Source: a virus. Taken from it: a stretch of 25,779 nucleotides of DNA. Every line of letters begins with the position of its first letter. Within the stretch, counting starts at the first letter, position 1. Shown piece by piece: positions 1 to 25,779 of the stretch. The notes below the pieces were generated by a model that saw nothing but the letters and a program-made list of their open reading frames with translations, had not been told where the DNA came from and made no database searches. Location of the stretch: the IMG/VR virus record IMGVR_UViG_3300045988_128600; one strand, given 5' to 3'. The position numbers and the translations under genes are program-made.

Positions 1-69
1 ACTGGCACTTTTAAATATAGAACTTCTACCACAGGTACTTGGACCCCTGTCCCCGTGGCTTGGATTTAA
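1..69 (+). CDS. Partial CDS, C-terminus only (…TGTFKYRTSTTGTWTPVPVAWI*). Unknown product, possibly the end of a structural or lysis-module protein.
   Basis: Open frame 1 runs from the window edge to TAA at 67-69. No homology is claimed. Confidence 0.3.
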   Translation, partial: TGTFKYRTSTTGTWTPVPVAWI

Positions 70-103
70 TATAAATTTATTATAAGAAAAAGGAGATAAT
101 ATT

Positions 104-514
104 ATGGATCAAAATTTGATTAATCAATTATTCCAAGTATGTTTAATTCCTATGCTTGGCGCTTTAACTACTTTTATAGTTATTTGGATTAAAGCAAAAA
201 GTGCGGAATTACAAAAGAAAACTAATAATGATATTTTAAATAAATATGTGCAAATGGCTACTGACACAATTACTAACTGTGTTATTGCCACTAATCAAAC
301 TTATGTAAATTCTCTTAAAGAACAAGGTAAATTTGATGAAGCTGCTCAAAAAGAAGCATTTTAGAGAACTTATCAAGCGGTGTTGCTTATTTTAAGTGAT
401 GACGCTAAAGAGTATTTGAATAATGCTTTTGGTGATTTAAATAAATATTTACAAGAGAAGATTGAGTCTACAGTAAATAATTATCGTACTCCAAGTAATG
501 ATTTAAAGCAATAA
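104..514 (+). CDS. Holin-like small membrane protein, 136 aa. It has one N-terminal transmembrane segment (LIPMLGALTTFIVIWI) followed by a charged, coiled C-terminus. It reads through an in-frame TAG at 362-364 to TAA at 512-514.
   Basis: RBS aaaaaGGAGAtaatatt precedes the ATG at 104. The TM-plus-KAK/charged-tail layout is typical of Gram-positive phage class-III-like holins (Cph1/EJ-1-like). After the TAG the frame stays open and protein-like (RTYQAVLLILSDDAKEYLNNAFGDLNKYLQEKIESTVNNYRTPSNDLKQ) and ends just before an intrinsic terminator. Confidence 0.55.
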
Positions 515-518
515 AAAT

Positions 519-560
519 AAGGGAGACATTCTTAATTGAATGTCTCCCTTATTTTTTTTT
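519..560. terminator. Bidirectional intrinsic terminator. A 13-bp stem AAGGGAGACATTC/GAATGTCTCCCTT is flanked by an A-run upstream and T10 downstream.
   Basis: A perfect inverted repeat lies at 519-550 with T-run 551-560. It sits between the convergent holin (+) and LytTR (-) genes. Confidence 0.8.
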
Positions 561-1275
561 ATCTGAATGGATTTTTCCATCGTCGATTAATTTCTTCATA
601 GCCTTTTTTAGGAAAGTATAAAATTTCACCATTTTTAAAAGTTAAATTATCTTTGTTCATTATTTTAATTTGATTTAAATTAATAATTAAACTTGGTGGA
701 ATAAAGACAAAATCTGGATGATAAACTAAAGTCCTTATATAGTTTTCAAAAGAAGTTTTTAAAGTTTTGCTATTTAGAACCTCATTTTCTAAATGGCAAC
801 ATAAATTTCGTTTTTGAATATCAGCATATAATACTTTACTCAAATCAATTTTTATTTCTCTATTAGGAGTATCTAAATATTTATATTCACGTCTTTTTTC
901 TTCTCTAACTTCATGTAAAATAGAAAAAATTTTTTCTTTATTAACAGGTTTTTTGACGAAATTAAATGCCTTTACTTCATAAGAAGCCACTCCATAATTT
1001 ATTTGGGAGGAAACAAAAATTATTTTTCCAATATACCCATTTGTTCTTAAAAGATGAGCTATTTCAATACCATCCATTTTTTTGAATGTAATCCCTAAAA
1101 AGATTGCATCATAATCAATATTGGAGTTAATTAATTTTTCAGGATCAGTAAATTTATATACATATCCTGGTAAATTAAAATCTTTAAAATACTGATTTAT
1201 TATTTCTTCCAATGAGTCATTTTGCTAATCGCTATTGTCGCAAACACCTACGATAAAAATTTTAATCACCTTCAT
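559..1275 (-). CDS. Orphan LytTR-family response regulator (AgrA/LytR-like). An N-terminal receiver-like domain has Gly in place of the phospho-acceptor Asp, and the C-terminus is a LytTR DNA-binding domain. There is one in-frame TAG near the N-terminus (MKVIKIFIVGVCDNSD*QNDSLEEIINQYF…).
   Basis: The track ORF 559..1212 extends in frame through a TAG to an ATG at 1273-1275, giving a receiver-like N-terminus MKVIKIFIV…. The receiver β3 position reads DAIFLGI (G where D is expected), β4 IIFVSS and β5 KKP are conserved. The LytTR domain is IKIDLSKVLYADIQKRNLCCHLENEVLNSKTLKTSFENYI…FIPPSLIINLNQI. No histidine kinase gene is adjacent. Confidence 0.65.
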
Positions 1276-1327
1276 TTTGTTTATTTTAGAAAAAATTTTT
1301 CTATCTTTATATTCTTTCTATATTATA

Positions 1328-1356
1328 ATTATACAAAAATTTTTAAATATTGTAAA
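1328..1356 (-). promoter_or_regulatory. Consensus sigma-A-type promoter on the - strand for the LytTR gene: TTTACA-17-TATAAT with a TG-extended -10.
   Basis: The - strand reads TTTACAatatttaaaaatttttgTATAAT. The -35 is at + 1351-1356, the -10 at + 1328-1333, with a 17-nt spacer. Confidence 0.6.
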
Positions 1357-1368
1357 ATAAAAAATTAT

Positions 1369-1425
1369 AAAGTGTCAAATTTATTTAATTTTAAGTAAGT
1401 GAAATTTTTATCCAAAAAGTGTCAG
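1369..1425. promoter_or_regulatory. Direct repeats AAAGTGTCA (1369-1377 and 1416-1424) with a degenerate third copy AAGTGAAAT (~1397-1405). These are candidate LytTR binding sites in the divergent promoter region. The second copy overlaps the -35 position of a good -10 TATAAT at 1430-1435 on the + strand.
   Basis: The 9-mer occurs twice exactly, about 47 bp apart, between the divergent LytTR gene and the + strand gene block. The + strand has TATAAT at 1430-1435 with a poor -35 (TTTATC), the usual layout for activator-dependent promoters. Confidence 0.4.
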
Positions 1426-1465
1426 TAATTATAATATATTTACACAAAATAAAAGTTATATAATA

Positions 1466-1494
1466 ATGAAAGGAAAAGATAAAACCTTTCATTA
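1466..1494 (+). promoter_or_regulatory. 9-bp hairpin AATGAAAGG(n11)CCTTTCATT in the 5' leader, immediately upstream of the RBS of the 1519 gene.
   Basis: Inverted repeat seen in the sequence. The RBS GGAGG is at 1506-1510. Confidence 0.3.
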
Positions 1495-1518
1495 TTATAT
1501 TTCTCCGGAGGTAATAAC

Positions 1519-1965
1519 ATGAATACTTATGGTTATCCATAGCAGTAGTATCCAATAGGTAATAATAGACCTATTTATGGAACAACTGCTACACCTGTGA
1601 TTCAAAACAATACTGCATAGCGAATTAGACCCGTTGCTTCTTTAGAAGAGGTTCGAGCTATGAATATAGATTTTGATGGTTCAGTTTTTTATTTTCCTGA
1701 CTATGCTAATCGTAGAATTTATACAAAACAAATAAATATGGATGGAACAGCTTCTATTAATATGTATGAATTAAAGGAAATCCCGAATTCTTCTTAGCCT
1801 AATAATGATTATATAACACGAGAGGAATTTAATACTACCTTAACTTCTATTAAAGAAGTTTTTGCATAGATCATGGGATCTAATAACGCGGTTGCGCCAT
1901 CTCAAGGAACGGATTAGCCAGCTCAATAGCAACCAGCAGAGAGCAAACCGCAGTTTAATTTTTAA
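1519..1965 (+). CDS. Hypothetical Q/P-rich protein, 148 aa, with 7 in-frame TAG codons. It is invisible to standard-code ORF calling.
   Basis: RBS tctccGGAGGtaataac precedes the ATG at 1519. The frame is open to TAA at 1963-1965 only if TAG is treated as sense. The TAGs fall in Q-rich low-complexity contexts (GYP*Q*YP, GTD*PAQ*QPAESKPQ), which suggests TAG codes Gln. Confidence 0.6.
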
Positions 1966-1977
1966 GGAGAGTTTCAA

Positions 1978-2226
1978 ATGACACAATCAATGAATCCAAT
2001 GCAAATTATTGCTATGATTAAAAACGGTCAAAATCCATAGCAATTAGTTTTATCTATGCTTGAAAGTCAAATGGGCGGAACGCCAATGGGCAATAATTTA
2101 TTACAAATGGCACGGAACGGTCAATCCGATGACATTGAAAAATTTGCTCGTAATTTGTTTGAATCAAGAGGTTTGAATTTCGATAAAGAATTTAATAGTT
2201 TTAAGTCCCAAATGGGGTTTAAATAA
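1978..2226 (+). CDS. Hypothetical small protein, 82 aa, one in-frame TAG.
   Basis: RBS AAGGAGAgtttcaa precedes the ATG at 1978. The frame is open to TAA at 2224-2226 with TAG treated as sense. Confidence 0.55.
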
Positions 2227-2252
2227 ATAAAATTATAGAAAGAGGTTTTGTT

Positions 2253-3134
2253 ATGTTTAATTACAATTATCCAATGAGCACGCCGAATTATTCATTATCT
2301 GATATTGCTGCGGCTTCTGGAAATGGCTATCGTAATAATGATGGCGGAATGTGGGGAGACGGAGCATGGTGGATTATTATCCTGTTCTTATTCTGCTTCA
2401 ATGGCTGGGGCGGTAATGGCTGGGGTAATAATGGTGCTAATGGTTCTGGTTTCCAAGGCACTACAACTCGAGAAGAAATCGGTTATGGTTTTAACATGAG
2501 CGATCTTAAATCTGGCGTTAATGGTTTAGCTTCTAGCCTTTGTAATGGTTTTAGTGGAGTAAACACTAATCTTTTAAGTGGTTTTGCTAATCTTGCTGAA
2601 ACTAATAATGCTAATACTCGCACTTTACAGAGTGATATCTGTAATATGGGTATGAACAATATGCAGAATACCTTTAGTATTACTTAGGCTATTAATGCTG
2701 ATACTGTAGCAAGTATGCAAAATACTAATAATTTAACTCAGCAGTTAAGTAATATGGCAGCTACTAACGCTCAATGCTGCTGCGAAAATAAACAGTTAAT
2801 TCAATCTAGTTTTGCTGATCTTAATTACAATCTTGCTAGTATTGCTTGCCAGAATCGTCAGGCTACCGTTGATGGTGTCCGCGATATTATTGACAACAAT
2901 AATGCTAATATGCGTTCTATTCTTGACTTCCTTGTTCAAGATAAAATTGAGACTCTTACCAGTGAAAATAGCACTCTTAAAAATTAGATTTCTCAAAATC
3001 TTCAAAATGCTTATCTTATTGATCAGTTGTCTCCAAAAGCAACTCCTGCTTATATTGTTGCTAATCCTTATACCGGCGTTAGTTATACTAGCTATGGATG
3101 CGGATATGGTTCAGGGTGCGGTTGCAATTCCTGA
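2253..3134 (+). CDS. Membrane-anchored Gly/Asn-rich protein, 293 aa, with 2 in-frame TAGs. It has an N-terminal hydrophobic segment (AWWIIILFLFCF), NGWG repeats, a coiled middle and a C-terminal GCGYGSGCGC tail. It resembles YjcZ-family small sporulation proteins.
   Basis: Track ORFs 2253..2687 and 2715..2987 are in the same frame, joined by TAG at 2685-2687, and continue through TAG at 2988-2990 to TGA at 3132-3134. RBS agaaAGAGGttttgtt is present. Confidence 0.6.
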
Positions 3135-3155
3135 TTGAAGAAAGAAGGTTAAATT

Positions 3156-3578
3156 ATGGAAATAACGGCTAATGCTTTACAATCAGTTGCTACTGGTTCT
3201 AATGTAGTATTCACTAACACAGCTGTTGCTGGAAACTGTTCCATAATGTATCGCGAGGGTAGCGGTTTAGTTACCCTCCGCGGTCTTACGAACGGTCAAC
3301 GCAGAGCTCGTTTCCGCATTTCATTTGGAGGTAATATAGGACTTCCAACTACTGGAACTGCGGGTGCTATTTCTTTGGCTATAGCTATTAATGGAGAGCC
3401 AGTTACTACTTCTACAATGATTTCCACTCCTACGGCTACTGGATAGTTTAATAATGTTTCACGTGCTTTATTCCTCGATGTGTTAGGCGGTTGTTGCACT
3501 CAAATCAGTATTGAAAACACGAGTTCATAGGCTATTGATGTTGAAAACGCCAGCTTAATTATCGAGAGAGTGGCATAA
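3156..3578 (+). CDS. BclA C-terminal-domain-like (C1q/TNF-like jelly-roll) protein without collagen repeats, 140 aa, with 2 in-frame TAGs.
   Basis: The C-terminus …ASLIIERVA* mirrors the BclA exosporium C-terminal domain ending …SIIIEKVA. An internal …ISLAIAINGEPV… matches the BclA …LTIQVNGVPV… region. RBS aagAAGGttaaatt is present. Track ORF 3156..3446 continues through TAG codons at 3444 and ~3528 to TAA at 3576-3578. Confidence 0.55.
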
Positions 3579-3591
3579 GGAGGTTTTTTAA

Positions 3592-4137
3592 ATGTGTGAT
3601 AAATTCCAAGAAATTAAAAAACAATTATTAACTCAAGTAGAAAGCCAAATGGCTCATTTAGAATGTGTTGATACAAAGGAAATGGGCGAAGTAATAGATA
3701 TGATAAAAGACCTTGAACAGGCTATTTATTATTGCACTATTACTGAAGCTATGAATGAATTACCTGAAACCACACATTATTATACTGAAAAATATAAATC
3801 TCCTCATAAAAAAAGAATCTATAAACCTATGACATATGATTATGATTGGGAAGATTATGATTATGATGAACATGAATATGAGATGCCAACGAGTGGGAAA
3901 TCTCATGAAACCCATGATAGTAGAGAGGGTCGTAGCGGTGTCCATAGAAAGATGTATATAGAAGCCAAAGAACTTCATAAAGATAAAAGCGTTTAGATAA
4001 AAGAATTAGATAAGTATCTTCAAGAATTAAGTTCTGATATAGTAGAAATGATTGAAGATGCTTCTAATGATGAACGTTCTTATATGGAGAAGAAAATCTA
4101 GGCTTTAGCATCTAAAATTGGATCTATGAATGGTTAA
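3592..4137 (+). CDS. Hypothetical acidic protein with a DYDYDEHEYE tract, 181 aa, 2 in-frame TAGs.
   Basis: Strong RBS AAGGAGGttttttaa precedes the ATG at 3592. The frame continues past TAG at 3994-3996 and a second TAG to TAA at 4135-4137. Confidence 0.55.
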
Positions 4138-4450
4138 TATTAATAATAGGAATTGGAGGATACTATTAGTATCTTCCAATCATCCTATGTTAATGCGGCC
4201 TTCTGGAATATATACTTTAGGTTCTTGTGATGATCCTACTTCAACAATTTATATTAATGAAAATATTACTAATAAAAAATTAAAAAAAGTATTAGCGCAT
4301 GAATTAACTCATGCTGCTATTTTTAGCTATGATATTTCATTAAAACCAGAAGAAGAAGAATTGATTGCGGATTTGGTGGGAACTTATGGTGAAGAAATTA
4401 TAAATAATACTAATCTTTTATTTAAATAGATAAAAAAAATAAGGGAATGA
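4130..4450 (+). CDS. Small HEXXH metallopeptidase-like protein (ImmA/IrrE-like motif VLAHELTHAAIF), ~106 aa. A TAG at 4427-4429 is followed by TGA at 4448-4450.
   Basis: An HExxH motif sits in a plausible helix context. The ATG at 4130 overlaps the stop of the upstream gene. If TAG acts as a stop here the protein is 7 aa shorter. Confidence 0.45.
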
Positions 4451-4483
4451 AACTATTTTTGTTTCATTCCCTTATTTTTTTTT
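4441..4483. terminator. Bidirectional intrinsic terminator. A 13-bp stem AAGGGAATGAAAC/GTTTCATTCCCTT is flanked by A8 upstream and T10 downstream. It lies between the convergent + and - gene blocks.
   Basis: Perfect inverted repeat. It shares the flanks AATAAGGGA…TCCCTTATTTTTTTTT with the terminator at 519-560. Confidence 0.8.
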
Positions 4484-4484
4484 A

Positions 4485-4913
4485 TTAGTCTTTAAGCGGT
4501 AATTTTAAAGTCCTTTCATAGTACTCTTTAGCCTATCCATTCCCACCTAAACCTGCATATACTTTAAAGAATTCGACTAACTATTCATACTGTCCTGAAG
4601 TCATATATCCTTGTTTTAAGAAACTTTGACATAATTGAATTAATCTAAATCTATAAGAAGCAAGAATTATTTCAATATATCTCTTACTAATTTTCTTCTC
4701 TTCTAATACAAAAGATCTCAAATTATTTAGATCTTCTTTGATTGGAGCTATATGGTCTTCAATTAATTCTTCTAATTGTTCATCTTTCTTTTCTTCTGCC
4801 AATTTTTGATACATTTTCATTTGAGTATAAATATATCTACAAAAGGCTAAGAGGCCAGCAGAAATAAGACCAAAAAATATTTCTATAAAATGCTAGGCAA
4901 TAAAAGTAGACAT
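4485..4913 (-). CDS. Hypothetical protein, 142 aa, with an N-terminal TM segment and a coiled coil, and 3 in-frame TAGs. It is the last gene of the - strand block.
   Basis: Strong RBS GGAAGGAGGtatttttt precedes the ATG at 4911-4913. Track ORF 4581..4820 is the TAG-bounded middle of this frame. The extensions on both sides are in frame and end at TAA 4485-4487. Confidence 0.5.
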
Positions 4914-4990
4914 AAAAAATACCTCCTTCCATTAACTTCTAATATATTTTAAAAGAAAGGAAGGAGGATTATTTATTTAAGGCCTATCTA

Positions 4991-5503
4991 TTATTCCCAA
5001 TTAAAATCATTATTGGAACTTTCTTTCGTGAAATATGCGGTATATAAACATATAGCATCACATATATCATCATTGGCTTTTATATTATATTTTTGCTATA
5101 CAAAATCAATATCGGCTTGTTTGAGAGTTTCACGTTTAATACTGCGACCAGTTTTAATTCCAAGTTTTTTGCGCCATTCACTGGCCTACATCAATTCTAA
5201 TGTTTTGGAAGTAAATGAAGAATTAACTCCATGTGCGCCCAACATTACTGCGCCTTGAAGCCACATTAATAAACGCGAAGTATCAGAATATCCATAAGTT
5301 TCAGGATGAACATCTTCCGCTACTATCTTCTCTATATTATATTTTTTTACTAATTCAATAATCTAATCTTGTATTTTTTGTATTCTATCTAAATTATTAG
5401 AGGAAATCGCGGTTAGCAGTCCATAATCTAACATTTCTCCCTCACTATTAGATACACAATAACCAGTAGATTTAGTAGATAAATCTAAAAAGAGGATATT
5501 CAA
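4991..5503 (-). CDS. ruvC: RuvC-family Holliday-junction resolvase, 170 aa, with 3 in-frame TAGs. It is completely missed by standard-code ORF calling.
   Basis: The - strand translation begins LNILFLDLSTKSTGYCV… (RuvC motif I), has …KIVAEDV… in the middle and ends …ANDDICDAICLYTAYF… (catalytic Asp region). RBS AAAGGAGGcaattac precedes a TTG start at 5501-5503. TAA lies at 4991-4993. Confidence 0.7.
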
Positions 5504-5535
5504 GTAATTGCCTCCTTTCTTTAGGTTTGAGGTAA

Positions 5536-6054
5536 TTACTTTGAAGTTGAACCAAATCCTCCAAGACGATCACCAGAAGCATTATCATCTTCAGTGATTA
5601 AATAAGATTTAATAATACCTTGACCAATAACATCACCTTTATGAAGTTGAATATCAAAAGGAGATAAATTAATCATTTGAAAATAAATATGTCCTTCATT
5701 ATCAGGATTATTATAATAGTCTGCATCAATAATCCCAACGCCATTAGCAAGAATAAGCCAATATTTTAAAGGACAAGAACTACGAACTGACAATTCAAGA
5801 TATGTATTATCATTTAATTCACATTTAATTCCAGTAGGCACAAGAGTTGGTTTTGCTTTAAGATTTTTTGTCATATTACCTATATCTTCAAGAGAAATTG
5901 AATCAAAATAACGTGTTGGAAATCTATTTAGCAAATTCTTATATGCTGGAATTACAACATCTTCTGCTACTGTAAAATCATAGCCTGCGGATTTCGCTGT
6001 TTTTCTTACAGGCAAAACCGCATCAGGATATTTGCTTACTCGTTCAAACTTCAT
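5536..6054 (-). CDS. dut: dUTP diphosphatase (dUTPase).
   Basis: Motifs SAGYDF, GIIDADYY and the overall 172-aa length are present. Track ORF. Confidence 0.8.
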   Translation of the reverse strand: MKFERVSKYPDAVLPVRKTAKSAGYDFTVAEDVVIPAYKNLLNRFPTRYFDSISLEDIGNMTKNLKAKPTLVPTGIKCELNDNTYLELSVRSSCPLKYWLILANGVGIIDADYYNNPDNEGHIYFQMINLSPFDIQLHKGDVIGQGIIKSYLITEDDNASGDRLGGFGSTSK

Positions 6055-6302
6055 TAAAAGCTTACCTCATAATTTACATCAATATTACTAATAGGATCTT
6101 TTTCATCATTGAATTTCTTAACAAGAGTGACTTGATACCATTCATCAACAATTTCACCCTTAGCCTTTTTTTCTTTCTTTACTGAACTATACTTAGCTAA
6201 AATATATTTAGTTTCAGCTTTAGCTTCATCAATAAGCGCGGCCGCACTTTCCTCATTATCTACGCGATAAACTTCCGTAGCACTTACAAGATACTTATTC
6301 AT
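6054..6302 (-). CDS. Hypothetical protein, 82 aa.
   Basis: Track ORF, translationally coupled (start/stop overlap) with its neighbours. Confidence 0.45.
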   Translation of the reverse strand: MNKYLVSATEVYRVDNEESAAALIDEAKAETKYILAKYSSVKKEKKAKGEIVDEWYQVTLVKKFNDEKDPISNIDVNYEVSF

Positions 6303-6562
6303 TACCCTACCTCAACTTTAATTTCTTTTCTATTGGAATAATTTAAACTATTACTTTCATAAATTTTTGGAATTAATTCATTAATAAAATCTTCAATGCC
6401 ATATAAACGTATAGTATCAGTATCGTTCTTATAACAAGATGCTACTAAAACATTTGGAAGATCAGAAATACTACAAGTTCCAATAGTTACTGCCATTCCA
6501 TCATCATAAGTTTTAAAAACATTTTGTTCCATTGAAAATAAATTAATATTACAAACAATCAT
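6302..6562 (-). CDS. Hypothetical protein, 86 aa.
   Basis: Track ORF in the same operon. Confidence 0.45.
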   Translation of the reverse strand: MIVCNINLFSMEQNVFKTYDDGMAVTIGTCSISDLPNVLVASCYKNDTDTIRLYGIEDFINELIPKIYESNSLNYSNRKEIKVEVG

Positions 6563-7096
6563 TTAATTACACTCCACAATACCAGCATCATATTGGAATA
6601 AATAAAAACAATAAGATTCATTATCAATATTTATCCAAATTTCAATAGCGCCATCATTATTTTTTTCCCAACCAACAATACTTCCTAATTCTTGACAAAG
6701 TATAATTACCATACTCGCTACAGAACCAGTTGAAATAATTGGAGGAATATTTTTGTGAAAAATGGTATAATAATTATAATCTTTACATAATAACATATAA
6801 TACATTCCATATTCACTCATTTCATTGATACTATTCATTAATTTATTTAATTCTTCTTCATTGATTGGATCCATTTGTATCATAATATTTTTATTAAAAT
6901 CATATAAATTCATTCCAGTTTGAAATGTAGTAGAATTATCTGATAAACTATTAGTAGTAGTTCCTATCATTACCCATTCATTTCCAGTATAACAATATTG
7001 TTTCTGATCTTCACCAGAAATGGCAATAGTTCCTTCTTTGAATTTACGAGGAGAATTATATAATTCTCCTATTGTATTAGTATAAAAAACATTCAT
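6563..7096 (-). CDS. Hypothetical protein, 177 aa.
   Basis: Track ORF. RBS AGGAGAttatata precedes the ATG. Confidence 0.5.
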   Translation of the reverse strand: MNVFYTNTIGELYNSPRKFKEGTIAISGEDQKQYCYTGNEWVMIGTTTNSLSDNSTTFQTGMNLYDFNKNIMIQMDPINEEELNKLMNSINEMSEYGMYYMLLCKDYNYYTIFHKNIPPIISTGSVASMVIILCQELGSIVGWEKNNDGAIEIWINIDNESYCFYLFQYDAGIVECN

Positions 7097-7129
7097 TATT
7101 ATATAATCTCCTATCTATTTCATAGAAAA

Positions 7130-7158
7130 ATTATATCACAAATTTTCTTTTTTGTCAA
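7130..7158 (-). promoter_or_regulatory. Perfect-consensus promoter on the - strand: TTGACA-17-TATAAT with a TG-extended -10. It drives the 6563→dut→ruvC operon.
   Basis: The - strand reads cTTGACAaaaaagaaaatttgTGaTATAATttttctatgaaatagatAGGAGattatataATG. The -35 is at + 7153-7158 and the -10 at + 7130-7135. Confidence 0.7.
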
Positions 7159-7630
7159 GTTTTAAATTAATAATGTTCTAATTGCGAGACCCGCGCAAAG
7201 GCAAAGTGATATCTCTTTCCTTTTGGATATATGGTCCATCAATTAGGTAATCGGCGGTTTTTAATATATTCTTAATTCTAATATTATTACTATTCTTTAA
7301 ATCATCATAAATATATCCAGTCCATACATATATTTTAATGTTTGGATATATTTTTTTAATTTCAGTAATAATTAAATTAGTTAAAAATTCGTTTTCAGGG
7401 CAGAGAGGTTCTCCACCCATAATACAAAGATTACGCTCAACATTATTCGCATTAATGGCAGTAATTAATTCATCTAATACTTTATTAGTAAATTCTTTGC
7501 CACCATTAAAATCCCATGTTTCAGGATTCTGGCATCCTTCACAATGGTGCGGACACCCTTGTGTAAAAAATGATACACATACTCCAGGCGCCGCTGCCAA
7601 ATCATTCTTTATAATTCCTGCATATTTCAT
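7136..7630 (-). CDS. nrdG: Anaerobic ribonucleotide reductase activating protein NrdG (radical SAM). The standard-code end is the TAG at 7178-7180. With TAG read-through it gains 13 aa and ends at TGA 7136-7138.
   Basis: The CxxxCxxC cluster GCPHHCEGC and overall NrdG similarity are present. The ATGA overlap with the nrdD stop places it immediately downstream of nrdD. Confidence 0.75.
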
Positions 7631-9882
7631 TCTAATGCTCCTGTATGTTTTACTCTTGCTTCAACTTCTTTTTGTTTGCCCCAATTGAAAGCAGTTTTAT
7701 AATTACCTGTAAGATAACCAGTTACACGACGCAATTGTTGGATATTATGGCTCCCGCACACAGGACAAGAATCATTAAACTCGTCACAATAACCACATTC
7801 AAGGCAAGTATCATTAGGAACATTTACTGCGAAATAAGGAATATCGTGGTCCATTGCATAATTAACAATAGTTTCAAGAGCATCAATATTGTGTTTTACA
7901 GTAGAATCAAGTTCAACATAAGTAATACATCCTGCGGATGAATAGCCAGTCAGCTCAGATTCAATATCAATTTTTTCAAACGGACTCATTTCTTTCCACA
8001 CTGGAACATGAATACTATTAGTGAAAAATTCTCTATCACTAACATTAGGAATAATTCCATACCTTTCTTTAAATTTTGTCATAGCAGTATAACATAAATT
8101 TTCTGCGGGTGTATAATAAACTCCAAAATTTAATTTATATTTTTCTTTATACTCGGCGCATCTATCTTTAAATAATTGTTCAATTCGTTTAGCTAATTCC
8201 ATTCCTTCTGAAGTGGTGTGGTCTTTACCAATAAGAATTTGAAGAGTTTCAGCCAAACCTAACTGACCAATAGCAAGAGTTCCATGCTTAAGAGCAGAAC
8301 GAATTCCCTCTTCTGGGATATAGCCTGCCATAACGTTATTTTCATACATAAATTTCGCGGAGCCTGGGTCTTGAGAGCAAATCCACTCAAAACGTTCCAT
8401 TAACTGAATACGTGCTTCATTGATTTTTCTATCGAGTAAAGACATAAATCGTTCTACACCAATTTTAGTCCGTTCTTCTTGGGACAACGATTTATAGTCC
8501 TCCCAATTATCATTTTCATTTAGAGTAACGGCCATCATCGCAAGAGTAGGAAGAATAATAGTAACAGGACAAATATTTCCACGTCCATCTTTAAGCTGAC
8601 CGAATCCATTAATATCCCAACCATTTGCAGTTCTGCATCCCATCGTAGAAAAATAAGTGCGAGGATCATTAATATCATATCCCGCATTACCAGACCAATC
8701 AACATTTGCATAATTAGGATAAAGGCGTCTCGCGGTGCTTTCTAATGCTAATCTATATAAATCATAATTAGGATCACTAGGCTTGCGGTTAACACCTTTC
8801 ATACATTGAAAAATTCCACAAGGAAAAATTGAAGTTTTATGCAATTTACCAAGACCTTCAATAGAAACATCTAATAACGCCTTAGTTACCATTCTGCCTT
8901 CAGGCTTGGTGCAAGTGCCATAATTGATACTTGTAAATGGTAATTGATTACCACTACGAGATTGTAAAGTATTAAGATTATGGTAAAGGCCTTCTGCAGC
9001 TTGATGAGTTTCGCGAGTGGTCATTTTCATAGCGTATTTATATGCTTTTGGAAATGATTTATAAAAATCATCATCAATAGGAGTTTCTTTACTGTAACAA
9101 CCATCATATTTACTCATATCTAATCCTTCATATAAAAATTCAATACCATCATTGAAATGTTTAAAGAAAGATTTTCTTACATAAGGAACCATAGTCCAAT
9201 CTAAGTGAGTAGCACTAACTCCACCAAACTAACAAAGACTTTGGATTTGAAAAATAACAGCAATTAATTGAAACGCTGTATTAATTGAACCCGCAGGACG
9301 AACATCTGCTTGACGAGTATTAAATCCATTAGCAAGCAAATTATCAAAAGGAATACTTAAACAGTTATGAGAACCAACATAATAAGAATCAAGATCGTGA
9401 GTATAAATAATATTATCAATATGATTCTTACGAGCCATAGGGGAAAGTAAGTAATCAAGCGCAAGTTGTTTGGTGACAACACTACTTGCTTCACCTATAC
9501 GGCCACCGAATGAATGTTCATCAACATTAGCATTTTGATTTTTTACATTATTACCATCGAGCTTTTCACGAATTGCTTTAATAAAATCATCTTTTTTATT
9601 ACGAGCAACTTCTTTTTTATATCTATATCTGATATAAGCACGAGCAACATCGCGTCGCTCAGAACGCATTAAATAATCTTCAATCCAATCTTGAAGATCT
9701 TCTACTCCAACACTTCCATCGGGGAAATGATTTATTTGTCTTTCAATGTCTTCCGCAATATCTTTCGCGGTATCATCTTCATATAATTTACCATCAACTT
9801 CAATAAATGCTTTATTTATTGCGTTAATAATTTTCTTTTTATTAAATTGAGTTATACTTCCATCACGTTTAATAATATACAA
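7627..9882 (-). CDS. nrdD: Anaerobic ribonucleoside-triphosphate reductase NrdD (class III RNR), ~751 aa, one in-frame TAG at 9229-9231.
   Basis: Track ORFs 9229..9897 (ATP-cone N-terminus) and 7627..9192 (catalytic core with the C-terminal CxxC…CxxC Zn ribbon and glycyl-radical region) are in the same frame, separated only by TAG (…IQSLC*FGGVSATHLDWTMVPYVRK…). The likely start is the TTG at 9880-9882, 8 nt after GGAGG (MYIIKRDGS…). Confidence 0.8.
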
Positions 9883-9956
9883 TTTTTTTGCCTCCAAACT
9901 AAATATAGTAGTTCTTTTAGAATATTCTATTATATTTAGGTTTTGTTAGTAAATAA

Positions 9957-10532
9957 TTATTTATCTTGGTCCATTTCCGCCCATTGCTTAACTTTTTGAG
10001 TTAAAAGATTAACAATATTATTATAATCTTCCAATGTTTCATTTGCCACAATATTGCACTTAATATCATTCATTAGCTGAAATTGAATTTCATCAGTAGT
10101 ATATCTTCTAATGATTTCATTTACATCAGGATTTTTTTCTCTATTTAATTGCCTAATTAAGCGAGTTTTTCCTTTTGCAGTGATATAATATATCTCCAAT
10201 TCAATTCTATCATCTTTAAGAAGACTTATAATTCCTTCGGGATTAAAAACACCAATATTAACTTTACTGTCAGACAAACTATCAATACTTGTGCCATAAT
10301 ACCAATTATTAAAAGAAGTGGTTTCTAACATTTTATTTTCATCAATTAAAGTTAAAAACTGATCATCTGAAACAAAATGATAATTTTTGTCTGCTATTTC
10401 TTTTTCACGCTTTGGGCGCGTAGTGTGGCTTATAATAGGATTTAGATATTCCTCTAAGCGGGAAAAGGTAGCCATCATTAGGCTATCTTTTCCTGCACCA
10501 GATTTTCCACATAATGCAATAATTTTATACAT
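9957..10532 (-). CDS. Nucleoside/nucleotide monophosphate kinase (guanylate-kinase-like P-loop kinase).
   Basis: Walker A GKSGAGKDS and the guanylate-kinase TTRPKREKE motif are present. The likely start is the ATG at 10530-10532, preceded by AAGGAGGaattgaagaag. Confidence 0.65.
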   Translation of the reverse strand: MYKIIALCGKSGAGKDSLMMATFSRLEEYLNPIISHTTRPKREKEIADKNYHFVSDDQFLTLIDENKMLETTSFNNWYYGTSIDSLSDSKVNIGVFNPEGIISLLKDDRIELEIYYITAKGKTRLIRQLNREKNPDVNEIIRRYTTDEIQFQLMNDIKCNIVANETLEDYNNIVNLLTQKVKQWAEMDQDK

Positions 10533-13500
10533 CTTCTTCAATTCCTCCTTGATAACGAGCATCTTTTAAAACTAAATCGCCATTGGATAAAATTTCATCA
10601 ATTTTATATAATTGATGCCCTCCAGAAGAAGCATATTTTTTTGACATGAAATTATCTCCATTACGAATTCCAGAGACTACGATCATATTTCCACGATTAA
10701 ACCAAGATTTTTCAACAATATGTTTAGTTCCGTCTGCCCCGCGCTCTGAAATTTGTTTATCAAATAAACTAAAATATTCTTTTCTAAACTTTACTTCTAC
10801 AGGACCAGTAGTAGTAAGAATGGTTACAGTGCTTTTAGTTTTATTTTTGGCAATACAAGTTCCGCAAATTTTAAATAACTTATAAATATGAATAGTATGA
10901 TTTCCTTTAGTAAAACTTCTATCAACTATTGGATCTTCTGGAAGCTTAAAGAAATCTACAAATCCGTATTTATCATTGTTAATATTATTCAATTCATGAG
11001 TATGATAATAATAACAAAGAACTTCCATTTCCCAAGCGGATAAATTATTTTTATTAGCGTATTTATCCCAATCATCTTTAAATATTTTTATATTCAGATT
11101 ATTCAAAATTTCATCTTTATTATTAGCAATCCAAGTGCGGAATATGTCCATCCACTTTTGATATATACTATTCCAAACATTTTCACTTAAAGAATAATTA
11201 GTTCCATCAAATTGAATATTATTATCTTCTCCAATTTCTACTAAGAAATTAATTGCTCGTTCATCAAGTTGATATAGACCATTATTTTTTGTAGTTTTAC
11301 AAATTGCTTTTAAATATCTATTAAATTCATAAATACGGCGAGCCATAATTTGATTTTCATTTTCTTCTGGAAGAAGATCATATTTCATAAGTCCGCCCAT
11401 ATTTTGAAGAGTAATTCTTTTCTTTTTGTCGCAAGTTTCCCAAATATACCAAATCATTAATTCTTTTCTATCCATCATATTATCAAAGGCTCCACCTTTA
11501 ATAAGAGAAATCATAGCTTGTTTACCTGGTTTAATACGGTATAAAAATTCTTTAGGATTTGAATAAGGACGATTGGCAATAATTGTATTAACTAATTCAT
11601 CACCAACATTTAGCATACCTTTTAATCCGAAAAGGATTTTATTATTTTCAATATCAGGAGCAAATCCAAATTTAGATTTATTAATATCAGGAAGACCTAC
11701 TTTAATTCCTGCTTTTTGAATATCACTAATAGCCTTAGCAATTTTTCCATAATCAGTAGCCGCTGTTTTGCGGATTTTGCCACTTTTGTCAGGAAGATCT
11801 TCAAATGTTACTCCATTAGCTAAATCATCACCTTCAGGAGCATAAATATCTACAATCTCTTCTTCGCTATTATCTTCAAGGGAACCACTATTAACAATTA
11901 AGCAAGCAGTATCCCAATAGATAGGATTAAAATGAATTACTAAGTAAATCATTTGAATTGCTACAAATGAATAAGGAAGGGAGTGATTAAGGCTAAATGC
12001 ATATCCTAATTGAGGAGCAACTGCAATTTCCCAAAAGTATTCGGCAGATTTTTCATTATCAAATTTACTAAATACTTGTTCTCTCAATTGTGGAATTTCA
12101 GCCATTTGTTTTTTAGCAACAATCTTACGCGCCGTATTAGCTTCACCAAGAGTAAAATGAGCTACATCCATAAGGATTTCCATCATTTGCTCTTGAATAG
12201 GACAACATCCATAATATTTATCACAATGTTTATGCATCTTATCAATTAATTCTTGTGGAAGATGTTGAGCCTTCATTTCATCATCAAATACTTTAATACC
12301 TGAATGTTGAATGCGATAATATCTATCTTGCTGTGATTCTTTACCTTTTTCAGACATAAGACGCATCATAGCGTTTGCCGCCGTCATTTCCATAGGGTCT
12401 TGGGGTTTAAGACGTTTCGCAATTGCCAAACCAACTCCCGTAGAAAATTGGAATACATCTAATACATCACCAGCAGCAAGGTGGTCCCAAATTGCTTGGT
12501 CAGTTGTATCTATTACTTCTGGATGAATATATTTATTATAAAATTCTCGTAAAGATAATTCTGGAATTTGCTTATCTTTTAGAAGTAATTGATAACAAGT
12601 AATAATTTTATCAGAAGCTTCAGTTACAAGGAAGTCATATTTTGTATCTCCCGCGGCTTCCGCTTTATGAAGATCCCAACAAGTAATCATATCTCCACTA
12701 GGAGTTCTCATAAATGATGCTGTATCAAATGGATCGTCACCATACAAAATAACGCCAGAAGCATGAGAAGAACGTTTATTAACCATTCCTTCAATATATA
12801 CAATAATATCTAAAAGACCAGGATATTGGTTTACTTCTCGAATAAATGCTTGAACGGGCTTACGGTCTTTTTCTTCATTACCATAAATAACATCATGGAT
12901 AGGCCATAAAAATCCACGTTCTTGGGGAATTAATGAAGACATATATTGAGCATTATCAACATCAATTCCTTCTGGGAATTCTTCACTTCTATATCCACGG
13001 CAAGCAGTTAAAATACTTTGTTTAGTGCCTTCAGTTCCAAATGTAGCAACTTGAACCAATCCCAATTCTCCGCGTTCTTTTCTAATTGCTTTGAAAATCG
13101 CGGGACGTTTACTTGGGGCAAGGTCAATATCAATATCAGGCAATTCCGCGCGCTCCTTATTTAAAAATCTCCAATAAGGAAGTCCCCAACGAATTGGGTC
13201 TAATTGAGTAATGCCTAAAAGATAATTAGATAAAAAGCCAGTTGCTGAACCACGTCCAGGACCTACAATACTTCCACATTCCCAAAATAAATTAATATAA
13301 TGTTGAAAAGTATTAAAATAAGCAAAAAGACAATCATCTAATTTTTCGCCAATATCTTTTATGATATCAGCTTCAATTTCAAGTCGCTCTAAATAATTTT
13401 TATTATCATAAAGTTGCTTTTCTTGTAAAGCTTTAATACATTCATTTGCCCAATACCGTTCTTGAATATTGTCGCTATTAATTAAAGAACAGATAATTGG

Positions 13501-14538
13501 ATATTTATCAAACCATTCTGAAGGAATAAATCCTTTCTTATAATCCTTTACTTCAACTTTTGGAATAATTTGTTTTCTTTCTAATGAATAAAAAGAAATT
13601 TTATTTTGGATCTCTTGAGTGTTATCAAGAATCCAATTTATCAATTCTTTTCCTGTTTTATTATCTTTATCCCAATCATTAGCATAAGGTTCCATTAATT
13701 CAAAAATTTCATCACTTGTCATTAAGTAAGTAAATTTATAAAAATCGTCAACTTCTCTTTCTCCTGGCTTAGAAGTAAGATATGCTTTATGAATGGGTCT
13801 ATCTTCTTTAGTTAAATAATGCGCATCTGTTCCAACTACCATTTTTAAATCAAACGCCTTGGCGATTTGATAAATTTTATGATTTACAATTATTTGCTCA
13901 GCGTCAGTAGATGGCGCACATTCAAGATAAAAATCATCTTTTCCAAATACTTTAATACAAAAATTAATATAATCAATTATTTGATTATAATATTTAGTTT
14001 GAGTTTCAATATCTTTATTTAATTCAGCTTGGAACATTGGTAAAATACAGCTACCAAGTTCTCCACCAATACAAGCAGTTGTTGCTATAACATGCCCTTT
14101 ATATTGTTCCATTACCATTTCAAGCTCACTTTTTAAAGTAGGAACTCGTTCCATACGTCTATCAACATAACTATGAATCCAAGCAATAGAACTTAATTCT
14201 CTTAATGCTTTATGTCCGATGGCATCTTTAGCAATAAGAATAAAGTGGTAATATTTTTGTCCATTATCTCTTGTATCAGTGAGATAAATTTCATTACCAA
14301 GAGCAATAGTAAAATCAGGATTTTCTTCTCTTATTTTTTTTGCATATTGATTTACTTCCATATGCGCAGAAAGGCATTCATGGTCTGTAATAGTTATTCC
14401 TGATAGGCCTAATTCTATCGCTTTGTCAATAAGAGCTTGTGGTCTATTAATACAATCTAATAGACGTAAATTTGAATACATTGTATGATTGTGAATCCCG
14501 AAATATGATCTCATTCGCACATTCCTTTCATCTTTCAT
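10525..14538 (-). CDS. dnaE: DNA polymerase III alpha subunit (DnaE-type, N-terminal PHP domain), 1337 aa with no in-frame TAG.
   Basis: The PHP motif FGIHNHTMYS…GITITDHECLSAH and the length are typical of the alpha subunit. Track ORF. The true start may be the internal Met (MRSYFGIHNH) at ~14514. Confidence 0.85.
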   Translation of the reverse strand: MKDERNVRMRSYFGIHNHTMYSNLRLLDCINRPQALIDKAIELGLSGITITDHECLSAHMEVNQYAKKIREENPDFTIALGNEIYLTDTRDNGQKYYHFILIAKDAIGHKALRELSSIAWIHSYVDRRMERVPTLKSELEMVMEQYKGHVIATTACIGGELGSCILPMFQAELNKDIETQTKYYNQIIDYINFCIKVFGKDDFYLECAPSTDAEQIIVNHKIYQIAKAFDLKMVVGTDAHYLTKEDRPIHKAYLTSKPGEREVDDFYKFTYLMTSDEIFELMEPYANDWDKDNKTGKELINWILDNTQEIQNKISFYSLERKQIIPKVEVKDYKKGFIPSEWFDKYPIICSLINSDNIQERYWANECIKALQEKQLYDNKNYLERLEIEADIIKDIGEKLDDCLFAYFNTFQHYINLFWECGSIVGPGRGSATGFLSNYLLGITQLDPIRWGLPYWRFLNKERAELPDIDIDLAPSKRPAIFKAIRKERGELGLVQVATFGTEGTKQSILTACRGYRSEEFPEGIDVDNAQYMSSLIPQERGFLWPIHDVIYGNEEKDRKPVQAFIREVNQYPGLLDIIVYIEGMVNKRSSHASGVILYGDDPFDTASFMRTPSGDMITCWDLHKAEAAGDTKYDFLVTEASDKIITCYQLLLKDKQIPELSLREFYNKYIHPEVIDTTDQAIWDHLAAGDVLDVFQFSTGVGLAIAKRLKPQDPMEMTAANAMMRLMSEKGKESQQDRYYRIQHSGIKVFDDEMKAQHLPQELIDKMHKHCDKYYGCCPIQEQMMEILMDVAHFTLGEANTARKIVAKKQMAEIPQLREQVFSKFDNEKSAEYFWEIAVAPQLGYAFSLNHSLPYSFVAIQMIYLVIHFNPIYWDTACLIVNSGSLEDNSEEEIVDIYAPEGDDLANGVTFEDLPDKSGKIRKTAATDYGKIAKAISDIQKAGIKVGLPDINKSKFGFAPDIENNKILFGLKGMLNVGDELVNTIIANRPYSNPKEFLYRIKPGKQAMISLIKGGAFDNMMDRKELMIWYIWETCDKKKRITLQNMGGLMKYDLLPEENENQIMARRIYEFNRYLKAICKTTKNNGLYQLDERAINFLVEIGEDNNIQFDGTNYSLSENVWNSIYQKWMDIFRTWIANNKDEILNNLNIKIFKDDWDKYANKNNLSAWEMEVLCYYYHTHELNNINNDKYGFVDFFKLPEDPIVDRSFTKGNHTIHIYKLFKICGTCIAKNKTKSTVTILTTTGPVEVKFRKEYFSLFDKQISERGADGTKHIVEKSWFNRGNMIVVSGIRNGDNFMSKKYASSGGHQLYKIDEILSNGDLVLKDARYQGGIEEDV

Positions 14539-14547
14539 TTATATTTA

Positions 14548-14576
14548 TATAATATCATATTATTTAATAATAATCA
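14548..14576 (-). promoter_or_regulatory. Promoter on the - strand upstream of dnaE: TTGATT-17-TATTAT with a TG-extended -10.
   Basis: The - strand reads TTGATTattattaaataatatgaTATTATataaatataaATGAA. The -10 is at + 14548-14553 and the -35 at + 14571-14576. A 21-nt block containing the -10 is repeated at 17472-17492. Confidence 0.5.
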
Positions 14577-14793
14577 AATCGAGAGATATAATTATCGCAT
14601 ATACTACGAATATCTTTTAAAAAATCAGCAAATTCTCTTGACCGAGATGATATCTTATGCATATTATCACGAACCATAGAATTTAACATATCTAATTCTA
14701 CATTTAAGTCATGGGTAAAAAGTTCTAAATTAGAATTTAAATCCTAAGCTAAATCCGCGTCCTTAAGAAACATATTATTTTCAAGTATAGCAT
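14563..14793 (-). CDS. Hypothetical small protein, 76 aa, one in-frame TAG.
   Basis: An ATG-to-TAA frame on the - strand becomes visible only when TAG is treated as sense (MLYLKIICFLRDADLA*DLNSNLELFTHDLNVELDMLNSMVRDNMHKISSRSREFADFLKDIRSICDNYISRFDYY). There is no obvious SD. Confidence 0.35.
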
Positions 14794-14810
14794 TAATACT
14801 TGAATTTAAA

Positions 14811-15455
14811 TTAGATGTATCTACCATTATTTTCTTCGTCTCCTTGAACTTTAAATTCAGTATCATAAATACTATTAAATATATCTACGATAATATAAAA
14901 AAGACATCTTAAATGAGGTGGAATCCATTGAGGGGATAGACAAATAAACAATTCATCAGGAGCATCAATTGTTTCTAAATTACATTCTATAATAGGAGTA
15001 GAAGAAAAATTAAATTTTCTATCTTCTGGATAATTAGTTGAATCTTCATTTCTAATCCAAACATAATTTTCTAATTTGCCTTCTTCAGATAGATATTTTA
15101 CCCAATTTCCACAATTTAAATCTTCAATTTTATTTTCAATGTCTTTATCTGTATAAGCGATATCATGATGATGATCTATATTAATTAAAGATATAGTATC
15201 ATTTATATTCTTATCAACATAAGTAGCAATCATTTCATGTGAAACAATGAAATGAATGTTTTCTTTTTTCATACTTTTACTTAATTTTAATAAAAGTTGT
15301 AAAAGCCTTTTAAAATGGATGTAATCGGGTTTAGCAAATTTTAAAATTTCAAAATGAGAACATAATGCTTCCCAATCATCAGTTGAATAATTATTGTAAA
15401 GTTGAATACAAGGAGACATTATAATATCAAAATCTATTGATAATATTTTTTTCAT
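14811..15455 (-). CDS. Hypothetical protein, 214 aa.
   Basis: Track ORF between the helicase and dnaE, ending with a true TAA stop. No family recognised. Confidence 0.5.
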   Translation of the reverse strand: MKKILSIDFDIIMSPCIQLYNNYSTDDWEALCSHFEILKFAKPDYIHFKRLLQLLLKLSKSMKKENIHFIVSHEMIATYVDKNINDTISLINIDHHHDIAYTDKDIENKIEDLNCGNWVKYLSEEGKLENYVWIRNEDSTNYPEDRKFNFSSTPIIECNLETIDAPDELFICLSPQWIPPHLRCLFYIIVDIFNSIYDTEFKVQGDEENNGRYI

Positions 15456-15458
15456 TTA

Positions 15459-16658
15459 TTACTTCCTTATAATTACTAATTTATCGCTAGCCCTAGTAGC
15501 CATAGTATATAAATACTTTTTATGTTCTTCTCGATCAAAAGGATGATTTTCTTCAAATCCTAACACTTTTCCATACTCGCTACCTTGCGCTTTCCAACAG
15601 GTAATAGCGTAAGCATAGGAGAAATCAAGTGGAGGATCGAGGCATTGTTTATTATTTCTTAATTGATAGCATTGGCTACCTGTAAGAGTCCCTTCACCGG
15701 TGATAAGTTGTTTATAATCAATTGGAGTCCCACAAAATTTATCTCCATCGCTTAAAACAATTTGAGTAAACATATAAGTAATAGGAACTTCTGAAATATA
15801 ATAAGGGACTCGAATGTCTTCAGTATAAAAATCTTCAATAGTTCCAACAGTGCCATTAGTTAAAGCCCATACTCGATTCTCAGACATGAAATCCCAGTTA
15901 TTATGTAATCCAATAATTTTATCTCCAATTTGAGGGACATTAGGATCAAATCCTTTTCTTAATCGGACTGCATTATTAATTTTAGTTCTTGTGACATTTT
16001 TAGCACAAATAATCTAATCTGCCCAATCATACATTTCAGGTATAACTTGACTTTTATCATATACTCTTACTTGTTTTCCTTCTGGACGATAAGAAATTAA
16101 AGATTTGCCTTCTCTAATCCACATTGAGAAACGAATAATTTCACTATCTTGCGCTTGACGCATAATTTCATCGAGAAAAATATGTGGTTTATCTAATACA
16201 TGATTATTTTCATTAGGATCTACAGGAGGTAATTGGCCTGGATCGCCGGCCGCAATAATATAAATACCATGGGTTAGCATTAAGTCCCATAATTTTTTAG
16301 GAAGCATTGATACTTCATCGACAACAATTACTTTATATTGGGCCAATTCACTATTGTCTTTTGGAAAAAATTTAAAAGTTCCATTAGCCATCATTTTAGC
16401 TTTATATAAAAGTTTATGCGCGGTTGTCGCATTCGGGCAACCCTTTTGTTGAAGCACAGTCGCAGCTTTACCTGTAAATGCTACATAACAAACTTCTTCT
16501 TCTGGATCAACATCAAGAGCAGAAATAATAAATTTAATCAAAGTGCTCTTTCCGCTTCCCGCGTATCCCGCTATACAAGTCCAACGCTCATGGGCGTAAT
16601 AGCGCTCAACCGCAATTTTCAATCCTTCTTCTTGTTTACGAGTTAATTCCATTTTCAC
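15459..16658 (-). CDS. SF1B helicase (Dda/RecD-like), ~399 aa, one in-frame TAG at 16014-16016.
   Basis: Track ORFs 16014..16658 (Walker A GYAGSGKST, Walker B VVDEVSML, AGDPGQLPPV) and 15459..15887 (motif VI YTMATRASDKL) are in the same frame. The intervening 126 nt are open except for a single TAG. RBS GGAGagtgtgaaa is present. Confidence 0.75.
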
Positions 16659-16800
16659 ACTCTCCAGGGTTTAATCTATAATATTTATTTTCATCAGCTA
16701 TAAAATAATCACAAGCCCATTTTAATGTTCCATAAACACCTGTCGTATGTCTATCTATATTATCTAATTTAGAAATTAATTCTTGAGCTTTATTATAATA

Positions 16801-16840
16801 AGAACAATTTTCATAATTAGAACAATAATTACATTGTTCT
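16801..16840. repeat. Three copies of the 8-mer AGAACAAT, two direct (16801-08, 16819-26) and one inverted (ATTGTTCT, 16833-40). They sit in a start-codon-less region upstream of the helicase gene and may be iterons or operator sites.
   Basis: Seen directly in the sequence. GAACAATgtaattATTGTTC also forms a 7-bp palindrome. Confidence 0.4.
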
Positions 16841-16856
16841 TTCCAGTAAATCCACG

Positions 16857-17135
16857 TTAATCATGTTCTCCAATTGCTTCATTAAGAATTTGGTAAAAAC
16901 GTATACAATCTCTTTCATAAAGGTCTCTAGCCGCGTTTTCAGCTTCTCTTTTAGAATATCCTTTACTATTAATATACATTTCAATATCTTCCTTCATAGC
17001 TTTATAGCGGGCTAATTGATATCTATAACAAAGACTATCATATATATAACCTTTAGTATGTTTTTCTCTTTCTTCAAAAAATTCTAAACTATTATCATAT
17101 TTATGAGCTTTATCAACCATTTCTTTTAAATCCAT
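16857..17135 (-). CDS. Hypothetical protein, 92 aa.
   Basis: Track ORF. RBS AAAGAGGtataaaat is present. It ends with a true TAA stop. Confidence 0.5.
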   Translation of the reverse strand: MDLKEMVDKAHKYDNSLEFFEEREKHTKGYIYDSLCYRYQLARYKAMKEDIEMYINSKGYSKREAENAARDLYERDCIRFYQILNEAIGEHD

Positions 17136-17138
17136 ATT

Positions 17139-17453
17139 TTATACCTCTTTAAAATCAACATCTTCGGGTTCATCTATATCAAATAATTCAAATAACATTG
17201 GGATAGTTGCAACACAAGCATTAACTTCATCATTACAACAATTATTTAAAAAATTCGAGGTAACAATACCTGCTACAAAACAAGCAAAATCTTTATGATT
17301 CTAATTAAATTTTTTTACAAGAGATTCTAACTCTTCTTCGTTTAAAGAAAGTAAATAATCCTTTGAAAATTGTTTCTAATATTTAGTTAAATAACTATTC
17401 CATTCTATATAAGACCTTAAAATCTTTTTATAACATAAAGATGGACTACCCAT
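17139..17453 (-). CDS. Hypothetical Cys-rich protein, ~104 aa, 2 in-frame TAGs.
   Basis: The - strand frame ATG…(MGSPSLCYKKILRSYIEWNSYLTKY*KQFSKDYLLSLNEEELESLVKKFN*NHKDFACFVAGIVTSNFLNNCCNDEVNACVATIPMLFELFDIDEPEDVDFKEV)…TAA ends 2 nt before the RBS of the next gene. The reading requires TAG to be sense. Confidence 0.45.
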
Positions 17454-17485
17454 AATATTTTTCTTCTTTCTTCATTTATATTTAT

Positions 17486-17514
17486 ATAATACCATATTTT
17501 AATTATTTAGTCAA
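17486..17514 (-). promoter_or_regulatory. Promoter on the - strand: TTGACT-17-TATTAT with a TG-extended -10.
   Basis: The - strand reads TTGACTaaataattaaaatatggTATTATataaatataaATGAAg. The -35 is at + 17509-17514 and the -10 at + 17486-17491. It shares a 21-nt block with the dnaE promoter. Confidence 0.55.
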
Positions 17515-17516
17515 AT

Positions 17517-17963
17517 TTAGAATATAATAAAGTCATTATCTGTATTGTCAGCTTTAATTATCATAGGTGGTCCAAAAGAAATAGTTTTTGTGCGTGGCTG
17601 ATTAGATTCAGAAAAAATTTCAGATTTAAGTTTTTCCCCAAAAATTTCTAAATCACTTTTTTCATTTGACTTGTCGGTTTCTTCGCCTGTTCCCGGCCCG
17701 AGCAACCACCCTTCTTCTTTATAACCAGTGGTAGAAGCTTTAATCCATAAATCTGCGATTTCATCTAATACCTTGAACAAATCATCTTTAGAAGAAATTC
17801 CCAGTTCATTTAATTGTTTATTTATTCTATTATTCACTTCATTATATGTATACCCATATGACCCTAAAGATTCTAAAATCTCGTGCAGGACTTCACCACT
17901 TTTTTGTGGAGTTGCCTAATATACCATATTAATGTCATCAGCATAATAATTAAGTTTTTCCAT
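17517..17963 (-). CDS. Hypothetical protein, 148 aa, one in-frame TAG.
   Basis: Track ORF 17517..17837 extends in frame through a TAG to the ATG at 17961-17963, which is preceded by the RBS atGGAGtagatt. The full length is 447 nt, divisible by 3. Confidence 0.5.
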
Positions 17964-18026
17964 AATCTACTCCATAAATGAAAATAATGGCTATATGAAG
18001 AAATAAATCTTCATATAGCCGTAAAA

Positions 18027-18866
18027 TTAATTAGTAAAATAATTATAAGCAGTGGTCGCATTCTTTTGTCTTTGATTTAAAGAACTTGATCCACAACGTT
18101 CATAACATTTCGCAAAAGCTTTAGCAACTTCTTTTTCATCATTTAAATTTAAAAAAGAATTAAAATTAAATCCTCTTTTATATGAAGAACCAAAAGTATT
18201 AAATTCGTATCCAATAGTATTTATTAAGAATTCGCATTGTGTATCTAAATTAGAATACCAAACACTTGAATATCCTTTACTCCATTGACAAATTCCATAA
18301 TAATATTTGTTAGAGGCAGTTGGCTGTAAAGATAAAGTATTACCGCCACATTCTGCCATCATATTGCCCAAAATACCAGCGCAAACCGCGTCATTCCATC
18401 CTTGGTCTTTCATATAAAGCCAAATTTCTGTTGCTACTGGGTAAGTAGATGATTTATCATTCCATTGAGAATTAATTTTATCTAAACGATTCTGATAAAT
18501 TTCCAAATATCCATTAGCAGTTTCATATTCTTTTTTAGCAAATTCAATAATAGGATGATTTTCATCATACCCTAATGCTCTTGTTGCTTCGGCTAAGTCA
18601 TGAGCACTATTTACAATCTCTTGATACTCTTGGATTAGAGATTTGAGCTCTTTACGATTAACTGTATCATTAATTTCTCTATCCATAGGCTCCATATCAA
18701 TAGTTTCTTCTGGTAAAAAATTATATACAGTTGATGATTCAGAAGGGATGTAAGCTTCCGAAAAAGTAGTGATTTCGCTATAATTTAAAGCAAAAGCTAA
18801 TGTTTGTAAAATAAAAATTAATACAAAACAAATAATGCTTCCTGCTAAAATCTTATATCTTTTCAT
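18027..18866 (-). CDS. Secreted or membrane-anchored lysozyme-like protein, 279 aa. An N-terminal signal/anchor precedes a C-terminal phage-tail-lysozyme/SLT-like domain (AGILGNMMAECGG…YYYGICQW).
   Basis: The N-terminus is MKRYKILAGSIICFVLIFILQTLAFA (signal peptide or signal anchor). The catalytic-region motif resembles the 'phage tail lysozyme' family (AGILGN..ESG…GL.QW). Strong RBS AGGAGGaaatcattt is present. It contains no TAG. Confidence 0.5.
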   Translation of the reverse strand: MKRYKILAGSIICFVLIFILQTLAFALNYSEITTFSEAYIPSESSTVYNFLPEETIDMEPMDREINDTVNRKELKSLIQEYQEIVNSAHDLAEATRALGYDENHPIIEFAKKEYETANGYLEIYQNRLDKINSQWNDKSSTYPVATEIWLYMKDQGWNDAVCAGILGNMMAECGGNTLSLQPTASNKYYYGICQWSKGYSSVWYSNLDTQCEFLINTIGYEFNTFGSSYKRGFNFNSFLNLNDEKEVAKAFAKCYERCGSSSLNQRQKNATTAYNYFTN

Positions 18867-19039
18867 AAATGATTTCCTCCTAATAGGTTTTTTAAGTCTA
18901 TTAGTCGTAGTGTCAATTATTAAAAATAATAAGCAGCCCTATCTACAATTTCGTAATCTTCTATAATAATCTAAGGACTAATATTATTATTCCATATATT
19001 TCGTTCGCATTTACCAACGATATTAATTGTCACATAACC

Positions 19040-20668
19040 CTATTCAGAATACAATTTCTCGTATTCCTCCTCGGACGACTTAAACTTGATTAAACTGATG
19101 CCATCTGGCATAGTTATCTTCAAGGTAGGATTTTTATCTTTTGACATTAAAGTTAAATTATTTGATGTAACTTTTATTCCTTCAACGGCAATAGATGCTT
19201 CTTCTACCCCTTGGCCCCAAAGTGGTTTAAGTTGAGCGATATCAATAATATCTTTTCCGACTAAATCATTAGTGTGATAAATAAAATCAACACTATAAAT
19301 TGGGGTGAAATCAAAATCTTGTAAAGCAGAATTCGCATATTCAATAAATTTATCAAAATTATCATCAATAATACCAAATCCAAAAGCATTAGGATGTCCT
19401 TCCGCATACATAATTAGATTTGATTTTTGACAAAATTCTCTAAAGTCTTTAAGTGCGGATTTGTCGTATCCTCTGCCGGAGCCTTCCCAACAAATTTGTT
19501 GAGTTTCTTCATCTATTGTTTTATTAAGAATTAAAACAGGACGTTGATATTTGCTCATTAATTGATTGGCCATTAATCCAGTCAAATTTTTATCAGCAGC
19601 AAATCCATCTAACTTAATTCCTAAGATTTTATTACTTAAAAGATTTTGATTTGCGATTATCTATTCAATTTTTTCCAAGCTAGTGTCTCTGATTTTAGTT
19701 TGCCTATTCTTGATATTAGTACAATTACGACAAGCTTGTTCTACTCTTGTCTCTGCTTGACCTTTACATCCACGTTTTGTTGAAGGGACAAGTTCGTATC
19801 CCTTAAAATCAAGCATTGACTCGAATAGCATGAGCTTTTCTTCTTGCGTCCCAACACGAGTAGTTGCATTAACTAAAGGAGCAATATAGAAAGCTACTCC
19901 AATAGGCGTAATCTCATTATTAAAATGAAACTAATCTCTATTGATTATGCCTCTGAAGTAAGGATTGGTGATTTGTTGTAAGCCTTTATTAATTAAATGT
20001 TTTGTTTCAAAATCACGCATATCCATCATGTCAGCCACCATTCCAAGGGCAACTAAATCCAGTATATGATCCGCATACTGAACATTCATAAGTTCATCAA
20101 TATAACAACAAAACTTATAAACCATTCCTACGCCAGATAAAGATTTAGTTGGATAATCACATAATTGGTTGTTAATAATACAAGCATACTATGATATTTT
20201 ATCAGCTTCATGGTGGTCTATTACCAACACGTCAATACCATTTTTATATAAATATTCGTGTTCTAAATAATCATTTGATGAAGAATCTGGAGCAATTACT
20301 AATTTAATATCTTTATCAATACTATCTGGTATAATTCCGTGTTGTTTTCCTGCATGGACACGATAAAAAATATTGTTTTGCACAAACGCAGGAAAAAGAC
20401 AGTATAAGTAATTCATGAGTGCGGCCGCCGAAGTATAGCCATCACAATCACTATCTACCTATATAAGAACTTTGTCATTTTGTGCAATATGTTTGACGAG
20501 CATTTTTGCACCATTTTCTATTCTATCAATAGTTGCTGGTTCGATAATGTCGTCATCAGTGGTATTAAGATAATGAGGAATATCTTGTAATTTAATTCCT
20601 CTATTGGTTAGCACCTGTTCGACCGCCGAATACTGCGGGATGCGAGGGGCTTTTAGTTGATAGTCCAT
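19040..20668 (-). CDS. DHH-DHHA1 family phosphoesterase (RecJ-like ssDNA exonuclease or nanoRNase-like), ~542 aa, 4 in-frame TAGs.
   Basis: Four track ORFs (20459..20668, 20189..20416, 19931..20125, 19040..19585) share one frame, and every junction is open except for single TAGs. Motifs present are DxD (VDSDCDGYTSAAAL), DHH (VLVIDHHEAD) and the GxGH-like YAEGHPNAFGFG. RBS AAAGGAGGttgaatagcc is present. Confidence 0.7.
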
Positions 20669-20737
20669 AGGCTATTCAACCTCCTTTCATAATACCACCA
20701 CTATTATTTAAGAATTTCTATAATTTACTTATTCATA

Positions 20738-21055
20738 TCAGTCCTCTCCTACTGGATTACCATAGTAATGATAAGCAGTATAAGGAAGGGCTTTTGTGCA
20801 TGGAAAAATAATAGTTTCAATAACTGAAAGAGGGGTTTGACGAGAAATATAAGAAATATTACACTTATGACCTCTGGCATTTCCAGTAGAAATAACTACT
20901 TTCCAATAATCTTCATTTTCAAAAACTATAGAATAACGATTAATAGATTTATTTTTCTCTATTGGTTTTATACCCATTGCTTTATATTGTTCTTCAATTC
21001 TTTCTAATTGTTCAGTTCCTTCAATAAAAGTATTACACCAAACAATACCTGTCAT
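20738..21055 (-). CDS. Hypothetical protein, 105 aa.
   Basis: Track ORF with a true TGA stop. Confidence 0.45.
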   Translation of the reverse strand: MTGIVWCNTFIEGTEQLERIEEQYKAMGIKPIEKNKSINRYSIVFENEDYWKVVISTGNARGHKCNISYISRQTPLSVIETIIFPCTKALPYTAYHYYGNPVGED

Positions 21056-21342
21056 AAACCGCTCTCTCCCATCTTATGCCCTAATGGACAAATATGAAAA
21101 AAAACAGGAATTTCCATTTCCGTATATCCTTTTTCTAAATCTCCATTATATCTAATTACTTTTCGAGTTTCAATTCCACTTGAGATACAATTACTGGTTT
21201 TGTCATAATATTTATTACATTTATCGCAATAAATACAACTTCGGAGCAAACTATCTCTTTGTTTTTTTAATCCTTCAATTTGCGCGCTCAGTGAAATAAT
21301 TGTATCATTTATAGAGATAGGAATATCATAATCATCATTCAT
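21052..21342 (-). CDS. Hypothetical Cys-rich (zinc-ribbon-like) protein, 96 aa.
   Basis: Track ORF with CxxC…CxxC spacing (CIYCDKC…HICPLGH). Its start and stop overlap neighbouring genes. Confidence 0.45.
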   Translation of the reverse strand: MNDDYDIPISINDTIISLSAQIEGLKKQRDSLLRSCIYCDKCNKYYDKTSNCISSGIETRKVIRYNGDLEKGYTEMEIPVFFHICPLGHKMGESGL

Positions 21343-22442
21343 ATAAATATCCTTTCCTTATATAATTGTAAAAATTTTTCTTTACCATCATCAATTGGTG
21401 AATCTTTGTATTTTGTAATCATATTTTTATCAAAAATAAAAGATATAAGCACATCATTTTTAAATTTAGTTCTAATCTTTAAAAGATTTAACTTTAAGTG
21501 TTGAAATTCTGCGTCTCCAATTTCTTGGAATTGTCTATCAAAAGCAATTATAATTTCTTGCGCGCCACTATCTAATAATAATTGAATTTGATGCGAAGAA
21601 ACATTACTTCCGCAACAAGCTACTGATATATTGTTATTCCAACCGAAATCAGTAGCATATTTCAATACTGATTTTTCACTTTCAAAAATTATTGCTTTTT
21701 TCATTATGCCAATGGCATTTTTAGACCAATTTAATCCATATAAGTTCATTCCAAGAGGATGATTATATAATTGATTATTTATTTTCATTGGTCTATATTT
21801 TCCATATAGCTCCGCTTCGTCTTTGCACATAGTGCGTCCGCGCAAGCCCACAAATCTTCCACTAATATCATAATGAGGAATTGTAATTTGATCGGCTCCT
21901 GGATAAAAACCAATACGTGCTTTATTAATTACTTCTTGAGAAATTCCCTCATCAAGCCAAGGAATTATTTTAATATTATAATTTAATCTATTTAAAATAG
22001 AATCATCATAATCTTTTAAAATAATTTTATTATTTTTTAATTCAATCTCTTGGATACGAGAATAATTTGATAAAATTTTCCAATCATCTAAAGTTTTACC
22101 CATGTCGTCATCTTTTATCATGCCTGATAAACCAAAACGACGAGCAACCCATAAAACTGAATCATTTAAATCAAATTCTTCATCATATTGAATTTTCATT
22201 ACTTTAGAACATAATTCAAAAATATCAAAAGTTGAATCACATCCTGTGTAGCATTTAAATAATCCTGTATTTTCATAAAAATAAAGTTTTCTGCTACCTT
22301 CTCCAGGAGGATTATGACAAATGGTGGAAGAGAGAATCCCGAATTCTGTATATTCAGGATTTCCCCCCCATTCAATTAATAAATCATAAATATTTTCAAG
22401 CCCAAGAGCTTGACGAATTTCTGATTTATCAAATACTATCAT
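21339..22442 (-). CDS. dnaG: DNA primase (DnaG-type: CHC2 zinc finger plus TOPRIM), 367 aa, no TAG.
   Basis: The zinc finger is CHNPPGEGSRKLYFYENTGLFKCYTGC and the TOPRIM acidic motifs are (E)SEKSVL / IIAFDRQ. Track ORF. Confidence 0.75.
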   Translation of the reverse strand: MIVFDKSEIRQALGLENIYDLLIEWGGNPEYTEFGILSSTICHNPPGEGSRKLYFYENTGLFKCYTGCDSTFDIFELCSKVMKIQYDEEFDLNDSVLWVARRFGLSGMIKDDDMGKTLDDWKILSNYSRIQEIELKNNKIILKDYDDSILNRLNYNIKIIPWLDEGISQEVINKARIGFYPGADQITIPHYDISGRFVGLRGRTMCKDEAELYGKYRPMKINNQLYNHPLGMNLYGLNWSKNAIGIMKKAIIFESEKSVLKYATDFGWNNNISVACCGSNVSSHQIQLLLDSGAQEIIIAFDRQFQEIGDAEFQHLKLNLLKIRTKFKNDVLISFIFDKNMITKYKDSPIDDGKEKFLQLYKERIFI

Positions 22443-22611
22443 AAGTAATTACTTTAGAACAATTTCTCATAAGTCCGCACTGTTCATTAACATAATGGAC
22501 AAGCATTTCTTGCGGACGAAGCTTAGCAAGACTGGGAACAGCTTTATAAGAACGAATAATCTCCTTAGCCATTCTATTACTCATCTTGTATTCAACATTA
22601 CCACTCTTCAT
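22429..22611 (-). CDS. Hypothetical small protein, 60 aa.
   Basis: Track ORF between dnaB and dnaG, overlapping the primase start by 14 nt. Confidence 0.3.
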   Translation of the reverse strand: MKSGNVEYKMSNRMAKEIIRSYKAVPSLAKLRPQEMLVHYVNEQCGLMRNCSKVITYDSI

Positions 22612-22628
22612 AATTTTTCTCCTTAATT

Positions 22629-24161
22629 TTAAAAAGCTGACTCTTCTTCAAGAGTAATTTTTATATCATCAATAGGAACAAGTTCATAAGCATATGTAGT
22701 ACAAAACATAGGAATAATTCTACAAGTTCCTAAATCTGCTTTACACCATAAAATAACTCCTTTATACCTACCACGTCTATTTTTATAGACAGATATTTTA
22801 ATAGTTGGAGTATCAAATAATTTTGTGTTTAGTATTTTTTCCAATGAAATTAAATCATCATCTTGGACATTTAAAAGAATTGATCCATAATCTACTTTAT
22901 CGGCAATAGATTTTGCTCCACGCAAAAGATTCTGATCAGGAGTTTTAGAATCAACATAATCACCATTTAATTGTGTTGCTGACATAATAAAAACACCATA
23001 TTGATTACAGATATCTTTTAATTTGTTAGATAGCATAAAAAGTATATTATCTTCACGAAGTTTTACTCCACCACTACGACGAGTAATTTCTTCAAGAATT
23101 TTCATACTTGTATGAATATAGTCATGGAAGATATATTTTACATCGTGATCTCGGATGCCTTTTTTGATTTCATTTTCAACATCCTGTAATGAAAAATCGG
23201 GTAATTCACGAATATATAATGGGCTATCTTTAAGAATTTTCGCAGCTTCTATTACTCGTTCTTTTTCATTTCCTTGATATTCATTATAAATAATATGTTC
23301 TTCATTTACGTTAGAAAGAAAAGCAAGCATCATTGTTTGAATTTCATTTTTATCTTGCTCTGTAGTTATATACAATACTGGTTCTTGGATTCCATTTTTG
23401 ATCCAACTTCCAAAAGTATCGTCATATATTTTATTACAAGCAATATAACACGAATCCGCAATCATAGAACGAGTTTTACCTACACCTGTGGCCGCGGAGC
23501 GCAAATAAAACTTTTTAAGTCTCGCACCACGAGTAACTGTATTAATTAATGGCCCATATAGAGGACTTCCTGCTATTGGATGTTGCTCTAAATCATCAAG
23601 CAATTCAAAGATTCCATCACCTGCTTGAACCGCGACTCCTTCAACGTCATTTACATACTCATATTTAATTTGTTCTATGCGGTCATCAATTAATTGTGCG
23701 ATATGCTCTAATGAAGAATTATCAAGATTATCTTCTTGTAATTGTTTTTTTTCAGTATCTAAAATATTATCAGGATCATAAATAAAAGAAACATCAATGC
23801 CATATCTGTCATAAGCACGAAGTAGAGACATTTTTTTTAAACGACCATAATAATAATCAAATGACAAAGGTTTCGCATTTTCAGAAACTTTCAATAACCA
23901 TTCTTCACCTTTATTAACTTTAAATGTGGCTTCATATTTAGGTCGAGAAGAAAGAAAATCACTAATATTTTCTAAAGTAATTTTCTAAGCTCCTAATTCA
24001 TGAATTTTATATATTGCTCCAAAAACAATTCTATGAAATTCATCAGCAAAATCTTCATCAGTTATTGTATATCTATCAGTAAAATCCAAAAGCTAAGGAG
24101 TATTATATACGCACCCTATAACTTGTGTAATCGCTGTTGGGTCTACATATTTACTCGGCAT
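22629..24161 (-). CDS. dnaB: Replicative DNA helicase DnaB, 510 aa, with 2 in-frame TAGs in the N-terminal domain.
   Basis: Track ORF 22629..23894 (RecA-like C-domain, Walker A GVGKTRSM) extends in frame upstream through two TAGs to the ATG at 24159-24161, which is preceded by GGAGGacttaa. The added 89 aa resemble the DnaB N-terminal domain (…FHRIVFGAIYKIHELGA*KITLENISDFL…). The total is 1533 nt, divisible by 3. Confidence 0.75.
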
Positions 24162-24501
24162 TTAAGTCCTCCTATTCATCTAAAAATGTAAAAACTGATC
24201 TTTTTCGAGGTTCTTTTTTAGGAATAGGAATTTTTATTTCCTTTAATTTAGGAACGTAATCAATAACATTTTTATCTTTATTGGATTGTTGAATCATCCA
24301 AAGATTATAATAATAATTGTAAGCGTCTTTATAAATAAAAGGTATAATACCAATTCCACCATTAGCTTTATTTTTATTATTTCCTTTAACCTCATAAAAA
24401 TAAACTAAGGCTTTTAACATTCCAGAATATGTATATTGATATTCTCTGATATAATCATTCATTTGCTTGCGGACGCGAGCATTAATATATGATTCTCCCA
24501 A
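24151..24501 (-). CDS. Hypothetical protein, ~116 aa, with a TTG start in the track and a TAG at 24172-24174 followed by TAA at 24151. A zinc-ribbon-like N-terminal extension is possible.
   Basis: Track ORF 24172..24501. See the finding on the start-less upstream open frame. Confidence 0.4.
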
Positions 24502-24747
24502 TAAATTTTTTACATATTCTTCAAATTTTTCTTTATCTAAATCTTCTTTTGTTTTTACTTTTTCGGGCGGATTATGAACTTGTAAAGGAGTGTCTTCATT
24601 TTCAGCCTATTTAGCACATTCAGGGTGCGCATATCTTCGAGATTTTATTTGAACATAAGGAAACTTATCTCTATCAAAAGTCTGCTGACAATAAATACAT
24701 TTAACTTTATGTATATAAATTACTCCTTTCCATTACTTTATATAAAT

Positions 24748-24776
24748 ATTATACAATATTTTTAAATAAAAGTCAA
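24748..24776 (-). promoter_or_regulatory. Consensus promoter on the - strand, TTGACT-17-TATAAT, located immediately after the terminator of the upstream gene.
   Basis: The - strand reads TTGACTtttatttaaaaatattgTATAATatttatataaagtaATGGAAAGGAG. The -35 is at + 24771-24776 and the -10 at + 24748-24753. Confidence 0.65.
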
Positions 24777-24803
24777 ACCGGAGCGACTTTTATCACTCCG
24801 GTT
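24776..24803 (-). terminator. Intrinsic terminator hairpin, an 8-bp stem AACCGGAG/CTCCGGTT, followed on the - strand by a T-rich tract. It is downstream of the AAA_24 ATPase gene.
   Basis: An inverted repeat at 24776-24783 and 24796-24803, with + strand A-rich 24761-24770 (T-rich on the - strand). Confidence 0.55.
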
Positions 24804-24819
24804 ATAAATTATATTTTAT

Positions 24820-25779
24820 TTACTTATTTTCCATTTGAGGAAGAAGATCATCTTTAATTTCACCAACAATTAAAGATACAAATTCTGCCTGCTCGGGAGT
24901 GGCGTCAGAAATTTTCTTACCTTTGCCCAAATATTTATCAATAATTTGAGTGATACGAGGACCAAAGAATCCAGGGTTCTTATTCATCATATCTCCAGCA
25001 AGGTTTTGGAATTCAGCCATAAGTGCTTCATAATCATAAGTAGGAGCTTCAGGGGCAACGACCATCTTTTCATCAGTGACAAATTTACCACCATTGTCAG
25101 CAGCTTCCTTATCAATAGCCTCATGGATGGCATTAATAAGACTATCATAATTCATAGGAATTTCGCTCTCAATATACTTAAAACGACCACCGCAGTCAAT
25201 AAGGTCATTACCAGAACGAAGAGTTAAGACAGACATTTGGCCTGCTGCCTTTTGATGGGCATATCCATAAACATCAGCCATACCGGTGATAATAGTGCGA
25301 GTGGATTGAGAAAGATTTGGTCTTACTGCCACAACCTCAGTACCATCAGGACGAGTTACAGTTTGTTCTTTTTCATGTCCAATAAAGAAAACGGCATATC
25401 CAAGACGAGTTAAACCTCTAAAAACTTCATTAAATTCATCTTTAAACTTAGACCAGCCCTTACCATAACCAAGGTCTCCAAGAGATTCAATTTGATTTTG
25501 ATTACAAATATATTTCTCACAATACTTAGCAGCTTCATCAATAGTATCTACAATAATAGCGTTATACATTGCCTTTACTTCTGGACGCTTCAAATCACGA
25601 TAGACTTGCTTCATTTCTGCCCAAGAAGTAATATCTGCGGCCATAACACCAGGAAGGCAGTTATAACCTTGCTCAAAAGCTAAAAGCAAAGAATTTGGCA
25701 TTTGAGTTGCTAAAGTAGTCTTACCAGTCTTGGGTTTACCATAAATAAAAGTAATATAACCAGAAAGATCTTTACTTAC
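24820..25779 (-). CDS. AAA_24-family (Sak4-like) RecA-fold ATPase, N-terminally truncated by the window edge.
   Basis: Track ORF 24820..25701 extends in frame to the window end, where the Walker A ITFIYGKPKTGKTTLAT appears. GWSKFKDEF…YAVFFIGHEKE is typical of phage AAA_24/Sak4 proteins. Confidence 0.65.
   Translation of the reverse strand, partial: VSKDLSGYITFIYGKPKTGKTTLATQMPNSLLLAFEQGYNCLPGVMAADITSWAEMKQVYRDLKRPEVKAMYNAIIVDTIDEAAKYCEKYICNQNQIESLGDLGYGKGWSKFKDEFNEVFRGLTRLGYAVFFIGHEKEQTVTRPDGTEVVAVRPNLSQSTRTIITGMADVYGYAHQKAAGQMSVLTLRSGNDLIDCGGRFKYIESEIPMNYDSLINAIHEAIDKEAADNGGKFVTDEKMVVAPEAPTYDYEALMAEFQNLAGDMMNKNPGFFGPRITQIIDKYLGKGKKISDATPEQAEFVSLIVGEIKDDLLPQMENK

What the first reader, a model, noticed from the sequence alone, without database searches (positions are those of the whole stretch)
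559..1518. Orphan LytTR regulator with a phosphorylation-dead receiver, placed back-to-back with the holin and divergent from the accessory block
The regulator keeps a receiver fold (β4 Ser, β5 Lys-Pro) but has Gly at the phospho-acceptor position, and there is no histidine kinase nearby. It therefore probably acts independently of phosphorylation, as reported for other orphan LytTR regulators. The 240-bp divergent region (1276-1518) holds a consensus promoter for the regulator and exact direct repeats AAAGTGTCA (1369-1377, 1416-1424). Direct repeats are the typical LytTR site architecture. The second repeat overlaps the -35 position of a + strand TATAAT (1430-1435) that has a weak -35, which is the layout of an activator-dependent promoter for the TAG-rich gene block. 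LytSR-type regulators classically control holin/antiholin genes, so a link to lysis control is plausible.
Basis: partly seen in the sequence, partly recalled or inferred. Interest (0 to 1): 0.7.

Follow-up and report, generated by a model that had tools for sequence, protein, structure and literature searches.

The report
Phage LytTR regulator with dead receiver
A large gut phage that reads TAG as glutamine encodes a two-component-type DNA-binding regulator that has lost its phosphorylation site and probably switches on the neighbouring six-gene block through conserved repeat boxes; it is an interesting but not unprecedented kind of regulator, and nothing ties it to lysis control.

Summary
The gene is real. 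On the minus strand, 559..1275 encodes a receiver + LytTR-fold protein. Gly61 occupies the phospho-acceptor position, and no histidine kinase lies in the window or within ±8 kb in relatives.

The protein belongs to a family of more than 270 members with no named function (phrog_8810). In every one of 11 independent lineages of ~100-200 kb phages examined, the layout is the same: six-gene block, then regulator, then holin.

The exact repeats AAAGTGTCA are real and not chance. They belong to a conserved array of same-strand "CAC" boxes. Box A (1414-1425) sits exactly 30 nt from a conserved TATA-type element (1459-1464) in all lineages.

The exact copies are 47 bp apart, which is not LytTR spacing; the LytTR-like pair is box A plus a degenerate box B.

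The holin is convergent, terminator-separated and belongs to a tail-fibre operon, so the lysis link is unsupported.

In the Gly clade the true start is probably AUU/AUA.

Verdict: a new member of a known kind, an aspartate-less LytTR regulator encoded by a phage.

The parts
104..514 (+). Putative holin (136 aa, one in-frame TAG at 362-364). It is the last gene of a tail-fibre operon and convergent with the regulator.
   Evidence: phrog_13712 'holin' E 6.7e-38. Pfam Holin_LLH reaches only E 0.037. The upstream gene in L001 is a 342-aa protein that I take to be a tail fibre; it was not annotated here.
513..556 (.). Bidirectional intrinsic terminator between the holin and the regulator.
   Evidence: 19-bp stem with T-runs on both strands.
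559..1275 (-). Regulator ORF including its stop codon: a pseudo-receiver (residues ~6-130) plus a LytTR-fold domain (~131-238). The probable real start is ATT at 1260..1258.
   Evidence: dN/dS is 0.06-0.2.
1093..1095 (-). Codon GGG for Gly61, at the phospho-acceptor position at the end of beta-3.
   Evidence: phmmer alignments to MrkE, LytR and ComE. Family alignments.
1225..1227 (-). In-frame TAG, codon 17 from ATG1275 or codon 12 from ATT1260. It is read as Gln.
   Evidence: Conserved in all close loci, L013 and L019. In the window, no gene ends in TAG and 42 of 314 Gln-type codons are TAG.
1258..1273 (-). Shine-Dalgarno GAAGGTGA (1273..1266), 5 nt, then ATT (1260..1258): the probable non-AUG start.
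   Evidence: ATT aligns with Met1 of the other lineages. ATG1275 is TTG in L013 and TGG in L019. L025 has no ATG/GTG/TTG between the upstream stop and its TAG.
1328..1356 (-). Promoter of the regulator: TTTACA-N17-TATAAT.
   Evidence: The -10 and its upstream AAAAATTTTTG are conserved in all lineages, often as an extended -10.
1367..1378 (-). Box C, TTGACACTTTAT. It contains the first exact repeat and lies at about -57..-46 of the regulator promoter.
   Evidence: Kept as TTCTCACTTTTT in L019.
1395..1404 (-). Box B, TTTCACTTAC: a degenerate copy 20 nt from box A.
   Evidence: TATCACTTAC lies 21 nt from box A in L019.
1414..1425 (-). Box A, CTGACACTTTTT. It contains the second exact repeat. Family consensus is ACTCACAC-TTTTT.
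   Evidence: Exactly 30 nt from the conserved TATA block in 10 of 11 lineages tabulated (31 nt in L028). PWM score 18.7, unique in the 25.8-kb window.
1459..1464 (+). Conserved -10-type element (TATAAT within TTATATAATAATGAAAGG) for the six-gene block. There is no recognisable -35.
   Evidence: The pattern YATATANYWAYGRARR occurs once per locus, always at this position.
1458..1500 (+). Perfect 16-bp inverted repeat or 5'-UTR hairpin just before the SD of the first block gene.
   Evidence: I4. RNA fold gives -18.9 kcal/mol, z -4.7. The inner 6 bp are kept across lineages with weak covariation.
1519..4450 (+). Six-gene TAG-rich block of unknown function (148, 82, 293, 140, 181 and 106 aa). It is the likely target operon.
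   Evidence: 15 TAG in 950 codons, against about 0.2% in the replication genes. Syntenic with the regulator in all lineages.

Best explanation
The gene encodes a phage transcription factor of the REC+LytTR type whose receiver has become a pseudo-receiver (acceptor Asp replaced by Gly61, second acidic residue by Asn14). It therefore works without a histidine kinase, and its activity is set by how much protein is made.

Inferred order of events:
1. Host RNA polymerase transcribes the gene from a strong sigma-70-type promoter (1356..1328).
2. Translation is throttled by a probable AUU start codon and needs the phage's TAG-to-Gln decoding at codon 12/17.
3. The protein then binds an array of same-orientation boxes in the divergent control region: box A 1414-1425, degenerate box B 1395-1404 and box C 1367-1378.
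4. Boxes A and B lie at about -57..-46 and -77..-66 of a -35-less promoter whose -10-type element is 1459-1464. From there the protein activates the TAG-rich six-gene block (1519-4450).
5. Box C lies at -57..-46 of its own promoter and gives autoregulation.

Shown here: the protein's identity and fold, the Gly at the acceptor, the absence of a nearby kinase, purifying selection, conservation of synteny, and conservation and fixed spacing of the boxes.

Inferred only: that this protein is what binds the boxes, the sign of regulation, the transcription starts, and the AUU start.

It has no demonstrable role in controlling the neighbouring holin.
For: Protein identity and fold:
- Pfam REC is above its cut-off, LytTR has E 6.5e-4, and phrog_8810 matches over the full length.
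- The AF2 model has pLDDT 87.
- Its best full-length PDB match is ComE (4cbv, E 5e-14). The C-terminal half matches the AgrA LytTR-DNA complex (4xqj, TM 0.79) and 3d6w.
- Gly61 aligns with the phospho-Asp.
- The Gly is fixed in the clade down to 36% identity: window, P0002, P0005/P0156 and P0008.
- dN/dS of 0.06-0.2 shows the gene is functional.

Context:
- The block, regulator and holin keep the same layout in 11 independent lineages whose regulators are only 30-68% identical.
- None of them has a kinase nearby.

Boxes:
- Box A sits at a fixed 30-nt distance from the conserved TATA block in 10 of 11 lineages tabulated (31 nt in L028).
- TCACA occurs 17 times against 2.4 expected, and never on the other strand.
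- There are 33 CAC boxes on the regulator strand against 5 on the other.
- Spacings of 21 bp (4 times) and 27 bp (5 times) recur.
- Box-like PWM hits reach 9.1 per kb in these intergenic regions against 0.79 per kb elsewhere.
- Lineage-specific box variants are duplicated within the same region: TGACACTTT twice in the window, and TTCCAACGG twice in L033 with one copy at the box A position. That suggests co-evolution with one binding protein.
- L030 and L026 carry two boxes 21 bp apart directly upstream of the -35 of the regulator promoter. This is the classical LytTR layout of 9-11-nt repeats with an 11-13-nt spacer (PMC4847170).

Coupling to the block:
- Two natural deletion variants remove the regulator's 5' part, the control region and block genes together (L012 and L018).
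Against: - No binding or expression data exist.
- Box A is almost invariant while the regulators diverge to 30% identity. That would also fit a host factor, an RNAP alpha-CTD (UP-element) site or a phage promoter element.
- The two exact copies in the window are 47 bp apart, and box B is degenerate.
- Box orientation relative to the two promoters is opposite.
- The conserved -10-type element ends in C rather than T in 4 of 11 lineages, so it may not be a sigma-70 promoter at all.
- LytTR scores below Pfam's gathering cut-off.
- In several lineages (L027, L031, L032) a box lies inside the spacer of the regulator's own promoter, which suggests repression rather than activation there.
- Only 25.8 kb of a ~190-kb genome was seen, so a distant kinase or other targets cannot be excluded.
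Confidence: 0.55

Rival explanations
1. Same protein, opposite sign: it is mainly a repressor or autorepressor. It occupies the box array to shut off its own strong promoter, and perhaps the block, acting like a phage early-to-late switch repressor.
For: In L027, L031 and L032 a box lies in the spacer between the -35 and -10 of the regulator promoter. In L033 a copy lies in the 5' UTR. The regulator promoter is near-consensus and needs no activator.
Against: In the window and L019 no box lies inside a promoter core. Boxes A and C sit at -57..-46, an activator-type position. The block promoter lacks any -35 in all lineages.
Confidence: 0.2
2. The boxes are not this protein's sites. They are a UP-element, a host-factor site or part of a phage-specific promoter. 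The regulator instead acts elsewhere, for example on host LytTR-controlled quorum-sensing, bacteriocin or competence promoters, as a host-takeover factor.
For: Box A and the TATA block are far more conserved than the regulator. Box A consists of a T/A tract plus a short core at the UP-element position. The TATA block resembles a -35-less late-promoter type.
Against: Box A is unique in the 25.8-kb window and occurs once per locus, so it is not a general phage promoter motif. The boxes form direct-repeat arrays with 21/27-bp spacing. Lineage-specific variants are duplicated locally. The regulator and the region are always adjacent and are deleted together.
Confidence: 0.15
3. One reading: a LytSR-like regulator that controls lysis timing through the adjacent holin.
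For: The regulator-holin adjacency is conserved in all lineages. LytSR controls lrgAB in staphylococci (established knowledge).
Against: The genes are convergent with a strong bidirectional terminator between them. The holin follows a tail-fibre gene with only about 35 nt of spacer, so it is co-transcribed with structural genes. No high-scoring box A copy lies upstream of it; the weak PWM matches nearby are in or beyond coding sequence. There is no LytS partner. NCBIfam LytR scores 36.7 bits against a cut-off of 375.
Confidence: 0.05
4. Nothing functional: a decaying gene (stop codon, lost Asp, no AUG) and chance repeats in AT-rich DNA.
For: In the standard code the ORF is broken. Some exact 9-mer repeat occurs in 88% of shuffles. 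Deletion variants exist.
Against: TAG is a sense codon throughout the window and no gene ends in TAG. dN/dS is 0.06-0.2 in both domains. The ORF is intact in all lineages. A G/C-containing repeat is rare by chance (22 of 5000), and the boxes are conserved in position across lineages.
Confidence: 0.03

Closest known systems
AgrA / ComE / LytR / BtsR-type response regulators (REC + LytTR, PF00072 + PF04397)
   Same: Same two-domain architecture and fold. The best PDB matches are full-length ComE 4cbv, the AgrA LytTR-DNA complex 4xqj and the LytR receiver 6m8o. Putative sites are direct repeats about 20-21 bp apart in a divergent control region, as at agr P2/P3 (my own knowledge) and as generalised in PMC4847170.
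   Different: The acceptor Asp is replaced by Gly and the second acidic residue by Asn. There is no kinase, and the gene is phage-encoded. LytTR scores under Pfam's cut-off. NCBIfam scores are far below every equivalog cut-off, so this is not an orthologue of any named regulator.
Aspartate-less receivers / pseudo-receiver atypical response regulators (e.g. RitR, ChxR, HP1043)
   Same: Domain software recognises it as a receiver, yet it lacks the phospho-Asp. It is an orphan and presumably phosphorylation-independent (PMC4395418, PMC12632262).
   Different: The characterised examples named in those papers (RitR, ChxR, HP1043) are, to my knowledge, not LytTR-type. In the 2015 survey Gly made up 11% of substitutions but had no characterised representative (PMC4395418). 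The window protein is viral.
Phage-borne two-component / agr genes in Clostridioides phages (LIBA2945 'two-component response regulator'; phiCDHM1 agr genes)
   Same: Phages of low-GC Gram-positive bacteria carry receiver-domain or agr-type genes (PMC3901668).
   Different: Only the receiver half matches (32% identity over 106 residues). Those are accessory quorum-sensing genes. The window gene is a syntenic core gene of its phage family with its own conserved control region.
phrog_8810 (PHROGs family, unknown function)
   Same: Full-length match, E 2.3e-26. The family search found more than 270 phage or metagenome members.
   Different: PHROGs gives no function for this family. The REC+LytTR assignment, the degenerate active site and the conserved boxes are new annotations.

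Membership tests
Response-regulator receiver domain (PF00072, CheY-like) | Sequence match above Pfam's gathering score and a (beta-alpha)5 fold | tested here: met
   36.6 bits against a cut-off of 30.2. The AF2 model shows five beta-alpha units at residues 7-130. Receiver structures match at TM 0.8-0.88.
Response-regulator receiver domain (PF00072, CheY-like) | Phospho-acceptor Asp at the end of beta-3 | tested here: not met
   Gly61 aligns with the Asp of MrkE, LytR and ComE and with Asp in 122 of 139 homologues.
Response-regulator receiver domain (PF00072, CheY-like) | Acidic pair after beta-1 that binds Mg2+ | tested here: not met
   The pair is Asp13-Asn14. Homologues have Asp-Asp in about 110 of 139. 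The phage family mostly has Ser-Asp.
Response-regulator receiver domain (PF00072, CheY-like) | Ser/Thr at beta-4 and Lys at beta-5 | tested here: met
   Ser89 and Lys109-Pro110.
Two-component system | Cognate histidine kinase encoded nearby | tested here: not met
   No HisKA, HATPase_c or His_kinase hit occurs in the window proteins scanned; four long ones were named from relatives or by eye, not scanned. None occurs within about 8 kb in the 11 independent lineages examined. The rest of the ~190-kb genome was not examined.
LytTR DNA-binding domain (PF04397) | Sequence match above Pfam's gathering score | tested here: inconclusive
   20.3 bits, E 6.5e-4, cut-off 22.6. The match covers 93 of 98 profile positions.
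LytTR DNA-binding domain (PF04397) | Ten-stranded beta fold of AgrA-C | tested here: met
   The model has about ten strands plus a short helix in residues 131-220. Foldseek matches 4xqj (AgrA LytTR-DNA, TM 0.79, rmsd 2.5), 3d6w (TM 0.71) and full-length ComE (E 5e-14).
LytTR DNA-binding domain (PF04397) | Binds two 9-11-nt repeats separated by 11-13 nt (PMC4847170) | tested here: inconclusive
   The exact copies are 47 bp apart. Boxes A and B are 20-21 bp apart but B is degenerate. Clean 21-bp pairs exist in L026, L030 and L032. Binding itself cannot be tested with these tools.
Aspartate-less receiver / pseudo-receiver regulators | Recognised as a receiver but lacking the catalytic Asp | tested here: met
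Aspartate-less receiver / pseudo-receiver regulators | Activity independent of phosphorylation | not testable with these tools
   Needs biochemistry.
LytSR-type control of holin/antiholin genes | LytS kinase partner, and a holin-like operon directly under the regulator's promoter sites | tested here: not met
   There is no kinase. The holin is convergent, behind a terminator, and is the last gene of a tail-fibre operon. No high-scoring box A copy lies upstream of it; the weak PWM matches nearby are in or beyond coding sequence. NCBIfam LytR scores 36.7 bits against a cut-off of 375.
TAG-to-Gln recoded phage (genetic code 15) | In-frame TAG in many conserved genes, with TAG never used as a stop | tested here: met
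   42 in-frame TAGs in 32 genes. Stops are 25 TAA and 7 TGA. In the regulator the TAG falls in helix alpha-1, near Gln positions that are conserved in homologues. No suppressor tRNA lies in this window.

The most novel reading that the evidence does not exclude
In the clade that lost the phospho-switch (Asp to Gly), control of the regulator may have moved from phosphorylation to translation. A strong host-type promoter makes the mRNA early. A non-AUG (AUU/AUA) start and an in-frame TAG within the first 12-15 codons would then allow full-length protein to accumulate only once the phage's TAG-to-Gln decoding is running. The regulator would thus act as a timer that couples the genetic-code switch to transcription of a TAG-rich late or accessory operon.
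Probability: 0.15. Interest if true: 0.7.

Novelty: new member of a known kind. Interest (0 to 1): 0.4.

Why it matters
- It gives a function and a testable cis-element map to phrog_8810, a conserved gene family of unknown function in ~100-200 kb gut phages. More than 270 relatives were found here.
- It shows that phages keep two-component-type regulators as kinase-free core transcription factors.
- If the Gly-type pseudo-receiver is active, it would be a tractable example of a class that had no characterised representative in the 2015 survey (PMC4395418).
- The early TAG and the probable AUU start make the locus a compact system for testing whether stop-codon recoding times phage gene expression (Borges et al., 10.1101/2021.08.26.457843).
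- It does not bear on lysis control as proposed.

Tried and rejected
- Megablast of window 1-6000 against GenBank phages found nothing. tblastn found only 20-32% relatives in unannotated faecal contigs and the receiver half of two C. difficile phage proteins.
- An Rfam scan of the whole window gave no match. ARAGORN found no tRNA.
P0008 has no match in IMG/VR, but its contig was found by exact look-up.
- I considered that the repeat overlaps a -35, but the coordinates reject this.
- I considered that TATAAT 1430-1435 is the block promoter. It is absent from L019, and its position is not conserved in L025.
- I considered that TTGACA 1378..1373 is the regulator's -35. It is not conserved (TTCTCA in L019); the conserved promoter is 1356..1328.
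- I considered a pseudogene. dN/dS and TAG usage reject it.
- I considered that the 16-bp palindrome is a conserved long hairpin. Only the inner ~6 bp recur, and covariation is weak.
- I considered a conserved leaderless small ORF starting at ATG 1467. The ATG is kept in 10 of 11 lineages, but the peptides vary in length and end point. I did not pursue it.
- NCBIfam, Pfam and PHROGs gave no function for the six block genes, apart from an HExxH metallopeptidase-like motif in the sixth.
Full report
**What the window is**

The 25.8-kb window has 30.7% G+C. Many conserved genes in it are interrupted by TAG and never end in TAG. There are 42 in-frame TAGs in 32 genes, with 25 TAA and 7 TGA stops. 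It is therefore a TAG-to-Gln recoded phage.

Close relatives (93-97% regulator identity) are IMG/VR contigs of 97-197 kb. More distant ones come from Logan and ENA assemblies. The window carries no tRNA and has no Rfam match.

**The protein**

On the minus strand, 559..1275 translates to 238 residues with one in-frame TAG at codon 17 (1225-1227). The standard-code ORF (559..1212) would lack strand beta-1.

- Sequence matches.
  - Pfam gives Response_reg at 36.6 bits, above its cut-off, and LytTR at 20.3 bits (E 6.5e-4), just below its cut-off.
  - PHROGs gives a full-length match to phrog_8810, a family of unknown function.
  - NCBIfam's best hits are LytR, BtsR and AgrA, all far below their cut-offs.
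- Structure.
  - An AlphaFold2 model built on 120 family members has pLDDT 87. It shows a (beta-alpha)5 domain followed by a beta-rich domain.
  - Foldseek's best match is full-length ComE (4cbv, E 5e-14).
  - The C-terminal half matches the AgrA LytTR-DNA complex (4xqj, TM 0.79) and 3d6w.
  - The architecture is therefore REC+LytTR.

**The receiver active site**

phmmer alignments to MrkE, S. aureus LytR and ComE place Gly61 (codon 1093-1095) at the phospho-Asp.

- Among 139 full-length homologues from a 1.8-billion-protein search, 122 have Asp at that position.
- Ser89 and Lys109-Pro110 are kept. The acidic pair is Asp13-Asn14.
- A profile search found 273 proteins (E below 1e-10) of ~235-242 aa, many on 100-200 kb contigs.
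  - In that phage family the acceptor is Asp in 113 of 123 and Gly in 7. The Gly is confined to the window's clade (window, P0002, P0005/P0156 and P0008, down to 36% identity).
  - The first acidic residue is Ser in 86 of 123, and Pfam often fails to call a receiver at all.
- The whole family thus has a degenerate pocket, and the window clade has in addition lost the Asp.
- dN/dS against relatives is 0.06-0.2 in both domains, so the gene is under purifying selection.

**No kinase, and conserved context**

No histidine-kinase domain was found in the window proteins scanned. NrdD, pol III alpha, dUTPase and NrdG were named from relatives' precomputed Pfam or by eye, not scanned here. The rest of the window encodes replication and nucleotide-metabolism genes.

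In 11 independent lineages whose regulators are 30-68% identical, the layout is always the same:
- replication genes (NrdD, NrdG, dUTPase, RuvC);
- a five- or six-gene block transcribed away from the regulator;
- the regulator;
- a convergent holin-like gene;
- tail-fibre and LRR giant genes.

No kinase appears within about 8 kb in any of them. The regulator diverges faster than its neighbours: 45% identity against 53-77% in L025.

**The holin link**

The 136-aa product of 104-514 matches phrog_13712 'holin' (E 7e-38). It is convergent with the regulator. A 19-bp-stem bidirectional terminator separates the two genes. The holin follows a gene for a 342-aa protein, which I take to be a tail fibre, with only about 35 nt of spacer. 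No high-scoring box A copy lies upstream of it; the weak PWM matches nearby are in or beyond coding sequence.

The adjacency is conserved, but nothing indicates regulation. A Phage_lysozyme2 protein lies far away at 18027-18866.

**The repeats**

AAAGTGTCA occurs exactly at 1369-1377 and 1416-1424.
- Some exact 9-mer repeat occurs in 88% of dinucleotide shuffles of this region.
- One with at least 3 G/C occurs in 22 of 5000 shuffles.
- Three AAGTG on one strand occur in 3 of 5000.

Read on the regulator's strand, the boxes are:
- box A, CTGACACTTTTT (1425..1414);
- box B, TTTCACTTAC (1404..1395);
- box C, TTGACACTTTAT (1378..1367).

Core spacings are 20 and 27 nt in the window, and 21 and 27 nt in L019.

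**Comparative footprint**

Box A across 10 lineages:
- It has the consensus ACTCACAC-TTTTT. It lies exactly 30 nt from a conserved block, T[TC][TC]ATATA..AATG-purines (window 1457-1472, containing TATAAT 1459-1464).
- The conserved block is followed by a short hairpin, the SD and the first gene of the block.
- The pattern for that block occurs exactly once per locus, always at this position.
- Box A scores 18.7 with a family PWM and is unique in the window.

The wider box array, between the two promoters:
- TCACA occurs 17 times against 2.4 expected, and never on the other strand.
- There are 33 CAC boxes on the regulator strand against 5 on the other.
- Spacings of 21 nt (4 times) and 27 nt (5 times) recur.
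- PWM hits reach 9.1 per kb against 0.79 per kb elsewhere.

Lineage-specific variants and layouts:
- Variants are duplicated locally: TGACACTTT twice in the window, and TTCCAACGG twice in L033, one copy at the box A position.
- L026, L030 and L032 carry pairs 21 nt apart next to the regulator promoter. This is the classical LytTR layout of 9-11-nt repeats with an 11-13-nt spacer (PMC4847170).

**Promoters**

*Regulator promoter.* The conserved one is TTTACA-N17-TATAAT (1356..1328). Its -10 and upstream A/T tract are kept in all lineages, often with an extended -10. TTGACA 1378..1373 is part of box C and is not conserved (TTCTCA in L019).

The repeat lies at -26..-18 of it, not at -35.

The conserved element is 1459-1464. 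No -35 or TGn precedes it in any lineage. That fits an activator-dependent promoter, with box A at about -57..-46 and box B at about -77..-66. Box C lies at -57..-46 of the regulator promoter.

The -10-type element ends in C in 4 of 11 lineages, so a non-sigma-70 promoter type cannot be excluded.

**Start codon and early TAG**

The window's ATG1275 has no SD. It is TTG in L013 and TGG in L019.

A conserved SD (GAAGGTGA, 1273..1266) is followed 5 nt later by ATT (1260..1258). That codon aligns with Met1 of the canonical-start lineages (M-x-x-I-A-I-C).

L019 has the same SD + ATT arrangement. In L025 there is no ATG, GTG or TTG at all between the upstream stop and the TAG, yet a strong AAAGGAGGAG precedes ATT-ATC-ATA.

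A non-AUG start is therefore likely in the Gly clade.

Early TAG codons:
- The TAG at codon 12 (counted from ATT) is conserved in the window clade, L013 and L019, and also occurs in L029.
- Other lineages have early TAGs at codons 14-22.
- Two lineages have none.
- With TAG making up 13% of Gln codons, this is suggestive at best.

**Dispensability**

Two relatives carry deletions. L012 lacks window 1215-3848 and L018 lacks 714-2332. Both remove the regulator's 5' part, the control region and block genes together. This is consistent with an accessory regulator-target module, although contiguity alone could explain it.

**Conclusion**

It is wrong about the promoter geometry and unsupported on lysis.

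The best explanation is a kinase-independent, phage-encoded REC+LytTR factor that acts on a conserved direct-repeat array to control the adjacent six-gene block and its own gene. Binding, the sign of regulation and the transcription starts are all inferred.

Aspartate-less receivers are well known (PMC4395418, PMC12632262), and phages are known to carry two-component or agr genes (PMC3901668). This is therefore a new member of a known kind. A speculative but testable twist is that translation (AUU start plus early TAG) may have replaced phosphorylation as the control input.

Noticed in passing
L012 and L018, compared with window 714-3848: Two related contigs carry clean deletions. L012 lacks window 1215-3848 and L018 lacks 714-2332. 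Each removes the regulator's 5' part, the whole control region and two to five block genes, so the module seems dispensable.
   Followed up: partly
window 1258-1273 (-): The regulator probably starts at AUU (AUA in L025), 5-8 nt after a conserved strong SD. The upstream ATG1275 is not conserved.
   Followed up: yes
window 1458-1500: A perfect 16-bp inverted repeat (ATATAATAATGAAAGG / CCTTTCATTATTATAT) includes the conserved -10-type element. Only the inner ~6 bp recur in other lineages.
   Followed up: partly
window 1467-1523 (+): An 18-codon ORF (MKGKDKTFHYYISPEVIT) starts at the conserved ATG just after the TATA block. It ends in TGA overlapping the ATG of the first block gene (ATGA). The ATG is kept in 10 of 11 lineages, but the peptides differ in length (read by eye).
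   Followed up: no
window 1519-1965 (+): The first block gene uses TAG for 7 of its 14 Gln codons, and has 6-7 TAGs in three lineages. It is by far the most TAG-rich gene in the window. DNA polymerase III alpha (1337 codons) has none.
   Followed up: partly
window 18027-18866 (-): A 279-aa protein with an N-terminal hydrophobic segment and a Phage_lysozyme2 domain, without TAG codons, sits inside the replication module, far from the holin.
   Followed up: no
window 18920-20668 (-): A RecJ-like DHH/DHHA1 exonuclease carries 6 in-frame TAGs, whereas the neighbouring replication genes have 0-2.
   Followed up: no
window 4130-4450 (+): The last block gene (106 aa) has an HExxH motif (HELTH). It has weak hits to DUF2268, Peptidase_M78 (IrrE/ImmA-like) and SprT-like metallopeptidases.
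   Followed up: no
L026 2230-2330: In this lineage the control region contains about 2.5 tandem copies of a 27-nt unit (CCTGAAATTTTAATTCAACTTTTCAAA). This period matches the recurrent 27-nt box spacing in other lineages.
   Followed up: partly
window 24727-24742 (-): A one-mismatch copy of the conserved TATA-block pattern (TATAAAGTAATGGAAA) lies in the intergenic region upstream of gene 24151..24501, without a box A. It may be a second promoter of the same type.
   Followed up: no
window 9957-10562 and 10525-14538 (-): The guanylate-kinase-like gene overlaps the 3' end of the DNA polymerase III alpha gene by 38 nt.
   Followed up: no

What the first reader, a model, noticed from the sequence alone, without database searches (positions are those of the whole stretch)
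1519..4450. TAG codons are about 5-fold enriched in the + strand lysis/accessory block versus the replication block
Lysis/accessory block (1519-4450): ~15 TAGs in ~980 codons, or 1 per ~65 codons; the first gene alone has 7. Replication block (4485-25779): ~20 TAGs in ~7100 codons, or 1 per ~350. DnaE (1337 codons), the primase, the kinase and dUTPase have none. This skew fits the proposal that recoded phages put the reassigned stop into late, lysis or accessory genes. Those genes would then be translated only once the phage suppressor tRNA is expressed, acting as a timing or anti-host safeguard. The essential early genes nevertheless carry a few TAGs, so suppression must begin early.
Basis: partly seen in the sequence, partly recalled or inferred. 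Interest (0 to 1): 0.7.

Follow-up and report, generated by a model that had tools for sequence, protein, structure and literature searches.

The report
Amber codon skew in recoded phage
This gut phage reads the stop codon TAG as glutamine and uses it about five times more often in its late and accessory genes than in its replication genes; this pattern is already known for such phages and here seems to reflect avoidance of TAG where translation must be early or very efficient.

Summary
Genes 1519-4450 (+) carry 15 in-frame TAGs in 950 codons. The minus-strand block carries 23 in 6,783 (4.7-fold, Fisher p=2e-5). TAG encodes Gln: in close relatives the same positions hold TAG, CAG or CAA.

The block is not special and is not a lysis block. 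In a 95-kb composite of a ~97% identical relative, the ordinary late genes upstream have the same density (16.4/1000, against 15.8 in the block and 3.4 in the early arm). Diverged relatives and the described phage phAss-1 give the same split (16.3 vs 3.5).

Inside the late module the major capsid protein, its neighbours and the tail tube are almost TAG-free (TAG/Gln 0.02) and use CAG instead. TAGs lie uniformly along genes. Four of the six block genes have their first TAG in the C-terminal half. TAG stays below compositional expectation everywhere.

I read TAG as a tolerated, costly Gln codon. It is purged from early genes and from the most abundant virion proteins, and it drifts upward elsewhere. 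A timing effect is a likely by-product, not a dedicated gate. No suppressor tRNA was found in about 105 kb. This is a new member of a known kind.

The parts
104..514 (+). Holin (g01). One in-frame TAG at 362-364 among 12 Gln codons. It lies outside the finding's coordinates.
   Evidence: phrog_13712 holin, E=7e-38; codon counts.
513..556 (.). Bidirectional terminator-like hairpin (19-bp stem) between the holin and g02. It separates the late operon from the + block.
559..1275 (-). Response regulator with a LytTR DNA-binding domain (g02). One TAG. Divergent from the + block.
   Evidence: Pfam Response_reg, plus LytTR below its cutoff; phrog_8810.
1276..1518 (.). Divergent intergenic region. It holds the direct repeat AAAGTGTCA twice (1369, 1416), a perfect 16-nt inverted repeat (1458-1473 / 1485-1500) just before the g03 ribosome-binding site, and sigma-70-like hexamers on both strands.
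   Evidence: The promoter matches are not above the shuffled expectation.
1519..1965 (+). g03, 148 aa, unknown function (phrog_21718). Seven TAGs at 1540, 1546, 1618, 1795, 1867, 1915 and 1927, out of 14 Gln codons.
   Evidence: There are 3,760 homologues. TAG is retained in close relatives; other amino acids occupy these positions in distant ones.
1978..2226 (+). g04, 82 aa, unknown function. One TAG at 2038.
   Evidence: Relatives have TAG or CAA at this position.
2253..3134 (+). g05, 293 aa. Membrane segment, an N/Q-rich region and a Cys-rich C-terminus (phrog_16490). TAGs at 2685 and 2985. The 2685 TAG is CAG in 16 close relatives.
3156..3578 (+). g06, 140 aa (phrog_20016). TAGs at 3444 and 3528. 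Homologues in standard-code Firmicutes phages align over the full length, across both TAGs.
3592..4137 (+). g07, 181 aa, acidic, unknown function. TAGs at 3994 and 4099.
4130..4450 (+). g08, 106 aa, HExxH metallopeptidase-like. One TAG at 4427, seven codons before the stop.
   Evidence: Pfam DUF2268 and weak Peptidase_M78; phrog_1233.
4434..4480 (.). Bidirectional terminator-like hairpin (20-bp stem) where the + block and the minus-strand arm converge.
4485..5503 (-). g09 (142 aa, 3 TAG) and a RuvC-like resolvase (170 aa, 3 TAG). These are the most downstream genes of the minus arm and are as TAG-dense as the + block.
   Evidence: The RuvC label rests on motifs read by eye; there was no Pfam hit.
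5536..6054 (-). dUTPase, 0 TAG.
   Evidence: Pfam dUTPase.
7136..9897 (-). NrdG activase (1 TAG) and class III ribonucleotide reductase NrdD (1 TAG). Both TAGs align with CAA or CAG in relatives.
   Evidence: PDB alignment; Pfam Fer4_12 and Radical_SAM.
9957..10562 (-). Guanylate-kinase-like gene, 0 TAG.
10525..14538 (-). DNA polymerase III alpha (DnaE), 1337 codons, 0 TAG, 50 Gln codons.
   Evidence: Pfam PHP, DNA_pol3_alpha, finger and HHH_6 domains.
15459..16652 (-). SF1 (RecD/PIF1-like) helicase, 1 TAG. The TAG aligns with CAA or CAG in 21 relatives.
18027..18866 (-). Lysozyme-like protein with an N-terminal membrane or signal segment, 0 TAG. It sits inside the replication arm.
   Evidence: Pfam Phage_lysozyme2, E=4e-19.
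18920..20668 (-). RecJ-like DHH exonuclease, 6 TAG in 582 codons (10.3 per 1000).
   Evidence: Pfam DHH and RecJ_OB.
21339..22442 (-). Putative primase (zinc-finger and Toprim-like motifs read by eye), 0 TAG.
   Evidence: no Pfam hit, so the label is unconfirmed.
22629..24161 (-). DnaB-like replicative helicase, 2 TAG at codons 23 and 59.
   Evidence: Pfam DnaB_C.
24820..25779 (-). AAA_24 (Sak4-like) ATPase, 0 TAG. It runs off the window end.

Best explanation
The window comes from a ~195-kb human-gut siphovirus with an SPbeta/phAss-1-like virion module. It reads TAG as glutamine (genetic code 15).

TAG use is set per gene, in three grades:
- about 35% of Gln codons in ordinary late, virion-assembly and accessory genes;
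- about 10% in the early replication and nucleotide-metabolism arm;
- about 2% in the most abundant virion proteins (capsid cluster and tail tube).

The block at 1519-4450 belongs to the first, TAG-tolerant grade. It looks 'enriched' only because the window sets it beside the depleted early arm.

Proposed mechanism (inferred, not shown). TAG is decoded only by an amber-suppressor tRNA, presumably phage-supplied, competing with host release factor 1. It is therefore a slow and conditional Gln codon. Purifying selection removes it from genes that must be translated before the suppressor has built up, and from genes that need maximal output. Those high-output genes use CAG instead, along with other G-ending codons. 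Elsewhere, C-to-T mutation in an AT-rich genome (CAG to TAG) lets TAG drift upward.

Delayed or limited translation of TAG-rich genes until suppression is established is then a real but secondary consequence.
For: Shown:
- TAG means Gln. In relatives at 90% identity or more, window TAG sites are TAG 537 times, CAG 26, CAA 12 and anything else once. In the other direction, relatives' TAGs align with window Gln in 39 of 46 non-identical cases.
- The skew is real in the window.
- Class table from the 95-kb composite of a relative that is ~97% identical to the window in DNA:
  - ordinary late genes: 244 TAG in 14,885 codons, 16.4 per 1000, TAG/Q 0.37;
  - + block: 15.8 per 1000, TAG/Q 0.28, not different from ordinary late genes (p=1.0 for density, p=0.24 for TAG/Q);
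  - early arm: 43 TAG in 12,566 codons, 3.4 per 1000, TAG/Q 0.10; ordinary late vs early, odds ratio 4.9, p=1e-28;
  - capsid cluster plus tail tube: 1 TAG among 43 Gln codons (p=2e-7 against other late genes), CAG/Q 0.53, AAG+GAG share 0.51 against 0.17.
- The 368-aa TAG-free protein has the HK97 capsid fold (AF2 pLDDT 85.6; Foldseek gives 338 hits at E<=1e-3, phage capsids and encapsulins at the top). It belongs to Pfam family YonB. The 327-aa protein belongs to YomU_Tube.
- The same per-gene grades hold in relatives in every identity band examined (>=90%, 60-90%, <60%).
- They also hold in the complete genome of phAss-1: 16.3 vs 3.5 per 1000, capsid protein 0 TAG with 15 of 15 Gln codons CAG, DnaE 0 TAG.
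- TAG positions in late genes are uniform (mean relative position 0.498; KS p=0.93) and do not differ from CAA/CAG positions.
- CAG-to-TAG turnover is ongoing. The g05 TAG at 2685 is CAG in 16 close relatives, and TAG-CAG exchanges outnumber TAG-CAA exchanges 26 to 12 although CAA is about ten times commoner.
- TAG/Q lies below a composition-based expectation of 0.6-0.8 in every class.

Inferred: the link to suppressor availability and to release-factor competition. This follows from established knowledge of amber suppression.
Against: - There are no expression data. 'Early', 'late' and 'abundant' are assigned from gene function and position only.
- The composite comes from a close relative, not from the window's own genome.
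- No suppressor tRNA was found in the ~105 kb examined, out of ~195 kb. The decoding agent is therefore assumed.
- The compositional expectation borrows Leu (TTR vs CTR) and Lys/Glu (A- vs G-ending) codon usage. It assumes equilibrium and no selection on those codons.
- Some low-abundance early genes that should tolerate inefficiency, such as DnaE, have no TAG, while the RecJ-like gene has six. Timing therefore does contribute, and this overlaps with the rival adaptive-gate view.
- Counts pooled over many near-identical relatives are not independent observations.
Confidence: 0.6

Rival explanations
1. Adaptive translational gate. TAGs are positively maintained in late, lysis and accessory genes so that these proteins cannot be made until the phage suppressor tRNA is expressed. 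This would time lysis and protect against premature or host-forced expression.
For: - The module-level skew is conserved across the clade and in phAss-1.
- g03 has TAGs at codons 8 and 10, and g04 at codon 21. These positions would block translation early in the gene.
- The lysozyme-plus-amidase protein (probable endolysin) carries 8 TAGs in 433 codons although it lies on the early strand.
- In phAss-1 the tRNA-Sup(CTA) genes lie on the early strand, next to nrdD and within a tRNA array.
- The model is published.
Against: - The capsid protein, its neighbours and the tail tube are late but TAG-free.
- The holin has 1 TAG in 12 Gln codons, and the lysozyme-like g25 has none.
- TAG positions are uniform, not N-terminal. 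In g05-g08 the first TAG falls in the C-terminal half, and in g08 truncation would remove only about 6 residues.
- TAG sites in g03 are not conserved in diverged orthologues.
- TAG/Gln is below compositional expectation.
- Essential replication genes (DnaB, NrdD, RecJ-like) also need suppression.
Confidence: 0.25
2. Compositional or horizontal-transfer artefact. The + block is a mobile cassette of foreign composition, or the skew reflects strand-specific mutation. Its TAG content would then be mutational history rather than selection on translation.
For: - The block has higher GC (0.31-0.42, against 0.24-0.35 in the minus arm) and more CAG (11 of 39 CAA+CAG codons, against 20 of 222; p=0.002).
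- Within the window, TAG/(TAG+CAG) is the same in both blocks (0.58 vs 0.53).
- Parts of the block are missing in some ~96% identical relatives (L061, L064, L075).
- The g05-g06 pair occurs in standard-code temperate Firmicutes phages.
- In the window, every TAG-rich gene of the block is on the + strand.
Against: - On the same strand and in the same module, TAG/Gln ranges from 0.0 (capsid cluster) to 0.5.
- The minus strand holds TAG-dense genes: the endolysin-like gene at 18.5 per 1000, the RuvC-like gene, g09 and the RecJ-like gene.
- The 30-50 kb of native virion genes have the same density as the block.
- With the larger sample, TAG/(TAG+CAG) does differ: 0.86 in late genes against 0.39 in early genes.
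- Other G-ending codons are not enriched in the block (pooled odds ratio 1.2, p=0.25).
Confidence: 0.1
3. Annotation artefact. The TAGs are genuine stops, and the + block consists of short or decayed ORFs that are not expressed as the long proteins assumed here.
For: - Under the standard code the block breaks into ORFs of 90-144 aa, each with a plausible ATG.
- No suppressor tRNA was found.
Against: - Homologues in standard-code phages align across the TAGs of g05 and g06 over about 90-100% of their length.
- The PHROG profile match of g03 spans three TAGs.
- TAG alternates with CAG or CAA at the same sites in relatives.
- NrdD, NrdG, the DnaB-like and RecJ-like genes and the SF1 helicase are intact only if TAG is read through.
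- No in-frame TGA or TAA occurs in the aligned orthologues.
Confidence: 0.03

Closest known systems
Alternatively coded gut phages described by Borges et al. [quoted passage not shown]
   Same: - A stop codon is reassigned in a low-GC gut phage.
- The recoded codon is concentrated in structural and lysis-side modules and used only variably in replication genes.
- A large genome (~195 kb) with a Firmicutes-type gene content.
- 60% of called genes carry an in-frame TAG, which is inside their reported range of 26-71%.
   Different: - Clade membership was not tested, because no reference sequences were available here.
- Lysis genes are not the most biased genes in this phage.
- The capsid protein and tail tube are TAG-free. 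The preprint does not mention capsids at all.
- No code-change module (suppressor tRNA, release factor, tRNA synthetase) was found next to the holin.
Phage phAss-1 (OQ749652.1; proposed genus Phassvirus; NCBI 'Caudoviricetes code 15 clade'; PMC10607447)
   Same: - Capsid protein 49.7% identical.
- A giant tape-measure protein (3150 aa there, 2737 aa here).
- DnaE and NrdD/NrdG on a long minus-strand early arm.
- TAG-to-Gln recoding with nearly the same class densities: 16.3 vs 3.5 per 1000 there, 16.4 vs 3.4 here.
- Capsid protein and DnaE without TAG.
   Different: - phAss-1 is 136 kb at 44.5% GC; this phage is about 195 kb at about 30% GC.
- phAss-1 has two tRNA-Sup(CTA) genes directly upstream of nrdD and a roughly 30-tRNA array. 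The window has only 59 bases and no tRNA at that spot, and no tRNA was seen in 105 kb.
- There is no DNA-level similarity.
crAss-like phages that use genetic code 15 (validated by metaproteomics; PMC9523058)
   Same: TAG is read as Gln, is confined mostly to the late gene block, and is thought to be decoded by a phage suppressor tRNA.
   Different: They are an unrelated lineage (podovirus-like, Bacteroidota hosts). I know of no report that the most abundant virion proteins are spared, but I did not check this in the literature.
Post-lysis accessory cassettes of temperate Firmicutes phages (Butyrivibrio virus Ceridwen MN882553; Dulem virus 33 PP511792)
   Same: Homologues of g05 (phrog_16490) and g06 (phrog_20016) occur as an adjacent pair, downstream of the endolysin and upstream of the integrase or regulatory genes. 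This is the typical position of accessory 'moron' genes.
   Different: Those phages are ~40 kb and use the standard code, so the same proteins are encoded without TAG. The function is unknown in all of them.

Membership tests
Genetic code 15 (TAG to Gln) phage | In-frame TAG inside conserved genes that are intact only if TAG is read through | tested here: met
   This holds for NrdD, NrdG, the RecJ-like and DnaB-like genes, the SF1 helicase, g05 and g06.
Genetic code 15 (TAG to Gln) phage | TAG positions correspond to Gln codons in homologues | tested here: met
   In close relatives, 38 of the 39 non-TAG codons at window TAG sites are CAG or CAA. Of relatives' TAGs at sites where the window has no TAG, 39 of 46 align with window Gln.
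Genetic code 15 (TAG to Gln) phage | TAG is not used as a terminator; genes end in TAA or TGA | tested here: met
   All 31 complete genes in the window end in TAA (24) or TGA (7). TAGs close to a C-terminus (NrdG, g08, g31) align with sense codons in relatives. This is partly by construction, because ORFs were extended through TAG.
Genetic code 15 (TAG to Gln) phage | The phage encodes a suppressor tRNA with anticodon CTA | tested here: inconclusive
   ARAGORN and Rfam found no tRNA in the window or in ~105 kb of the near-identical relative. About 90 kb of the genome could not be fetched. phAss-1 has three such tRNAs.
Late-gene-biased recoding (Borges model) | Higher recoded-codon density in structural and lysis modules than in replication genes | tested here: met
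   16.4 vs 3.4 per 1000, odds ratio 4.9, p=1e-28. Conserved in relatives.
Late-gene-biased recoding (Borges model) | Lysis genes are the most strongly biased genes | tested here: not met
   Holin TAG/Gln is 0.08. Lysozyme-like g25 has 0 TAG. The lysozyme-plus-amidase gene is at 18.5 per 1000, which is ordinary for late genes. The densest genes are the tape measure, tail and connector genes, and g03.
Late-gene-biased recoding (Borges model) | TAG-containing genes are translated only after a code switch during infection | not testable with these tools
   This needs time-resolved transcriptomics, ribosome profiling or proteomics.
phAss-1-like / SPbeta-like siphoviruses | Homologous virion module (capsid protein, tail tube, tape measure) | tested here: met
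   Precomputed Pfam families YonB, YomU_Tube, YomV, YomW, YonD and YonG on a 93% relative. The capsid protein is 49.7% identical to phAss-1 and 25-40% to Enterococcus and Bacillus SPbeta-like phages.
phAss-1-like / SPbeta-like siphoviruses | Membership of the proposed genus Phassvirus, whose members share 82.7-86.4% nucleotide identity (the identities of the two relatives to phAss-1, PMC10607447) | tested here: not met
   Megablast of the window against 50,697 phage records found no match. This is at most a distant relative.

The most novel reading that the evidence does not exclude
TAG use is graded by how much and how early a protein must be made. That would mean amber suppression in this phage lineage is partial and costly. 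The early replication core and the bulk virion proteins (capsid, tail tube) would be kept 'code-neutral', translatable in either code state, while low-copy tail, assembly and accessory proteins are not. If so, per-gene TAG/Gln could be used to read expression class or abundance from sequence alone in uncultured recoded phages. It would also suggest that the published 'late-gene gate' is largely a relaxation-of-selection pattern. A further open possibility is that this lineage has no suppressor tRNA of its own and relies on some other way of decoding.
Probability: 0.3. Interest if true: 0.5.

Novelty: new member of a known kind. Interest (0 to 1): 0.3.

Why it matters
The finding confirms, for another large gut-phage lineage, that the genetic code is used unevenly along one genome. 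This matters for gene calling: under the standard code this block and the 30-50 kb of virion genes fall into fragments.

The useful addition is a refinement. TAG is avoided both in the early replication core and in the most abundant late virion proteins, and where it does occur it is placed at random along the gene. This points to a cost of amber decoding rather than a purpose-built switch. It also gives a concrete, testable prediction for the debate on why phages recode stop codons.

The finding itself is an instance of a published pattern.

Tried and rejected
- Megablast of the window against GenBank phages found nothing.
- An exact look-up of DnaE in the assembly index found nothing on record.
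- I walked the genome of a near-identical relative with all 8 viral scans and the single metagenome scan. This covered about 105 of ~195 kb and found no tRNA. The suppressor tRNA therefore remains unlocated.
- I tried to use the tRNA array of a distant relative (L079) as a synteny guide. Its flanking genes have no counterparts in the covered region.
- A search with the leftmost late ORF, meant to extend the walk, returned only short fragments.
- Rfam at gathering threshold, run on ~190 kb of loci, gave no hit: no tRNA and no ribozyme.
- The first AlphaFold model of the capsid candidate, from a shallow alignment, failed (pLDDT 45). Sequence searches against the PDB found nothing useful. A deeper alignment solved the problem.
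- Pfam, PADLOC and precomputed Pfam give no function for g03-g07.
- The idea that TAG simply tracks CAG content looked right inside the window. I rejected it once the 95-kb sample was available.
- I rejected strand bias because of the heterogeneity within each strand.
- Sigma-70-like promoter matches in 1-5600 do not exceed the shuffled expectation (27 found, 32 expected). I make no claim about the block's promoter.


Full report
**1. What the window is**

The 25.8-kb window has about 30% GC and no tRNA gene. Allowing read-through of TAG, but not of TGA, merges broken ORFs into long genes. These include class III ribonucleotide reductase NrdD and its activase NrdG, a RecJ-like exonuclease, a DnaB-like helicase, an SF1 helicase and a RuvC-like resolvase.

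In IMG/VR the DnaE gene finds about 20 contigs with 98-100% identical protein, 97-197 kb long. All come from one metagenome. It also finds more distant relatives. At the DNA level these contigs are 94-98% identical to the window. One of them, contig 118866, matches a 198-kb human-gut contig exactly over their 10.7-kb overlap.

The virion module is SPbeta-like according to precomputed Pfam names (YonB, YomU_Tube and others). The nearest described phage is phAss-1, whose capsid protein is 49.7% identical. phAss-1 is classified by NCBI in a 'code 15 clade'.

**2. TAG encodes glutamine**

I aligned each window protein to relatives by tblastn and read the codon opposite each window TAG. In relatives at 90% identity or more it was TAG 537 times, CAG 26, CAA 12 and something else once. 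In the other direction, TAGs in relatives fell opposite a window Gln in 39 of 46 non-identical cases.

In NrdG, the TAG in the conserved 'RGSRNxN' stretch is CAA in 19 relatives. The TAGs in NrdD and the SF1 helicase are CAA or CAG in 21-23 relatives. No in-frame TGA or TAA appears in aligned orthologues.

The idea that the + block is a string of short or decayed ORFs is therefore rejected. Standard-code homologues of g05 and g06 align straight across the TAGs.

**3. The observation**

With code-15 gene calls, 1519-4450 holds six genes with 15 TAG in 950 codons. The same lengths appear for five of the six in a public collection's calls (g08 is called shorter there, 87 vs 106 aa). The 24 minus-strand genes hold 23 TAG in 6,783 codons. 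The ratio is 4.7 (Fisher p=2e-5; gene-level Mann-Whitney p=0.003).

As a share of Gln codons, TAG is 0.28 against 0.094 (p=0.001). Dropping g03, which has 7 TAG, leaves a 2.9-fold ratio (p=0.013). DnaE, the guanylate-kinase-like gene, dUTPase and the putative primase have no TAG.

The minus block is itself heterogeneous (p=9e-5). g09, the RuvC-like gene, g23, the RecJ-like gene and g31 are as TAG-dense as the + block.

**4. What the block is**

No gene in 1519-4450 is a recognisable lysis gene. Five of the six (all but g08, which is HExxH metallopeptidase-like) have no assignable function: g03, g05 and g06 match only PHROG families of unknown function, and g04 and g07 match none. Nothing matches PADLOC. 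The holin is upstream at 104-514.

The g05-g06 pair recurs after the endolysin in ~40-kb standard-code Firmicutes phages. Parts of the block are missing in some ~96% identical genomes. 'Accessory' is therefore a fair label, and 'lysis' is not.

Strong bidirectional terminator-like hairpins at 513-556 and 4434-4480 make the block a separate transcription unit. It is divergent from a LytTR-type response regulator. Its expression time is unknown.

**5. Beyond the window**

I assembled 95 kb of the near-identical contig 118866 and looked at 10 kb more on the right. Upstream of the holin lie about 50 kb of + strand virion genes: terminase, portal, capsid cluster, connectors, tail tube, a 2737-aa tape measure and giant tail proteins.

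| Gene class | TAG / codons | TAG per 1000 | TAG/Gln |
|---|---|---|---|
| Ordinary late genes | 244 / 14,885 | 16.4 | 0.37 |
| + block | 15 / 950 | 15.8 | 0.28 |
| Early arm | 43 / 12,566 | 3.4 | 0.10 |

(All.)

The + block does not differ from ordinary late genes (p=1.0 for density). Ordinary late genes differ from the early arm with p=1e-28. The next 10 kb of the early arm has about 5 TAG in roughly 2,900 codons.

Orthologues in diverged relatives keep the split. At 70-90% identity the values are early 1.2, late 12.8 and + block 21.1 per 1000. At 50-70% they are 1.7, 10.5 and 11.4. The complete phAss-1 genome gives 16.3 against 3.5.

It is not a property of this block.

**6. Structure inside the late module**

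Three adjacent late genes (305, 368 and 197 aa) have no TAG in 31 Gln codons. The chance of this at the late-gene rate is about 1.5e-6. The tail tube has one TAG.

The 368-aa protein is the HK97-fold major capsid protein (AF2 pLDDT 85.6; Foldseek top hits are phage capsids and encapsulins; Pfam YonB).

Across relatives in every identity band examined (>=90%, 60-90%, <60%), these genes keep TAG/Gln at or below 0.07 and CAG/Gln at about 0.5-0.8 (one gene, 0.23, in the closest band). Their immediate neighbours show TAG/Gln of 0.1-0.7, mostly 0.2-0.7, and CAG/Gln mostly at or below 0.2. These genes also prefer AAG and GAG (share 0.51 against 0.17), the usual mark of highly expressed genes. Yet they avoid the G-ending TAG. 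phAss-1 behaves the same way: its capsid protein has 0 TAG and 15 of 15 Gln codons are CAG.

**7. Placement and level of TAG**

In late genes TAGs are uniformly placed (mean relative position 0.498; KS p=0.93). Their positions cannot be told apart from those of CAA/CAG. In g05-g08 the first TAG lies in the C-terminal half. The only TAG in g08 is 7 codons before the stop. Only g03 (codons 8 and 10) and g04 (codon 21) would be blocked early.

TAG sites in g03 are not conserved in diverged orthologues. A composition-based expectation, borrowing T-versus-C usage from Leu codons and G-versus-A usage from Lys and Glu codons, puts neutral TAG/Gln at 0.6-0.8. This is above every class observed. It is a heuristic and an inference.

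Among the lysis candidates:
- the holin has TAG/Gln 0.08;
- lysozyme-like g25 has no TAG;
- a lysozyme-plus-amidase protein on the early strand has 8 TAG in 433 codons.

**8. Interpretation**

The best-supported reading is that TAG is a tolerated but costly Gln codon. It is removed from genes that must be translated early, and from genes that need the highest output. Elsewhere it drifts upward through CAG-to-TAG mutation. The g05 TAG at 2685, which is CAG in 16 relatives, is an example.

A delay in translating TAG-rich proteins until suppression is established would follow from this. The published model is therefore not contradicted. The data do not, however, show a dedicated gate on lysis or accessory genes.

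Strand or compositional explanations fail because of the heterogeneity within each strand.

**9. Limits**

- There are no expression data.
- The suppressor tRNA was not found in about 105 of ~195 kb. In phAss-1 two suppressor tRNAs lie directly upstream of nrdD and a third lies in a tRNA array on the early strand. The equivalent spot in the window, 9898-9956, is empty.
- The composite comes from a close relative, not from the window's own genome.
- Pooled counts over near-identical genomes are not independent.
- Gene starts are heuristic.

**10. Novelty**

Recoding biased towards late genes is published for several phage clades. This is another member of that kind. The sparing of the capsid and tail-tube genes, together with the random placement of TAG, is a modest refinement. 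I did not find it in the Borges preprint, which never mentions capsids.

Noticed in passing
window 513-556 and 4434-4480: Two long, near-perfect bidirectional terminator-like hairpins (19- and 20-bp stems). Both contain the core AATAAGGGA...TCCCTTATT. They bracket g02 and the + block and make the block its own transcription unit.
   Followed up: partly
window 1276-1518: The divergent intergenic region between the LytTR regulator and g03 holds the direct repeat AAAGTGTCA twice, 47 nt apart. It also holds a perfect 16-nt inverted repeat (1458-1473 / 1485-1500) directly upstream of the g03 ribosome-binding site. This could be an operator or a 5'-UTR hairpin. The regulator's own upstream region carries the 'AAATTTTTGTATAAT'-type motif seen before several early genes.
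   Followed up: partly
window 714-4232, compared with L061, L064 and L075: Some ~96% identical genomes lack parts of this region: L064 lacks 714-2332, L075 lacks 1764-4232 and L061 lacks 1215-3848. The cassette is dispensable and variable within the population.
   Followed up: partly
window 2253-3578; L001 8155-9450; L002 8134-9420: g05 has a membrane segment, an N/Q-rich region and a Cys-rich tail ending CGYGSGCGCNS. g06 is a 140-aa beta-rich protein. They form a conserved adjacent pair in ~40-kb standard-code Firmicutes phages, placed after the endolysin. Their function is unknown.
   Followed up: partly
relative composite (contig 118866), about 42.6-39.9 kb and 36.6-35.6 kb upstream of window position 1; L500 9060-11801 and 15104-16087: The capsid cluster (305, 368 and 197 aa) and the tail tube are nearly TAG-free. 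They strongly prefer CAG, AAG and GAG, unlike every neighbouring late gene, and this holds across the whole clade and in phAss-1. The tape measure carries 72 TAGs.
   Followed up: yes
window 18027-18866, and about 12 kb to the right of the window in the relative (L261/L100): Two proteins with a Phage_lysozyme2 domain lie on the early strand. One has an N-terminal membrane or signal segment and no TAG. The other is fused to Amidase_2 and has 8 TAGs, making it the probable endolysin, far from the holin.
   Followed up: partly
window 9898-9956, compared with OQ749652.1 62445-62703 (L502 12445-12703): phAss-1 has two tRNA-Sup(CTA) genes and a tRNA-Leu immediately upstream of nrdD. The same junction in the window is 59 bases long and has no tRNA.
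   Followed up: yes
L079 13927-14020: A distant relative (holin 46% identical) carries a 94-nt tRNA with anticodon CTA and a long variable arm, inside a 10-tRNA array. Most of its ORFs lack in-frame TAG. The amino acid it inserts is unclear.
   Followed up: no
relative, about 18-19.6 kb to the right of the window (comp2 73765-75150): A flotillin/band-7-like gene on the early strand uses CAG for 18 of 21 Gln codons and has no TAG. This is the same codon signature as the capsid cluster and suggests very high expression.
   Followed up: no
window 14564-14908 and 14811-15455: The open frame of g19 overlaps the 3' end of g20 by up to ~100 nt, depending on the start chosen. The g19 start is uncertain. 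The starts of g14 and g24 are also uncertain: upstream TAGs there align with TAA in relatives and so are probably non-coding.
   Followed up: partly

What the first reader, a model, noticed from the sequence alone, without database searches (positions are those of the whole stretch)
1519..4450. Spore-surface-like accessory cassette next to the holin, including a BclA C-terminal-domain protein and a YjcZ-like protein
The six + strand genes do not look like capsid or tail genes. One protein ends …ASLIIERVA and is clearly related to the exosporium BclA C-terminal (C1q/TNF-like) domain but lacks collagen repeats. Another has a hydrophobic core flanked by NGWG/GCGYGSGCGC motifs, like YjcZ-type small sporulation proteins. 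The others are Q/P-rich or acidic (DYDYDEHEYE) low-complexity proteins of the kind found in spore coats. The last is a tiny HEXXH peptidase-like protein. A phage carrying spore-coat or exosporium-like morons would be unusual. They may be receptor-binding or decoration proteins using the BclA-CTD fold, or they may modify the host spore surface. This is also the block most heavily loaded with TAG.
Basis: inference. Interest (0 to 1): 0.65.

Follow-up and report, generated by a model that had tools for sequence, protein, structure and literature searches.

The report
Conserved six-gene phage cassette with BclA-like knob
The six genes are a real, separately transcribed operon shared by many unrelated gut Clostridia phages; one product does have the BclA/C1q/TNF-like fold, but the evidence points to a conserved phage module of unknown role, not to a set of spore-coat genes.

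Summary
With TAG read as Gln, six + strand genes tile 1519-4450. A predicted strong terminator lies on each side, so they likely form their own transcription unit.

- **g6:** it is a minimal HExxH…E zincin resembling selecase (minigluzincin).
- **g3:** the "YjcZ-like" call is not supported.
- **g1, g2, g5:** they match no known family.

The genes are not a loose set of morons. All 43 related loci keep the same gene order, and 22 hold all six genes. The hosts include a broad lineage of large phages and unrelated small siphoviruses, one of them a lytic phage of Butyrivibrio fibrisolvens, a species I know as non-sporulating.

g4 is the best-conserved gene in the region, which does not suit a receptor-binding head. 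TAG load in the cassette equals that of the tail genes of a near-identical phage, which suggests late expression.

My best reading is a cytoplasmically assembled stalk-and-knob module: g3 as a coiled-coil stalk and g4 as an ExsF/BclA-like trimer, with low-complexity partners and a small peptidase. Where it is deposited and what it does are unknown.

The parts
104..514 (+). Holin-like gene (context; last gene of the upstream late tail/holin unit)
   Evidence: It matches PHROG 13712 'holin' at 6.7e-38 and Pfam Holin_LLH weakly. Homologues sit directly upstream of the cassette across the large-phage lineage.
513..556 (.). Bidirectional intrinsic terminator between the holin gene and the response-regulator gene
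   Evidence: It has a 19-bp stem with T runs on both strands. Hairpin-plus-T-run terminator-like sequences follow the holin gene in related loci.
559..1275 (-). Orphan response regulator (receiver + LytTR), divergent from the cassette (context, possible regulator)
   Evidence: It hits Pfam Response_reg at 5.7e-9 and LytTR at 6.5e-4. It is present only in the window's close relatives L003-L006 and L009, and absent from L044 and L046.
1276..1518 (+). Cassette promoter/leader region
   Evidence: The region holds a -10-like TATAAT followed by AATGAAAGG at 1459-1473, conserved in diverged relatives. It also holds 'AAGTGTCA'-like repeats at about 1369-1425. A perfect 16-bp hairpin at 1458-1500 lies just 5' of the GGAGG ribosome-binding site; it folds at -18.3 kcal/mol with z = -4.6.
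1519..1965 (+). g1: 148 aa, with Y/Q/P-rich ends around a conserved ~55-aa domain and a 'YVTREEF' helix; 7 in-frame TAG
   Evidence: ORF seen with TAG as sense. It matches PHROG 21718 of unknown function. It is found in 39 of 43 loci, always first in the cassette (alignment A5). There is no Pfam, NCBIfam or PDB hit.
1978..2226 (+). g2: 82 aa, Q/N/M-rich small protein
   Evidence: It is found in 27 of 43 loci, between g1 and g3. No family is assigned.
2253..3134 (+). g3: 293 aa with a conserved N-terminus (MFN..YSLSDIAAA), an 11-16-residue hydrophobic core WWIIILFLFCF, G/W/N-rich linkers, two long helices, a CCC motif, and an invariant C-terminal PAYxVxNPY motif in a Gly/Cys/Tyr tail
   Evidence: It has more than 7465 homologue clusters with no Pfam hit or name. 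Alignment A2 gives the invariant residues. The AF2 model shows helices 82-154 and 159-259 and a disordered tail at pLDDT 51.6. The hydrophobic core is short and has almost no flanking K/R. It matches PHROG 16490 and has no YjcZ hit in NCBIfam.
3156..3578 (+). g4: 140-aa stand-alone BclA-CTD/C1q/TNF-like jelly roll with conserved Cys28 and Cys113-Cys114
3592..4137 (+). g5: 181 aa, acidic (net charge -14), with helical ends around a Tyr/Asp/Arg-rich low-complexity centre and an SREGRS motif
   Evidence: Alignment A7 includes the variant-B counterparts, with D36, K39, Y46 and G113 invariant. It is found in 30 of 43 loci. There is no Pfam or PDB hit.
4130..4450 (+). g6: 106-aa minimal zincin whose start overlaps the end of g5 by 8 nt
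   Evidence: H57, E58, H61 and E77 are invariant. It scores 24.7 bits against Pfam DUF2268, above the 23.6 cut-off. Family members hit Peptidase_M78, DUF6782 and SprT-like. The PDB profile hit to MJ1213 has E 1.3e-4.
4434..4480 (.). Bidirectional intrinsic terminator that closes the cassette against the convergent replication-side genes
   Evidence: It has a 20-bp stem with T runs on both strands.

Best explanation
The six genes form one conserved functional cassette. It is apparently transcribed as its own unit and probably late in lytic infection (TAG load). It has moved as a block between unrelated phages of gut Clostridia.

I read it as the parts list of a protein assembly built in the cytoplasm, analogous to but not the same as the BclA/ExsF 'nap' of exosporia:
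- **g4** is a stand-alone BclA-CTD/ExsF-like trimeric knob.
- **g3** is a long coiled-coil stalk held by a short hydrophobic segment. Its invariant Pro/Tyr C-terminal peptide (PAYxVxNPY) docks on the g4 trimer, the way the Pro-rich leader peptide of F-Anchor (and, by inference, BclA) docks in the inter-subunit clefts of ExsF.
- **g1, g2 and g5** are low-complexity adaptor or matrix partners. g1 is the lineage-specific adaptor.
- **g6** is a minigluzincin-type peptidase that processes a partner, most likely the translationally coupled g5. In the small-siphovirus variant an unrelated Cys/His enzyme takes its place.

**Shown:** gene structure, TAG read as Gln, the g4 fold, the g6 metal-binding motif, colinear conservation, mobility between phage lineages, and purifying selection.

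**Predicted from sequence:** the transcription unit (terminators and a promoter-like region).

**Inferred:** trimerisation of g4, g3-g4 docking, proteolytic processing, late timing, and the site of deposition. My rough split for the site is progeny virions about 35%, inner face of the membrane or lysis apparatus about 30%, spore surface under 10%, and other for the rest.
For: - **Colinear conservation:** the order g1-g2-g3-g4-g5-g6 holds in 43 of 43 related loci, and all six genes are present in 22.
- **Own unit:** strong terminators lie at 513-556 and 4434-4480. The conserved promoter-proximal motifs were found at the cassette promoter, and not elsewhere, in most relatives searched.
- **Tight spacing:** gaps between genes are 13-27 nt, and g5 overlaps g6 by 8 nt.
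- **g4 fold:**
- **Docking precedent:** ExsF, a stand-alone TNF-like trimer, binds Pro-rich leader peptides at its trimer interface (PMC12357932, read).
- **g3 motif:** P265, Y267, V269, N271, P272 and Y273 are invariant or nearly so, inside a tail that AF2 leaves disordered.
- **g6 motif:** the HExxH…E residues are invariant and the profile hits selecase.
- **Peptidase swap:** g6 (27 loci) and a papain-like-patterned protein (12 loci) are strictly mutually exclusive in otherwise homologous cassettes.
- **Selection:** median identity across 14 diverged relatives is 61% for g4, against 53% for the holin, 59% for dUTPase and 60% for NrdG.
- **Mobility:** the cassette sits after the holin or endolysin, next to an integrase, or inside a head module in different phages.
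- **Timing:** TAG load equals that of the tail genes and exceeds that of most replication genes.
Against:
- The g3 model is poor (pLDDT 51.6).
- The g3 hydrophobic core is only 11-16 residues with almost no flanking K/R, so a true membrane anchor is doubtful.
- One locus (L011) keeps g1, g4, g5 and g6 but lacks g2 and g3, and some metagenomic ORFs fuse g1 or the Cys/His protein directly to g4. g4 may therefore work without g3.
- g1, g2 and g5 have no detectable relatives of known function.
- A dedicated promoter, separate from the tail/holin unit, would also fit a conditionally expressed host-directed function.
- No virion proteome exists for any carrier phage. The Ceridwen paper reports none.
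Confidence: 0.4

Rival explanations
1. Spore-surface remodelling. The phage supplies exosporium or coat-like proteins, including a BclA-CTD-like knob and Cys/Tyr/Gln-rich cross-linkable proteins, which are deposited on the host's developing spore in the mother-cell cytoplasm.
For: - The best structural matches of g4 are spore-surface proteins: F-BclA, BclA and ExsFA.
- None of the six proteins shows an N-terminal signal-peptide-like sequence on inspection. From my own knowledge, coat and exosporium proteins assembled in the mother cell also lack signal peptides.
- The proteins have Cys-, Tyr- and Gln-rich low-complexity composition.
- Most carrier contigs are binned with Clostridia. From my own knowledge, many Clostridia sporulate.
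Against: - The cassette is present in Ceridwen, a phage seen only in the lytic cycle on Butyrivibrio fibrisolvens DSM 3071. From my own knowledge this species does not sporulate.
- In the recoded phage, translating the cassette needs TAG read-through (7 TAG in g1), and its TAG load equals that of the tail genes. That fits productive late infection, not a quiescent carrier state.
- There is no Pfam or NCBIfam hit to any coat, exosporium or YjcZ family apart from the distant BclA_C link.
- The TNF-like fold is also common in phage fibre tips and viral proteins.
Confidence: 0.08
2. Lysis or egress accessory. The cassette acts with the holin at the cytoplasmic membrane at the end of infection. g3 would be a membrane-active coiled-coil protein and the others would be regulators or effectors released through holin lesions.
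For: - The cassette lies immediately downstream of the holin gene throughout the large-phage lineage, and downstream of the endolysin or holin in Ceridwen, Dulem virus 33 and L042.
- g3 has an N-terminal hydrophobic segment, two long helices and conserved cysteines, an architecture that from memory recalls i-spanins.
- From my own knowledge, lysis cassettes are among the most freely exchanged phage modules; the mobility of this cassette fits that.
Against: - From my own knowledge the hosts are monoderm, so no outer membrane needs fusing.
- In Dulem virus 35 the cassette sits between head genes, and in Dulem virus 39 beside an integrase, away from lysis genes.
- A terminator and a separate promoter split it from the holin gene.
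- The TNF-like trimer and the low-complexity proteins have no precedent in lysis systems, as far as I know.
- The g3 hydrophobic core is short for a transmembrane helix.
Confidence: 0.15
3. Receptor-binding or host-range module. g4 would be the distal receptor-binding head of a fibre.
For: - Products that look like tail-fibre proteins are encoded just upstream of the holin in the near-identical phage L003. This is my reading of the translations, not a family search.
Against: - g4 is the most conserved protein of the region (median 61% identity) and stays 40-60% identical across unrelated phages. From my own knowledge, receptor-binding heads normally diverge fastest.
- g4 is a bare 140-aa domain with no shaft or attachment region in nearly all 625 family clusters.
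Confidence: 0.04
4. Host-directed moron. The cassette would be a lysogenic-conversion, superinfection-exclusion or defence-type block expressed independently of virion production.
For: - It has a terminator-promoter-genes-terminator layout.
- In small temperate phages it lies at the late-operon end next to the integrase.
- Its GC content (33-41%) and CAG usage differ from the neighbouring genes.
Against: - No PADLOC defence family matches.
- In the large-phage lineage it is inherited vertically, with core-like conservation at a fixed position.
- It is heavily TAG-recoded like the tail genes.
- It is present in a phage observed only in the lytic cycle.
Confidence: 0.1

Closest known systems
BclA C-terminal domain (Pfam PF18573; PDB 1wck) and F-BclA-CTD (PDB 9h38), the knobs of exosporium nap and F-ENA tip fibrils
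   Different: g4 has no collagen-like GXY stalk and no exosporium leader, and it is a separate polypeptide. The window protein itself is below Pfam detection. It is encoded in a phage operon whose TAG load suggests late expression, including in a phage of a host I know as non-sporulating.
ExsFA/BxpB (ExsF; PDB 7r1m and 9h3d), the stand-alone TNF-like trimer that anchors BclA and F-Anchor leaders
   Different: No sequence similarity was detected. The proposed partner (g3) is a coiled coil rather than collagen, and its candidate docking peptide is C-terminal rather than N-terminal. The docking itself was not tested.
Selecase/minigluzincins (MJ1213; PDB 4qhf-4qhj) and ImmA/IrrE (M78)-type minimal zincins
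   Same: g6 is about 105 aa, has invariant HExxH plus a downstream Glu, and hits MJ1213 by profile at E 1.3e-4. Family members hit Peptidase_M78, DUF6782 and SprT-like.
   Different: The scores are weak and no substrate is known. g6 is not paired with an HTH repressor, as ImmA usually is (from my own knowledge).
PHROG families 20016, 16490, 21718 and 1233 (unknown function) and 'BclA protein' entries of metagenomic gut phages
   Same: g4, g3, g1 and g6 are members of these families, at E-values of 1.3e-48, 6.9e-31, 3.4e-7 and 1.9e-14. The closest BFVD models are stand-alone phage proteins, two of them named 'BclA protein'.
   Different: These entries carry no function, and none of the literature searches made here found the six genes described as one cassette.
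YjcZ-family small sporulation proteins
   Same: The only shared feature is composition: a short hydrophobic core flanked by Gly-rich and Cys/Tyr-rich stretches.
   Different: g3 is 293 aa, with about 180 residues of predicted long helices. It has no NCBIfam or Pfam hit and belongs to its own family of more than 7465 clusters.

Membership tests
BclA_C / TNF-C1q superfamily (g4) | TNF/C1q-like jelly-roll fold | tested here: met
BclA_C / TNF-C1q superfamily (g4) | Match to Pfam PF18573 | tested here: inconclusive
   The window protein has no hit at E<=1. Six of 62 diverse family members hit, best E 6.2e-7. The family profile finds no BclA chain among PDB sequences.
BclA proper (exosporium collagen-like glycoprotein) | N-terminal exosporium leader plus collagen-like GXY repeats preceding the CTD | tested here: not met
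   g4 is 140 aa and begins directly with the beta domain, with no GXY repeats. Nearly all family clusters are about 140 aa.
BclA_C / TNF-C1q superfamily (g4) | Homotrimer | not testable with these tools
   Only monomer prediction was available.
YjcZ-family sporulation protein (g3) | Match to the NCBIfam/TIGRFAM model, and a small protein (tens of residues, from my own knowledge) | tested here: not met
   There is no NCBIfam hit at E<=1. g3 is 293 aa with two long helices.
Known spore coat/exosporium families (g1, g2, g5) | Sequence match to any curated coat or exosporium family | tested here: not met
   Pfam and NCBIfam scans of the window proteins and of 12-16 diverse members per family gave nothing.
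Minimal zincin (minigluzincin / M78-like) (g6) | HExxH plus a third ligand, and a family or profile match | tested here: met
   H57, E58, H61 and E77 are invariant. DUF2268 scores 24.7 bits against a cut-off of 23.6. M78, DUF6782 and SprT-like hit 8-12 members. MJ1213 selecase is hit at E 1.3e-4.
Minimal zincin (g6) | Proteolytic activity and a substrate | not testable with these tools
   This needs biochemistry.
Moron (autonomous accessory block) | Own promoter and terminator, and variable position in otherwise unrelated genomes | tested here: met
   Terminators lie at 513-556 and 4434-4480. Conserved promoter motifs are present. The cassette sits after lysis genes, beside an integrase, or inside a head module.
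Moron (autonomous accessory block) | Dispensable, patchy distribution within a lineage | tested here: not met
   The position is fixed and conservation is core-like across the large-phage lineage.
Phage receptor-binding head (g4) | Faster divergence than core genes, and fusion to a fibre shaft | tested here: not met
   g4 is the most conserved gene, at 61% median identity, and is a stand-alone domain.
TAG-to-Gln recoded phage (genetic code 15) | In-frame TAG restores full-length genes and aligns with Gln in standard-code homologues | tested here: met
   No suppressor tRNA lies inside this window.
Known anti-phage defence systems | Match to PADLOC models | tested here: not met
   None of the six proteins or the two neighbours gave a hit.

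The most novel reading that the evidence does not exclude
Thousands of gut Clostridia phages would carry a portable kit for building an exosporium-like proteinaceous coat or nap in the cytoplasm. A BclA/ExsF-type knob would dock on a coiled-coil stalk and be embedded in Cys/Tyr/Gln-rich partners that can cross-link. The coat would be laid on progeny virions, or in sporulating hosts on spores, and would harden once the particle leaves the reducing, anoxic cell. That would be a phage counterpart of spore armour for transmission between hosts.
Probability: 0.15. Interest if true: 0.8.

Novelty: new variant of a known kind. Interest (0 to 1): 0.5.

Why it matters
**Scale.** g3 and g4 each have thousands of homologue clusters in human, ruminant, rabbit and lemur gut metagenomes. 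No Pfam, NCBIfam, PHROG or source name assigns a function to g1, g2, g3 or g5.

**Why the cassette view helps.** Treating the six genes as one conserved, mobile, apparently late-expressed unit turns six 'hypothetical proteins' into a single testable unit. Its parts are a BclA/ExsF-like knob, a coiled-coil partner with an invariant linear motif, and interchangeable small peptidases.

**A cultivable entry point.** Butyrivibrio phage Ceridwen on B. fibrisolvens DSM 3071 makes experiments possible.

**What is at stake.**
- If the module decorates virions or membranes, it would extend the BclA/ExsF docking principle from spores to phages.
- If it acts on spores, it would be a new class of phage auxiliary genes.
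- Either way, the analysis corrects the tempting reading that these are spore-coat genes.

Tried and rejected
- **Sequence searches on g4.** Pfam, NCBIfam and PDB phmmer gave nothing, and neither did the family profile against PDB sequences. Only scanning many family members one by one exposed the BclA_C link.
- **g3 structure.** The model was too poor (pLDDT 51.6) to justify a fold search.
- **Profile searches against PDB sequences.** g1, g3 and g5 gave only chance-level coiled-coil or low-complexity matches.
- **PADLOC.** No defence family matched.
- **Rfam on 1-5200.** The only hits were the terminator hairpins matching miRNA models by chance.
- **tRNA scan.** None found.
- **afdb50 fold library.** It was unavailable, so no organism-resolved structural neighbours were obtained.
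- **The search for related loci with the diverse alignment.** This failed for lack of a conserved stretch, and the closer alignment A1 was used.
- **Host inference from MAG bins.** I judged this unreliable. Some contigs are binned with Methanobrevibacter, Akkermansia or Alistipes.
- **Literature searches.** Searches for phage BclA/C1q proteins and for phage-encoded spore-surface genes found no description of this cassette.
- **Promoter readings considered and dropped.** I considered reading the upstream repeats as Spo0A boxes, sigma-54 elements or canonical -35 boxes. The matches and spacing were too poor, and no dedicated test was run.
- **g3 N-terminus as a double-glycine leader.** The motif YSLSDIAAATGG was considered. 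The terminal Gly-Gly is not conserved in alignment A2, so it is kept only as a lead.
- **The weak 'spike protein/glycoprotein' hits of g3 in crAss-like phages.** At E 2e-3 to 8e-3 these were treated as coiled-coil composition matches.


Full report
**1. What is in the sequence**

The window has about 29% GC. In the standard bacterial code, 1519-4450 breaks into short ORFs. Treating TAG as a sense codon restores six tightly packed + strand genes:

| Gene | Coordinates | Length | In-frame TAG |
|---|---|---|---|
| g1 | 1519-1965 | 148 aa | 7 |
| g2 | 1978-2226 | 82 aa | 1 |
| g3 | 2253-3134 | 293 aa | 2 |
| g4 | 3156-3578 | 140 aa | 2 |
| g5 | 3592-4137 | 181 aa | 2 |
| g6 | 4130-4450 | 106 aa | 1 |

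In standard-code homologues Q is the commonest residue at five of the 15 TAG positions, so TAG encodes Gln. The window holds no tRNA.

Upstream lies a holin-like gene at 104-514 (PHROG holin, 6.7e-38), followed by a minus-strand receiver+LytTR response regulator at 559-1275. From 4485 onward the minus strand carries a replication and nucleotide-metabolism module. It includes a RuvC-like gene and genes for dUTPase, NrdG, NrdD, guanylate kinase and Pol III alpha. Those names come from the Pfam families recorded for the near-identical genes in L003.

Strong bidirectional terminators sit at 513-556 and 4434-4480. The six genes therefore appear to form their own transcription unit, with a 243-bp promoter and leader region at 1276-1518.

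**2. The individual proteins**

*g4.* Direct sequence searches found nothing in Pfam, NCBIfam or the PDB. An AlphaFold2 model was built from an alignment of 26 close homologues, the first sequence being 99% identical to the window protein. It is an all-beta domain with pLDDT 80 and pTM 0.77.

When 62 diverse family members were scanned one at a time, six hit Pfam BclA_C, with a best E-value of 6.2e-7. Homology to BclA_C is plausible but distant.

The family has 625 clusters at 50% identity, and almost all are stand-alone proteins of about 140 aa. In BFVD the nearest models are stand-alone gut-phage proteins, two already labelled 'BclA protein'.

*g3.* It belongs to a family of more than 7465 clusters with no Pfam hit or name. 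Its features are:
- a conserved N-terminus, MFN..YSLSDIAAA;
- a hydrophobic core, WWIIILFLFCF, of only 11-16 residues with almost no flanking Lys or Arg;
- Gly/Trp/Asn-rich linkers and a conserved CCC motif;
- two predicted long helices, 82-154 and 159-259, in a low-confidence model;
- an invariant C-terminal PAYxVxNPY motif in a disordered Gly/Cys/Tyr tail.

It has no YjcZ hit.

*g6.* H57, E58, H61 and E77 are invariant. It passes the Pfam DUF2268 threshold. Its relatives hit Peptidase_M78, DUF6782 and SprT-like. Its profile finds the 110-residue MJ1213 protein (which I know as the minigluzincin selecase) at E 1.3e-4.

*g1, g2 and g5.* None has a known relative.
- g1 has Tyr/Gln/Pro-rich ends around a conserved domain of about 55 aa.
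- g5 has helical ends around a Tyr/Asp/Arg/Gly-rich low-complexity centre, a conserved SREGRS motif and a net charge of -14.

**3. It is one cassette, not six unrelated morons**

Related DNA was collected from three sources:
- phage records (Butyrivibrio virus Ceridwen and Dulem viruses 33, 35 and 39);
- metagenome contigs;
- a GTDB scan (35 loci).

Iterative HMM searches over the ORFs of 43 loci found g1 in 39, g2 in 27, g3 in 41, g4 in 43, g5 in 30 and g6 in 25. The genes are always on one strand and always in the order g1 to g6. All six are present in 22 loci.

About half of the loci belong to one broad lineage of large phages. Near-identical copies lie on contigs of about 195-198 kb. In that lineage the cassette always sits between the holin gene and the convergent RuvC/dUTPase/Nrd/Pol III genes, in both recoded and standard-code members.

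The remaining loci are unrelated small siphoviruses (variant B).
- There the cassette lies after the tail and lysis genes and before an integrase, beside an integrase, or, in Dulem virus 35, between the minor and major capsid genes.
- Variant B lacks g6. It starts instead with a 125-aa protein (PHROG 3754) bearing a GDC…GHVV…DxWDS pattern that looks like a papain-type Cys/His/Asp triad.
- g6 (27 loci) and this protein (12 loci) are strictly mutually exclusive.
- Counterparts of g5 and g2 exist in variant B even where the HMM missed them.

**4. Selection, timing and regulation**

Across 14 diverged members of the large-phage lineage, g4 is the best-conserved gene of the whole region:

| Gene | Median identity to the window |
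|---|---|
| g4 | 61% |
| NrdG | 60% |
| dUTPase | 59% |
| g1 | 54% |
| g6 | 54% |
| holin | 53% |
| g2 | 51% |
| g3 | 46% |
| g5 | 38% |
| RuvC | 33% |

This is purifying selection. It is not the rapid divergence expected of a receptor-binding head.

TAG density in the cassette is 1.6% of codons and 28% of Gln codons. The rest of the window has 0.39% and 10.5%. The tail genes of the near-identical phage L003 carry the same load as the cassette, at 0.8-1.5%. From general knowledge of recoded phages, late genes tend to carry the recoded stop codon. On that basis the cassette falls in the late class, and its TAG load is not unusual for this phage.

In relatives the holin gene is followed by a terminator. 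Next come tandem ATTTTTGGCAAAA-like repeats, then a conserved TATAAT-AATGAAAGG element upstream of g1. In the window's own sub-lineage those repeats are replaced by AAGTGTCA-like repeats beside the inserted LytTR regulator.

Cassette GC (33-41%) and CAG usage exceed those of the neighbours. This may reflect either its amino-acid composition or a foreign origin.

**5. Mechanism**

The closest working precedent is the exosporium nap. ExsF is a stand-alone TNF-like trimer. It docks the Pro-rich leader peptide of F-Anchor, and by inference that of BclA, in clefts at its trimer interface (PMC12357932).

By analogy I propose the following roles:
- g4 is the trimeric knob or docking platform.
- g3 is a coiled-coil stalk whose invariant Pro/Tyr tail is the docking peptide.
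- g1, g2 and g5 are adaptor or matrix partners.
- g6, or the Cys/His enzyme in variant B, processes one of them. The 8-nt overlap between g5 and g6 suggests translational coupling.

No product shows a signal-peptide-like N-terminus on inspection, so assembly would be cytoplasmic. The site of deposition cannot be decided here. It could be virions, the membrane or lysis apparatus, or, least likely, spores. No interaction was tested.

Three observations cut against the g3-g4 pairing:
- One locus lacks g2 and g3.
- Metagenomic ORFs fuse g1 or the Cys/His protein directly to g4.
- The g3 hydrophobic segment is short for a membrane anchor.

**6. The spore hypothesis**

*In favour*
- g4's best structural matches are spore-surface proteins.
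- The proteins have a cross-linkable composition.
- No product shows a signal-peptide-like N-terminus.
- Most carrier contigs are binned with Clostridia.

*Against*
- The cassette is present in Ceridwen, a phage seen only in the lytic cycle. From my own knowledge its host, Butyrivibrio fibrisolvens, does not sporulate.
- It carries the TAG load of the tail genes.
- It has core-like, fixed-position inheritance in large phages that show no integrase in the flanks examined.
- Every spore-family search was negative apart from the distant BclA_C link.

I put this reading at about 8%.

**7. Novelty and verdict**

The protein families exist in PHROGs as 'unknown function', and some metagenomic g4 relatives are labelled 'BclA protein'. 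None of the literature searches made here found the cassette described as a unit.

It is a new variant of a known kind: a BclA/ExsF-type TNF-like surface-assembly protein, here separated from any collagen stalk and embedded in a conserved, mobile phage operon. Interest is moderate. The cassette is widespread, uncharacterised and testable in a cultivable system, but its function is still inferred.

Noticed in passing
window 559-1275 (-) and 1369-1425: An orphan receiver+LytTR response regulator with no kinase nearby is inserted between the holin terminator and the cassette promoter. It occurs only in the window's close relatives. The adjacent promoter region holds three AAGTGTCA / AAGTAAGTGA-like repeats about 23 nt apart, where relatives carry ATTTTTGGCAAAA repeats. 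This may be a swapped regulator and operator pair.
   Followed up: partly
window 1458-1500: A perfect 16-bp inverted repeat (TATAATAATGAAAGG…CCTTTCATTATTATA) overlaps the -10-like element and ends about 7 nt before the g1 ribosome-binding site. As RNA it folds at -18.3 kcal/mol with z = -4.6. It is conserved in L009 but degenerate in L003-L006.
   Followed up: partly
L012, L013, L017, L018, L021, L023, upstream of g1: Tandem ATTTTTGG(C/A)AAA repeats lie upstream of a conserved TATAAT-AATGAAAGG element at the cassette promoter. In most of these 12-kb loci the repeat is found nowhere else (L023 has one further copy). No regulator for them is known.
   Followed up: partly
window 513-556 and 4434-4480: The two bidirectional terminators flanking the region share nearly the same arm sequence (AAAAATAAGGGA…TCCCTTATTTTT).
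   Followed up: no
L001, L002, L008, L024, L026, L027, L029, L031, L036, L037, L041, L042 (gene directly or closely upstream of g1): A 125-aa PHROG 3754 protein with a GDC…GHVV…DxWDS pattern looks like a papain, C39 or transglutaminase-type triad but has no Pfam hit. It opens the variant-B cassette and is strictly mutually exclusive with the g6 zincin.
   Followed up: partly
L011:90-902; proteins P0296, P0315, P0269, P0247: One phage contig has g1 followed directly by g4, with g2 and g3 missing. Several metagenomic ORFs fuse the N-terminal part of g1, or of the Cys/His protein, in frame to g4. The junction in P0296 falls at a shared 'GS(G)' sequence. These may be deletion derivatives or assembly chimeras.
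   Followed up: no
window 2253-2330 (g3 N-terminus): The invariant N-terminal motif YSLSDIAAATG(G) resembles the double-glycine leader consensus LSxxELxxIxGG (recalled from memory). The final Gly-Gly is not conserved across the family. This was not tested.
   Followed up: no
window 2001-4000 against the rest: The cassette has 35-37% GC and uses CAG for Gln (11 of 39 non-TAG Gln codons). The neighbours have 26-33% GC and 19 CAG of 231. The cause could be amino-acid composition or a foreign origin.
   Followed up: partly
window 4485-4913 (-) and 4991-5503 (-): The two minus-strand genes nearest the cassette, a 142-aa protein with a hydrophobic N-terminal segment and a RuvC-like resolvase, carry 2-2.8% TAG. 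That is as high as the late genes and unlike the rest of the replication module.
   Followed up: no
L044:15301-18013 and L046:15420-18582 (compare window 7627-9897): The anaerobic ribonucleotide reductase NrdD is a single 756-aa gene in the window. In relatives it is split in two, and in L046 a GIY-YIG/NUMOD homing-endonuclease gene lies between the halves.
   Followed up: no
L003:1-6916 (upstream of the window's left end in a near-identical phage): A 2567-aa protein and products of 505, 206 and 323 aa that look like tail-fibre proteins precede the holin. No endolysin is visible next to the holin. In L044 a 1561-aa protein carries Peptidase_M15_3 and GH25 domains.
   Followed up: partly
GTDB loci L009, L014, L017, L026, L032, L038: Phage contigs carrying the cassette are binned into MAGs labelled Mollicutes, Methanobrevibacter, Alistipes and Akkermansia. 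Two different cassette-bearing phage contigs sit in the same 'Mollicutes' MAG. These look like binning artefacts and should not be used for host assignment.
   Followed up: no
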